Below, in pieces: positions 1 through 43,321 of a stretch of DNA of 43,321 bases. Where the stretch lies: the IMG/VR virus record IMGVR_UViG_3300031088_000735. One strand, written 5' to 3'. How positions within the stretch are numbered: position 1 is the first letter of the stretch; each line of letters begins with the position of its first letter. The DNA is from a virus (Duplodnaviria; Heunggongvirae; Uroviricota; Caudoviricetes). The notes under the pieces are model-generated. The model was not told where the DNA came from, made no database searches, and saw nothing but the letters and a program-made list of their open reading frames with translations. Made by a program: the position numbers and the translations under genes.

Positions 1-192
1 ATGTCAACACATGATTTTTATGAAAATATTTTTACCACGCATGAAGAAGCTGATGAGCTTGAATGGCTGCTGGCTGGGCTTGGTCATGACGAAGAAATTT
101 CGATGTCTGTAGCTCATCTTAAGCGATTGTCGATGCGAATTCGACAACTTGAGCGAGAAGTTAAAGAATACGATGAAAACTCAACTTGTTAA
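1..192 (+). CDS. hypothetical protein
   Basis: 63 aa ORF at window edge, co-oriented with next gene. Confidence 0.6.
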   Translation: MSTHDFYENIFTTHEEADELEWLLAGLGHDEEISMSVAHLKRLSMRIRQLEREVKEYDENSTC

Positions 193-210
193 TCAGATAG
201 GAATTTAAAT

Positions 211-612
211 ATGAAAGTTCTTGAAAACATGCAAACACTTCATGCCAAGCTTGAAGAAATCAAACCAAATTTCGCCACCTATATTCAAAACAAAGCTATT
301 CCGCTGGAAGAGCGTTGGGCTGTCTTTTCTTTGGCTCCGTCCAATCTGAAAGAACACGAAGAATATGGGCCAGATTTTGATACTCTGCATCCTGACTTCA
401 TTATGTACGATGGCCCAGTTCATATGGAACGTGGACAAACGATGTCTACACTTGATCTTATTGAATCCATCGAAGAAAGTTTAAATGATCTTGAAGAGCA
501 TTCTTATTGTGGACGAGAATGGTCTGAAAAATTGCTTAAAGTCGTTGACGTTAATGCATTGAAAGAAGAAATCATGGAAAAGAACCTGCACAGTTTCAAT
601 TATGATTGGTAA
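211..612 (+). CDS. hypothetical protein
   Basis: 133 aa ORF, AGGA RBS upstream. Confidence 0.8.
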   Translation: MKVLENMQTLHAKLEEIKPNFATYIQNKAIPLEERWAVFSLAPSNLKEHEEYGPDFDTLHPDFIMYDGPVHMERGQTMSTLDLIESIEESLNDLEEHSYCGREWSEKLLKVVDVNALKEEIMEKNLHSFNYDW

Positions 613-722
613 TTTTCCGTTTTAGTTTGGGATATAGCTGTTTCTATTTTTGAAGCGGTTTTTCTTGTTTTTAAATGGTTGATCGAGTATAATTGACTTC
701 TTTACATGATTAGGACGCTGCT

Positions 723-1205
723 ATGGAACTCATTGAAGATTTGACCGAAGAACAAATCATTGCTCAAGCCGAAATGAACTCACGACCCGATGATGCTCCT
801 TATTATTACATGTACAGCATTCTTCGCACTGACATTCACATGCTTGAAGGCAAAATGCTCTCTCAATCTGGACACGCCTTCACTGACTCACTGCTGGCCG
901 CTCAGAAAAAGAAGCCAGAAGTGTGTGACCAATATCGTGCATGGTGTAATGAACATCGTGACGCCTTCAATGGCGGTGCTAAGGTCAACATGAAAGCCAA
1001 GAACAGCTCTCAACTGGTTAAGGCTTATAATATTGCTCGAAAGGCTGGTATTCCTTGTGCGATTGTTGTTGATCGGGGGCATATCCATCCACCCCATTTC
1101 AATGGTCAGTTGATTATCACTGCATTAGGTCTTGGGCCTTGCACTCAGGAAGAAGCTCATCAGATCACGAAGCGATTCACTTGTATTCAAGAAAAATTAA
1201 AATAA
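723..1205 (+). CDS. peptidyl-tRNA hydrolase, PTH2 family
   Basis: PTH2 motifs GKMLSQSGHA, AKVNMKA, IVVDRG, TALGLGP. Confidence 0.8.
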   Translation: MELIEDLTEEQIIAQAEMNSRPDDAPYYYMYSILRTDIHMLEGKMLSQSGHAFTDSLLAAQKKKPEVCDQYRAWCNEHRDAFNGGAKVNMKAKNSSQLVKAYNIARKAGIPCAIVVDRGHIHPPHFNGQLIITALGLGPCTQEEAHQITKRFTCIQEKLK

Positions 1206-1213
1206 CTTTATTC

Positions 1214-1241
1214 TTGAGTTTTTCTTGATAGCTGTTATTAT
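1214..1241 (+). promoter_or_regulatory. sigma70-type promoter for SRP RNA
   Basis: TTGAGT 1214-1219, 16 nt spacer, extended -10 TGtTATTAT ending 1241. Confidence 0.5.
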
Positions 1242-1258
1242 TCAACTATTGTCATAAT

Positions 1259-1366
1259 GGGAAATCTCTTCGGCCCTTATAACATTGCATCGAAAACCGA
1301 GTCAGGACCGGAAGGTAGCAGCTCTATTGATGTTAATGTGTGTAAGTAAGTTTGAAGAGGTTTTCC
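1259..1366 (+). ncRNA. ffs: bacterial small SRP RNA (4.5S)
   Basis: Domain IV motif GTCAGGACCGGAAGGTAGCAGC (1301-1322) with GGAA tetraloop; 13-bp terminal stem 1259-1271/1354-1366; nested stems 1276-1281/1341-1346, 1282-1286/1335-1339, 1287-1293/1327-1333, 1299-1302/1321-1324; followed by T-run. Confidence 0.93.
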
Positions 1367-1424
1367 TTTTCTAATTAAAATATATTGATAAACTCATGAC
1401 ATTAAAAAAAGCTCTAATGAGCTT

Positions 1425-2192
1425 TTAATTTGATATTGCTGTTTTTTTACAAACTTCATATTCACCTTGTATTACATTATTACCAAGATTTCTACTTTTC
1501 TGATAATTTCCTCTATTGAACGCGACATTCCCCATAATTATTCTTTGATTGTTGTCTGGCAATATCTTTCCTTCTGGCACTGTAATCGTTCCTTGTGGGA
1601 AAATAATGCCACTGCTTGTTGATGTTATATTTCCGAAACTGCCTAATTTTGCACTTGAGAATGCACGTTTTCCATCAGAAGTTAATACCGTATTCCATGT
1701 ATATTCTCTTGCATTTGGTGCGTCAGGGTTTTGATTGGTGTATCTGCAGTCATCCTGATCCCATTCTTGGGTTGGTATATAATCACTTTTGTTTGGAAAA
1801 ATTGGATCGCCTTTAAAGCAAATTTCATAATATTTTAAGTCAGGGTCGCCAAATCCTTCAACTTCTGCACCTTTAAAACCATTTGAAATATATAATCCAT
1901 AATACATTGGATTTGAATAAGGTACGTAGATACCATCTTCATTTTTTATTTTGCCTTCTATATACACATCTATATTCCAGTAATCAGAACTGCAAGTAAC
2001 ACCTTCATCAGTTGGTAATGGATCAGGCACGTCAAACACTGGTTCAGATGAATCTTTTCCTATTATTATTGAATTATAAGGTAGACCGCCACCTTGTGGG
2101 ATTTCCAATGGCATTTTTATTAAAAAAGAAGCATTGCTGTTTATGTTTACAAGCATTGTAGCAAAAAACATACCTATAATTTTTTTAATCAT
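1425..2192 (-). CDS. exported Cys-containing protein, paralog-like to 3188..3841
   Basis: Sec-type signal peptide MIKKIIGMFFATMLVNINSNA; two Y-E-[IV]-C motifs. Confidence 0.75.
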   Translation of the reverse strand: MIKKIIGMFFATMLVNINSNASFLIKMPLEIPQGGGLPYNSIIIGKDSSEPVFDVPDPLPTDEGVTCSSDYWNIDVYIEGKIKNEDGIYVPYSNPMYYGLYISNGFKGAEVEGFGDPDLKYYEICFKGDPIFPNKSDYIPTQEWDQDDCRYTNQNPDAPNAREYTWNTVLTSDGKRAFSSAKLGSFGNITSTSSGIIFPQGTITVPEGKILPDNNQRIIMGNVAFNRGNYQKSRNLGNNVIQGEYEVCKKTAISN

Positions 2193-2361
2193 ATCATTAA
2201 TTTCCTTATTTTTTTTTATTATTATCGCATAGTTATAACTTTTAACAATATAATCAGACTTAAATATATAGAAAAAAACACTTGTAATAGAGATGATACT
2301 TTATATAATATGATTATAAGAGTTGAATACCTCAGTTCTTATAACCTCTCTAATGGAGTAT

Positions 2362-2646
2362 ATGGATATGACGACATACAAAGAAGGCTCGCTTTACACA
2401 TTAGCCGTTGACTATTATCACAAAGTTACACTGCATTGCACCTATATTGCTGATGGTTTTGTTTATTTCATTGATAACAACAAAGACATCAACTACAAAA
2501 AAAATCTTAAAACAAAAAAACTCTATGTGTTCAACACTCAATATCAAAGCTGGGATACGCTTGAAGACACTCTTAAGCCTCTTGCTGATAATGAAGCTGT
2601 TGAACGACCATTACCACCTAACAAATTTCAATTCCGTGGTGATTAA
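2362..2646 (+). CDS. hypothetical protein
   Basis: ORF with GGAG RBS; start 2362 or 2368. Confidence 0.7.
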   Translation: MDMTTYKEGSLYTLAVDYYHKVTLHCTYIADGFVYFIDNNKDINYKKNLKTKKLYVFNTQYQSWDTLEDTLKPLADNEAVERPLPPNKFQFRGD

Positions 2647-2710
2647 CGCTAGGTTTTAGCTTTTGATTATGATATAATTAGAAATCTATCAATCGGGAAT
2701 AGGTTTTTAA

Positions 2711-3115
2711 AATCAGCTTTTTGAACATAAACAAACGGTTTCTAAATATTTAAATGCTGATAAAGTGTGGCTTCTCATGAGCGATGATAAAGAATTTTGT
2801 CTTCTGAATAAATATAAACAAAAACTCATGTTAAGTTATCTTCCATTCAAAACTATGTATGAAGACAAAAATAAAGAGTTAATCACACTTACTTATTACA
2901 AAGGAAAAGTGAAGACAACGACAACCATTACAATTACTGATGAAATTAAAAATCATGAAATGTCAATTAGTAATACCGTGATGGATAAGATTGAAAGTTT
3001 GAAACTAAAAAAACCATCTGAAGCTATTCTTCAATCATTGCGAGAACTTGAACTACCTACTAAAATACCATTAAATAATGATGATTTAATTGTTTTAGAT
3101 ATGTGTAATATATGA
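2711..3115 (+). pseudogene. 5'-truncated paralog of 3942..5195 C-terminal part
   Basis: NQLFEHKQTVSKYLNADKVWLL aligns to NQLTDNQSFLSKHIDLSKVQVL upstream of the GTG at 2765; in-frame TAA at 2708-2710. Confidence 0.65.
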
Positions 3116-3187
3116 TTTATACAAGGTTTTGACAATAATTAGTTCATAGTGTTATACTGTTAAAATAAAAACAATAATTAAATTACT

Positions 3188-3841
3188 ATGAACACATTAA
3201 AATTAATTCTTCCAGCGTTAATCGCTGCAATTTTTTCCAGTTATTCTATGGCTGATTATCAAGTTCAATTTGGCAAACAACAAATCAATGGTGACAATAT
3301 TAAATTTGTTACTCCCGGTCAATGGCTTCCAGCAGATCCTGTTTTTAGTTCATGGACTAATAGTGGTACATTGACAAATTGCACAAATTGGACACCTGAT
3401 CCATCCACTGTTGATACTGGTGTTGTATTTACACAAAATGCGACTGATTGTAAGCAAGAACAAACCAGAACAGTACAAAATAGAGAGAAAAATGATGTTA
3501 CACAAGCATTTCGCAATGTCGGTTCGGCAACAACAGAAAATCAGATATTAGCGAATCAAGTCAGTAGCCGTTCTGCTACTGGTACTAAGGTTCTTGAAGA
3601 ATGTTCATATGTTTATGGTAGTACTAATACGATGTCAGCTTGGATTGACAATGATACAACCAGAGCAATTGAGATTTGGTGGAAAGGCACTAAAATAATT
3701 TCCACGACACCATCTTCCATTGTGACCATATACACAACAGGTGGCTTTAAATATCAAAGAACAGGTAGTTATATAGACAGAAGCCTTAGAACTTCAGATA
3801 GTTGGTATCGCTACTACAAAATATGTCGTTCACCTATCTAA
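3188..3841 (+). CDS. exported Cys/Thr/Trp-rich protein
   Basis: Signal peptide ending SMA; CTNWTP...TDC and ECSY...YYKICR cysteine pairs. Confidence 0.85.
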   Translation: MNTLKLILPALIAAIFSSYSMADYQVQFGKQQINGDNIKFVTPGQWLPADPVFSSWTNSGTLTNCTNWTPDPSTVDTGVVFTQNATDCKQEQTRTVQNREKNDVTQAFRNVGSATTENQILANQVSSRSATGTKVLEECSYVYGSTNTMSAWIDNDTTRAIEIWWKGTKIISTTPSSIVTIYTTGGFKYQRTGSYIDRSLRTSDSWYRYYKICRSPI

Positions 3842-3857
3842 AAACATGTAAACAATA

Positions 3858-3881
3858 GAGATCTTTCGAGGTCTTTTTTTT
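3858..3881 (+). terminator. intrinsic terminator
   Basis: GAGATCT-TTCG-AGGTCTT plus T-run. Confidence 0.75.
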
Positions 3882-3941
3882 GTTGCCTAAATTCTTGCTA
3901 TTTGTTATAATCGAACAAATTTCTAATGGATAATAACGACC

Positions 3942-5195
3942 ATGATTTGTAAACTACTTAATTTTCTAAGTGTTTCATTATACCGTGAGCGAGATTTCGC
4001 AATCAGTAAAGTGGATGAGAATCATTTTTCTGTTAAGTCTCGTAATGGATTGAACGCGACTATTACTATCAATGACAGAATTATGTTCGTTGATACATCT
4101 TTTGAGCATAAGAGTCCGTTTGTTCGGCATATATCAAACTCGTTTTTAAATATGGAAAAAAGCGTTGTCCGCTATTCAACGCCGCTCAATGATAGTTCAT
4201 TAAGTTTTGACGACTTTGTTGTTAAAGCTATAAAAAGCACCGTTTTATTCAAACTTAAAAAAAATAGATTATCCACCTATTTCAAAGAGTATGATGACTT
4301 TTTTCAAGATACTATTTCTATTTCTTTTTATCAAAAACTCATTGATGCTGATATTGGTCCTATAAGATTTTTAAATTATGATCAACATGTGACGGATGTT
4401 GATCATACTGAATATACTTGTATGTATGATTATAAGCTGTTTAATAAAAAATGTTATCCTATTATTTATTTTACTAAAAAGAAAGTAATAGACAATGTTT
4501 TTAAATATAGCTTTCATGCTAAAAAAATAAAAACTACTGCAAAAAAAGAAAAGGTTGTTGCTTATTATATTGATGGTCTATTTTTTAATCTTTGTGATTT
4601 GGAAACTTTCTTTTTTAACAAAGCCGCCAAAGATAAGTATGATCACTTTGGTATTCATTCAGTCAGCTTCAATCCTTATCTATCATCAGAATCAAATATA
4701 CTCTATGGCATTAACAACCAACTGACTGATAACCAATCTTTTTTGAGCAAACATATTGATTTATCAAAAGTTCAAGTACTTAGACGCGATGGTCAACAAT
4801 ATTGTCTGCTAAAAAAAGAAAATAGACAACTAACCTTGTCATACATTACCAATTTTGATATTGATAAAACAGTGGTTGATGGTGTGCTGACTTACAGTTC
4901 ATGGTGGCAAAAAATGCTGCGAAATGAGCCACCACTACGTCGATATAAAAATGAACACCTAATTACTTATTCTTATATTGACGGCAAATTAACCAAAAAG
5001 ACGGTGCGATTTGATCTTGATATGGTGACTAAACATGAAATGGACATCAGTAATCAGGCTATGGCTAATGTTGATTATTTGAAAACTCATTATCCATCTG
5101 ACTTTATTGTTAATCGTCTGAATGATTTTGGCATTTGTTCTGACATTCCACTTAGTCTGAATGATTTGTCTGTCTTGGAAATGTGTGAAATCTAA
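3942..5195 (+). CDS. hypothetical protein, C-terminal MxxI motif family
   Basis: 417 aa ORF; TGTTATAAT at 3903-3911; ends VLEMCEI. Confidence 0.85.
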   Translation: MICKLLNFLSVSLYRERDFAISKVDENHFSVKSRNGLNATITINDRIMFVDTSFEHKSPFVRHISNSFLNMEKSVVRYSTPLNDSSLSFDDFVVKAIKSTVLFKLKKNRLSTYFKEYDDFFQDTISISFYQKLIDADIGPIRFLNYDQHVTDVDHTEYTCMYDYKLFNKKCYPIIYFTKKKVIDNVFKYSFHAKKIKTTAKKEKVVAYYIDGLFFNLCDLETFFFNKAAKDKYDHFGIHSVSFNPYLSSESNILYGINNQLTDNQSFLSKHIDLSKVQVLRRDGQQYCLLKKENRQLTLSYITNFDIDKTVVDGVLTYSSWWQKMLRNEPPLRRYKNEHLITYSYIDGKLTKKTVRFDLDMVTKHEMDISNQAMANVDYLKTHYPSDFIVNRLNDFGICSDIPLSLNDLSVLEMCEI

Positions 5196-5282
5196 CCACA
5201 TTCGGGTGGTTTTTTCATTGTTATGGTTGTGTTGATGTGATACAATACAGGTCTTAAAAATTAGCTTGTTATGAGGCATTCC

Positions 5283-5699
5283 ATGATCCGTTTAGCTTCC
5301 GAACATGACTTAACCGACATTAAACGCATTGCGAATCAAAATCGAGAGTTTATCGGTTTTGTCATGAAAGTGGCGTTGATGGAAGCTATTCAAAAAAAAT
5401 CATTGCTGGTTTTTGAAAATTCAACTGGTGTGGTTGGTTTTGTTCACTATCATCCACGCAAAGATGGTTGGCATACGGTTCATGAGCTTGCTGTTTCAAA
5501 GAGCATTCAAGGCCAACGTGTCGGTCAGCAACTCTTTGATAGTGTTCCACTGCCTATTCGGTTAAAAACAACTGAAGACAATGTAAACGCATTAAAATTC
5601 TACGCTAAAAATGGTATGAATATTGTCCGTATAGAAAACGGAAAAAAGAGAAAATTGGCTGTCCTAGAAAAATATAAAGGAGAATTAAATAATGCCTGA
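5283..5699 (+). CDS. GNAT family N-acetyltransferase
   Basis: VHELAVSKSIQGQRVGQQL (motif A) and NVNALKFYAKNGM (motif B); GAGG RBS favours ATG 5283. Confidence 0.85.
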   Translation: MIRLASEHDLTDIKRIANQNREFIGFVMKVALMEAIQKKSLLVFENSTGVVGFVHYHPRKDGWHTVHELAVSKSIQGQRVGQQLFDSVPLPIRLKTTEDNVNALKFYAKNGMNIVRIENGKKRKLAVLEKYKGELNNA

Positions 5700-5904
5700 G
5701 ATTTCTGATTTTGTTTTTGCTTGTCTGTCTGAACTTGAAGATGATAAAGTTGTATACAAAACTATTGAAAAATCCTACACCAAACAGCAGTTAATGGAAG
5801 AAGTCATTCAAAAAACTACTGTTGGTAAAATTTATTGTTCTGAGCTTTTTCGTGTGGCTCGTGACCTCATTGTTCGAAAAAAAGCATCAGAAACTGTTCA
5901 TTAA
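5692..5904 (+). CDS. hypothetical protein
   Basis: AAGGAG RBS; overlaps GNAT stop. Confidence 0.75.
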   Translation: MPEISDFVFACLSELEDDKVVYKTIEKSYTKQQLMEEVIQKTTVGKIYCSELFRVARDLIVRKKASETVH

Positions 5905-5981
5905 TAACAGGATGTAACTGTTGTTTATCGTTGATAATCGTGTTATAATAGTCTCACTTAAATAAACTAAGGTATCTTCTC

Positions 5982-6308
5982 ATGTCTGTTACCAAAATCA
6001 ACAAAGCTGCAGTAGATGTTGTTCTTGGCAATAATAATCTGATTCGTGAAGCATTGTTGGTAATGGATCACGATCCTAAATATCGTATGACCACGGCCAT
6101 GATCGACACCTTCATCAGTATTTTGAAACGTGCAGAAGAAGTCTTCAAAGACCAGCCCAGCATTGATCTGGTGGGTGCCTATGCTGAAACGGTTGATTTG
6201 GTGTCAAAGGTGCTTATCAAGCACGAAATGTACCATATGGCTCAAATGATTGCTGATAACAGTGAAATCGTTAAAAAAGAAGTCTTGAAACCATTATTTA
6301 GTGCTTAA
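5982..6308 (+). CDS. hypothetical protein
   Basis: ORF with TGTTATAAT at 5941 and TAAGG RBS. Confidence 0.8.
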   Translation: MSVTKINKAAVDVVLGNNNLIREALLVMDHDPKYRMTTAMIDTFISILKRAEEVFKDQPSIDLVGAYAETVDLVSKVLIKHEMYHMAQMIADNSEIVKKEVLKPLFSA

Positions 6309-6364
6309 CATCGAGCCATTTTTTTGCTATAATTACCCTATCAAAACACATATAGGAAAATTTG

Positions 6365-6790
6365 ATGAAAACTCCAATTGAAGCACCACGTAGCAAAGTC
6401 ATGGTTGGCTTGACCTTTATCGGTGCATGGCATTATCATATGGACGCCTTTATCAATGACACGGCTGATTTGGAACTTCGTTGTGCGTTGTTCCATTCGA
6501 TTCATCAAACTACGCCTGAACACCTTGAAGATGTTCAAACACCAGAGATTGACGGTGCTTTGGAGAATTTGAAATCTCAAATTAAAGCTTATTCGAAAGC
6601 TGCTATTGAGCGTGCGATTGAGGCGGAAAAACTTCAACTGAAAACTTCGGTTGAACAATCGTTTGTAGGTATGAACAAACAAGACCCAGCCGGTAGCGTA
6701 AAAGATCTGGCTGCTCACTATGGTGTGACCATCAGTGAATATCGTAAACTGAAACGTGAAGGTCGCCTTCATGAGTTGAAAACGAGTTAA
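6365..6790 (+). CDS. hypothetical protein, possible C-terminal HTH
   Basis: SVKDLAAHYGVTISEYRKL resembles a helix-turn-helix. Confidence 0.7.
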   Translation: MKTPIEAPRSKVMVGLTFIGAWHYHMDAFINDTADLELRCALFHSIHQTTPEHLEDVQTPEIDGALENLKSQIKAYSKAAIERAIEAEKLQLKTSVEQSFVGMNKQDPAGSVKDLAAHYGVTISEYRKLKREGRLHELKTS

Positions 6791-6861
6791 CATTCTCCAT
6801 TTTCAGACAAATAAAAAATCAAGATTTCAAAGGATCTTGATTTTTTTTGTCTTCTATTTAA

Positions 6862-7446
6862 TCAGTATTCGTTATCATATTTGTCTATGTAGTTAAAACA
6901 AAAATCATCATTGCCTTCTTCTTTTGCTCGTTTTACTTCCATTTTCAAATTATCAATAAACTCACCTAACGTGGGTTGTTGCCAGCCAAGTTCTTCTTCA
7001 TCAGACCAGATGACAAAAACACCTTTACCGTCTTCGCGTAAGTCCATGACTACATAAGCGTCATTGTCAACTAACAATGGAATGATATGATTGCAATCTT
7101 CTTCGCTGAGTAAATCTGGTCGTTCTTCAATCATTAAATAATTTGTAATGTCGAACTGGTTAGCCAATTCAATCTCTTCTAACAGCATCCACTCACCATT
7201 CATCACTTGAACGCCATCATAGTTTCTGTAAAACTCAACAAAATCATCGGGAAGTTTGTAGCCTATGCGATCTTCCAATAGTTTAATTCTGTTTTCAAAG
7301 ACAAAGTAATAGTCTATATCCAATTCAGGATCTTTTCTAAATTCATTCAATATGAACTCTCTATATGACCACGGGATAGAATGACCCATTTTAATAAATC
7401 TGGCTTCTACCTCTCTTATGAAACTAAGTTCTTGTTCAGTTAACAT
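6862..7446 (-). CDS. SMI1/KNR4 (SUKH) family immunity protein
   Basis: IKLLEDRIGYKLPDDFVEFYRNYDG signature, C-terminal TLGEFI; GAGGTG RBS before ATG 7446. Confidence 0.8.
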   Translation of the reverse strand: MLTEQELSFIREVEARFIKMGHSIPWSYREFILNEFRKDPELDIDYYFVFENRIKLLEDRIGYKLPDDFVEFYRNYDGVQVMNGEWMLLEEIELANQFDITNYLMIEERPDLLSEEDCNHIIPLLVDNDAYVVMDLREDGKGVFVIWSDEEELGWQQPTLGEFIDNLKMEVKRAKEEGNDDFCFNYIDKYDNEY

Positions 7447-7629
7447 TTTCGCCACCTCTGATTTCTTATATTTTTCATATAATAATACCATAAATAGACA
7501 ATAATACAAACGTCACCTATCACTTTCTAAGAGTTATTGAAAGCTTTTTAATTGCTATTTTTATATCTAAAAATATTGACTTTAAGGGTGATTTTTGTTA
7601 TAATATAGGATCATTATAGGAGTAGGAGA

Positions 7630-8013
7630 ATGATAAAATCAAAAAGTAAACAAATTATCAGTGTTCAAGATTGGGACGAATTAGTGGTATCAACTTATGG
7701 CCGTCCTTATTCTTTTCAGCAGCAAGATGGTTGCAAAGATAGAGGTGTATTTTATCTTACTATTCCAGAAGCGGGTGATGACTATGAGGCTGAATCCGTT
7801 CCAGAAGAAATCAACGGTGATGACATGGGTGTTAGTTTTGCCGCATGGTTAGCCCGAAATCCAAAAGAATGGAATGGCGATCCAACTGACAAGAATTTTA
7901 TTGACTTGTTTTGGGAGCGTAATTTCTATCCAGAAGTGCAAACAATTGCTAATGATTTGCATGCAAAAGGATTGATTTCTGCTGGTGAATATGGCATTGA
8001 TATTGATTGGTAA
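7630..8013 (+). CDS. hypothetical protein
   Basis: Promoter TTGACT-17-TATAAT (7576-7604), AGGAG RBS. Confidence 0.85.
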   Translation: MIKSKSKQIISVQDWDELVVSTYGRPYSFQQQDGCKDRGVFYLTIPEAGDDYEAESVPEEINGDDMGVSFAAWLARNPKEWNGDPTDKNFIDLFWERNFYPEVQTIANDLHAKGLISAGEYGIDIDW

Positions 8014-8094
8014 TGCAACTTTTTTGTTTGATTGAAAGCTTAATGAGAATTAAGCTTTTTTTATAAGTTTTTGAAAATAAACCGAAAAAAGATC

Positions 8095-8123
8095 TTGACG
8101 GTACCGGTCATTTTCTCTATAAT
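8095..8123 (+). promoter_or_regulatory. strong sigma70 promoter for tRNA cluster
   Basis: TTGACG-17 nt-TATAAT. Confidence 0.8.
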
Positions 8124-8129
8124 TCTCAC

Positions 8130-8290
8130 ATCAAGACGAAACGGAGAAACACAATCTTGCAACAATGACCCAGCACTTCTTATGAGTGGCAAGTTTCAGG
8201 ATAAAGGTCGCGGCCTCCCGATATAACTCATGAGCATGGACAACTACTCGGTGCAGATACAAATAGAGTAGGCCACTATCATATTAGCAA
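8130..8290 (+). ncRNA. candidate structured RNA or long leader before tRNA-Arg
   Basis: No substantial ORF, GC-richer than flanks, several complementary segments. Confidence 0.35.
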
Positions 8291-8297
8291 CACCCAT

Positions 8298-8374
8298 GTC
8301 TGCGTAGCTCAGTTGGATAGAGCATCCGCCTTCTAAGCGGATGGTCGTTGGTTCGAATCCAACCGTAGACGCCA
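8298..8374 (+). tRNA. tRNA-Arg(UCU)
   Basis: Acceptor GTCTGCG/CGTAGAC, anticodon arm TCCGC-CTTCTAA-GCGGA, GTTCGAA T-loop, encoded CCA. Confidence 0.97.
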
Positions 8375-8391
8375 GCTTTTGCAACATCCAC

Positions 8392-8476
8392 GCCCGAGTG
8401 GTGAAATCGGTAGACGCGGGGGACTTAAAATCCCCTTCCTTACGGAGTGCCGGTTCGAGTCCGGCCTCGGGCACCA
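8392..8476 (+). tRNA. tRNA-Leu(UAA)
   Basis: GCCCGAG/CTCGGGC acceptor, GGGGA-CTTAAAA-TCCCC, long variable arm, CCA. Confidence 0.97.
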
Positions 8477-8510
8477 GATTAACTGTTACTATTATTCGTT
8501 GGAGAATTAT

Positions 8511-8834
8511 ATGAGTTCTTTGTATAAGTTTGAAAACAAATTGGTTGATAATACCAATAAAGATGAACTTCGTAGCTATTTGGCTAATGCAAAAAAAGAA
8601 TTGCTCAAAGTTCGTTCCGCCTGTGGCTTTGACGAGTCGGTTCAAATTATTGAAGACCGTTCATTGATGAAAGTCTCTCTGGTGGGTGGTAACTTCTCGT
8701 TGGCTGTTCGTCACGGTGAGCATGCTTATAAGACCACTATCAAGCTGTTTAACAATGGCAGTCTTGTTCAAGAAGTCAGCCTTGCCAATCTCTACAATCC
8801 GAAGCTTATTGAGCAATTAAAAGCTTTGGCTTAA
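8511..8834 (+). CDS. hypothetical protein between the two tRNA-Leu genes
   Basis: GGAG RBS before ATG 8511; the longer 8379 start overlaps a tRNA. Confidence 0.8.
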   Translation: MSSLYKFENKLVDNTNKDELRSYLANAKKELLKVRSACGFDESVQIIEDRSLMKVSLVGGNFSLAVRHGEHAYKTTIKLFNNGSLVQEVSLANLYNPKLIEQLKALA

Positions 8835-8842
8835 TACAACAT

Positions 8843-8927
8843 GCCCGGTTGGTGAAATCGGTAGACACAGAAGACTTAAAATCTTCCGACGCAAGTCGTG
8901 CCAGTTCGAGTCTGGCACCGGGCACCA
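8843..8927 (+). tRNA. tRNA-Leu(UAA), second isodecoder
   Basis: GCCCGGT/ACCGGGC acceptor, GAAGA-CTTAAAA-TCTTC, variable arm, CCA. Confidence 0.97.
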
Positions 8928-8994
8928 AATTTAATCCTTTCAACACTTCTCTTTTTGTGTTATAATCTCTTATCTTTTTTGAGGTTAGACCACC

Positions 8995-9735
8995 ATGTCG
9001 CTAGATTTAGCCCACCACATTGTTGATGTTATAATGTCTTGTGAAAATCCTTCATCAAGTCATATGGCATTGAAGATAATTCAAGATCGTTCAACTTCAA
9101 GTGCAGATATTCAATGTCATAAGCTGAATCGCACAACACCGTCCATCACAGGCTATAAAAGTTTATTTAAATGTCATGATGACAGTCCTTTTGAATGCGT
9201 ATTTTCGTTGGAACATGAATTAGATTTGACGACATTCTTCAAATTTATTGCCAATCCGTCACGTTTTGAGATTCAGAATGTTCAATATGGCATTCAAATG
9301 GAGATTGTATGGTTTAGCCGATTTATTGATCGGTTTAAGGAACAAGCTGGTAACGCATTGTTTGAAGAACTTTATCAATCAGCATTGATTGACTTTTCTA
9401 TTAAATGTTCAGACGATGTGTTCGAAGTGGTTTTAAACTTTTCGAAACATTCGCTTTATTTGGGAAAAAATGTTCATTTTGAATTTCATTTTGATATGGC
9501 TGGTAACTTTCAATCTGTTAATTTCCGCTCATATTCTTATGGTGATAATTACCAACGTGAAATTATTCCTAAATACAAACCAGAAAATCAGTTAATGGCT
9601 TTTCATCTATTATTATCTTATTATTGTCATCCACTTGTTCATCAAGAACTTGATAGTTTGCTTACTGTTCCGATTGATCTTAATGACAACAATATAAATA
9701 ACTACGAAAATATTGTAACCATGCTTAAAATTTGA
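8995..9735 (+). CDS. hypothetical protein, C-terminal MxxI motif family
   Basis: 246 aa ORF, GAGG RBS, ends IVTMLKI. Confidence 0.85.
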   Translation: MSLDLAHHIVDVIMSCENPSSSHMALKIIQDRSTSSADIQCHKLNRTTPSITGYKSLFKCHDDSPFECVFSLEHELDLTTFFKFIANPSRFEIQNVQYGIQMEIVWFSRFIDRFKEQAGNALFEELYQSALIDFSIKCSDDVFEVVLNFSKHSLYLGKNVHFEFHFDMAGNFQSVNFRSYSYGDNYQREIIPKYKPENQLMAFHLLLSYYCHPLVHQELDSLLTVPIDLNDNNINNYENIVTMLKI

Positions 9736-9769
9736 TTTCTTTTTTATTCTTTTTTCGAGGTTCTATAAC

Positions 9770-10106
9770 ATGATTTCACCCACATTCACCTACAAATATC
9801 CAGTTAAGTTTCTGTAAACATTCAAATTTATTAAATAAAAATGTTCGTTATAATATCTATTTTGACGAATCTTTTAATTTTGTTAATGTTGAGTTTCTTT
9901 CTCATACTGACTTAGACAATAATCAAGTGCAGCATTTGTCAAAATTTAATGGTACTAACAAATTAACAGCGTTTTATGTGTTGTTACATTATTACACCAA
10001 TATTGAAATTCACAATAATCTTGTCTCAATGATGGATATCGACAATGATTTGAACGATGAAAACTGGTTTATGTGTAGCAATATCATTAGCATGAATACT
10101 ATTTAA
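9770..10106 (+). pseudogene. frameshifted or truncated tandem paralog of 8995..9735
   Basis: Open frame 9774-10106 encodes QLSFCKHSNLLNKNVRYNIYFDESFNF...NKLTAFYVLLHYY...DLNDENW...IISMNTI, aligning to the 8995 C-terminus; ATG 9770 with GAGG RBS is in another frame. Confidence 0.75.
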
Positions 10107-10116
10107 ACATAAAAAT

Positions 10117-10482
10117 TTATTTCTTTTTTGATGTCAATTGATGGCTCCAATCAATTAAGTCATACAATTCATTGACTGGATAGTTTTTATCTAACCTCAC
10201 TGTTATCCAGTGTTTTTTGTTCATATGATAAGCTGGCAAAATATAATCCTGACTTCTCAATATGCTGTTGAACTCAGGATTTCCTTTGACATTGATGATA
10301 TCTATTGTTCCATCTTCGTTTAGACCTAACTTACGTTTTTCTATTGTCATAATTACGCCATACCATTTATTACTTTCTGCGTTTCTTAATACCGCAACAT
10401 CTGGATGTTTCAAAAACATGTACTCTGGTGTCGTGTCGAACTTCTCGCTTACATATTTAAAGATTTCTTCTCTATTGATCAT
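10117..10482 (-). CDS. MmcQ/YjbR family DNA-binding protein
   Basis: KWYG, INVKG, ILPAYHMNKKHWITV, LIDWSHQLT motifs. Confidence 0.9.
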   Translation of the reverse strand: MINREEIFKYVSEKFDTTPEYMFLKHPDVAVLRNAESNKWYGVIMTIEKRKLGLNEDGTIDIINVKGNPEFNSILRSQDYILPAYHMNKKHWITVRLDKNYPVNELYDLIDWSHQLTSKKK

Positions 10483-10599
10483 GGATAAACTCCTTTATTT
10501 TTGTTATTTTATTACAAATTGAAAATTTTTCTAGTGACACCTTCTCTATTTTTTGATATACTATGAACCTATTGAACACATCTTATTTGAGGATTACCT

Positions 10600-10851
10600 A
10601 TGAAAAAGCTTGAAAGTTTGGCATTGGACGAAATCAAAAAAAACGCAAGCTCAATCACAATGAATCTTTTTGAAGCAAAAAATCGTTTGGTTGAGGTCAA
10701 AAATACCTTGATGCATGGTGATCCAAATTTGAGCAAAGAAGCACTTACCAGTTTGATTAACGCTGCTCAAAAAGCGATTGCTGGTATTGATCAATCTTCT
10801 TCATCTAGCACTTTGATTGAATCTTGGGCAGAAGGTTTGTCTGAAAAATAA
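10600..10851 (+). CDS. hypothetical protein
   Basis: GAGG RBS, downstream terminator. Confidence 0.8.
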   Translation: MKKLESLALDEIKKNASSITMNLFEAKNRLVEVKNTLMHGDPNLSKEALTSLINAAQKAIAGIDQSSSSSTLIESWAEGLSEK

Positions 10852-10981
10852 TTAATCATTATGTGTAGAGTATTTTAAAGCCGCCTTCTGGCGGTTTTTT
10901 ATTGCTTTTAAAATTTAAAACTAGCTATTTAAAATATTTTCTAGTATAATCCATGAATATTCAACATTCAGGAGTTTTATT

Positions 10982-11260
10982 ATGTTTGGTTGCTGCAGTG
11001 CAAGGACATTTAAATACATCAGCAAAGAAGGTGTGCTTGATCTTGAAGCCTTGAAAAAATTCTTCGGTGAGCAAACAGAAGTCTTTCAAGCACATGATGG
11101 CATCAAGATCAAAATCTTGAAAAAGGTTGAGCCTAACAACTTGACTGATGATGAGATGGAAATGGTTTTTGCTCGTAAAGATCTTCCTGAAAAAACTTTG
11201 CGAACGTATCCACTCTGCACTTGTCCTTGCCATGTCGAAGGCACAATGGTTGATTGTTAA
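10982..11260 (+). CDS. small Cys-rich hypothetical protein
   Basis: AGGAG RBS; GCC and CTCPCH motifs. Confidence 0.8.
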   Translation: MFGCCSARTFKYISKEGVLDLEALKKFFGEQTEVFQAHDGIKIKILKKVEPNNLTDDEMEMVFARKDLPEKTLRTYPLCTCPCHVEGTMVDC

Positions 11261-11359
11261 ACCATCACTGTTATCAATAAGGGGCTGAGGCTCCTTTTTT
11301 GTTGCTTTTTTTATTACCTTATGTTATAGTTTTCACCTAATTAACTATAAGGAATATTT

Positions 11360-11674
11360 ATGACTACAGTTGCTCAAACCATTGCTAAATTTCAAGCTGG
11401 CTTTAATCCAGAAGCCGCTGCTGGTAAAGATTATATCTTTCAATTTAATGTCACTGACGACAAGATTTACTGCCTCAATATTAAAGATGGTCAATGTACC
11501 GCTTCCGAAGGTGTCAATGATGATGCTAACGTGACTTTGGTGACTGATGCCGCTACTCTTGCGGCTATGGCAGATGGCTCTCTGGATGGTATGCAGGCTT
11601 TCATGAGTGGTAAACTGCGTATTGAAGGCGATATGATGCTGTCCCTGAAACTCAATGAACTGTTCTCTAAATAA
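11360..11674 (+). CDS. SCP2 sterol/lipid-binding domain protein
   Basis: FNPEAAAG...DGMQAFMSGKLRIEGDMML signature. Confidence 0.93.
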   Translation: MTTVAQTIAKFQAGFNPEAAAGKDYIFQFNVTDDKIYCLNIKDGQCTASEGVNDDANVTLVTDAATLAAMADGSLDGMQAFMSGKLRIEGDMMLSLKLNELFSK

Positions 11675-11684
11675 GGAGCAGTTT

Positions 11685-12098
11685 ATGCCTATTTCATTAG
11701 TTCACATTATTGAGATTAACCATCAGTCGGTTGTTGACTTTAAGATTAATCAAAACACGACTGCTTTAATTGCTAACCAAATTCGAGTGGTTACTAAGCC
11801 TAAGCTGTCTTTATTTTGGGAGTCTTATAATGGTTTAAAATCACTTATGGGAACTTCAGATAAAGAAATAGCAGAGAATAAAGAAAAAGCGATAGCTTTT
11901 GGACAGAAAAATGACATTAATGTTGATGTGACTGATTATAGCTATTCATTTCAATCTTTTGATATTATGGTTACATTGTCTGAAAAAGTTGAAACTCTAT
12001 TTAAGTTCTTGACGCTTGAAGCTGCTGAAAAGGCTTATGTTGAACTGTTGACAGCCGCTTCTTTATCTCAAGTTGCACAGGAAAAAACGAAAAGCTAA
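11685..12098 (+). CDS. hypothetical protein
   Basis: TAAGGAG RBS before ATG 11685. Confidence 0.8.
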   Translation: MPISLVHIIEINHQSVVDFKINQNTTALIANQIRVVTKPKLSLFWESYNGLKSLMGTSDKEIAENKEKAIAFGQKNDINVDVTDYSYSFQSFDIMVTLSEKVETLFKFLTLEAAEKAYVELLTAASLSQVAQEKTKS

Positions 12099-12219
12099 TA
12101 ATATAATTTACACAAATACCGCCTTCGGGCGGTTTTTTGTTTCTTTCATTGATTGAAAATCAACTTTGTGTTACTATCAAAAAATGATCATGAGAATAAA
12201 AATATTATAGGAGTTGTTT

Positions 12220-12633
12220 ATGCCACACATTGCGTTTGCTGCTGCTTATCTTACCCCTGAATCGAATGATATTATCACTTCGTTGGGGTTTCAAAAAGAA
12301 GATTTTCACTTGACGACTTGTATTGACTTGTCAGGTGCTATCAATGAAATGCCAGTTTATGGATTTCAACCCAAAACTGCAGTCGTTAAAGCTGTTACTG
12401 AATGGCCTGTTCGTGGTGGGGTCTTTCTTGTAGCTGAGATGGCTGAATGCGATTGGAGTTCTTATATCAACAAAGTCTTAAAAGCCTATGGTGCTGTTGA
12501 GGATGTTCCACATAATCCACACATTACCTTGCTCAAAACAAACGCCGAAGGTACTAGTCATTTGTATCAAAGCTTGGTTGGTAAAAAGTTTAGTTTTAAT
12601 CGCCATGTGATTAAACGAAAAGAAATTCCATAA
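12220..12633 (+). CDS. 2H phosphoesterase, Acb1/T4 57B-like
   Basis: HxT motifs FHLTT and PHITL; FAAAY, EW...LV and AYGAVED segments parallel T4 57B. Confidence 0.7.
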   Translation: MPHIAFAAAYLTPESNDIITSLGFQKEDFHLTTCIDLSGAINEMPVYGFQPKTAVVKAVTEWPVRGGVFLVAEMAECDWSSYINKVLKAYGAVEDVPHNPHITLLKTNAEGTSHLYQSLVGKKFSFNRHVIKRKEIP

Positions 12634-12705
12634 TACTAATCAATAACCTTTTAATAATTGTCACATTGTGCTATAATCCAACATTATCATTTGATGAGGT
12701 GTCGC

Positions 12706-13233
12706 ATGACCACACTTAACTTTTTACAGTCTAGTTTTAAAAACAGTCAAGCGACCATTTATCTGGCTCCTGACTTTGTTGATATCTCTGCAACAGAATT
12801 TCCTAATGGTATTCCGTTGGGTGGTGAACCTCTCAGTCCAGAAAAAGCAGAAAGTTTTATTGCAGGTTTGCAACACTTTTTCACTGTATTTGTTGAAGAC
12901 TTAGTTTATACGTTGGGCGATAACCCAGATTATTTCAAAACCAAACACTTTACCGAACCTGTTGTGACAGTAAGTGATGATTACAATTCCCGTCGCTGGT
13001 CGGCTGTTTACTGGGATGGTCACTACGATGAAGTGCATGGGACTCGTTTATTGCCCCATGTTAAGTTCCTTCCAGCCTTTGTAGATACGGAAGACGCTGG
13101 TTTTAGTCATGGCATTTCTGCTTTCAATCAGTTTTTTGAAACAGAACAAGAAGCCTTTGACGCATCGGTTAAGCTTGAAAACTTTATGAATGTGGTGCTG
13201 GCTGAATTGCTGTTGAACCACGTTAAAGTTTAA
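12706..13233 (+). CDS. hypothetical protein
   Basis: GAGGTG RBS before ATG 12706. Confidence 0.8.
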   Translation: MTTLNFLQSSFKNSQATIYLAPDFVDISATEFPNGIPLGGEPLSPEKAESFIAGLQHFFTVFVEDLVYTLGDNPDYFKTKHFTEPVVTVSDDYNSRRWSAVYWDGHYDEVHGTRLLPHVKFLPAFVDTEDAGFSHGISAFNQFFETEQEAFDASVKLENFMNVVLAELLLNHVKV

Positions 13234-13330
13234 GATTGTACAGTTCATCTGGAACGGTCACTTCGGTGGCCTTTTTTATTGTTTAAAGAAAAGCAATATG
13301 CTATTATAAAGCGATTATAAGGAATTATAT

Positions 13331-13525
13331 ATGTTGGTTAAAGATCACCCAGAAGACGAAACTATTGTTGGTAAGCGAGTATGGAATAAATCCCAAACTC
13401 AGGAAGGCACTATTGTTCTTTTTGATCCAAAAGATCGTTATCCCAGTATTGATATTAAATGGGACGATGGTCAACTGTCAGAGCGTTGTTTCATGGCGAA
13501 CATGGCAATTGAACTGGTTGATTGA
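13331..13525 (+). CDS. small beta-rich protein, tandem paralog A
   Basis: HPEDETIVGKRVW...PSIDIKWDDG..SERCFM. Confidence 0.85.
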   Translation: MLVKDHPEDETIVGKRVWNKSQTQEGTIVLFDPKDRYPSIDIKWDDGQLSERCFMANMAIELVD

Positions 13526-13552
13526 TTTACACTTTAATGTGAGGTAATTCAT

Positions 13553-13747
13553 ATGATACTTAGAGAACATCCAGAGAATGAAACGATTTTGAACAAGCGT
13601 GTATGGGATTATCACAAGACTAAAAAAGGCACTGTTGTGTTGTTTGATGGGCGTGATGTCATTCCAAGCATTGATATTAAATGGGACAATGGCGAATTTT
13701 CAGAACGCTGTTTTATGCGTTTTTTAGAAATTGAAATAGCCGAGTAA
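13553..13747 (+). CDS. small beta-rich protein, tandem paralog B
   Basis: HPENETILNKRVW...PSIDIKWDNG..SERCFM; same length as A. Confidence 0.85.
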   Translation: MILREHPENETILNKRVWDYHKTKKGTVVLFDGRDVIPSIDIKWDNGEFSERCFMRFLEIEIAE

Positions 13748-13828
13748 TCTATATTTTCAGAAGAATGATTGCATTATTGCTCTATTTTTGATAAAATAGG
13801 GCACATTCTACATGCATAGGTAACGATT

Positions 13829-14293
13829 ATGAGCCAGATTGAAGTCAGCCAAGAAAATTTGAAAAACTTGATGGATAAACAATATAAGTTCCATGCGTTG
13901 CTTGGTAAGCTGGAACATATGTCACCAGAAGTCAAAGCAGAATTTGAAGAGCTTCAACAAGCTGTTCGTGAACTTTTCAAAGAACATCATCAACGAGAAG
14001 ATGAAGCCCAAGCTAATAAATCAGATATGTTTGATAAAATCAGTGAAGCTAATGGTTTTAAAAGTATTTGGTCGATTTATGAAGTCGATGATATTAATGC
14101 TGTTTTTGGCTATGTTGAAGGCGTTGAATATGCAGGCTGTTCTGAACTGGTTGGAACAGAAATCACTTGGCTCCAATTGTGGGCTATTGCAGAACGCTTG
14201 ATTGAAGAGTCTGGTGATGACCATCACGTCTTTATTGAGAATTTTGCAAAAAAAGACAACGAACATCTGCATCGACTGATTACGGGTAGTTAA
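13829..14293 (+). CDS. hypothetical protein, tandem paralog A
   Basis: N-terminal coiled coil; TWLQLW...HVFIE. Confidence 0.8.
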   Translation: MSQIEVSQENLKNLMDKQYKFHALLGKLEHMSPEVKAEFEELQQAVRELFKEHHQREDEAQANKSDMFDKISEANGFKSIWSIYEVDDINAVFGYVEGVEYAGCSELVGTEITWLQLWAIAERLIEESGDDHHVFIENFAKKDNEHLHRLITGS

Positions 14294-14394
14294 TTCTCAG
14301 TTTCCTATTAACTAGGATTGCTTACTGATCTAGGTGTTTTGTTATTTGGATAGACTTATTTTACATTCTTTTAACTAAAAATAGAGTATTTATT

Positions 14395-14886
14395 GTGAAT
14401 AAATTAGAAATTTCTCGTGAAAGTTTAGATAAGCTAGTTGAAGCGAATGATGTCATTGCTCAACTTAAAACAAAACTTGAGAATATGAGTGATAATATTC
14501 TAAAAGATTTATCGTTTGTTGAAGAAGCTGTATATGGATTGATTAACGATCAAGTTGTTCAATATCAATTTGAACAAGAAATTATTTATCAATTTTTTTC
14601 TGGTAGAGATTCGAAATTTAAAAAACTCCAAGAAGAGTATTATTTAGATACTTATTGGGATGCTGATTTGGTCACTGACATGAAAGAAGTTGCTGGTATC
14701 TTAAATTCCATTACTATTAATGGAGTTAAATTTGATTATGGCAGAACTGATTTGTATACGTGGTTAAGTATTTGGCTTAATATTAATGATTTAGTGAAAA
14801 AACACATTAAGTCAAATTTTGTATACATTGAGGACATTAAAAAAACAACAGATGGTGACTATGATGTTAGAATCAGCTATCTTTGA
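14395..14886 (+). CDS. hypothetical protein, tandem paralog B
   Basis: LEISRESL vs IEVSQENL; TWLSIW...FVYIE. Confidence 0.75.
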   Translation: MNKLEISRESLDKLVEANDVIAQLKTKLENMSDNILKDLSFVEEAVYGLINDQVVQYQFEQEIIYQFFSGRDSKFKKLQEEYYLDTYWDADLVTDMKEVAGILNSITINGVKFDYGRTDLYTWLSIWLNINDLVKKHIKSNFVYIEDIKKTTDGDYDVRISYL

Positions 14887-15077
14887 CATCCACCCCATAG
14901 ATGAATCAAGGGGCATTCTTTTACTAAGCTTTGGTAAAATTTAAGATTATTTTCAAATAATTGTTGACTAAATAGTTTTAAATTGTTATGATTACCTTAT
15001 TAAAGCCCACGGCGGGTTTCCTCATTGGAGTATGTTGATTTTTTGACATATAACGTAAAAGTTACTGCTGTTTATTT

Positions 15078-15151
15078 GCGGAATTGGCATAGTGGCTGTG
15101 CTCCAGCCTTCCAAGCTGGCTACACGAGTTCGATCCTCGTATTCCGCTCCA
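15078..15151 (+). tRNA. tRNA-Gly(UCC)
   Basis: GCGGAAT/ATTCCGC acceptor, CCAGC-CTTCCAA-GCTGG, GTTCGAT T-loop, CCA. Confidence 0.96.
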
Positions 15152-15163
15152 GATTTGAAAGTA

Positions 15164-15254
15164 ATGGTGCTAAGGTATGCCCATGTAAAAAAAAGAAAGC
15201 CTGTCGATAAGATGTGGTGCCAGAGATAAGCCCACGTTAAAAAAAGAAATACTC
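15164..15254 (+). repeat. two imperfect pseudoknot-like units, 50 nt apart
   Basis: ATGGTGC..GCCCAT-GT-A8-GAAA and GTGGTGC..GCCCAC-GTT-A7-GAAA with compensatory stem change. Confidence 0.7.
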
Positions 15255-15262
15255 AATAGAAT

Positions 15263-15286
15263 GAGCCTCGAAAGAGGTTTTTTTTT
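15263..15286 (+). terminator. intrinsic terminator ending the tRNA-Gly transcript
   Basis: GCCTC-GAAA-GAGGT plus long T-run. Confidence 0.85.
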
Positions 15287-15375
15287 GCCTTTATTTTAGT
15301 AAACTTGAGTCTTTTTTCAAAATATGTTACCATACTGGCTCAAATGGTATTTTAACCTTATTTCAAGGATTCATT

Positions 15376-16161
15376 ATGAGCCAGTCAGTATTTACAGTAC
15401 AAGAAGTCGAAAGATTTCATAGTTTTCTAGAAAATACCAGACTGGCTAATTTCATTGAGCCATCAGAACGTGATCGTTACTGCGAATTTTTAAAACTTCG
15501 TGAACACAATTTTACAACAAAGACATTACCTTTATTGGTTCCTTATTTTAAGCACAAGCCTTTAAAAATAAATATGTTGTATATGGATTCTAATAGTTAC
15601 AGGTTTATTATTGTTTTTCAGATTGGCAAGAAAACAAAAACAATGGAGGTAACCTTTAATATTGATACAGATTCCATTGATTTTAGTCTTAACAAAACGA
15701 ATGTCACCTTGTTGCATTTGGAAGATTATTATCAACCATTATTAGAAGCTGTTCAACGGCTTGCTGGTGATTATCGTCTTTGTTCCGAGTTTAACTTGGG
15801 AAGACGAGCCAATACAATGCTTCAGCTTGAAAGGTTTTTAATGCAGACAACTGATGTATCATTTCCACATATCACTACACAAGAAAAAGCAATTGCTGTC
15901 ATTCAAACTCGACTTGATTTAAAAACTGGTGCTTCCATCAATCTAAAAACAACTTATTGTAATCATACTAAACAGACAGAAAGTTTAATTGAATATAGTC
16001 GTCACAAAAAACGTAGTGTTTATATCTCTATGACAGTCAACATCAAGTCCTCTTTGTATGACACTTTTGAACAACTTGCTTTTAAACTTTTCTTTAATCG
16101 TCTCTATTCTTTATCATTCTCACCACGAAACGCAGAATTTGTAAAAATGGACAGATTTTAA
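15376..16161 (+). CDS. hypothetical protein with similar C-terminal motif
   Basis: 261 aa ORF, AAGGA RBS, ends FVKMDRF. Confidence 0.8.
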   Translation: MSQSVFTVQEVERFHSFLENTRLANFIEPSERDRYCEFLKLREHNFTTKTLPLLVPYFKHKPLKINMLYMDSNSYRFIIVFQIGKKTKTMEVTFNIDTDSIDFSLNKTNVTLLHLEDYYQPLLEAVQRLAGDYRLCSEFNLGRRANTMLQLERFLMQTTDVSFPHITTQEKAIAVIQTRLDLKTGASINLKTTYCNHTKQTESLIEYSRHKKRSVYISMTVNIKSSLYDTFEQLAFKLFFNRLYSLSFSPRNAEFVKMDRF

Positions 16162-16221
16162 AACGATTCAAAACTATTTTCAATCAGTAAAAAAAAGACC
16201 TCATCAGAGGTCTTTTAGTTT

Positions 16222-16608
16222 TTAATCATCTTTGTTTATGAGTTTATCTTTGTTTTCATCCATCCATTGATACAATGACTCTTCACCATAATGACCAAGA
16301 TCTTTCATGTTTTTTAATTCGCTGTAGTCTTCTTTCAATTGTTCTTTATCGGTTATTCGATAGATGTACACTCTGTAACTGTACATAAAGTTTTTAGTGT
16401 ATTCATCTTCAATTTCTTGAATAGCTTGTTCAGTATCATCAATCAAGACAACATCGGTAATACCACAAAATTGGTCACGTACTTCCACAAGAGCCAGTAA
16501 TTTTGGCTTTTCAAACAAAGCCGCTTCCATGAGCTGTTTGAGTTCATCTTTTTTGCTTTCAATTGTTCGCTCAAGATCTCGAATTTCTTTTTTTAATTGC
16601 TCAATCAT
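16222..16608 (-). CDS. hypothetical protein
   Basis: GAGGA RBS; converges on a bidirectional terminator. Confidence 0.8.
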   Translation of the reverse strand: MIEQLKKEIRDLERTIESKKDELKQLMEAALFEKPKLLALVEVRDQFCGITDVVLIDDTEQAIQEIEDEYTKNFMYSYRVYIYRITDKEQLKEDYSELKNMKDLGHYGEESLYQWMDENKDKLINKDD

Positions 16609-16744
16609 TTATCAATCCTCAATAGAAAAATTGCACTCTTAATTTTATCACAAAAAACATCAACCAACAAGAATATTTCTATTTTCTTGACCATTTTGGT
16701 GAAATTTGATATACTATTATCCTGTTATTTCAAAGGAATTTTCG

Positions 16745-17254
16745 ATGAAAAATAAAACCTATTTTACGATTGTTCAAGATTTGGCTGTTAAAGACCTCGA
16801 AATGCGTCGATTTCGAGAGATTGTGCAACCTAATGAGCTTTTGACTGCATTCCATTCGTTTGCTCCTTCTATGGGCGTTTCTGGTGGGCTTATTCATATG
16901 CCTCTGGATTATGGTTTTATTATTCAAGAACGAATTACAGATGGGAGTCAGTTTAATATTTTAGGCCGACCAATTCAGTTGGGTCGTTTTGATTTCAAGC
17001 GACTTGAATCTGCCTTGGAGTTTTCTTATAAGGCTAACAAGTCTATCTATGATTCGATTAACGCTCGTTTGGCAATAGCTCAAAAGCTTAATCTGAGAAA
17101 GGCTTTGTATTCCATGCCATTCATGCCAGAAGCCAAACAACAAAAACACCAGCATTATCTTGAAACTGTTACTAAACTTCAAGAGATTACCGACTGTCAA
17201 CCTGATTTCTTGGGTTTTCATAAACATGTTCATGTTGAGTTCGCTCAACAATAA
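16745..17254 (+). CDS. hypothetical protein
   Basis: AAGGA RBS before ATG 16745. Confidence 0.8.
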   Translation: MKNKTYFTIVQDLAVKDLEMRRFREIVQPNELLTAFHSFAPSMGVSGGLIHMPLDYGFIIQERITDGSQFNILGRPIQLGRFDFKRLESALEFSYKANKSIYDSINARLAIAQKLNLRKALYSMPFMPEAKQQKHQHYLETVTKLQEITDCQPDFLGFHKHVHVEFAQQ

Positions 17255-17311
17255 TGCTATAATAGGCCATTAAAACAGGTCAAGCGATCTGTTGACCAAA
17301 GGATAACGATA

Positions 17312-17632
17312 ATGACTTCTATTTATGACCAGCTTACACCAGCACAAGTAGCTATTGTTGAACGTGTATCGAACGAGCTGCAGGAACGGTTCTTTGATAT
17401 GGCTGGCCGATTGAATGAGCAAGAATACTTGGGTGAATTTAAAGTTGAAGCTTACAAAGCGGCTTTGTTCTTGAATAAAGACACGAAAGTTCCACTTTTT
17501 TTGATCTACAAGTATATTCGTCAGCAATATTTGCGGGTGTCCGATCTGGATGTATCCGAAGAATACAATGTCATCCATCATGCAGTGAAATTAGGTATCG
17601 CATTGCTTGAAGACTCTTTGAAAACCAAATAA
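17312..17632 (+). CDS. hypothetical protein
   Basis: ORF with AAGGA RBS. Confidence 0.8.
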   Translation: MTSIYDQLTPAQVAIVERVSNELQERFFDMAGRLNEQEYLGEFKVEAYKAALFLNKDTKVPLFLIYKYIRQQYLRVSDLDVSEEYNVIHHAVKLGIALLEDSLKTK

Positions 17633-17642
17633 GGTTAAACGT

Positions 17643-18029
17643 ATGAACATTAAACGTATGAATATTCAGTTTTATATGGAAGACGAAGACATGCTTGAAG
17701 ATCTTGTGGAAGATAGTCAACGGAATGGTCGTTATCTACAGATTGATCCGATTGTTCATCGAGATGGTGTGTTTAAACGTGGTAAAGACTGTTGGTTTGA
17801 AATTCGTGGTCAAGCGTTTACTTATGACAGCAAAATGTTTGACTTTGAATTTAGTCTGTTGAATGTCCCATCACTTTCGACCAGTCAGTTCCAAGCATTG
17901 AAAATGGTAATTGATCAAAAACTGGCAAGTGTTGAACAGAAGAGACTTTACCAGACGCTTTGCTATAATCTTGAAGACTTATCGAAACGCTTGGAAATGT
18001 ATAAGTCTAACAAACGATTTGGGATTTAG
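17643..18029 (+). CDS. hypothetical protein
   Basis: ORF with TAAGG RBS. Confidence 0.8.
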   Translation: MNIKRMNIQFYMEDEDMLEDLVEDSQRNGRYLQIDPIVHRDGVFKRGKDCWFEIRGQAFTYDSKMFDFEFSLLNVPSLSTSQFQALKMVIDQKLASVEQKRLYQTLCYNLEDLSKRLEMYKSNKRFGI

Positions 18030-18095
18030 TCAATCAGACTCCATTTGACAAACTAATTATTGAAATTATAATTTTTTTGAATAATGGAGTTACTT

Positions 18096-18497
18096 ATGTA
18101 TAAAGATTTAACCAACAAAGTACATGTTTGGATAGGTACCAATTTTGAGAATAATTATTATGATTACTTTGAAATTGACTATTCAACCGAAGGCGATTTA
18201 GACCACCCAGACTACAAACCGTGTGGGTTCTGTAAAGATACTGGTGTCTTGTGGTATGACGAAGACTTCATTGGCATCCTCCCACCGTTTCCAGCCGGTT
18301 TTTCTTTGGATGAAATCCTTGCTCAATCCGCTGTCAATCCTGATGAATATTCATTAGTTAAGTCTATTTGTTCTCGTTTAGGTATTGTCAACGCAAATGC
18401 TCTGTTCTGGTATCAAGAAAATGATGCTGAAATCACTGTTGATACCTCTAAAACCTACAATGGTTTGCATTATATTGGTCTTTTTGAAGGAGATTGA
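18096..18497 (+). CDS. Imm22-family immunity protein
   Basis: VHVWIG...DYFEIDY...CGFCKDTG..WYDEDFIG...LHYIGLF pattern; acidic. Confidence 0.75.
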   Translation: MYKDLTNKVHVWIGTNFENNYYDYFEIDYSTEGDLDHPDYKPCGFCKDTGVLWYDEDFIGILPPFPAGFSLDEILAQSAVNPDEYSLVKSICSRLGIVNANALFWYQENDAEITVDTSKTYNGLHYIGLFEGD

Positions 18498-18557
18498 TTG
18501 TATTTTTCTTGTATTTTTGATATAATTCAAACTTGTCAAAATTATAGGATATTTTAC

Positions 18558-19043
18558 ATGAGCACTAAAACTGCAAATGAATACAAACTTTTAAATAAAA
18601 ATGATTTATTTGTTGCCATGAATGATCATGCTCTCTCTGATAATGACCGAGATCGTTTGTATGGTGCGATGATGTCACGTCAAGAAGTTTTTGAAACCAT
18701 TCGTGATGGGAAAAGACTTTTTTTGTGTGGTCAATCGGCACAAAAATTTATTGATGAAGAAATTGAGTCTATGGATTCTCGCCTTCGTTATTGGTCAATC
18801 TTTTTTGTGATTGGAGCAATTTTACTAGCGACCATCGCTTTATCAATATATCCATATACTCCAGCACCTTTTATGGTATTATTTATAGGTTCCCAGATTG
18901 TAGCAGAAATACTTTGTATTTATTTTTTGAGAAAAATACGTGAAAATAAAGAAAATTTAACAATTTTGAAATGCAATGTTGCTCCCGGTTATAAGGATTG
19001 GTTTGAAATTAATATTCAAATGGAACCAGTGGTTGACGCTTAG
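18558..19043 (+). CDS. membrane protein with two TM segments
   Basis: Two hydrophobic stretches; AGGA RBS before ATG 18558. Confidence 0.75.
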   Translation: MSTKTANEYKLLNKNDLFVAMNDHALSDNDRDRLYGAMMSRQEVFETIRDGKRLFLCGQSAQKFIDEEIESMDSRLRYWSIFFVIGAILLATIALSIYPYTPAPFMVLFIGSQIVAEILCIYFLRKIRENKENLTILKCNVAPGYKDWFEINIQMEPVVDA

Positions 19044-19091
19044 CAGTTGCTTTGATATAATCCCAACACTTAATCAGATAGAGGCACCATA

Positions 19092-19604
19092 ATGGAACAT
19101 CAAGACAGCAAAATTGCAAAAATTCATTCGCTTGCTCAGATTCCAAATCTTTCCAACTACATTTTTTGGTCGCGTCCCGGTAATGGCACCTTGCATTCCT
19201 TGACCAACCACTTTGATGCGGATGAATATCATGTCCATCGCATCATTACACCGCATATTTCAACCTTCGATTTGAAACCACTGCCCGTTCTTGGTCAGCA
19301 CGGTGAGGTGAGCCATGTTATTTCAAATGAATTTCAAGACATCTTGAAAGCTCGTGATGTTGACGGTAAAAAATTGGTGCTCATTTTTGATGAGATTTCC
19401 AACGCTACCGAAGCTGGTGCTAACGTGCTTTATAACGCAGCGATTTATCGCAAGTTTGGTGACATTGAACTGAATGACGATGACCTCGTTATTTGTGCGG
19501 GTATGTGTGACCCTAATGACAACCCTTACTTTGGCGATCTCTCTCGTGTTTTTTACAACACGATGTCTCATTGCATCCTTGAATTGAAGCCTTCAATGGC
19601 GTAA
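19092..19604 (+). CDS. degenerate AAA+ (MoxR-like) ATPase domain
   Basis: Walker A-like SRPGNGT lacking Lys; Walker B LIFDEI; LVICAG. Confidence 0.6.
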   Translation: MEHQDSKIAKIHSLAQIPNLSNYIFWSRPGNGTLHSLTNHFDADEYHVHRIITPHISTFDLKPLPVLGQHGEVSHVISNEFQDILKARDVDGKKLVLIFDEISNATEAGANVLYNAAIYRKFGDIELNDDDLVICAGMCDPNDNPYFGDLSRVFYNTMSHCILELKPSMA

Positions 19605-19735
19605 TTCATTCAACAAACTGTCAACACGAAAAGAGGCCATCAAAAGCCTCTTTTTTTATGTCGATATGATTGTTTTTTTATGAAGAATGTGCTATAATTA
19701 TCGCCTAAATAGATAATTTTTAAGGATATGTATTA

Positions 19736-20248
19736 ATGACCACACTTAATCGTCAAATTTTTGCCATCGTCAATGCTAGTAAAACCAAAGTGCTCACGGA
19801 GATTGGCTGGGTGGGTCTTTATCTTTCTGATCCCATTTCGACCGATGAGTTGATCAAAAAGTTGTATGACAATATTCCAGCTCAGGAATTCATGTATGAG
19901 CGTCGGGCTGACTCTTACGACTATATCCAGTATTATTCTTCTTTTGCACGGGCTTCAGAAGTGCTTCATGAAGCCAGCACCAGAAGCAATAAGCCGATTA
20001 CAGAACCGATGTGCATCATTGTGATTGATATTAACATCTCATCCAGTGTTCAAACTCTTCCAGTGTTTGAAAACCCTCAAGATTTGGCGTTCCTTGACCA
20101 ATTTGAAGGTTTGGTGAGTGGACACCTCAATATGCCACTGGATACTATCAAAGGCTATCGCAATAAGGATTTTGTAGGTTACACGAACAAGCCGCTTCAA
20201 CGAGCTTATACTGCTTGGTTGGATTTGACTTTAAACAACTTGGAGTAA
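19736..20248 (+). CDS. hypothetical protein
   Basis: TGCTATAAT at 19690, TAAGGA RBS. Confidence 0.8.
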   Translation: MTTLNRQIFAIVNASKTKVLTEIGWVGLYLSDPISTDELIKKLYDNIPAQEFMYERRADSYDYIQYYSSFARASEVLHEASTRSNKPITEPMCIIVIDINISSSVQTLPVFENPQDLAFLDQFEGLVSGHLNMPLDTIKGYRNKDFVGYTNKPLQRAYTAWLDLTLNNLE

Positions 20249-20256
20249 TCTTCACT

Positions 20257-20544
20257 ATGAAAACGAATCATAATCGTGGTTTCAAAGATGACAAAGCACC
20301 TCGGGCTGTCTATTCTCGCTATATTGTCTTTGGTCAATGTGTCTCGCTGCCCTTGTCTGACCGTTCTGTTTCTGCCCATGCAACCTGTGGTGATCACACG
20401 AATGGTAAACGGGGCATTGCACGGGATCGTCGTGGGGCTAAAAAATACATTAACTCTCGCAGTCGTTTCCATGAGAATGCGGCTTTGAACCGTCTGGTGC
20501 AAACAATTGAACTTGATGGTCTTGAACCTTCGGATCTTGATTAA
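20257..20544 (+). CDS. basic Arg-rich hypothetical protein
   Basis: GGAG RBS before ATG 20257. Confidence 0.75.
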   Translation: MKTNHNRGFKDDKAPRAVYSRYIVFGQCVSLPLSDRSVSAHATCGDHTNGKRGIARDRRGAKKYINSRSRFHENAALNRLVQTIELDGLEPSDLD

Positions 20545-20584
20545 AACTCTGTAACTTAATTTTACTTTAAAGATTTAGGAGTTT

Positions 20585-20944
20585 ATGATGAAAACTAAAA
20601 ATGTTATTATTGTTGCCAGCTTACTTGCTCTCGCTATTGGTATCGGATTTATTATTCGAGACGATCTTAAGCGTGAAAAAGCTTATGATGAGTATGTTCA
20701 AAAGGCACCTGAACGCAATAAACAAAAACTTTTGGAACCAGCAGAAGTCGTTGGTGTAACGGATGATGGTCAAGAAGTCAAACGTGTTGTTATTGAGTAT
20801 GTCAAACCAAAACCGTGTGACAGTTGCAAAGTATACCCAGAAAAGCATTTTATCTATTTTGTTGGCAAAGTAAAAACTGATAACGCTATTGTGCCAGACG
20901 GCAAATCAACTAAAATTGAGCCGCGTGTCACAATCGAACAATAA
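20585..20944 (+). CDS. membrane-anchored protein
   Basis: N-terminal TM segment; CxxC. Confidence 0.8.
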   Translation: MMKTKNVIIVASLLALAIGIGFIIRDDLKREKAYDEYVQKAPERNKQKLLEPAEVVGVTDDGQEVKRVVIEYVKPKPCDSCKVYPEKHFIYFVGKVKTDNAIVPDGKSTKIEPRVTIEQ

Positions 20945-21020
20945 ATGCCCTTCGGGGCTTTTTTTGACTACTTTTCTTGATTGTGGTATAATCATCACAA
21001 CTTCTATCAGGTATTTCACA

Positions 21021-21488
21021 ATGACACTAGCTACCGAATTGAAAAAAATCAAGAAGATTCCTTACAAAGTTGCTGGAATCTCTGAAAAACTGGCAATGAT
21101 TGAAGCTTTGCTGGTTAATGAAAACTCCCTTCATAAGTGGTGGGTTGCGAATATGGTTTTCGACCGAACTCGTATGAGTAAGTCTGTACTCTCTTGTGAT
21201 GTTAAATACCAACTTCAATACCATTTCAACACCGTGGATTGCACTCTGAGTGCAAAAGCTGATGCCGTGAGTTCTCTGGTGGCTAATTATGAACAGTTTG
21301 TTGATGTTGATTTCCTTGTCAAAGAAGTGTTTGGTGATAGCTATCTGGCGATTATCGAGCAAATCAACCAGAACAAAATGGAACAAGAAGAATTTCAGAA
21401 ACGTATTCAAACCATGCCATCTACCTCAACAATGACTGATGTTTGTGCAGTAATGTTGCAAGTCCAAGAAGACATGAAAAAAATCTAA
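21021..21488 (+). CDS. hypothetical protein
   Basis: Terminator and promoter precede ATG 21021. Confidence 0.8.
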   Translation: MTLATELKKIKKIPYKVAGISEKLAMIEALLVNENSLHKWWVANMVFDRTRMSKSVLSCDVKYQLQYHFNTVDCTLSAKADAVSSLVANYEQFVDVDFLVKEVFGDSYLAIIEQINQNKMEQEEFQKRIQTMPSTSTMTDVCAVMLQVQEDMKKI

Positions 21489-21597
21489 AAATATTATTTG
21501 TCAAACGTATATTTTAATGCTATAATTCTTTATAGAAAATAGCCGCTTAATCTAGTGGCTGTATCATCAGTAAATTCCATTATTAGAGACGACCACC

Positions 21598-21861
21598 ATG
21601 ATTAAGAAAATTGTGTCTTTTTTTGATCTTATCAAAGAGCATATCCACCTAGATCGCCTTGAAACCAAGGCTAGAAAATGCGTATCCCACCTTGAAGACG
21701 TGGCTGAACGTCAATTGTGCATGGATAACTTTAATCTATGGTTGTCGATCTATCAAAAGAAGTCTATCGAGCTTCGAGAAATCATGAAACATGGCACCAG
21801 TGAACGCCGTGAGAAACTAGAATCGTTTATTGAAAAGGTTCAAAATAAATACCTTTCATAA
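21598..21861 (+). CDS. hypothetical protein
   Basis: 87 aa ORF. Confidence 0.7.
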   Translation: MIKKIVSFFDLIKEHIHLDRLETKARKCVSHLEDVAERQLCMDNFNLWLSIYQKKSIELREIMKHGTSERREKLESFIEKVQNKYLS

Positions 21862-21871
21862 GGAGTTGACC

Positions 21872-22060
21872 ATGCAAACCAGAATTGTAGAACTCTTTGA
21901 TCGTCAAGCCAATAGACAACGTTACTTTTGCCAATACCGCTGGCTACTTTGGTGGAAGGCTATTAAAAACCCACTGGTAAAAGAACCAACTTGTGCTTTT
22001 AGTGGTGGCTACGTCACTCGAAAAGGTGCTGAACATGTGCTTCGCTCTTTTTCTCATTAA
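21872..22060 (+). CDS. hypothetical protein
   Basis: TAAGGAG RBS before ATG 21872. Confidence 0.75.
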   Translation: MQTRIVELFDRQANRQRYFCQYRWLLWWKAIKNPLVKEPTCAFSGGYVTRKGAEHVLRSFSH

Positions 22061-22196
22061 GTTCAAACTTAACTTCTAATAAACCAACTAAGTGTAAACT
22101 AAACCACTCTTCGATGAGTGGTTTTTTGCTGCAGTAGATTATTTATTTTTCTATGTTATATTTTTTAGTTAACTCAACTTAACTAGGAGATATACA

Positions 22197-22736
22197 ATGA
22201 CTAATAATAATTTATCATCAATTAATACATCCGCTCAAACAAAAGATCAACTTTCAATGATTCATTTATTTAAAAATAACAGTCATTTAACCAGCCTTTA
22301 CAAAAAGTTTGGTTCTGTTATGGCTAGACTGGCTAAGGCTGGGGAAGAAATCGTCACATTGATTGATGGCAAAGTTGAAACTAAGAATACTGCTAAGGAA
22401 AATGATGTTATTGTTAAAGGATTAAAAGGTGAAGAGTATATTATAGGTCATGAGAAATTTAAAGCTCGTTACACCGTCAATAAAGCGGTTACTGATACGT
22501 TTACTGCTTATGAGCCTAATGGCACTTGTATAGCCTACGAATATACTGGGGATAGTTTTGTATTTAAAGCACCTTGGGACGAAGATATGATTGTCAATCA
22601 TGGTGACTTTTTGGCTACCATTGATAAAAGCGTTCCAGAAGTCTACAGAATAGAACGAGACGCCTTTTTCAAGACCTATAAAAAGGTCGTTGACTTGAAT
22701 GATGATGAGAATTCTGTTATACTATCGACTAATTAA
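22197..22736 (+). CDS. PGDYG-like protein with internal duplication
   Basis: AKENDVIVKGLKGEEYII..KFKARY and VNHGDFLA...EVYRIERDAFFKTY. Confidence 0.6.
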   Translation: MTNNNLSSINTSAQTKDQLSMIHLFKNNSHLTSLYKKFGSVMARLAKAGEEIVTLIDGKVETKNTAKENDVIVKGLKGEEYIIGHEKFKARYTVNKAVTDTFTAYEPNGTCIAYEYTGDSFVFKAPWDEDMIVNHGDFLATIDKSVPEVYRIERDAFFKTYKKVVDLNDDENSVILSTN

Positions 22737-22756
22737 TCATCCATCAAGGTGTTACT

Positions 22757-23116
22757 ATGACTCGCAAAGCAACCGTTGCACAACCAGACAAAATTGCGGA
22801 ATTGATTAAAAAACGCAAAATTGAAGACCGTCATGACATGATTCATGGCATTACGGATTGCCAGTCACTTGCTGAAATCAAGCTTCTGGTTGATTTTTTG
22901 ATTGGTGATTATGGTGATGCTGCCAAGGTTAATTTTGATTCGGGCTACAACAATATCAGTGAATCCATTGTGGTTGTTCGTGATGAAACTGATACGGAAG
23001 TCAATACCCGTATTGATAAAGAAATCGAAGCGTTGATTAAAAAAGAACTTGCTATCAAAAAAGAAGGCACTACGATTTCTGATAACATCAAAAGCCTTAT
23101 GAAAGCTAAAAACTGA
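22757..23116 (+). CDS. hypothetical protein
   Basis: AAGGTG RBS, downstream terminator. Confidence 0.8.
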   Translation: MTRKATVAQPDKIAELIKKRKIEDRHDMIHGITDCQSLAEIKLLVDFLIGDYGDAAKVNFDSGYNNISESIVVVRDETDTEVNTRIDKEIEALIKKELAIKKEGTTISDNIKSLMKAKN

Positions 23117-23216
23117 TTTTTGTTCTCAAATAAGCCGCCTTCATGGCGGTTTTTTGTTGCTTAATAGGTTCTTTCTTGTTATAATGGCTCCATCAAACAT
23201 CATAGGAATTACGACC

Positions 23217-24140
23217 ATGTTTAAAGTTTTCACTCACTCTCAACAATTTCACATTGACGAACTCATCGCCATTGCTCTTTTGAGCGAGTATCACTTTGAT
23301 AATACCAAAGGGAATGAAAAAGGTCTATACACCGTAGTTCGCACCCGTGATGAAAAGATTCTCGCAGACGCTCGTAAAGATCCAGAAGCTTTTGTGATTG
23401 ACGTGGGTGGTGTCTATGACCCTACCATGCTGAACTTCGACCATCACCAGAACGACCCTAACCTTTGCTGGCCGGATGGTCTGCCTTATTCGTCTTGCGG
23501 TATCGTGTGGAAATGGTTGCGTGAAACCAAGAAACTTCACCAGCACATGAACGAAGACACCATGAACATTATGGAAAATGACTTAATTCGTCGTGTCGAT
23601 AAACATGATAACGGTTTGGAAAAAATGTCTGAACTCATTCTGCTTATCATGTATAACCGTAAACCTGATGACCCACGGGCACAAGACCGTCAGTTCAAAA
23701 TGGCTTCGCGGGCTGCAAAGGATTACTTGAAAAACTACTTTGCTTACGTTCGTGGTAACATGAAAGCTGAAAAAGAAATCGTGAAAGCGATTGAAGCGAG
23801 CAAAGATTACAAAGATATTGTCGTCTGCGACAGCAACGTGAAAGACGCTTCCAAGCGTATTGCTCAACTGACTGACAAGAAAATGGTTATCTACCCACAC
23901 AGCAACGGTATGTGGGCGATTAAAACCGTGCCATCCGATCCACGCAACGACTTTTCTCAGAAATGTCCTGCACCGAAAGAATGGTTGGGCTTGAAGGAAA
24001 AAGAACTGGAAACCGTTTCGGGTATTCAAGGGCTTTACTTCTGCCATAAAGGTGGCTTCCTGACCTTTTATCGCGGTTCGATTGAAGACGCAATCAAGGT
24101 GGCTCGCGTTATCATCTTGAAACATGAAGGCCATATGTAA
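23217..24140 (+). CDS. MYG1 family (UPF0160) exonuclease
   Basis: THSQQFHIDE, VRTRD, IDVGGVYDP, FDHHQ, SSCGIVW, FCHKGGF. Confidence 0.9.
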   Translation: MFKVFTHSQQFHIDELIAIALLSEYHFDNTKGNEKGLYTVVRTRDEKILADARKDPEAFVIDVGGVYDPTMLNFDHHQNDPNLCWPDGLPYSSCGIVWKWLRETKKLHQHMNEDTMNIMENDLIRRVDKHDNGLEKMSELILLIMYNRKPDDPRAQDRQFKMASRAAKDYLKNYFAYVRGNMKAEKEIVKAIEASKDYKDIVVCDSNVKDASKRIAQLTDKKMVIYPHSNGMWAIKTVPSDPRNDFSQKCPAPKEWLGLKEKELETVSGIQGLYFCHKGGFLTFYRGSIEDAIKVARVIILKHEGHM

Positions 24141-24268
24141 CACGGCCTACATGGTAGACAACAAGAAAGCACTCAATGAGTGCTTTTTTTGTGCTTACAA
24201 TTAAACAAGTGCGTTTATTCATTGTTCATGGTATAATGACGGCTCGATTTACCATTAATAGGTGACTT

Positions 24269-24817
24269 ATGGATTTGGTTCAAGATTTTCAAGCAGCCTT
24301 TGAGTTGGCAAAACAACAACCTGAAAAAAGCATGGCTGGATTGTTGGCGGTTATTAAACAACATGCTCAAAATATTAACAACTCCGAAACATGGCGTTGG
24401 GATGTGATGCGGGCTGTTGTTGGTGATGATTTGGAGTATGTTAAACTCGTTACCACCACTCAGCTTATTATGAGCTATGAACAACAACGGAAACTCCTTG
24501 AAAAAGAACCCGTGATTATTAATATGACAGCAATGCTTCTTCATGCTCACTATGGTAAGTATCACCAACTGGTGGACGTGGTTAGTCTTCAAAAGAGTGT
24601 TTTTGGTGAAGAATTGTTCAGTAAAATCGAAGATCAAACGATTTCATTTCTTGATAAACTACTGACCAAAACGTTGACCAGTGAGAATGTGTTTGACATG
24701 AGTGCTCAGGAATATGCTAATTATCTCTACAAAGATTATGCCGTAGAGTATGAGCAGTATTACTATTGGCCTCATATGAAAGCATCAATGGATAAAGCCA
24801 TTGCTTCTATTTCCTAA
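24269..24817 (+). CDS. hypothetical protein
   Basis: AGGTG RBS and extended -10 upstream. Confidence 0.8.
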   Translation: MDLVQDFQAAFELAKQQPEKSMAGLLAVIKQHAQNINNSETWRWDVMRAVVGDDLEYVKLVTTTQLIMSYEQQRKLLEKEPVIINMTAMLLHAHYGKYHQLVDVVSLQKSVFGEELFSKIEDQTISFLDKLLTKTLTSENVFDMSAQEYANYLYKDYAVEYEQYYYWPHMKASMDKAIASIS

Positions 24818-24867
24818 AAATCATCAGTCGTAAAAAAGGCCACTTTGAGTGGCCTTTTGTTTACTGT

Positions 24868-25614
24868 TTATTTTGTTGCAAGTTGGTCATAATGGTTATT
24901 GAGTTTTCTAAACTCTTTTGCGTAGGCCATGTATTTAAACATGAAATTTCTTTCACCTTTTCCAAACGACTCTTTGTCTTCTAACAATACCCAAATGTCG
25001 TTTGAGTTGTTTTTCTTGACGGCTTTATTGACTTTTCCAACACCGCTGTAATAAGACAATACTGCTAACTCATCACTTTGGAAACGTTCTTTTGTGTCAC
25101 CAAGATGTCTTAACGCAGCCTCAGTAGACTTTTTCCAGTCTTTACGTTCGTCAACTTTCTTGTTAACAACCAAACCCATATCGCGGCCTAATGCTGGCAT
25201 TAATTGCCACATTCCGGTAGCACTGTTAACATTTGATTTTATCTTTGGATTGAAATCTGATTCAATCGCAGCCAATGCGTAAATCTCTTCTGGTAAATCA
25301 TGTCTTTCGGCAACTGTTTCGATGAAATCTTTATATTGAATACCTTTGTGATAAGATTTGGAAGCTCTCACTTTGATGGCTTTTCCATTTTTTTTTACAA
25401 AACTCTTGTATTCGGCTGAATATCCTGTATTCTCTTTTTTATATTCTGGCTCAATTAAAGCAACTTTATTTGCTGGTTTGATGACTTGTTCTTGCTTAAC
25501 AACTTGTTTTGTAATCATGTCCTGTTGTTGACTTTGTGGTGTATGACTGCAGGCAGTAATTAAGACGACACAGGCTGATAGAGTTAATACTTTAAATCGG
25601 TGTAAATGGTTCAT
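24868..25614 (-). CDS. lipoprotein lytic transglycosylase (SLT, MltD-like catalytic domain)
   Basis: Lipobox ITAC; IESDFNP, ATGMWQLMP, VDERKD motifs. Confidence 0.88.
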   Translation of the reverse strand: MNHLHRFKVLTLSACVVLITACSHTPQSQQQDMITKQVVKQEQVIKPANKVALIEPEYKKENTGYSAEYKSFVKKNGKAIKVRASKSYHKGIQYKDFIETVAERHDLPEEIYALAAIESDFNPKIKSNVNSATGMWQLMPALGRDMGLVVNKKVDERKDWKKSTEAALRHLGDTKERFQSDELAVLSYYSGVGKVNKAVKKNNSNDIWVLLEDKESFGKGERNFMFKYMAYAKEFRKLNNHYDQLATK

Positions 25615-25843
25615 TATATTTTTCTCCTAAGTTATCAATTTAACAGTCCTTTCAAAAAAATCAATTTTAAAAAAAAATCACGGCTCAATTAACGGCCAAA
25701 AATTATACATTAATCGCCATAGTAAAGCAATTTTTTTTTATAATTATTTTCATAAAAAGCTTAAATTTTTTATTTCTTTTGTTGGTTTCCTTTCTGTTTT
25801 GATGTATAATACCTTATCAAAATAAACCTATTGAGGTTCTTAC

Positions 25844-26212
25844 ATGATTCAGTCTTTTGAAGAAATTCCAACCAACGTACAGGTCTTTTTGGAACGTTAT
25901 TTTTCCGAAAAAACAAAATCTGCTATGCAAGATGGTTTTGTGTATATGCTTCGCATGTTTTGGCAATCCCGTTATGATAAAATGAATGCTGACCACAAAG
26001 AGTGCTTTGACTGGATCAGCACCCACTGTTTGCCACAGCATGTCGTTTATGGTGGACTGCAGTATCAAACCAATCTCATTTCCAGTGATTTTAACCATAC
26101 CCAATTGGCTACTGATGTCTTTAATTTGCTGTATAACCTACGTTTCCCTGTTGTTGTTCAGCCCAAGAAGACACTTATCGAATCGGTGTTGTCTTTTTTT
26201 GGTAAACGCTAA
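25844..26212 (+). CDS. hypothetical protein
   Basis: GAGG RBS. Confidence 0.8.
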   Translation: MIQSFEEIPTNVQVFLERYFSEKTKSAMQDGFVYMLRMFWQSRYDKMNADHKECFDWISTHCLPQHVVYGGLQYQTNLISSDFNHTQLATDVFNLLYNLRFPVVVQPKKTLIESVLSFFGKR

Positions 26213-26239
26213 ACAATTTATCTAATTTTGAGGTGTATT

Positions 26240-26773
26240 ATGACTATTGACTTGAAAGCACTTGTTAAACAAACTGTTGTTGTTAATGCAGACAATACAG
26301 GTGTAGTCGTGGCGTTGAAAAAAGCTCACGATGGTGAGTGGGAACTTGCTCGCAAGTCGGAATACAAACGTGATGTGTTCATCATTCCAGAAGCTGATGT
26401 ATTTCTTGAAGTCTGTTTCTCTCGTTCTGGTGAATATCATAGTGGCTACAGCTATGCTAAGCCAACTTTCAGTTTGGTTGAGAAGATTTCGAAAAAAGTC
26501 ACTTCTTATCCAGCCGTTGAAGCTTTGAAAACGCAGGCTGATGAACTAAAATCCGCTCATTTCGATAACAACGATGATACCACACTGGTACCCATCTATG
26601 AATCGGGTTGGGTTTCTGGTCATAAAGCTAATTCATATGAAAGCGTTTATGATATTGGTGGTGTCTTGTTCAAACAAACGCTGTATGGCAATTCCGATTG
26701 GACGGAGTTCGTAGAATATGCTATTGTTGACAAACGTGAAGAGACGGTTGTTAGTTACAAAAAAATTAAATAA
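26240..26773 (+). CDS. hypothetical protein
   Basis: GAGGTG RBS before ATG 26240. Confidence 0.8.
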   Translation: MTIDLKALVKQTVVVNADNTGVVVALKKAHDGEWELARKSEYKRDVFIIPEADVFLEVCFSRSGEYHSGYSYAKPTFSLVEKISKKVTSYPAVEALKTQADELKSAHFDNNDDTTLVPIYESGWVSGHKANSYESVYDIGGVLFKQTLYGNSDWTEFVEYAIVDKREETVVSYKKIK

Positions 26774-26789
26774 TTGTTGAGGTCAAATC

Positions 26790-27131
26790 ATGAGTGAACC
26801 ATTGAGTATTTTTCAACAGGCTTCCAAACTGGTGGTCTTGTTGCAACAGGTGGAGCGTTATAAGGCTTATATCAATAAGCAAACGGAAACGACGAACTCT
26901 TTGGTAGCAGCCGCTATCATCAAAGATAATGTTTTGACTGTCTTTGGTGCTGAAATCTTTCAATTCTGGTTGGCTTCACGACGCATTCGTAATACTGAGA
27001 AATCAGCCTTCCTAGAATATGCGGCGAGTGTTAGTATTCCAGTCAGAGATCGTGATCGGGGGCCAGAAGGCTTGTCGTGGTTTGGACGTTCTGTCTATGA
27101 TCTTTGGCTTGAAGCTGTTAAAGAAGACTAG
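26790..27131 (+). CDS. hypothetical protein
   Basis: GAGG RBS. Confidence 0.8.
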   Translation: MSEPLSIFQQASKLVVLLQQVERYKAYINKQTETTNSLVAAAIIKDNVLTVFGAEIFQFWLASRRIRNTEKSAFLEYAASVSIPVRDRDRGPEGLSWFGRSVYDLWLEAVKED

Positions 27132-27200
27132 AAAACAGTTTCTTAATGGGTAGGCATGTGGTATAATTACCATCTACTTTAATGGTTTTGAGGATTACAC

Positions 27201-27647
27201 ATGTCTACTCAACAGAATGACAAAATTTCGCTTAAAAACGGCAAGCTGGAAGAAGTCCTTCGCACCGAAGTTGATTTTTATGATCGTTTGGGCAATCATG
27301 CTATCTTGACCAAAGTTGTTTACCGCGATAAGAAAGGCAAATTCAGTGAACAAGTTGTGCAAGTGAAATGGTTGAGTTTTATCGACATCAAGAAGCTGAC
27401 TTATATCACAAGCGTTTCGATTGCTGTTAATAAATGCAGTAATGGTGTTTTCTTCTTGACGGCGGTTAAGAACAATCGCGGTGAGGTATCCTACCCGTTT
27501 GAATCGGAATCGTTGGAGCAGGTATTGTTTGACGCCTACGAAGTCGCAGCTTTCTATAACCAGAAGCCATTGCCTTTCACCAATGACCAGTGGGTGACTA
27601 AGGAAGAAATCAAAGCCGCTTATGCTTCTGTTGAACGACTTCTGTAA
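27201..27647 (+). CDS. hypothetical protein
   Basis: GAGGA RBS, downstream terminator. Confidence 0.8.
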   Translation: MSTQQNDKISLKNGKLEEVLRTEVDFYDRLGNHAILTKVVYRDKKGKFSEQVVQVKWLSFIDIKKLTYITSVSIAVNKCSNGVFFLTAVKNNRGEVSYPFESESLEQVLFDAYEVAAFYNQKPLPFTNDQWVTKEEIKAAYASVERLL

Positions 27648-27779
27648 TTTTCTTGCTATACTAAAAACCTACTTCGGTAGGTTTTTTATTGTCTTTTATT
27701 TTTCAATTAGACCAATGGCGATTTCATTTTTCTTATTTTTATGCTACTATAAGGTTCAATTTTTTATAGGAGAAATAGC

Positions 27780-27965
27780 ATGAGAAAAGATGTACATTAT
27801 GAATACGATATCGTTGGTGGTCTTGATCAAACTGTTGTTTTGGACGAAGCTCCCACCCGTGAAAAAGCCCGACAAATCAAGCGTGATTTGGACAGTCAAA
27901 AACCACAAGAAACTCATCGAATTGTTCAACGTCGCTACACGCTGGTTACTAAGCACATTCGTTAA
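27780..27965 (+). CDS. hypothetical protein
   Basis: AGGAG RBS. Confidence 0.75.
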   Translation: MRKDVHYEYDIVGGLDQTVVLDEAPTREKARQIKRDLDSQKPQETHRIVQRRYTLVTKHIR

Positions 27966-28057
27966 TCATTCAGCAATATTACTTAAAATCCCCTTGTCAC
28001 CCATCGGGATTTTTGTTATAATTGCGGTATGTAATTTAATCAATTCGGAGAAACACA

Positions 28058-28519
28058 ATGTCTAAAATCACTTTTTATGTTGGCCTGAATATTCAAAACC
28101 TCGAATTTCAATGTGGTGGTGGCCCACAGGGTTTTGAAGGCTCCGAACATATTGAAGATGGCGTAGTCCATTACTGGGTTGATGCGACTCATCGACATTT
28201 GATTGAAAAAGGGCTTCACCCACAAAAAATTGCGGAAAAAGTTTTGAGTGATATTCGCCATTGTGCTGGAAACTGGGATCTGAATATTTCTACCCATTCT
28301 GATGTGCCGATCAACTTGGTTGGACATCTCATTCATTTGGGTGATATTAAGGCAGAAGATGTTCGTGTGATTGTCATGTCTGATGACAATAAAACTGTCA
28401 AGATGGTTTCGACTTTTGACCCGAAAGGTTTCCTTGTTGAATGGCCGTATGGTTTTTTTGATTTTGACCTCAAAGCGGCTGCACGAAGCATTGATTTTCC
28501 TTTGACGGTGGAGGTATAA
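28058..28519 (+). CDS. stand-alone C-terminal part of an ABC-type ATPase (DUF3696-like)
   Basis: EKGLHPQ (D-loop-like), ISTHSD (H-loop), FDPKG..VEWPYGFFD; no Walker A. Confidence 0.6.
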   Translation: MSKITFYVGLNIQNLEFQCGGGPQGFEGSEHIEDGVVHYWVDATHRHLIEKGLHPQKIAEKVLSDIRHCAGNWDLNISTHSDVPINLVGHLIHLGDIKAEDVRVIVMSDDNKTVKMVSTFDPKGFLVEWPYGFFDFDLKAAARSIDFPLTVEV

Positions 28520-28520
28520 A

Positions 28521-28853
28521 TTGAGAAGTGACTCCGAAAGAAAGGCTTTGTTTGCTTGCAAGCTTCCAGATGGCTCAGAACGTAAGGAAATTGAAGATAC
28601 GGGCGTTTTCGTGTCTGGCTTGCATTACTACCATCATGCAGTTGCTCAGCAGCCGAATGGACAATGGGAAGCATTTGATGAAACGCCCGTGATTACCGCT
28701 TCTGGTTGGGTTAGTTATGGTGACAGGCCCGATGTTTTGAAAGTTGAAGGTGTTTTTTCGTTATCTTGGGAAAAATCACTTTGTATTCATGAGCGTTATG
28801 AAGTCAAATTGAAGCGTGTTCGCAAAACCATGAAAGTGAGTGGCATGAGTTAA
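28521..28853 (+). CDS. hypothetical protein
   Basis: GGAGG RBS, TTG start coupled to previous stop. Confidence 0.75.
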   Translation: MRSDSERKALFACKLPDGSERKEIEDTGVFVSGLHYYHHAVAQQPNGQWEAFDETPVITASGWVSYGDRPDVLKVEGVFSLSWEKSLCIHERYEVKLKRVRKTMKVSGMS

Positions 28854-28990
28854 AAAGAAGGCTTCTATGTGGGATGATTACGAAGGTTTTTAAAACTGTT
28901 GCTTTAAAAGGTCACTTTGGTGGCCTTTTTTATTGATTTATTTTTGAATTTTTGTTATAATCTGTTCACTTTCTTATTGAGCACTTGTTT

Positions 28991-29422
28991 ATGAGCCAAG
29001 AAATTTTTACTCGTTATACCATCAAGCTCAATCCAGAGCATAAATCTTATTCAAGTTTGTTGAACGATATTGAAGTTTATTTTCAAGATTGTCGGCAGAT
29101 AGAAGAATCATCAGAAGTTTTTAGCGAGAACTACAACGCTTCCAGTTGTTTTTTTCATGGTGAACTCTTTGTTTCGTTTCAATCTTTTGGTAGTCAATCA
29201 CCTATTACGCTGTCAAACACATTACTTGATAAAATAAAAGAAAACATCAATTCTCAACCTTTATCTTGCTATTATTTTTATGAAGAACTCGATGTAACTG
29301 GTTTTTGGCATGTGCTTGATGCTTTTGGTAAGGCTCGACCTATTTTCGAAAAACACGTTGAATATTCTTGGGTCGCAGGTGAAGATACTGTTAAGAAATT
29401 TCGTGATGAATTGTACGCCTAA
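28991..29422 (+). CDS. hypothetical protein
   Basis: ORF after terminator and promoter. Confidence 0.75.
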   Translation: MSQEIFTRYTIKLNPEHKSYSSLLNDIEVYFQDCRQIEESSEVFSENYNASSCFFHGELFVSFQSFGSQSPITLSNTLLDKIKENINSQPLSCYYFYEELDVTGFWHVLDAFGKARPIFEKHVEYSWVAGEDTVKKFRDELYA

Positions 29423-29442
29423 TCAATTAATTGGAGAACTCT

Positions 29443-29706
29443 ATGGAACTTATTAACACCGAAATGATGGAAGCCAAATGTAATCATTGTGGTGGCATTC
29501 ATCGCACTAACAACATGAAAGATTTTAAAGAATCCAACACCTATCCACCTCATGCTGTGTTTATGTGCCTTGATTGTAAGCAGCTAGCACGTCTTGAAGC
29601 CGATCAGATGCCAAAACGCTTGTTTAGCTATCTGGTGGCAAAGATTACTCGGGAACGCTATGGTGATCTTGACCAACAAATGTTCAATCGCATGAACGAC
29701 ATTTAA
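29443..29706 (+). CDS. zinc-ribbon-like protein
   Basis: CNHC and CLDC; GGAG RBS. Confidence 0.75.
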   Translation: MELINTEMMEAKCNHCGGIHRTNNMKDFKESNTYPPHAVFMCLDCKQLARLEADQMPKRLFSYLVAKITRERYGDLDQQMFNRMNDI

Positions 29707-29797
29707 ACCTTTACAGCTTAATCCCACTTTGTGTGGGATTTTGTTGTTTATTCATTTTGTTTCTGTTATACTCGTTTAAATTTTATTGGAGTTCACT

Positions 29798-30622
29798 ATG
29801 GACAAGCAAGCCTTCACTGTTGATTTTATTAAAAGCTATCGAGAACTTCTGTTGACGTGTTCTCATGATCAAATCAAGGTTTTTAATAACCGACTCAAAA
29901 AATATACCTATTTTCTTGTCTATCCTTTTACCGGATCTGATGAGAACCCAGAAAAAACTTCCTTGCTGGTTGGTTTTGCTGATACTTTTGTTGTTCATCA
30001 GAAAGACGATCAACCAAACATGCCAGCCGCTATGCAACAAATTACTGCAGGTCAAGGTTATTTGACGGTTGGTAGTGGTCTTGATATTACCGAAACTGTT
30101 GGTATTCCAACCAGTGAAATTGAACCGCTTCCAGTGCGTAAAGTCGAATGGGCAGAGCTTATCAATGCTCCTAAACTGGCTGACGCTGATTTTGATCTTC
30201 TTCAAGATTCTTTTCTTGAATACTTCAACCTTGATGAATACGCTTATCAAGAGGGTAGTAATGAAAGCTTCCGCTTTGGCGAATACTTTCGTGAAGAAGC
30301 CAATAAACCAGAAGGTCTTGAACTTCGTGAAGTATGGCATGATACCTGTCAAGATGATAAGCATGGTAATATCCAGACATTGGTCTTTTGGAAAGATGAA
30401 TTTATCGGATGGATCAGTTGCTCTGGTCGCTACTTGACCAGTTCTGCAGCTTCTACTGTTAATTTGCCAAAGTGGACAGAGCTTATGGATACGATTTATG
30501 CGAATTCAGGCTATAAGCCGGGACGCAATGTCAATGGTGTTTCCGTCTATGACATGAGCCAAGACGATGTTGATGATGTTACCTATGTGCCGGGTGTCAG
30601 CACTGTCAACTATGACGATTAG
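29798..30622 (+). CDS. hypothetical acidic protein
   Basis: GGAG RBS before ATG 29798. Confidence 0.85.
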   Translation: MDKQAFTVDFIKSYRELLLTCSHDQIKVFNNRLKKYTYFLVYPFTGSDENPEKTSLLVGFADTFVVHQKDDQPNMPAAMQQITAGQGYLTVGSGLDITETVGIPTSEIEPLPVRKVEWAELINAPKLADADFDLLQDSFLEYFNLDEYAYQEGSNESFRFGEYFREEANKPEGLELREVWHDTCQDDKHGNIQTLVFWKDEFIGWISCSGRYLTSSAASTVNLPKWTELMDTIYANSGYKPGRNVNGVSVYDMSQDDVDDVTYVPGVSTVNYDD

Positions 30623-30683
30623 TCTACAAACCAGAAATTTTTTAAGTAGTCTGCTATAATTGTTTTAACTTAGGAGATCTTTT

Positions 30684-31214
30684 ATGTTGAAAATGTTGAG
30701 TGAACTCAAACGCAATCATGATCTTAGAGCTGAATTAAAAGTTGTCTGCCACAGTATTGATTTTTCTGATAGCCATAGTCATCTTCCTAGCATTGAATTT
30801 AAATATACATTGCATGGCAATTTACTCACTATTGAAGGCCCATTTCGTAGCTTTCATTCAGTTGATCCTTATGTATTAACTTATCTCTCAACCACTGGTT
30901 TTGTGACTTTTAATGGTGAGATAATGGATGAAGGTTCTTTCAAACATCTTCACAAAACGGTCAAGGAAGTTTATCGAAAACTTCTTAAACGAGAAAAGCT
31001 GATGAAAGACATTCAAACGGCTCGCAATTCTATCGGCCCACTCACTGTTCGTTCAGGTGGTAATGTTGGTGGTTCTTCTGACTATGAGCGTTCACGTTCC
31101 AGTGGTTATGACCGCCCACGCTCTTATGATGTGAACGCGGACATTGTTTATGGTTCATCGGACAGTTGTTCATCCAGTTCTTCGGGACGTGATCGAGATC
31201 GTTGCGACGATTAA
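30684..31214 (+). CDS. hypothetical protein with Ser/Gly/Arg-rich tail
   Basis: AGGAG RBS; low-complexity C-terminus. Confidence 0.8.
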   Translation: MLKMLSELKRNHDLRAELKVVCHSIDFSDSHSHLPSIEFKYTLHGNLLTIEGPFRSFHSVDPYVLTYLSTTGFVTFNGEIMDEGSFKHLHKTVKEVYRKLLKREKLMKDIQTARNSIGPLTVRSGGNVGGSSDYERSRSSGYDRPRSYDVNADIVYGSSDSCSSSSSGRDRDRCDD

Positions 31215-31256
31215 TTATTTTGGATACACAAAAAAAGAGCCTGATGGCTCTTTTTC

Positions 31257-31802
31257 TTATTCTGCATCATCACCTTCGGATCTTTCTAGATCATCATGAT
31301 ATTTTTTGAAGTCATCTATATTGGGTAAGTTATCCAAATCATAGCGGTTCAATAACGCTACGGCTCTATATCCAGCGTTATTTTCTGGGATGTATTGTGT
31401 AAACTCTTTCGCTTCTTTTGACTCATCTTTATTCTTGCCTTTGTAGACTTTGAATGAGTGGTCATCTAAATCAACCACATAGACCCAATTGCAAGAAGAT
31501 TCGCCAGCGTATTCAATGCTTGGATACAGTTTGATGTCTTTTTCGATCTCATTAACTACTTTTAACACAGTATGAGCTGGCAGGACAACAGTTGCTTCCA
31601 TATTAATCACTTCTTCATCGTCAGCAGGAATAAAATGCACGAAATTTAGTTGTTTTTTAAATCTTTCCAAGTCTGACAAGATATCTTTTAAATGAGTTAA
31701 ACATCCAACACCAGCCCCTTGTGGTTGTCCACCCATGCTGCCAAATTGTGATACTTTGTATTCTTGATTAAATTTCACACACACCAGATATCTTGTTCCC
31801 AT
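31257..31802 (-). CDS. hypothetical protein
   Basis: GAGGTG RBS; starts MGTR; WVYVVDLD segment. Confidence 0.8.
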   Translation of the reverse strand: MGTRYLVCVKFNQEYKVSQFGSMGGQPQGAGVGCLTHLKDILSDLERFKKQLNFVHFIPADDEEVINMEATVVLPAHTVLKVVNEIEKDIKLYPSIEYAGESSCNWVYVVDLDDHSFKVYKGKNKDESKEAKEFTQYIPENNAGYRAVALLNRYDLDNLPNIDDFKKYHDDLERSEGDDAE

Positions 31803-31947
31803 AATACACCTCAATAGTCTTTTGTTATTCTACATCATTATTGTAAATAAATCAATTATAATAGGCTTTTATTATTTGACATTTTATTTATTCAATATAA
31901 TATTTATTATCAATTATCTTCAATCACTCAACCATTCAGGACAATAA

Positions 31948-32358
31948 ATGAACCATTTTAAACAAACAGAAAACCGCAATATGACATTAATAACGACACT
32001 AGTGGCGATATTAACTATTACTTTATTAACCGTTTTTTTAATTTATTATGGCCCACCCGGAAAGTATAAAGAAATCAATAATTACACTTATGAGAATAAT
32101 ACGTTAACGTATACTATTGATGGTGAATATCAGGACAGCACCTATAAACTAGAACTACCAGCCCCTGCAAATTTCAAAAAAGAAGACAATTTAAAGTTTG
32201 CTGTTGTTCAACCTATATTTTCAGACCGCACGGTTATTGAACTCTGGGTAAATGGCACACAGATGTATGGAAAAGGTGATAATTTAGCATTGGATTTAAC
32301 CATTAACAACAAAGAAGGCTATGCTCCTGCTGAATATCATTACAAAAGTCAGTGGTAA
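31948..32358 (+). CDS. membrane-anchored protein
   Basis: N-terminal TM segment; AGGA RBS. Confidence 0.75.
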   Translation: MNHFKQTENRNMTLITTLVAILTITLLTVFLIYYGPPGKYKEINNYTYENNTLTYTIDGEYQDSTYKLELPAPANFKKEDNLKFAVVQPIFSDRTVIELWVNGTQMYGKGDNLALDLTINNKEGYAPAEYHYKSQW

Positions 32359-32472
32359 TTCAATATGCTCATTTTTATCTTTCTATTTTGATTATTTTTT
32401 GGTATAATGCCTTCAATAGACGGGATGACATAGGTTGTCCTTTTTTCTTTTAATATTTGTGAGGTTTCTGCT

Positions 32473-32790
32473 ATGTCTACCATTACTCTTCGTGCTTACA
32501 TCGCTCTGCTCGAATCGGTTAACGACCGTAACAAAGTGATCGAACATGCAATGGGGAACTTGCATTCTTTTCGTGGTCATCCACCACATCTGGCTCTTAG
32601 TGCTGTTTCTTCTCGCACTGTTCAAGACATGCTGGATGAGGCTCGTAAAGCAGTAGGTCAGGAATTTACTGGCTACAAAGATGGTGAACACGTAATGGAT
32701 CTGCACACTGAAATTCATTTTGCGTTCTATGGCTCTATGGACGAGCATCCAGAATGGTTCCCAACTTTTGTAGAGGCTCTTTTTTCATAA
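32473..32790 (+). CDS. hypothetical protein
   Basis: GAGG RBS; HSFRG and GQEFTGYKDG motifs. Confidence 0.8.
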   Translation: MSTITLRAYIALLESVNDRNKVIEHAMGNLHSFRGHPPHLALSAVSSRTVQDMLDEARKAVGQEFTGYKDGEHVMDLHTEIHFAFYGSMDEHPEWFPTFVEALFS

Positions 32791-32943
32791 GAGTTTCGCA
32801 CCAAGCTTAATTTGTTTGATGAAAAAGGCCCATTCATTGAAGTTAAAAATAGTATTTTTTGATATTTGTTGATGGGCTTGGTGCTGTATGGTATAATCAT
32901 CCTTCAAGATTATTTTACCCCTCCTTACGATTTGGAGAAACTT

Positions 32944-33081
32944 ATGAAAACTAAACGCAAAGACGACAAAATGGTTTATGGCAAAGCTGCAGTAGGCACC
33001 TCGAAAGTGGTTCATGCTACTGGTGATGTGGTGGTTATTGAAAATCTTGATGCCTATTTTGCAAAAATGCTCAAAAAATAA
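32944..33081 (+). CDS. small basic hypothetical protein
   Basis: GGAG RBS before ATG 32944; own promoter and terminator. Confidence 0.65.
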   Translation: MKTKRKDDKMVYGKAAVGTSKVVHATGDVVVIENLDAYFAKMLKK

Positions 33082-33182
33082 GGTGATTGCATTGCCTTTA
33101 AAAGCCTCTTCGGAGGCTTTTTTCATTCTTTTTTCATTAAAATCATGGTATAATTAGGCATATCTTCGCAAATGAGGCTTGT

Positions 33183-34142
33183 ATGTACTATCACATTGAC
33201 AAAATTCGTGGTGTTACATTAAATCGAATTCCAGCTATTGACGTTGACCGTAGGTCAGCTATCCAAAAATTCATGGCGACAAAAAATCTTGTTAAAATAG
33301 GTATCTTTCGAAATATCTATGTGTATGACTTTGCTCTCTATATCAATGAAGAAACCTTTATTAGATTCATGAATGAACTTTGTCAACATTTTGGATTGAA
33401 AGCTAAATCGGTTGTCTATGCAAAATGTCATATCCCCGCATGTGAAGAATCCTTTGTTGTTGAGGGTGTTGAACAGTTGCGGGAACTTGAAGAACGTCGA
33501 AAGGTTGTAAACATTCAAAAGAATAAACAACATGCGGAAAAAATGTCGTTACTCAATCAACCGTTGCCTACGGATCTAGAAGATAAAAAGCTTCTGGCGA
33601 TTGATTTTGAGTATATACCTAATGGTAATGATGTTGAACCTGTTGAAATGGGAATTTCTATTCAGCATAATGGCATGAGGACTTCTTTCAATTACTCATT
33701 TGTGAACACTCAAAAAGAAAACTTTAACTTTGGTAACAAAATTAATGTTGATAAATCAAAAGTTTTGGACATCTTTAAAGAACACTTTGTAGATGTTGAT
33801 TATTTGGTTGGTCATGACATCATGGTTGAACTTCGCATTTTAAAACTCTGTGGACTTGAAGATAATTTTCTAGAAAACGTTAAATTTATTGACACGGCTA
33901 CCGTGACCAGAAATGAGTTTCATTTTTTGAATTGTGACCATGTGAAGAATTCAGCAGCTTCGCTTCGAACTTCATTGAGAACATTTGGAGTGCCCTACGT
34001 TTCTCTTCATGTGGCTGGTAATGATGCGGCCTATACGCTGGATGTTTTGAACCATTTGGTGGCTTACAAATCTAATTTTGAACGTAAGACAGCAAAACAA
34101 AAAATTCAGGTTAATAGTGTATTTAAGAAACAAAAAAAATGA
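33183..34142 (+). CDS. DEDDh 3'-5' exonuclease domain protein
   Basis: AIDFE, LVGH, FIDT, LHVAGNDAAYT. Confidence 0.85.
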   Translation: MYYHIDKIRGVTLNRIPAIDVDRRSAIQKFMATKNLVKIGIFRNIYVYDFALYINEETFIRFMNELCQHFGLKAKSVVYAKCHIPACEESFVVEGVEQLRELEERRKVVNIQKNKQHAEKMSLLNQPLPTDLEDKKLLAIDFEYIPNGNDVEPVEMGISIQHNGMRTSFNYSFVNTQKENFNFGNKINVDKSKVLDIFKEHFVDVDYLVGHDIMVELRILKLCGLEDNFLENVKFIDTATVTRNEFHFLNCDHVKNSAASLRTSLRTFGVPYVSLHVAGNDAAYTLDVLNHLVAYKSNFERKTAKQKIQVNSVFKKQKK

Positions 34143-34210
34143 TTGTGATTTGAGCTGCCTTTTGTTATACTTGTGGTCTAAATTTTATGACTTATGAAAG
34201 GAGTTTTACC

Positions 34211-34303
34211 ATGAAAAAAATCATCTCTCTGGTTGTGACCTCACTGGCTTGCTCGTCGTTCAATCCGCGTGCCATTGCAGAAGTTCAGTCTCAATCTAAA
34301 TAA
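34211..34303 (+). CDS. 30 aa signal-peptide-like small protein
   Basis: AAGGAG RBS; MKKIISLVVTSLACSSFNPRAIAEVQSQSK; absent from ORF track. Confidence 0.5.
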   Translation: MKKIISLVVTSLACSSFNPRAIAEVQSQSK

Positions 34304-34329
34304 ACCACTAGTCTTTCTGAGGTGTCACG

Positions 34330-34998
34330 ATGCTGAGTATTCAACCTTCGATGTATCAACAATATCACCAATATAAAAATGAGATTGATGTTTGTATTCC
34401 ATACTCAGAACAGAAAAAACGTGCTGCCGTTGTTATTAGAAATATTGCACAGACCATTTTTGAACAATTTGGTTGTGGTTCTCTTTTTAATGACGACTGC
34501 ATTAAAAATTTTGGCGACATGAATAATCCAGCAAATTTTAAAGTTACACTGTTGAATTTTCAGCCAACTAAATCTATTTTTGCATTCTTGTCGAGTATTC
34601 GTAGGGGGCATTTTTTAAGTGTTAGCAATGAATGCACTTTTTCTACTGATGAATACGGCTGTCTATTAGATATTAAGTTCTCTTATAGTTTTGTAGAACG
34701 TATTAATTCAGGATTCATTGGAAATAAAGTTTTCATCTCTTTTGATAATCACTTTGATATTAGTGAAATTCGTTATCAACGGATTAACGAACGTCAAGAA
34801 TTACTGACTTCGGTTTCTAAAACAAAAGACATGTTGTGCTCTATTGACCATGAAACACTGTTTCTTGAATTGTTCTTTAATTATGACAACAGTGAAATAA
34901 AAGAACTGTTTCCAGCATTCTTTGAATATGGCCCTCACATTTTTAACGTCAATGAGATTAAAGCTAACAGCACTCTGGCTAGGATGTTGTTGGTTTGA
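34330..34998 (+). CDS. hypothetical protein, distant relative of 8995..9735
   Basis: KVFISFDNHFDI vs NVHFEFHFDMAGNF; ends LARMLLV. Confidence 0.8.
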   Translation: MLSIQPSMYQQYHQYKNEIDVCIPYSEQKKRAAVVIRNIAQTIFEQFGCGSLFNDDCIKNFGDMNNPANFKVTLLNFQPTKSIFAFLSSIRRGHFLSVSNECTFSTDEYGCLLDIKFSYSFVERINSGFIGNKVFISFDNHFDISEIRYQRINERQELLTSVSKTKDMLCSIDHETLFLELFFNYDNSEIKELFPAFFEYGPHIFNVNEIKANSTLARMLLV

Positions 34999-35138
34999 TA
35001 AATTAGTTTTTCAACATACATAAACTGCATTTGATGCAGTTTTTTTTATTCAAAATAATTAATATAAAACATTAATTTTACTTGATTATTGCAGTATAAA
35101 ATGTTACAATTTATGACGCCTATTTTTTGGAGAACTTT

Positions 35139-36302
35139 ATGAAATGGAAACTTCTATTATTGATACCTTTTTGTTTTACATTATTGATGCCGATTACTTC
35201 AAATGCATTTCAAGATGTTGATGGCAAGTATACAGGTAGAACAACGACTAAACCTTCTGTTCCAACTACAAAGCCTATCTCACCAAATACGGCTAAAAAC
35301 ATTTCTAAAGCTACAAAAGTAGTAAAAATTGGTGCTGCAGTAAAAACCGCTAATCATATTCGAAGGAATAAATGGAAATATGCTGCTGGTGCAGTTATTG
35401 TTGGGGCTACTGCAGCCAGCTATTATCGCAATGATATTGATCGCATAATTGATAATAAATTTTACTCTAATAAATGGCGTTCTGAGAAAAAATCAGAGTT
35501 GGTTCCATTATTGTACAAAAAAATACATAATGCTAAACCAGAAAAACAGGAAGCTATCATTGAGGCTATTCAACAATCGTTGATGTATTATATCGTTATG
35601 TATGATGGGCAACCATTTGAAAAGCTAGGAACATCGGTTTTAAATTCATTAAATATAATGACACCTGCTTTACAGAAACAAAAAATTTTATCACTTTCTG
35701 ATAAAGCAAATGCAACTTTAATCATTAATTCTACGATATTAGACTTAAAAAGAAAAAATTCACGACCACGATGTGCTCGAGGTAGCCAAGAAAGAAATGA
35801 AATTTACATAAAAAATGAATTTTCACAAAAAAATGGAAATGTAATTAAAGATATAAATTTATCTGAATGGGATGTTGATTCATTTCAAAAACAATCTATT
35901 ATTACTGAAAATTATAAAAAACATGTTAATAATGATAGAACACGATACTATCCTTTCCATAAAGATCATATCCCAGCAAAAAAATCAATTGAATTTTATT
36001 TAGAAAGAAGAGATAATTTTAGTAGTGGATTTAAATCTGATATTGTTAAAAATATTTATAATAATGCTACATCGGTAGTTGTGCTTGGTGATTTTCACTC
36101 GAAAGGTAGAACATGGGGTATTCCTACTGCAAAAGCAAAAGCAGAGTCATATAATCTTGAAAAATCTATGGTTGAAGATTTCATTGCATACTATGTTCTT
36201 TATGGAAATAAAGGTCTTATTGATGCTGTTTTTATTAGAAAATGGTCTACTGCTTTTGCAGAAACATATTTAAGAAATGAATCACTTTGTTTATTTATTT
36301 AA
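35139..36302 (+). CDS. exported polymorphic-toxin-like nuclease
   Basis: Signal peptide ending SNA; C-terminal KDHIP...NNATSV...FH..GRTWG motif. Confidence 0.6.
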   Translation: MKWKLLLLIPFCFTLLMPITSNAFQDVDGKYTGRTTTKPSVPTTKPISPNTAKNISKATKVVKIGAAVKTANHIRRNKWKYAAGAVIVGATAASYYRNDIDRIIDNKFYSNKWRSEKKSELVPLLYKKIHNAKPEKQEAIIEAIQQSLMYYIVMYDGQPFEKLGTSVLNSLNIMTPALQKQKILSLSDKANATLIINSTILDLKRKNSRPRCARGSQERNEIYIKNEFSQKNGNVIKDINLSEWDVDSFQKQSIITENYKKHVNNDRTRYYPFHKDHIPAKKSIEFYLERRDNFSSGFKSDIVKNIYNNATSVVVLGDFHSKGRTWGIPTAKAKAESYNLEKSMVEDFIAYYVLYGNKGLIDAVFIRKWSTAFAETYLRNESLCLFI

Positions 36303-36313
36303 GGAGCTAAAAC

Positions 36314-36742
36314 ATGAATACAGCAATTTTTTTTGATGATAAATTTTTCAACGAATTAGAAAAATTTATTAGTGTAGAAAAAACAGATTCGACTTATCCA
36401 TTTTTAGATATGAGAATAGATCCAGATAATCTTATTTCCGATGGCTATGACCTTACTGCAGTTTATAATTTTTTAAAAAATGTTTGTTTTTTTTGTTTTT
36501 ATAATCAATCTCATTATGGTTATGTAAAAATAAATGATGACTACTATATAATAGAGGTTGGTGATGAGGTTAATATTTTAATTCTTGGCGATAATGAAAT
36601 CAACTGGACTAAACTTTTACTTGATGATGATGACTATTTATTATTTAAAGATTTTTGTATTACTAACTATGATATTAAATATAAAGAACCAGATTATGAT
36701 AAATATCTTGAAATAAAAACAGACTATATGCGATTTGATTGA
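36314..36742 (+). CDS. putative cognate immunity protein
   Basis: Small, acidic, aromatic-rich; AAGGAG RBS at the toxin stop. Confidence 0.55.
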   Translation: MNTAIFFDDKFFNELEKFISVEKTDSTYPFLDMRIDPDNLISDGYDLTAVYNFLKNVCFFCFYNQSHYGYVKINDDYYIIEVGDEVNILILGDNEINWTKLLLDDDDYLLFKDFCITNYDIKYKEPDYDKYLEIKTDYMRFD

Positions 36743-36752
36743 TCAAAAAAGC

Positions 36753-36781
36753 TTGCCACGGGTGCGATATCTTGCTATAAT
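36753..36781 (+). promoter_or_regulatory. sigma70 extended -10 promoter
   Basis: TTGCCA-17-TATAAT with TG. Confidence 0.75.
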
Positions 36782-36859
36782 CAATCCCGTAAACAAGGCA
36801 ACACCCTAGGCTGAGGCGGTTGGATTCGAAAACTACTTAAATCATCTAGGAGAAATTCC

Positions 36860-37513
36860 ATGAAAAAAATTAAAACGTTGTTCGTGATTGACCGTAACAC
36901 TGACATGGCTACCGATGTTCTTACTGCTGGTGCAGAGTGGGTTATTCGTGGCGAAGGTAAAGCAACCATCAAATTTGACGGTTCTTCTGCCTACTTTGCT
37001 GATGGCAAGTTGTTCAAACGCTTTGACCGTAAATTGAAGTCTAACTTCTCTAAAATGGCTCGTAGCATGGGCGACAAGTTTGTGCCAGAAAATCACATGT
37101 TTAACGAAGTTCCAGAAGGTGCTATTCCTTGCGAAGCAGCTCCTGCAGCTCACAGTCTTCACTTCCCACACTGGGTTCCAGTGGGTGACGGCCCAGAAGA
37201 CAAGTTTCATCGTGAAGCTCTGGAAAATGCGGGTGAACTTAAAAATGGTGCCACTTACGAGTTGGTTGGCCCAAAAGTTAATGGTAATCCATACAAATTG
37301 GAACGCCATGAGTTGTGGGAACACGGAAGTGTCGAGTTTGAAGTGACTGACTTTACCTTTGAAGGGCTTAAAAAACTCTTTGCTGAGAAGCTGGTTAATG
37401 AGGAAGGCTTGGTGTTCCATCATCCTGATGGAAGCATGTTTAAGCTTAGAAATAAGGATTTTTCTTTTGCAACCTTCGGCAAATTTGACGACCGCAGCAA
37501 GAAGAAAAAATGA
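36860..37513 (+). CDS. DUF5565-like ATP-dependent RNA ligase
   Basis: Motif I TIKFDGS, TYELVGPKVNGNP, EGLVFHH, MFKLR. Confidence 0.7.
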   Translation: MKKIKTLFVIDRNTDMATDVLTAGAEWVIRGEGKATIKFDGSSAYFADGKLFKRFDRKLKSNFSKMARSMGDKFVPENHMFNEVPEGAIPCEAAPAAHSLHFPHWVPVGDGPEDKFHREALENAGELKNGATYELVGPKVNGNPYKLERHELWEHGSVEFEVTDFTFEGLKKLFAEKLVNEEGLVFHHPDGSMFKLRNKDFSFATFGKFDDRSKKKK

Positions 37514-37532
37514 TGTAATGGTGTCATAAACT

Positions 37533-37556
37533 AAAAGAGGCTTCGGCCTCTTTTTT
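37533..37556. terminator. bidirectional terminator
   Basis: AAAAGAGGC-TTCG-GCCTCTTTT between convergent genes. Confidence 0.85.
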
Positions 37557-38034
37557 ATTTGAAATTTTTATAGTGTTTTTCTAATAATGTAAAATCACAT
37601 GACAATTTACAAAAATGCGGATCTTTATTCATAGTAACTGTTTTATATAGTTTATTCGCCTTATCGACTATTTCATTTTGATTTGATTTTATAAAGTCTA
37701 ATTGTTTCATTAGTATTTTTTTGTAAAAATGAGACTGTTCTGTAAATATTACAGGTTTTAAATGAGTGTTGATAATTGGAATCATGTTATTCAAATGTAT
37801 CATGCCTAATTTATTATCTTCATTTCCTTTTTCATGTAGCTTATAAATTGTTATATTGTTTTTTATACTATCTTGCTGGGGTTTATATGAAGTTAGTGGG
37901 GCAAAATAATCATGCCCGTTTATAACAAGTAATACACCGACATATGGCCTTTTTCCATTGTAGTTGTTTGGAACTTTTGTATCTATTGTTTTTAAGTAAT
38001 TTATATAATCATCGTCAACTGTATAAAATTTCAT
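37555..38034 (-). CDS. toxN: type III TA toxin, ToxN/AbiQ family endoribonuclease
   Basis: FYTVDDDYINYLKTIDTKV, RPYVGV, YFAPLTS, LNNMIPI, CDFTLLE; upstream repeat array and terminator. Confidence 0.95.
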   Translation of the reverse strand: MKFYTVDDDYINYLKTIDTKVPNNYNGKRPYVGVLLVINGHDYFAPLTSYKPQQDSIKNNITIYKLHEKGNEDNKLGMIHLNNMIPIINTHLKPVIFTEQSHFYKKILMKQLDFIKSNQNEIVDKANKLYKTVTMNKDPHFCKLSCDFTLLEKHYKNFK

Positions 38035-38054
38035 GTTATTTCCTTATAAAAGAT

Positions 38055-38079
38055 AAAAAAAAAGTGGCATAAGCCACTT
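38055..38079 (-). terminator. toxI-toxN internal terminator
   Basis: Minus strand AAGTGGC-TTAT-GCCACTT with T-run. Confidence 0.9.
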
Positions 38080-38085
38080 ATATAA

Positions 38086-38198
38086 TTTTTCAAGTTCGCA
38101 TTTGAGGTAGCGTAACACCTATTTTTCAAGTTCGCATTTGAGGCAGCGAAACACCTATTTTTCAAGTTCGCATTTACGGTAGCGTAACACCTATTTTT
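38086..38198 (-). ncRNA. toxI: ToxI antitoxin RNA, three 36-nt tandem repeats
   Basis: Units 38086-38121, 38122-38157, 38158-38193; minus-strand consensus TAGGTGTTACGCTACCTCAAATGCGAACTTGAAAAA; AGGTG/TACCT and CGC/GCG pseudoknot stems. Confidence 0.93.
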
Positions 38199-38226
38199 TA
38201 CTTTGTAGGATATTCTCCTATTTACA

Positions 38227-38255
38227 ATAATAACATGAATTTAATTTGTCGTCAA
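38227..38255 (-). promoter_or_regulatory. toxIN promoter
   Basis: Minus strand TTGACG-17-TATTAT with extended TG. Confidence 0.8.
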
Positions 38256-38338
38256 TAAAAATTTAAAATAATTATGTTATTTTTATTAAATCTTTTGATG
38301 AACCTGAAATCTAGCAGTTTTGGCCTCTTTTTTATTGT

Positions 38339-38740
38339 TTATTTCTCTGGAAATCTTTCATCAAACAGATTTTTTGAGAGATGTTTTCTATTGACTTGCC
38401 CTTTGTAAATATATTCTTTGATTGCATAACCTAACAATAGCCATCCATTTTTTGTATCTAATTCTGGAACATCTTTTTGAGTTTCTATAAATTTTAAAAA
38501 TTCTTCTTTTGTATAATTTTTTGTTTTATTCTTAATTTTGTTTAGCACATAAAAGCTTATAGAAAGTGCTACGATTATATGTAATAAAATAATAAGTGAA
38601 ATACTTCCAGATGTTATTAACAACACTTCTGGGAAATTGGGAATTATCCAGTTAGTGTTCTCTTTTGTTGTGTACACTATGCCACTACTCATAAACAACA
38701 TTAAACTCATTAAAAAGGCAATAAATAAAAATCCAAACAT
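38339..38740 (-). CDS. membrane protein with two TM segments
   Basis: AGGAG RBS before ATG 38740. Confidence 0.75.
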   Translation of the reverse strand: MFGFLFIAFLMSLMLFMSSGIVYTTKENTNWIIPNFPEVLLITSGSISLIILLHIIVALSISFYVLNKIKNKTKNYTKEEFLKFIETQKDVPELDTKNGWLLLGYAIKEYIYKGQVNRKHLSKNLFDERFPEK

Positions 38741-38890
38741 AATAAAAGCTCCTATTATTTTCAAATAATATACGTTAAAAGAAGCCAAAGTCAATTTTGC
38801 TTTTTTCGTAATATTATAACAAAAATAAAAGATTGTCTTTTCATGAGAATTTTAGTATAATACAACAAATTATTTAAGGGTGTGATGATT

Positions 38891-39589
38891 ATGCGTAGCC
38901 TTCAAGAACGTGCAATGTTGATTTTGGAAACCATTCTTGGTAAAGAAGAACTGGCAACCATGCTACTCAATGAAGATGGAGCCATTCTTCAAGGTGGTTT
39001 CTATGCCAAACCCAGTGCTTATGCTGACATGAAGAAGCTTGTTCATTTTGGTTTTACAGAAAACTCTTTGACTCACCGATATCGCCCATCTTCCATCAAT
39101 CCTGTTTTAACGGCTTTCAAAACACCGTTCGCAATGATTGAAAACGATGAAAGTAAATACCTTCGTGTTTCTGTTCACTGGGATACTAAAAGTCATGATA
39201 AAAACAATTGGTATGACGACCATAACGCACTTGTAGACACTAACAATGATATTTTGATGGCTATCTTCAAAATGTTTGAAGAAGATTCCGTCTTTGATGT
39301 GAAATATGACTTTGAAGAAATCGGTGGAGTTGCTACTCGTTACTACAAGTTTGGTTTCCGTCTGCGTGCTGGTCGAGTCAAGTATCAGTTCATTTCCGCT
39401 AACACCAATCTTGCCGATGACCCTTACTTTTGGCAAAGCTTGGCTGACTTCATTGGCTCTCGTTATGCTGTTTATGTTCCTGCTGAACTGCTTAAAGCGG
39501 ACTATGCCAACATTATTGAAGGATTGCCAGAACAAATTGCTTGGGAAGTATTTGAGGCCCGTTATGCTGATAAACGATATGGGAAATGA
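38891..39589 (+). CDS. hypothetical protein
   Basis: Long ORF with own promoter and terminator; start 38882-38891 uncertain. Confidence 0.8.
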   Translation: MRSLQERAMLILETILGKEELATMLLNEDGAILQGGFYAKPSAYADMKKLVHFGFTENSLTHRYRPSSINPVLTAFKTPFAMIENDESKYLRVSVHWDTKSHDKNNWYDDHNALVDTNNDILMAIFKMFEEDSVFDVKYDFEEIGGVATRYYKFGFRLRAGRVKYQFISANTNLADDPYFWQSLADFIGSRYAVYVPAELLKADYANIIEGLPEQIAWEVFEARYADKRYGK

Positions 39590-39627
39590 ACTCTAAAACA
39601 AGCTACACAAAAAGAGGCTTCGGCCTC

Positions 39628-40740
39628 TTATTTGTTTTTTGGTGCTATTGCAGGATATGCAACACTCTTTAATTCCAACTCAACTTTGTTTAAGTGAACA
39701 TCTATTTTTGTATTCATATTATTGCTTATAAGTAATGCTCCTATATTAATAACACCTTTTATATATTCTATACCATGAATTTTGTAATAATGTTTTTTTA
39801 TATTTTTTTGTTCTTGTATTTTTAAAGTTCTTATATTATTTAACAATTCATCTGGTATATCTTTTGGTACAAGTCTGGTGTTATATTCAAACTTTATATT
39901 TAATTTATGTAATATCTTATTTATTTCAATGTTTAACGAATCCATTGCAGTTTGTTTTTTTTCTTTTATTTTGTCGTCTTCAAGTTTTTCGTGTTCTTTT
40001 TTTATTTTTTCTTTATATAATAACAATTCTTCATTTGAATATAAATTATAATTGAAGTTGAAATTATTTATAGTTTGATAATATTTTTCCACCAAATTTA
40101 CTTTAAACTTTTCAAAAAAATCAGCATTCCCACAAATATTAGCTACTGGTATTATTCCATGACTTATAATTTCACTAAATGTATCATAACCAATTAATTT
40201 ATTAGTCCAATTTTCAAATGTTCGACTATAAAGATTTTTAATTTCTTCATTTATATCTTTATCTTTGAATTTTTTATTATCTACCATTAATAGACTTGTT
40301 TTATTTAAGCACTGTTTCATATGTTTTTTTAATGTATCATGTTCTGGCTTATATTCTTCTGTTGATGAATTAATATCAATCATACCTTTGACAAGATTTG
40401 AAATCATGTTTTCTGATGTGTTATTGAATATTATTTCATCTTCTTTTATTCCGTAGCTTATATTTAAAATACTCATTTTTTCTTCTAATTTATTTGCAAT
40501 TGACATAGAAAATGCTGGTGGGTTTGTTATGCCTGACAACTCTAAATAACTTATTTTTTTTTCAATCAGTTTTGCGATTGCCTTTTTTTCATGTGTTGCT
40601 GCATATGTTAATACTGATACCATTAGTATTTCATTTATTTTATCATTCCTAATTTTTTGTTTTTCTGCTTTAGTAAGTGTTTTTTTTGTCTTCTCTACAT
40701 ACATCAAGTCTCTTAAAAACTGCCCCAATATTTCTTTCAT
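39628..40740 (-). CDS. hypothetical Lys/Asn/Ile-rich protein
   Basis: Long ORF, AAGG RBS before ATG 40740, very AT-rich. Confidence 0.8.
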   Translation of the reverse strand: MKEILGQFLRDLMYVEKTKKTLTKAEKQKIRNDKINEILMVSVLTYAATHEKKAIAKLIEKKISYLELSGITNPPAFSMSIANKLEEKMSILNISYGIKEDEIIFNNTSENMISNLVKGMIDINSSTEEYKPEHDTLKKHMKQCLNKTSLLMVDNKKFKDKDINEEIKNLYSRTFENWTNKLIGYDTFSEIISHGIIPVANICGNADFFEKFKVNLVEKYYQTINNFNFNYNLYSNEELLLYKEKIKKEHEKLEDDKIKEKKQTAMDSLNIEINKILHKLNIKFEYNTRLVPKDIPDELLNNIRTLKIQEQKNIKKHYYKIHGIEYIKGVINIGALLISNNMNTKIDVHLNKVELELKSVAYPAIAPKNK

Positions 40741-40856
40741 TAAATAATACCTTTTTTTACATATTATATAAATAAAAAATAAAATCAAGATTGAGAAAAT
40801 AAATTGAAATATTTGTAATTTCCTGCTATAATAAAGTTACATTCAGGAGACTTGAA

Positions 40857-41558
40857 ATGACCGAATTCAAAAGCTTTGAGACATACAACGTAACCCTCTC
40901 AGAAATTGCTGCTGGCTCATTGAAGGTGCCTGTTGAACATCAGCCTGCCGTAAACAACTTTGTGCAGACTTTGCTGGCAGACATCCTGCTTATGCGTAAA
41001 GACGTGAGTGTCGAGTTTACCTTCAACTTGAACATGGGCCGTCTTTATTTTGGTCTGACCAAATCCTATCCTTTTATCCGCAACGATTTTCATGAGTTCC
41101 TTTTTGAACTTGATGGCAGTAAACCTATTGCCGAAATCATTGATGAGACTGTCGAGGAATCTGTTTACAATAAGCGTTCATTGCCTATTGAAGAATTCCA
41201 TAATATGTTTGCTAACATTAAGCTCTTTGACGATTTGTTTGGTTTCAATGGCGAGTTTTACGCTCACATGAAAAAGTCGTCCTTCTCGTATACCAACATG
41301 GGTCATAAAGACGTTTTCAATGGAATCAACCTTGTTCGAGTCTTCGGTCACAGTCCCGGCGTTTCGATCAAAATGAATGGCCTCAGTGTCAATGTCAACA
41401 ATAGCTGCTGGATCTTTGATATTGATGGCGTGAAACTCGATATCAAGAAAGAACATTTTGAAAAGGCTAATGCCAATGAGTGCATTAAAAACGCTTTGCT
41501 GGGTTTTTACAACCTTTCAAAAGGCACTAACCACACTACCCTTGAATTTTTGAAGTAA
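40857..41558 (+). CDS. hypothetical protein
   Basis: TTGAAA-17-TATAAT (40804-40832), AGGAG RBS. Confidence 0.85.
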   Translation: MTEFKSFETYNVTLSEIAAGSLKVPVEHQPAVNNFVQTLLADILLMRKDVSVEFTFNLNMGRLYFGLTKSYPFIRNDFHEFLFELDGSKPIAEIIDETVEESVYNKRSLPIEEFHNMFANIKLFDDLFGFNGEFYAHMKKSSFSYTNMGHKDVFNGINLVRVFGHSPGVSIKMNGLSVNVNNSCWIFDIDGVKLDIKKEHFEKANANECIKNALLGFYNLSKGTNHTTLEFLK

Positions 41559-41610
41559 GGATATTTTTCTATATTACAGATGTAAAAAAGAGATTCTTCG
41601 GAATCTCTTT

Positions 41611-42129
41611 TTAATCTATTGACACAAATGATCCGGCATCACCGCTGGAATAATCCCACCCATCCGTGCTGTAAAAAATAGCTTTTATGTCTAATTTCAC
41701 TGTAAGTTCATTTTTATGAAATCTTAACTTGATAAATTTACCATCCTCACTAACTTCTGGTTGGTGTGCTGTAAATAATTCCACCTTTAAATATTTCAAT
41801 ATTTCGATTAAGTCATCTCTTTTAGTTTTGTGTTTAAGCTTAGCAATAAGTTCTATTAAATCTTTGTACTCTACCACTTCACCAGTGTATATTCTTCTTG
41901 GAATGGTATGTAGATACTCTATTGTGATTTTATTTTCAATCTTATTGTTTATTTTTAAAATGCTGAATGGATATTCCACTTCGTAATCATAACTAAATGA
42001 TTTTTTAAAACCTTCAAATTTAATAGAATCATATTCACTCTCAAATGTAGTTTCAATCACACTTTTCTTGTTTGTTATATTTATCTTTTTAATTATTTCT
42101 AATGTTAATTTATTTAACTCTTCTTTCAT
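41611..42129 (-). CDS. hypothetical protein
   Basis: GGAG RBS; stop abuts a bidirectional terminator. Confidence 0.8.
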   Translation of the reverse strand: MKEELNKLTLEIIKKINITNKKSVIETTFESEYDSIKFEGFKKSFSYDYEVEYPFSILKINNKIENKITIEYLHTIPRRIYTGEVVEYKDLIELIAKLKHKTKRDDLIEILKYLKVELFTAHQPEVSEDGKFIKLRFHKNELTVKLDIKAIFYSTDGWDYSSGDAGSFVSID

Positions 42130-42261
42130 ATTTATTACTCCAAAGTTATAATATCTGTTATTTTGCTATATTTTCAATTTTAGTCAAATTAAAAGACTAA
42201 ATTGTTTGATAAAATATAAAAAATATGCTATTATTTAGAAAATTTCATTGAGGTTTTATTA

Positions 42262-42654
42262 ATGACTCAACTTAATCGCAGAGACTTTTTTAGGCTAGAT
42301 AACACTGATGGTAAAAGCTATCTCGGTTTCGTTCGTAGTGGGCTGGATCTGGTAACGCTTATTTTGCTTGATCCTGAAACCAATACGTTGAAAACTGTTA
42401 CAGGTATTTCAGCCAATGGCAACAACGTCACTAAGCTGTCGAAATCAGAAATGCCAGCTATCTTGAAAAAAGCCTATGACGAATGTTTTGTAACTGTCAA
42501 GAAAGGCTCCACAGTGACCTTTAACTTCAATGGCGAAGATTATACTGGGGTGGTTGTGAAAGGTGGTGCTAATCCCAAAGTGGAAGTGACTATCGACAAC
42601 AAATTGTGCCACACCTCTGGCCCAGCCATATTGTTTAAAGTTGTCGAAGAATAA
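42262..42654 (+). CDS. hypothetical protein
   Basis: GAGG RBS. Confidence 0.8.
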   Translation: MTQLNRRDFFRLDNTDGKSYLGFVRSGLDLVTLILLDPETNTLKTVTGISANGNNVTKLSKSEMPAILKKAYDECFVTVKKGSTVTFNFNGEDYTGVVVKGGANPKVEVTIDNKLCHTSGPAILFKVVEE

Positions 42655-42724
42655 TATCAAAAGGTCTTTTTTCTACCATTCCTCTTGATGGTGTGGTATA
42701 ATCCATTCATACATTTAAAGGGCG

Positions 42725-43321
42725 ATGATGATGACCGAAACTCAAAACATGATGGTGATGTTGACTGAAAAGTTTTTGGCTGAACATTTTCCTAATGACC
42801 CACACAAAATTCGCACAGTTGGTAGCGAGTTTGCTGTAGACGTGGGTGTCGAAGGCAATTTGAAATTATCTTTTCGCTTGTTGGGTAATACTGTCTACAA
42901 TGTCGTTATTCATCAGGATCATTTTGACGCCATCACGCCCCTTTTTGGTTTGAATGATTACAACCCAGAAGCTAGTAACATCCTCAATCATTTTCTTGAA
43001 AGCATCAACAACAATGAAGCCTTCCAACAAGTATTCAATCCTCTTCCGATGGTTGACTTCAGTAAACACCTGACGACTAGCTCTAAGTTTGATGATGACT
43101 ACAAAGATATTTATGACGCTGACAGCAAGGTTCCATTGATCACTAAAACTGGTGGTATTAAACGCCGTGGTGTGGCTCAGTTTGCTTTTCGCTTTACCAA
43201 AACCAACCGGCTGAAATGTTTACCTGCCATTGCCTTGTTCTATGGTGAAATGGCTCATTATCGAATTGGTGTGGGCTTTGATCTTGATAATCAAACGGTT
43301 CATAGCATTGCTGAAACCGTT
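42725..43321 (+). CDS. hypothetical protein, runs off window end
   Basis: Frame open from ATG 42725 to the end; promoter and AAGGG RBS upstream. Confidence 0.8.
   Translation, partial: MMMTETQNMMVMLTEKFLAEHFPNDPHKIRTVGSEFAVDVGVEGNLKLSFRLLGNTVYNVVIHQDHFDAITPLFGLNDYNPEASNILNHFLESINNNEAFQQVFNPLPMVDFSKHLTTSSKFDDDYKDIYDADSKVPLITKTGGIKRRGVAQFAFRFTKTNRLKCLPAIALFYGEMAHYRIGVGFDLDNQTVHSIAETV

Follow-up and report, generated by a model that had tools for sequence, protein, structure and literature searches.

The SRP RNA is treated as the product of a single-copy chromosomal housekeeping gene, and mobile elements carry tRNAs, tmRNA and some ribosomal proteins. Megaplasmids of Enterobacteriaceae, named pMEGA, have been described recently (Guitor et al., bioRxiv 10.1101/2025.09.30.679422 / PMC12633466). 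According to the available parts of that report, they are circular replicons of 1.33-1.58 Mb with a GC content of 26 to under 30%, their genes are about 80% hypothetical, their sequence-diverse tRNAs number up to 208, and their multicopy families comprise TnpB, shufflon/pilin, phosphatases and poly-immunity loci (bioRxiv 10.1101/2025.09.30.679422). They carry a carbapenem-import porin, and the core of pMEGA1-20 counts 438 protein subfamilies, including PTH2 (a core gene in 20/20 megaplasmids, Table S9), a T4-type RNA ligase and signal peptidase I (PMC12633466). Ffh and FtsY are listed for the E. coli host alone (PMC12633466), and SRP RNA goes unmentioned in the main text and supplement as far as these were available (bioRxiv 10.1101/2025.09.30.679422).

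Two further groups of systems are relevant here. In huge phages (PMC7162821; phage G, PMC12484599), large mobile genomes duplicate host translation RNAs in RNA-gene islands, and SRP or 4.5S RNA occurs zero times in the main texts of both publications. The temperate phage phiEf11, by the accessible part of its description, integrates at ffs (PMC12540744). The mycobacterial tRNA islands (PMC6582537) were considered as a precedent and rejected, since the 4.5S RNA there is an ordinary chromosomal gene. No report of an SRP RNA gene on a mobile element was found in PubMed Central or bioRxiv.

Here, positions 1259-1366 of the window, which is the whole analysed stretch of 43,321 nt, are a genuine full-length bacterial 4.5S-type SRP RNA gene. 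It probably resides on a giant AT-rich megaplasmid-like replicon and not on the chromosome of the cell. The features of the locus are as follows.

723-1205, plus strand: PTH2-type peptidyl-tRNA hydrolase gene, directly upstream (Pfam PF01981, E 1.2e-17)
1225-1252, plus strand: candidate promoter TTGATA-16-TATTGT, from a consensus scan
1249-1257, plus strand: extended -10-like element TGTCATAAT, overlapping TTGATA-16-TATTGT, a word common to the relatives
1259-1366, plus strand: SRP (4.5S-type) RNA gene, a 108-nt rod, from RF00169, fold and covariation over all 108 columns
1310-1313, plus strand: GGAA tetraloop of the SRP RNA, inside the conserved domain IV core (1301-1322)
1407-1426, no strand assigned: bidirectional terminator-like hairpin with an 8-bp stem and T-runs on both strands, from a terminator scan
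1425-2192, minus strand: variable secreted-protein gene, convergent with the SRP RNA, with a signal-peptide-like N-terminus in translation

The sequence-only reading had named this locus a 4.5S RNA with an intact Ffh-binding domain IV and had proposed a search with the Bacteria_small_SRP covariance model. This model (RF00169) matched the window at 1266-1361 on the plus strand over its whole length (positions 1-97 of 97), scoring 59.3 bits (E 1.1e-10) where the gathering score is 40. The terminal stem exceeds the Rfam match by 7 nt on the 5' side and 5 nt on the 3' side, an extension that covariation supports. The 108 nt fold into a single rod of -38.8 kcal/mol; the mean of 200 shuffles was -23.1 (z = -4.97), and 0/200 were as stable. 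The domain IV core at 1301-1322 reads GUCAGG-ACC-GGAA-GGU-AGCAGC, with AAAACC before it, and is invariant in the four aligned sequences; the GNRA tetraloop on a short helix, the GUCAGG / AGCAGC symmetric loop and the A/C-rich asymmetric loop are all present. The Rfam match, the fold and the covariation thus prove the identification right, and the GGAA tetraloop and its GUCAGG / AGCAGC flanks are as described, both by sequence and by Rfam. Like the 4.5S RNA of Gammaproteobacteria (RF00169), the window RNA is a single rod of about 110 nt with GGAA and both domain IV loops, and it was aligned with the chromosomal ffs of A. baumannii (73 bits). Its stems are AT-rich (44% GC). Unlike a chromosomal ffs, it is surrounded by tRNAs, PTH2 and uncharacterized small ORFs, with no housekeeping neighbours, ffh or ftsY.

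Three relatives of the RNA from other metagenomes (G001/L050, L052 and L051), which with the window RNA form the four-sequence covariation alignment, all score above the RF00169 gathering score (57.6-62.4 bits) and are 96% (G001), 93% (L052) and 86% (L051) identical to it. Across these four sequences, 98.8% of 164 pair cells hold standard pairs, and both sides have changed in a compensatory way in 11/41 pairs; 0/500 shuffles reached the observed level, and slid controls paired at 35-43%. The terminal stem, distant from the Ffh site, covaries in 8/16 pairs. The window and G001 share homologues for 39 of the 68 window ORFs at 25-83% amino-acid identity and in shuffled order, and L051 has just 2/17 proteins in common with the window family. 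These observations support that the rod was kept by structural selection while the neighbouring proteins diverged, and with them the long residence under such selection that had been suspected from the AT-rich stems. A strain variant (runs X4 and X3) carries four substitutions in the SRP RNA that keep pairing or affect an unpaired base, among them C1308T and C1309T, which give G.U pairs, and T1265C, which gives C-G. The 3' segment GTGTAAGT is invariant across the alignment, and its region in E. coli 4.5S RNA is what we take to be the distal GTPase-activating site.

The RNA had also been credited with its own promoter and a T-run. A consensus-level promoter match is indeed present, and the TGTnnTAAT word is kept in G001 (TGTTGTAAT) and L052 (TGTTATAAT) with the remaining upstream DNA diverged, but the number of promoter-like sites in 1100-1500 (4 vs 1.9 +/- 1.3 in shuffles) is not significant. 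In G001, a tRNA-Arg lies on the same strand 91 nt 5' of the SRP RNA, so that the RNA might instead be processed out of a longer transcript. The T-run GGTTTTCCTTTTC does stand at the 3' end, but the rod itself was not called by the terminator scan. The hairpin at 1407-1426 separates the SRP RNA from the convergent gene.

The PTH2 protein encoded upstream is 76% identical to its G001 counterpart and 41% identical to proteins of the jumbo phages Atu_ph07 and Phosso. The product of 1425-2192 belongs to the largest paralog family of G001, with 9 copies, and its N-terminus in translation agrees with the earlier statement that a signal-peptide or transmembrane protein lies directly downstream. The accompanying statement that the window has many signal-peptide and transmembrane proteins failed: a crude Kyte-Doolittle scan gave only 8/68 ORFs with a strongly hydrophobic segment, and the argument for membrane targeting from the window proteins is therefore weak. 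In the contig of run X9, 1371-2335 is deleted (joint 1370 to 2336) right after the 3' end of the SRP RNA, which is retained; the gene at 1425-2192 is missing from this contig.

The contig that carries the window proteins measures 1,859,102 bp, and those of their cluster mates measure 1.92, 1.85, 1.84, 1.07, 0.83 and 0.77 Mb. G001 (290 kb), the sole relative of the window family in an IMG/VR protein search, is an IMG/VR 'provirus' at 268,255-558,411 of a 1,539,155-bp contig. Of the 1.86-Mb contig, 43 kb were analysed, and of the 1.54-Mb contig 290 kb, with a family total of 373 kb; the metagenomes come from phyllosphere, soil, indoor and food-production habitats, and the family GC is 29-35%. 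Of the 448 ORFs of G001, 83% share one strand, and the median length is 152 aa. Stop-codon recoding was considered as a cause of the small ORFs and rejected, as readthrough of TAG, TGA or TAA barely lengthens them. Pfam matches were obtained for 3/30 of the largest G001 proteins and about 13/60 window ORFs, about 80% being without a family match. For a MYG1-like protein, the ESM Atlas gave the family name alone, with mixed viral and bacterial taxa. The 35 tRNAs of G001 have about 13 anticodons (11 Leu-UAA, 4 Arg-UCU, 6 CAU) and are redundant, for A/U-ending codons; the codons of these Leu-UAA, Arg-UCU and CAU tRNAs are rare in GC-rich hosts. The window itself carries the following genes of this kind and an RNA ligase.

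8298-8927, plus strand: tRNA-Arg(UCU) and two tRNA-Leu(UAA), each with an encoded CCA (ARAGORN, Rfam, sequence)
15078-15151, plus strand: tRNA-Gly(UCC) gene (Rfam, ARAGORN)
36860-37513, plus strand: 217-aa RNA-ligase-like protein of the DUF5565 / RLIG1 type (phrog_14301, E 1.5e-44; Pfam RLIG1)

The tRNAs at 8298-8927 share 95% identity with tRNAs of the Pseudomonas jumbo phage PA5oct, and tRNAs alone were matched in a megablast of the window against GenBank phages and PLSDB. The RNA-ligase-like protein is the best conserved of those shared with G001 (83%, tblastn).

The family DNA looks non-cellular in character throughout its 373 kb, in which no housekeeping gene was seen; in the 280 kb scanned for RNAs, there was no rRNA, tmRNA or RNase P RNA and no further SRP RNA copy, which makes the SRP RNA the sole housekeeping RNA besides tRNAs in the DNA analysed. 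The search for ffh and ftsY, which had also been proposed at the outset, found no Ffh M domain, SRP54 NG domain or FtsY in the window or the 290-kb G001. PHROGs and Pfam searches of the window, G001, L051 and L052 detected no Rep, ParA/ParF-type partition, T4SS or relaxase gene, and no capsid, portal or large terminase gene was found among 60 window ORFs. The 76 G001 ORFs of at least 250 aa include no capsid, portal, terminase or polymerase, and G001-G003 contain no Terminase_6N or Terminase_6C domains. The window does not represent a phage or an ordinary plasmid; genes for replication, partition, conjugation, capsid or terminase were not found in the analysed DNA, so neither class is positively shown. 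The absence of Rep, Par and T4SS from 20% of the replicon is weak evidence, because pMEGA4 groups its plasmid machinery genes in a small part of the genome, as far as the available report shows (PMC12633466).

Compared by annotation and description, with no sequence-to-sequence comparison to the available pMEGA data, the window family appears to fit the pMEGA megaplasmids. Its contigs likewise reach megabase size, and it is about 80% hypothetical, with many tRNAs and a GC content far below that of likely hosts. Low GC, about 80% hypothetical genes and many diverse tRNAs (35 in 290 kb), the features by which pMEGA are recognized, were all found. The genes also resemble those in the accessible pMEGA description: TnpB-type transposases, Shufflon_N, metallophosphoesterases, SUKH/Imm22, OprD, LspA, PTH2 and RNA ligases are present, phage structural genes are lacking, and relatives differ widely in the order of their genes. 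For pMEGA3, the part of the supplement available gives a 657-bp 'possible RNA ligase' with high expression (Table S21, PMC12633466); it is alike in size and annotation to 36860-37513 of the window, a lead from comparison by description. In contrast to the pMEGA reported there, which have 26 to <30% GC, reach 1.58 Mb and come from guts, the window family has 29-35% GC, contigs of up to 1.92 Mb and habitats in phyllosphere, soil, indoor and food-production settings, and T4SS, Rep and Par are not seen in its analysed DNA. A search for pMEGA in complete E. coli genomes gave no match. The original claim of a mobile element thus stands as regards non-cellular DNA and the apparent fit to pMEGA, but the extrachromosomal state is not proven and the kind of element differs from that claimed.

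Because the analysed DNA is part of the replicon, a chromosome or a giant chromosomal island together keep an appreciable minority share of the probability. The better of the two, unlikely in itself, holds that an uncultured AT-rich bacterium has the 1.5-1.9-Mb contigs as its chromosomes and the RNA as its ordinary single ffs, in an unusually gene-poor or dark region; rRNA, ribosomal proteins and ffh could lie on the rest of the 1.86- and 1.54-Mb contigs, and the gene would then be an ordinary chromosomal ffs. At least four assemblies have contigs of 1.84-1.92 Mb, a recurrent size that resembles a complete small genome, an NCBI relative bears names in the style of a prokaryote pipeline (e.g., 'PTH2 family peptidyl-tRNA hydrolase'), the SRP RNA is single-copy in 280 kb and strongly conserved, and the 'provirus' label on G001 implies host-like flanks. 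However, the housekeeping genes and RNAs of a cell are absent as described above, 35 tRNAs in 290 kb with about 13 anticodons and 11 Leu-UAA are a non-cellular set, the median protein has 152 aa with about 80% lacking a family match, and the gene order of relatives is scrambled. Moreover, the 26-nt core plus flanks had no match in 185,579 GTDB species genomes except in 10 unrelated Acidimicrobiales MAGs, and outside the core the SRP RNA is unlike every GTDB species genome scanned.

Somewhat less probable again is a giant phage-like island (290 kb or more) integrated in a chromosome, whose RNA would be a second copy beside the ffs of the cell. PHROG matches lead to CBB, GAP32, Rak2-like phages, Aeromonas phage 65 and 636-735-kb uncultured phages and to a T4-type RNA ligase, the tRNAs match those of PA5oct at 95%, and G001 was cut as a provirus by IMG/VR and CheckV (96% 'complete'). 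Yet no integrase occurs at the analysed ends, the capsid, portal, terminase and polymerase genes and Terminase_6 domains are missing as stated, and an IMG/VR search returned no entry for the window region of the 1.86-Mb contig; provirus callers can probably take the scattered cell-like genes that a megaplasmid carries (porin, exchanger, peptidase) for flanking host DNA.

In IMG/VR, G004 and G005 have an SRP RNA gene beside mobile DNA, with the gene order tadA-ffs-integrase, explained by phage integration into ffs as in the available account of phiEf11 (PMC12540744). L010 has a stripped-down SRP tip between two tRNAs. In phiEf11, as far as described (PMC12540744), an SRP RNA gene also adjoins mobile DNA, but ffs there is a host gene at the attachment site, whereas the window-family RNA lies deep inside the element, has no integrase and co-diverged with it. 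An expressed but non-working RNA (an Ffh decoy, a structured terminator or processing signal, or a captured former integration site) is improbable, for although Ffh and FtsY are not encoded nearby, temperate phages such as partly documented phiEf11 (PMC12540744), with G004 and G005, integrate at ffs, and a bare SRP tip exists in L010, compensatory change has kept the whole 108-nt rod including the distal stem (8/16 terminal-stem pairs), which such roles would not need, 0/4 relatives have an adjacent integrase, and GTGTAAGT is invariant in 4/4 sequences.

The preferred reading, a working SRP RNA gene on a megaplasmid-like replicon, would run as follows. The replicon of the 1.5-1.9-Mb contigs would be extrachromosomal and of the pMEGA type, in a host that is probably a GC-richer gammaproteobacterium. 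The SRP RNA would be expressed from its own promoter or by processing beside tRNAs, and its putative function is presumably pairing with host Ffh to give a working signal recognition particle. The roles conjectured at the outset are a supplement to membrane targeting, a replacement of host 4.5S RNA lost to destruction, and a titration of Ffh. It may thereby duplicate a host function in translation and secretion, as the tRNAs, PTH2, RNA ligases and signal peptidases of the element would do, and the duplication might serve the element's own membrane and secretion proteins or buffer the function against loss.

An independent second case, unrelated to the window family, is G002, a phage-like IMG/VR contig of 497 kb and 58% GC. 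It has a full SRP RNA (57.7 bits) within a 46-tRNA island, and its genes include DNA polymerase, DnaB, ligase and GroEL. The placement of SRP RNA within this island, and 91 nt from tRNA-Arg in G001, resembles the RNA-gene islands of huge phages. RF00169 found no SRP RNA in CBB, PA5oct or the 636-735-kb uncultured phages LR756501, LR756502 and LR756504, W09 and Atu_ph07 being outside this search, and the Pseudomonas megaplasmids pBASL58 and pMPPla107 likewise had none. A BLAST of the 171-nt RNA region against GenBank phages gave no match. The 35-nt core matched 9 records, one of them a mislabelled Acinetobacter chromosome, and the Vibrio and Serratia phage records among them had no SRP match in Rfam; this BLAST is not a census, as SRP RNAs whose helices differ in sequence escape a short query.

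Since the window family and the unrelated G002 both have an SRP RNA, we tentatively suggest that giant AT-rich replicons, here a sister family of pMEGA of up to about 1.9 Mb from phyllosphere and soil, and also the GC-rich G002, carry SRP RNA without Ffh, which would then recur among the translation and secretion tools of the largest mobile elements without having been described so far, and hybrid particles containing host Ffh might favour or safeguard insertion of the membrane and secretion proteins that the element encodes. Should the replicon prove extrachromosomal, the largest plasmids or phages would act on co-translational membrane targeting in addition to translation. The window family probably represents a new branch of megabase plasmids from habitats other than the gut. 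The strongest RNA peaks of pMEGA are intergenic in the data available (PMC12633466), and the published pMEGA genomes are worth scanning for SRP RNA. The locus also raises the question of whether an AT-rich foreign 4.5S RNA works with host Ffh. GC-rich flanks of look-alike tRNAs in the same runs as the element give no more than a hint of a GC-richer host.

The 108 nt at 1259–1366 (+) of the window are almost certainly a genuine SRP RNA gene. The 4.5S-type RNA proposed there by the sequence-only reading was borne out by an Rfam search, in which the covariance model Bacteria_small_SRP (RF00169) scored 59.3 bits (E 1.1e-10; gathering score 40) over its full length at 1266–1361 (+). Four tRNAs make up all the remaining Rfam and tRNA-scan matches in the window. 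The gene folds as a single rod of −38.8 kcal/mol, compared with a mean of −23.1 ± 3.2 for shuffled sequences (z = −4.97; 0 of 200 as stable). The GGAA tetraloop and the GUCAGG / AGCAGC core around it were both seen as first described, and the T-run is present directly 3' of the rod. The window RNA is an ordinary member of the SRP RNA family, and its novelty is its location. The sites in and near the gene are:

1225–1252 (+), candidate promoter TTGATA-16-TATTGT, by consensus match
1310–1313 (+), GGAA tetraloop, by sequence
1407–1426 (both strands), bidirectional hairpin terminator distinct from the rod, by terminator scan

The claim of an own promoter has consensus-level sites as its sole basis (four promoter-like sites near the RNA versus 1.9 expected in the consensus scan). 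The TGTCATAAT word lies immediately upstream of the RNA and is retained in two relatives. In the IMG/VR relative G001, a tRNA-Arg lies 91 nt upstream of the SRP RNA. The E. coli 4.5S precursor is a substrate of RNase P, and the window RNA may be transcribed from its own promoter or excised from a tRNA-containing transcript.

Three relatives (L050, L051 and L052) came from searching JGI metagenome contigs for an exact pattern; the IMG/VR scan recovered one of them, G001 being identical to L050. L052 is on a 132-kb contig collinear with window 1250–14120 at 66–93% identity, while L051, the most distant relative, is on a 38-kb contig with a GC content of 29%. All three SRP RNAs exceed the Rfam gathering score (57.6–62.4 bits), and their identity to the window copy is 96% (G001), 93% (L052) and 86% (L051). 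The proteins contrast with this, since 39 of the 68 window ORFs have G001 homologues at 25–83% amino-acid identity in scrambled order, and only 2 of 17 L051 proteins are common to the window family. The four 108-nt RNAs align without gaps. In this small sample, standard pairs fill 98.8% of 164 pair cells and 11 of 41 pairs show both-sided changes; the terminal stem of 16 pairs, beyond the Rfam match, accounts for eight of the 11. No column shuffle in 500 equalled the observed pairing and covariation, and sliding the 3' partners by 1–3 columns lowered pairing to 35–43%. The covariation signal is consistent along the entire rod, within four sequences, and the distal 3' strand contains a segment, GTGTAAGT, that is invariant among them. 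Contigs from public runs add two strains. One lacks 1371–2335, directly after the RNA 3' end, and retains the RNA. The other has four substitutions in the RNA, each pairing-neutral or at an unpaired base, among them C1308T and C1309T, which turn two C-G pairs below the tetraloop into U.G, and T1265C, which turns U.G into C-G.

The SRP RNA gene is intact, selected and single-copy, and neither ffh nor ftsY accompanies it in the DNA that was read. A decoy or a mere terminator fits these sequences less well than a working RNA, because the whole rod is conserved, including the invariant GTGTAAGT; the corresponding region of E. coli 4.5S RNA is the one that activates the Ffh-FtsY GTPase. The RNA would bind host Ffh through its unchanged domain IV and would then work as an SRP RNA, and we lean towards this working role with host Ffh. 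As to why an element should carry it, the gene adjoins translation-related genes (PTH2 and tRNAs), and the likeliest reason, by analogy with the element's tRNAs, would be that it duplicates or supplies a host function needed by its own membrane and secretion proteins. A crude scan put the many signal-peptide and TM proteins once claimed for the window at 8 of 68 ORFs, which leaves the argument from membrane proteins weak.

The carrier is far larger than the window. Nine window proteins were found by exact protein look-up on a contig of 1,859,102 bp, and cluster mates (at least 90% identity) on contigs of 1,917,244, 1,851,360, 1,843,594, 1,071,457, 834,842 and 773,483 bp. G001, an IMG/VR 'provirus' of 290,157 bp (96% complete), is part of a 1,539,155-bp metagenome contig (about 268,255–558,411); the label suggests that the IMG/VR tools saw host-like genes elsewhere on that contig. 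It has a GC content of 32% and 448 ORFs, 83% on one strand (median 152 aa, largest 666 aa), and shows no sign of stop-codon recoding in all 290 kb. Its 35 tRNAs cover few anticodons (11 Leu-UAA, 4 Arg-UCU, 6 CAU). Across 280 of the 290 kb, Rfam matched tRNAs 36 times and SRP RNA once; rRNA, tmRNA and RNase P RNA gave no match. No capsid, portal, terminase or polymerase was found among the 76 G001 ORFs of at least 250 aa, and neither an Ffh M domain nor an SRP54 NG domain in G001; Pfam matched only a Na+/H+ exchanger, an M17 aminopeptidase and a Shufflon_N protein among its 30 largest proteins. Among GTDB species genomes, a 26-nt stretch of the RNA core matched ten Acidimicrobiales MAGs, which are unrelated, and no others. 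Ordinary chromosomal DNA fits poorly with the redundancy of tRNAs for A/U-ending codons, with genes that are tiny and mostly of unknown type, and with the lack of housekeeping content. No Rep, Par or T4SS gene was seen in the part of a replicon that was read, about 20%. It is likely that the SRP RNA gene lies on a non-chromosomal giant replicon, most probably a pMEGA-like one.

G001 also carries two CUA-anticodon tRNA genes of the amber-suppressor type (179840–179914 and 180849–180923; Pyl in ARAGORN), despite which its 290 kb show no sign of TAG recoding, and a tRNA with a four-base anticodon (163041–163117, contig positions).

The pMEGA are described as circular megaplasmids of Enterobacteriaceae of 1.33–1.58 Mb, with a GC content of 26 to under 30% (host about 51%), about 80% hypothetical genes, as many as 208 tRNAs of diverse sequence, multicopy families (TnpB, shufflon/pilin proteins, phosphatases, poly-immunity loci), a porin linked to carbapenem import, extensively rearranged gene order and no phage structural genes; in Table S21 a 657-bp 'possible RNA ligase' is given as highly expressed (bioRxiv 10.1101/2025.09.30.679422; PMC12633466). 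The window family shares TnpB-type transposases, Shufflon_N, metallophosphoesterases, T4 Rnl1-like and 217-aa RNA ligases, SUKH, Imm22 and PTH2 (window), and OprD and LspA (L051). Because of these common features, with pMEGA compared by description, we infer that the window is part of a pMEGA-like megaplasmid. In contrast to pMEGA, the family has a GC content of 29–35% and contigs up to 1.92 Mb, and the runs holding it come from phyllosphere, soil, indoor and food-production metagenomes and coded organisms; it is probably a separate branch. The 1.84–1.92-Mb relatives recur in several assemblies and, judged by GC, tRNA load and dark genes, look like an undescribed phyllosphere/soil pMEGA branch, with contigs larger than the largest published pMEGA of 1.58 Mb (bioRxiv 10.1101/2025.09.30.679422). 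The terms SRP, 4.5S, Ffh and FtsY do not occur for plasmids in the pMEGA main text, and a term search of the supplement, in a possibly truncated copy, met Ffh and FtsY in E. coli host rows only (bioRxiv 10.1101/2025.09.30.679422). In L051 (Ga0247812_10000314), positions 1508–3479 encode an OprD-family porin (E 1e-139) and LspA, a lipoprotein signal peptidase, about 6.5–8.5 kb from the L051 SRP RNA, so at least one family member combines several envelope-biogenesis genes.

The window itself (GC 31–40%) has some 68 ORFs, which are small and almost all on the (+) strand. Of 60 ORFs scanned, roughly 13 belong to Pfam families: PTH2 immediately upstream of the SRP RNA, and also GNAT, SUKH, YjbR, SCP2, Imm22, MYG1, SLT, DEDDh exonuclease, RNA ligase and ToxN. 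PHROG and tblastn matches indicate jumbo-phage accessory genes (CBB, GAP32, Rak2-like, Aeromonas phage 65, Pseudomonas phages and uncultured phages of 636–735 kb). The window tRNAs share 95% identity with those of PA5oct, a Pseudomonas phage of low GC content; identity with a known phage or plasmid was rejected, as tRNAs alone match at the DNA level. At 8480–8843, a contig in four of four runs fuses both tRNA-Leu(UAA) genes without the intervening 362 bp and small ORF, with nine different letters at the joint. This is either a variant in length or a paralogous pair of tRNA genes at another site of the replicon. A complete type III toxin-antitoxin locus (ToxIN/AbiQ-like) occupies 37555–38198:

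37555–38034 (−), ToxN-family gene, Pfam E 7e-43
38085–38198 (− sense), 3.2 tandem copies of a 36-nt repeat of ToxI-repeat size, just upstream of the ToxN gene

The immunity genes of the SUKH-1/SMI1-KNR4 (6862–7509, −) and Imm22 (18084–18497, +) types have no recognisable toxin gene adjoining; similar orphan polymorphic-toxin immunity genes are described for pMEGA4 (bioRxiv 10.1101/2025.09.30.679422).

The SRP core motif was found in 17 IMG/VR loci. Large-type SRP RNAs on short contigs account for five. Two, G004 and G005, are prophages with an integrase adjoining the host tadA-ffs pair, a situation like that described for phiEf11 (PMC12540744). In locus L010 of a 46-kb viral contig (IMGVR_UViG_3300035698_028977), a 44-nt hairpin at locus positions 289–332, flanked by two tRNA genes, is the helix-8 tip of SRP RNA alone. 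The phage-like contig G002 (IMGVR_UViG_3300017971_000185, 497 kb) and the near-identical G003 (372 kb), with a GC content of 58%, carry a full-length SRP RNA (RF00169, 57.7 bits) and thus represent a second, unrelated giant element with the same trait. In G002 it lies near 349.8 kb amid a 46-tRNA island with a near-complete tRNA set (region about 310–376 kb), and G003 carries the same region. G002 encodes DNA polymerase, DnaB, ligase, GroEL and ORFs up to 3,634 aa; no capsid or terminase was seen within 400 of its 497 kb. RF00169 matched neither five large phages nor two Pseudomonas megaplasmids. We found no report of a phage- or plasmid-encoded SRP RNA gene in PubMed Central or bioRxiv, and main-text term searches found no mention of SRP RNA in the huge-phage (PMC7162821) and phage G (PMC12484599) papers. 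Two database entries are mislabelled: CAKLQF020000006.1 ('Acinetobacter phage MD-2021a') has lpxD-fabZ-lpxA, recA and a chromosomal ffs, and NZ_CP077849.1 ('plasmid pDETAB15', 3.66 Mb) has the size of a chromosome and contains the A. baumannii ffs.
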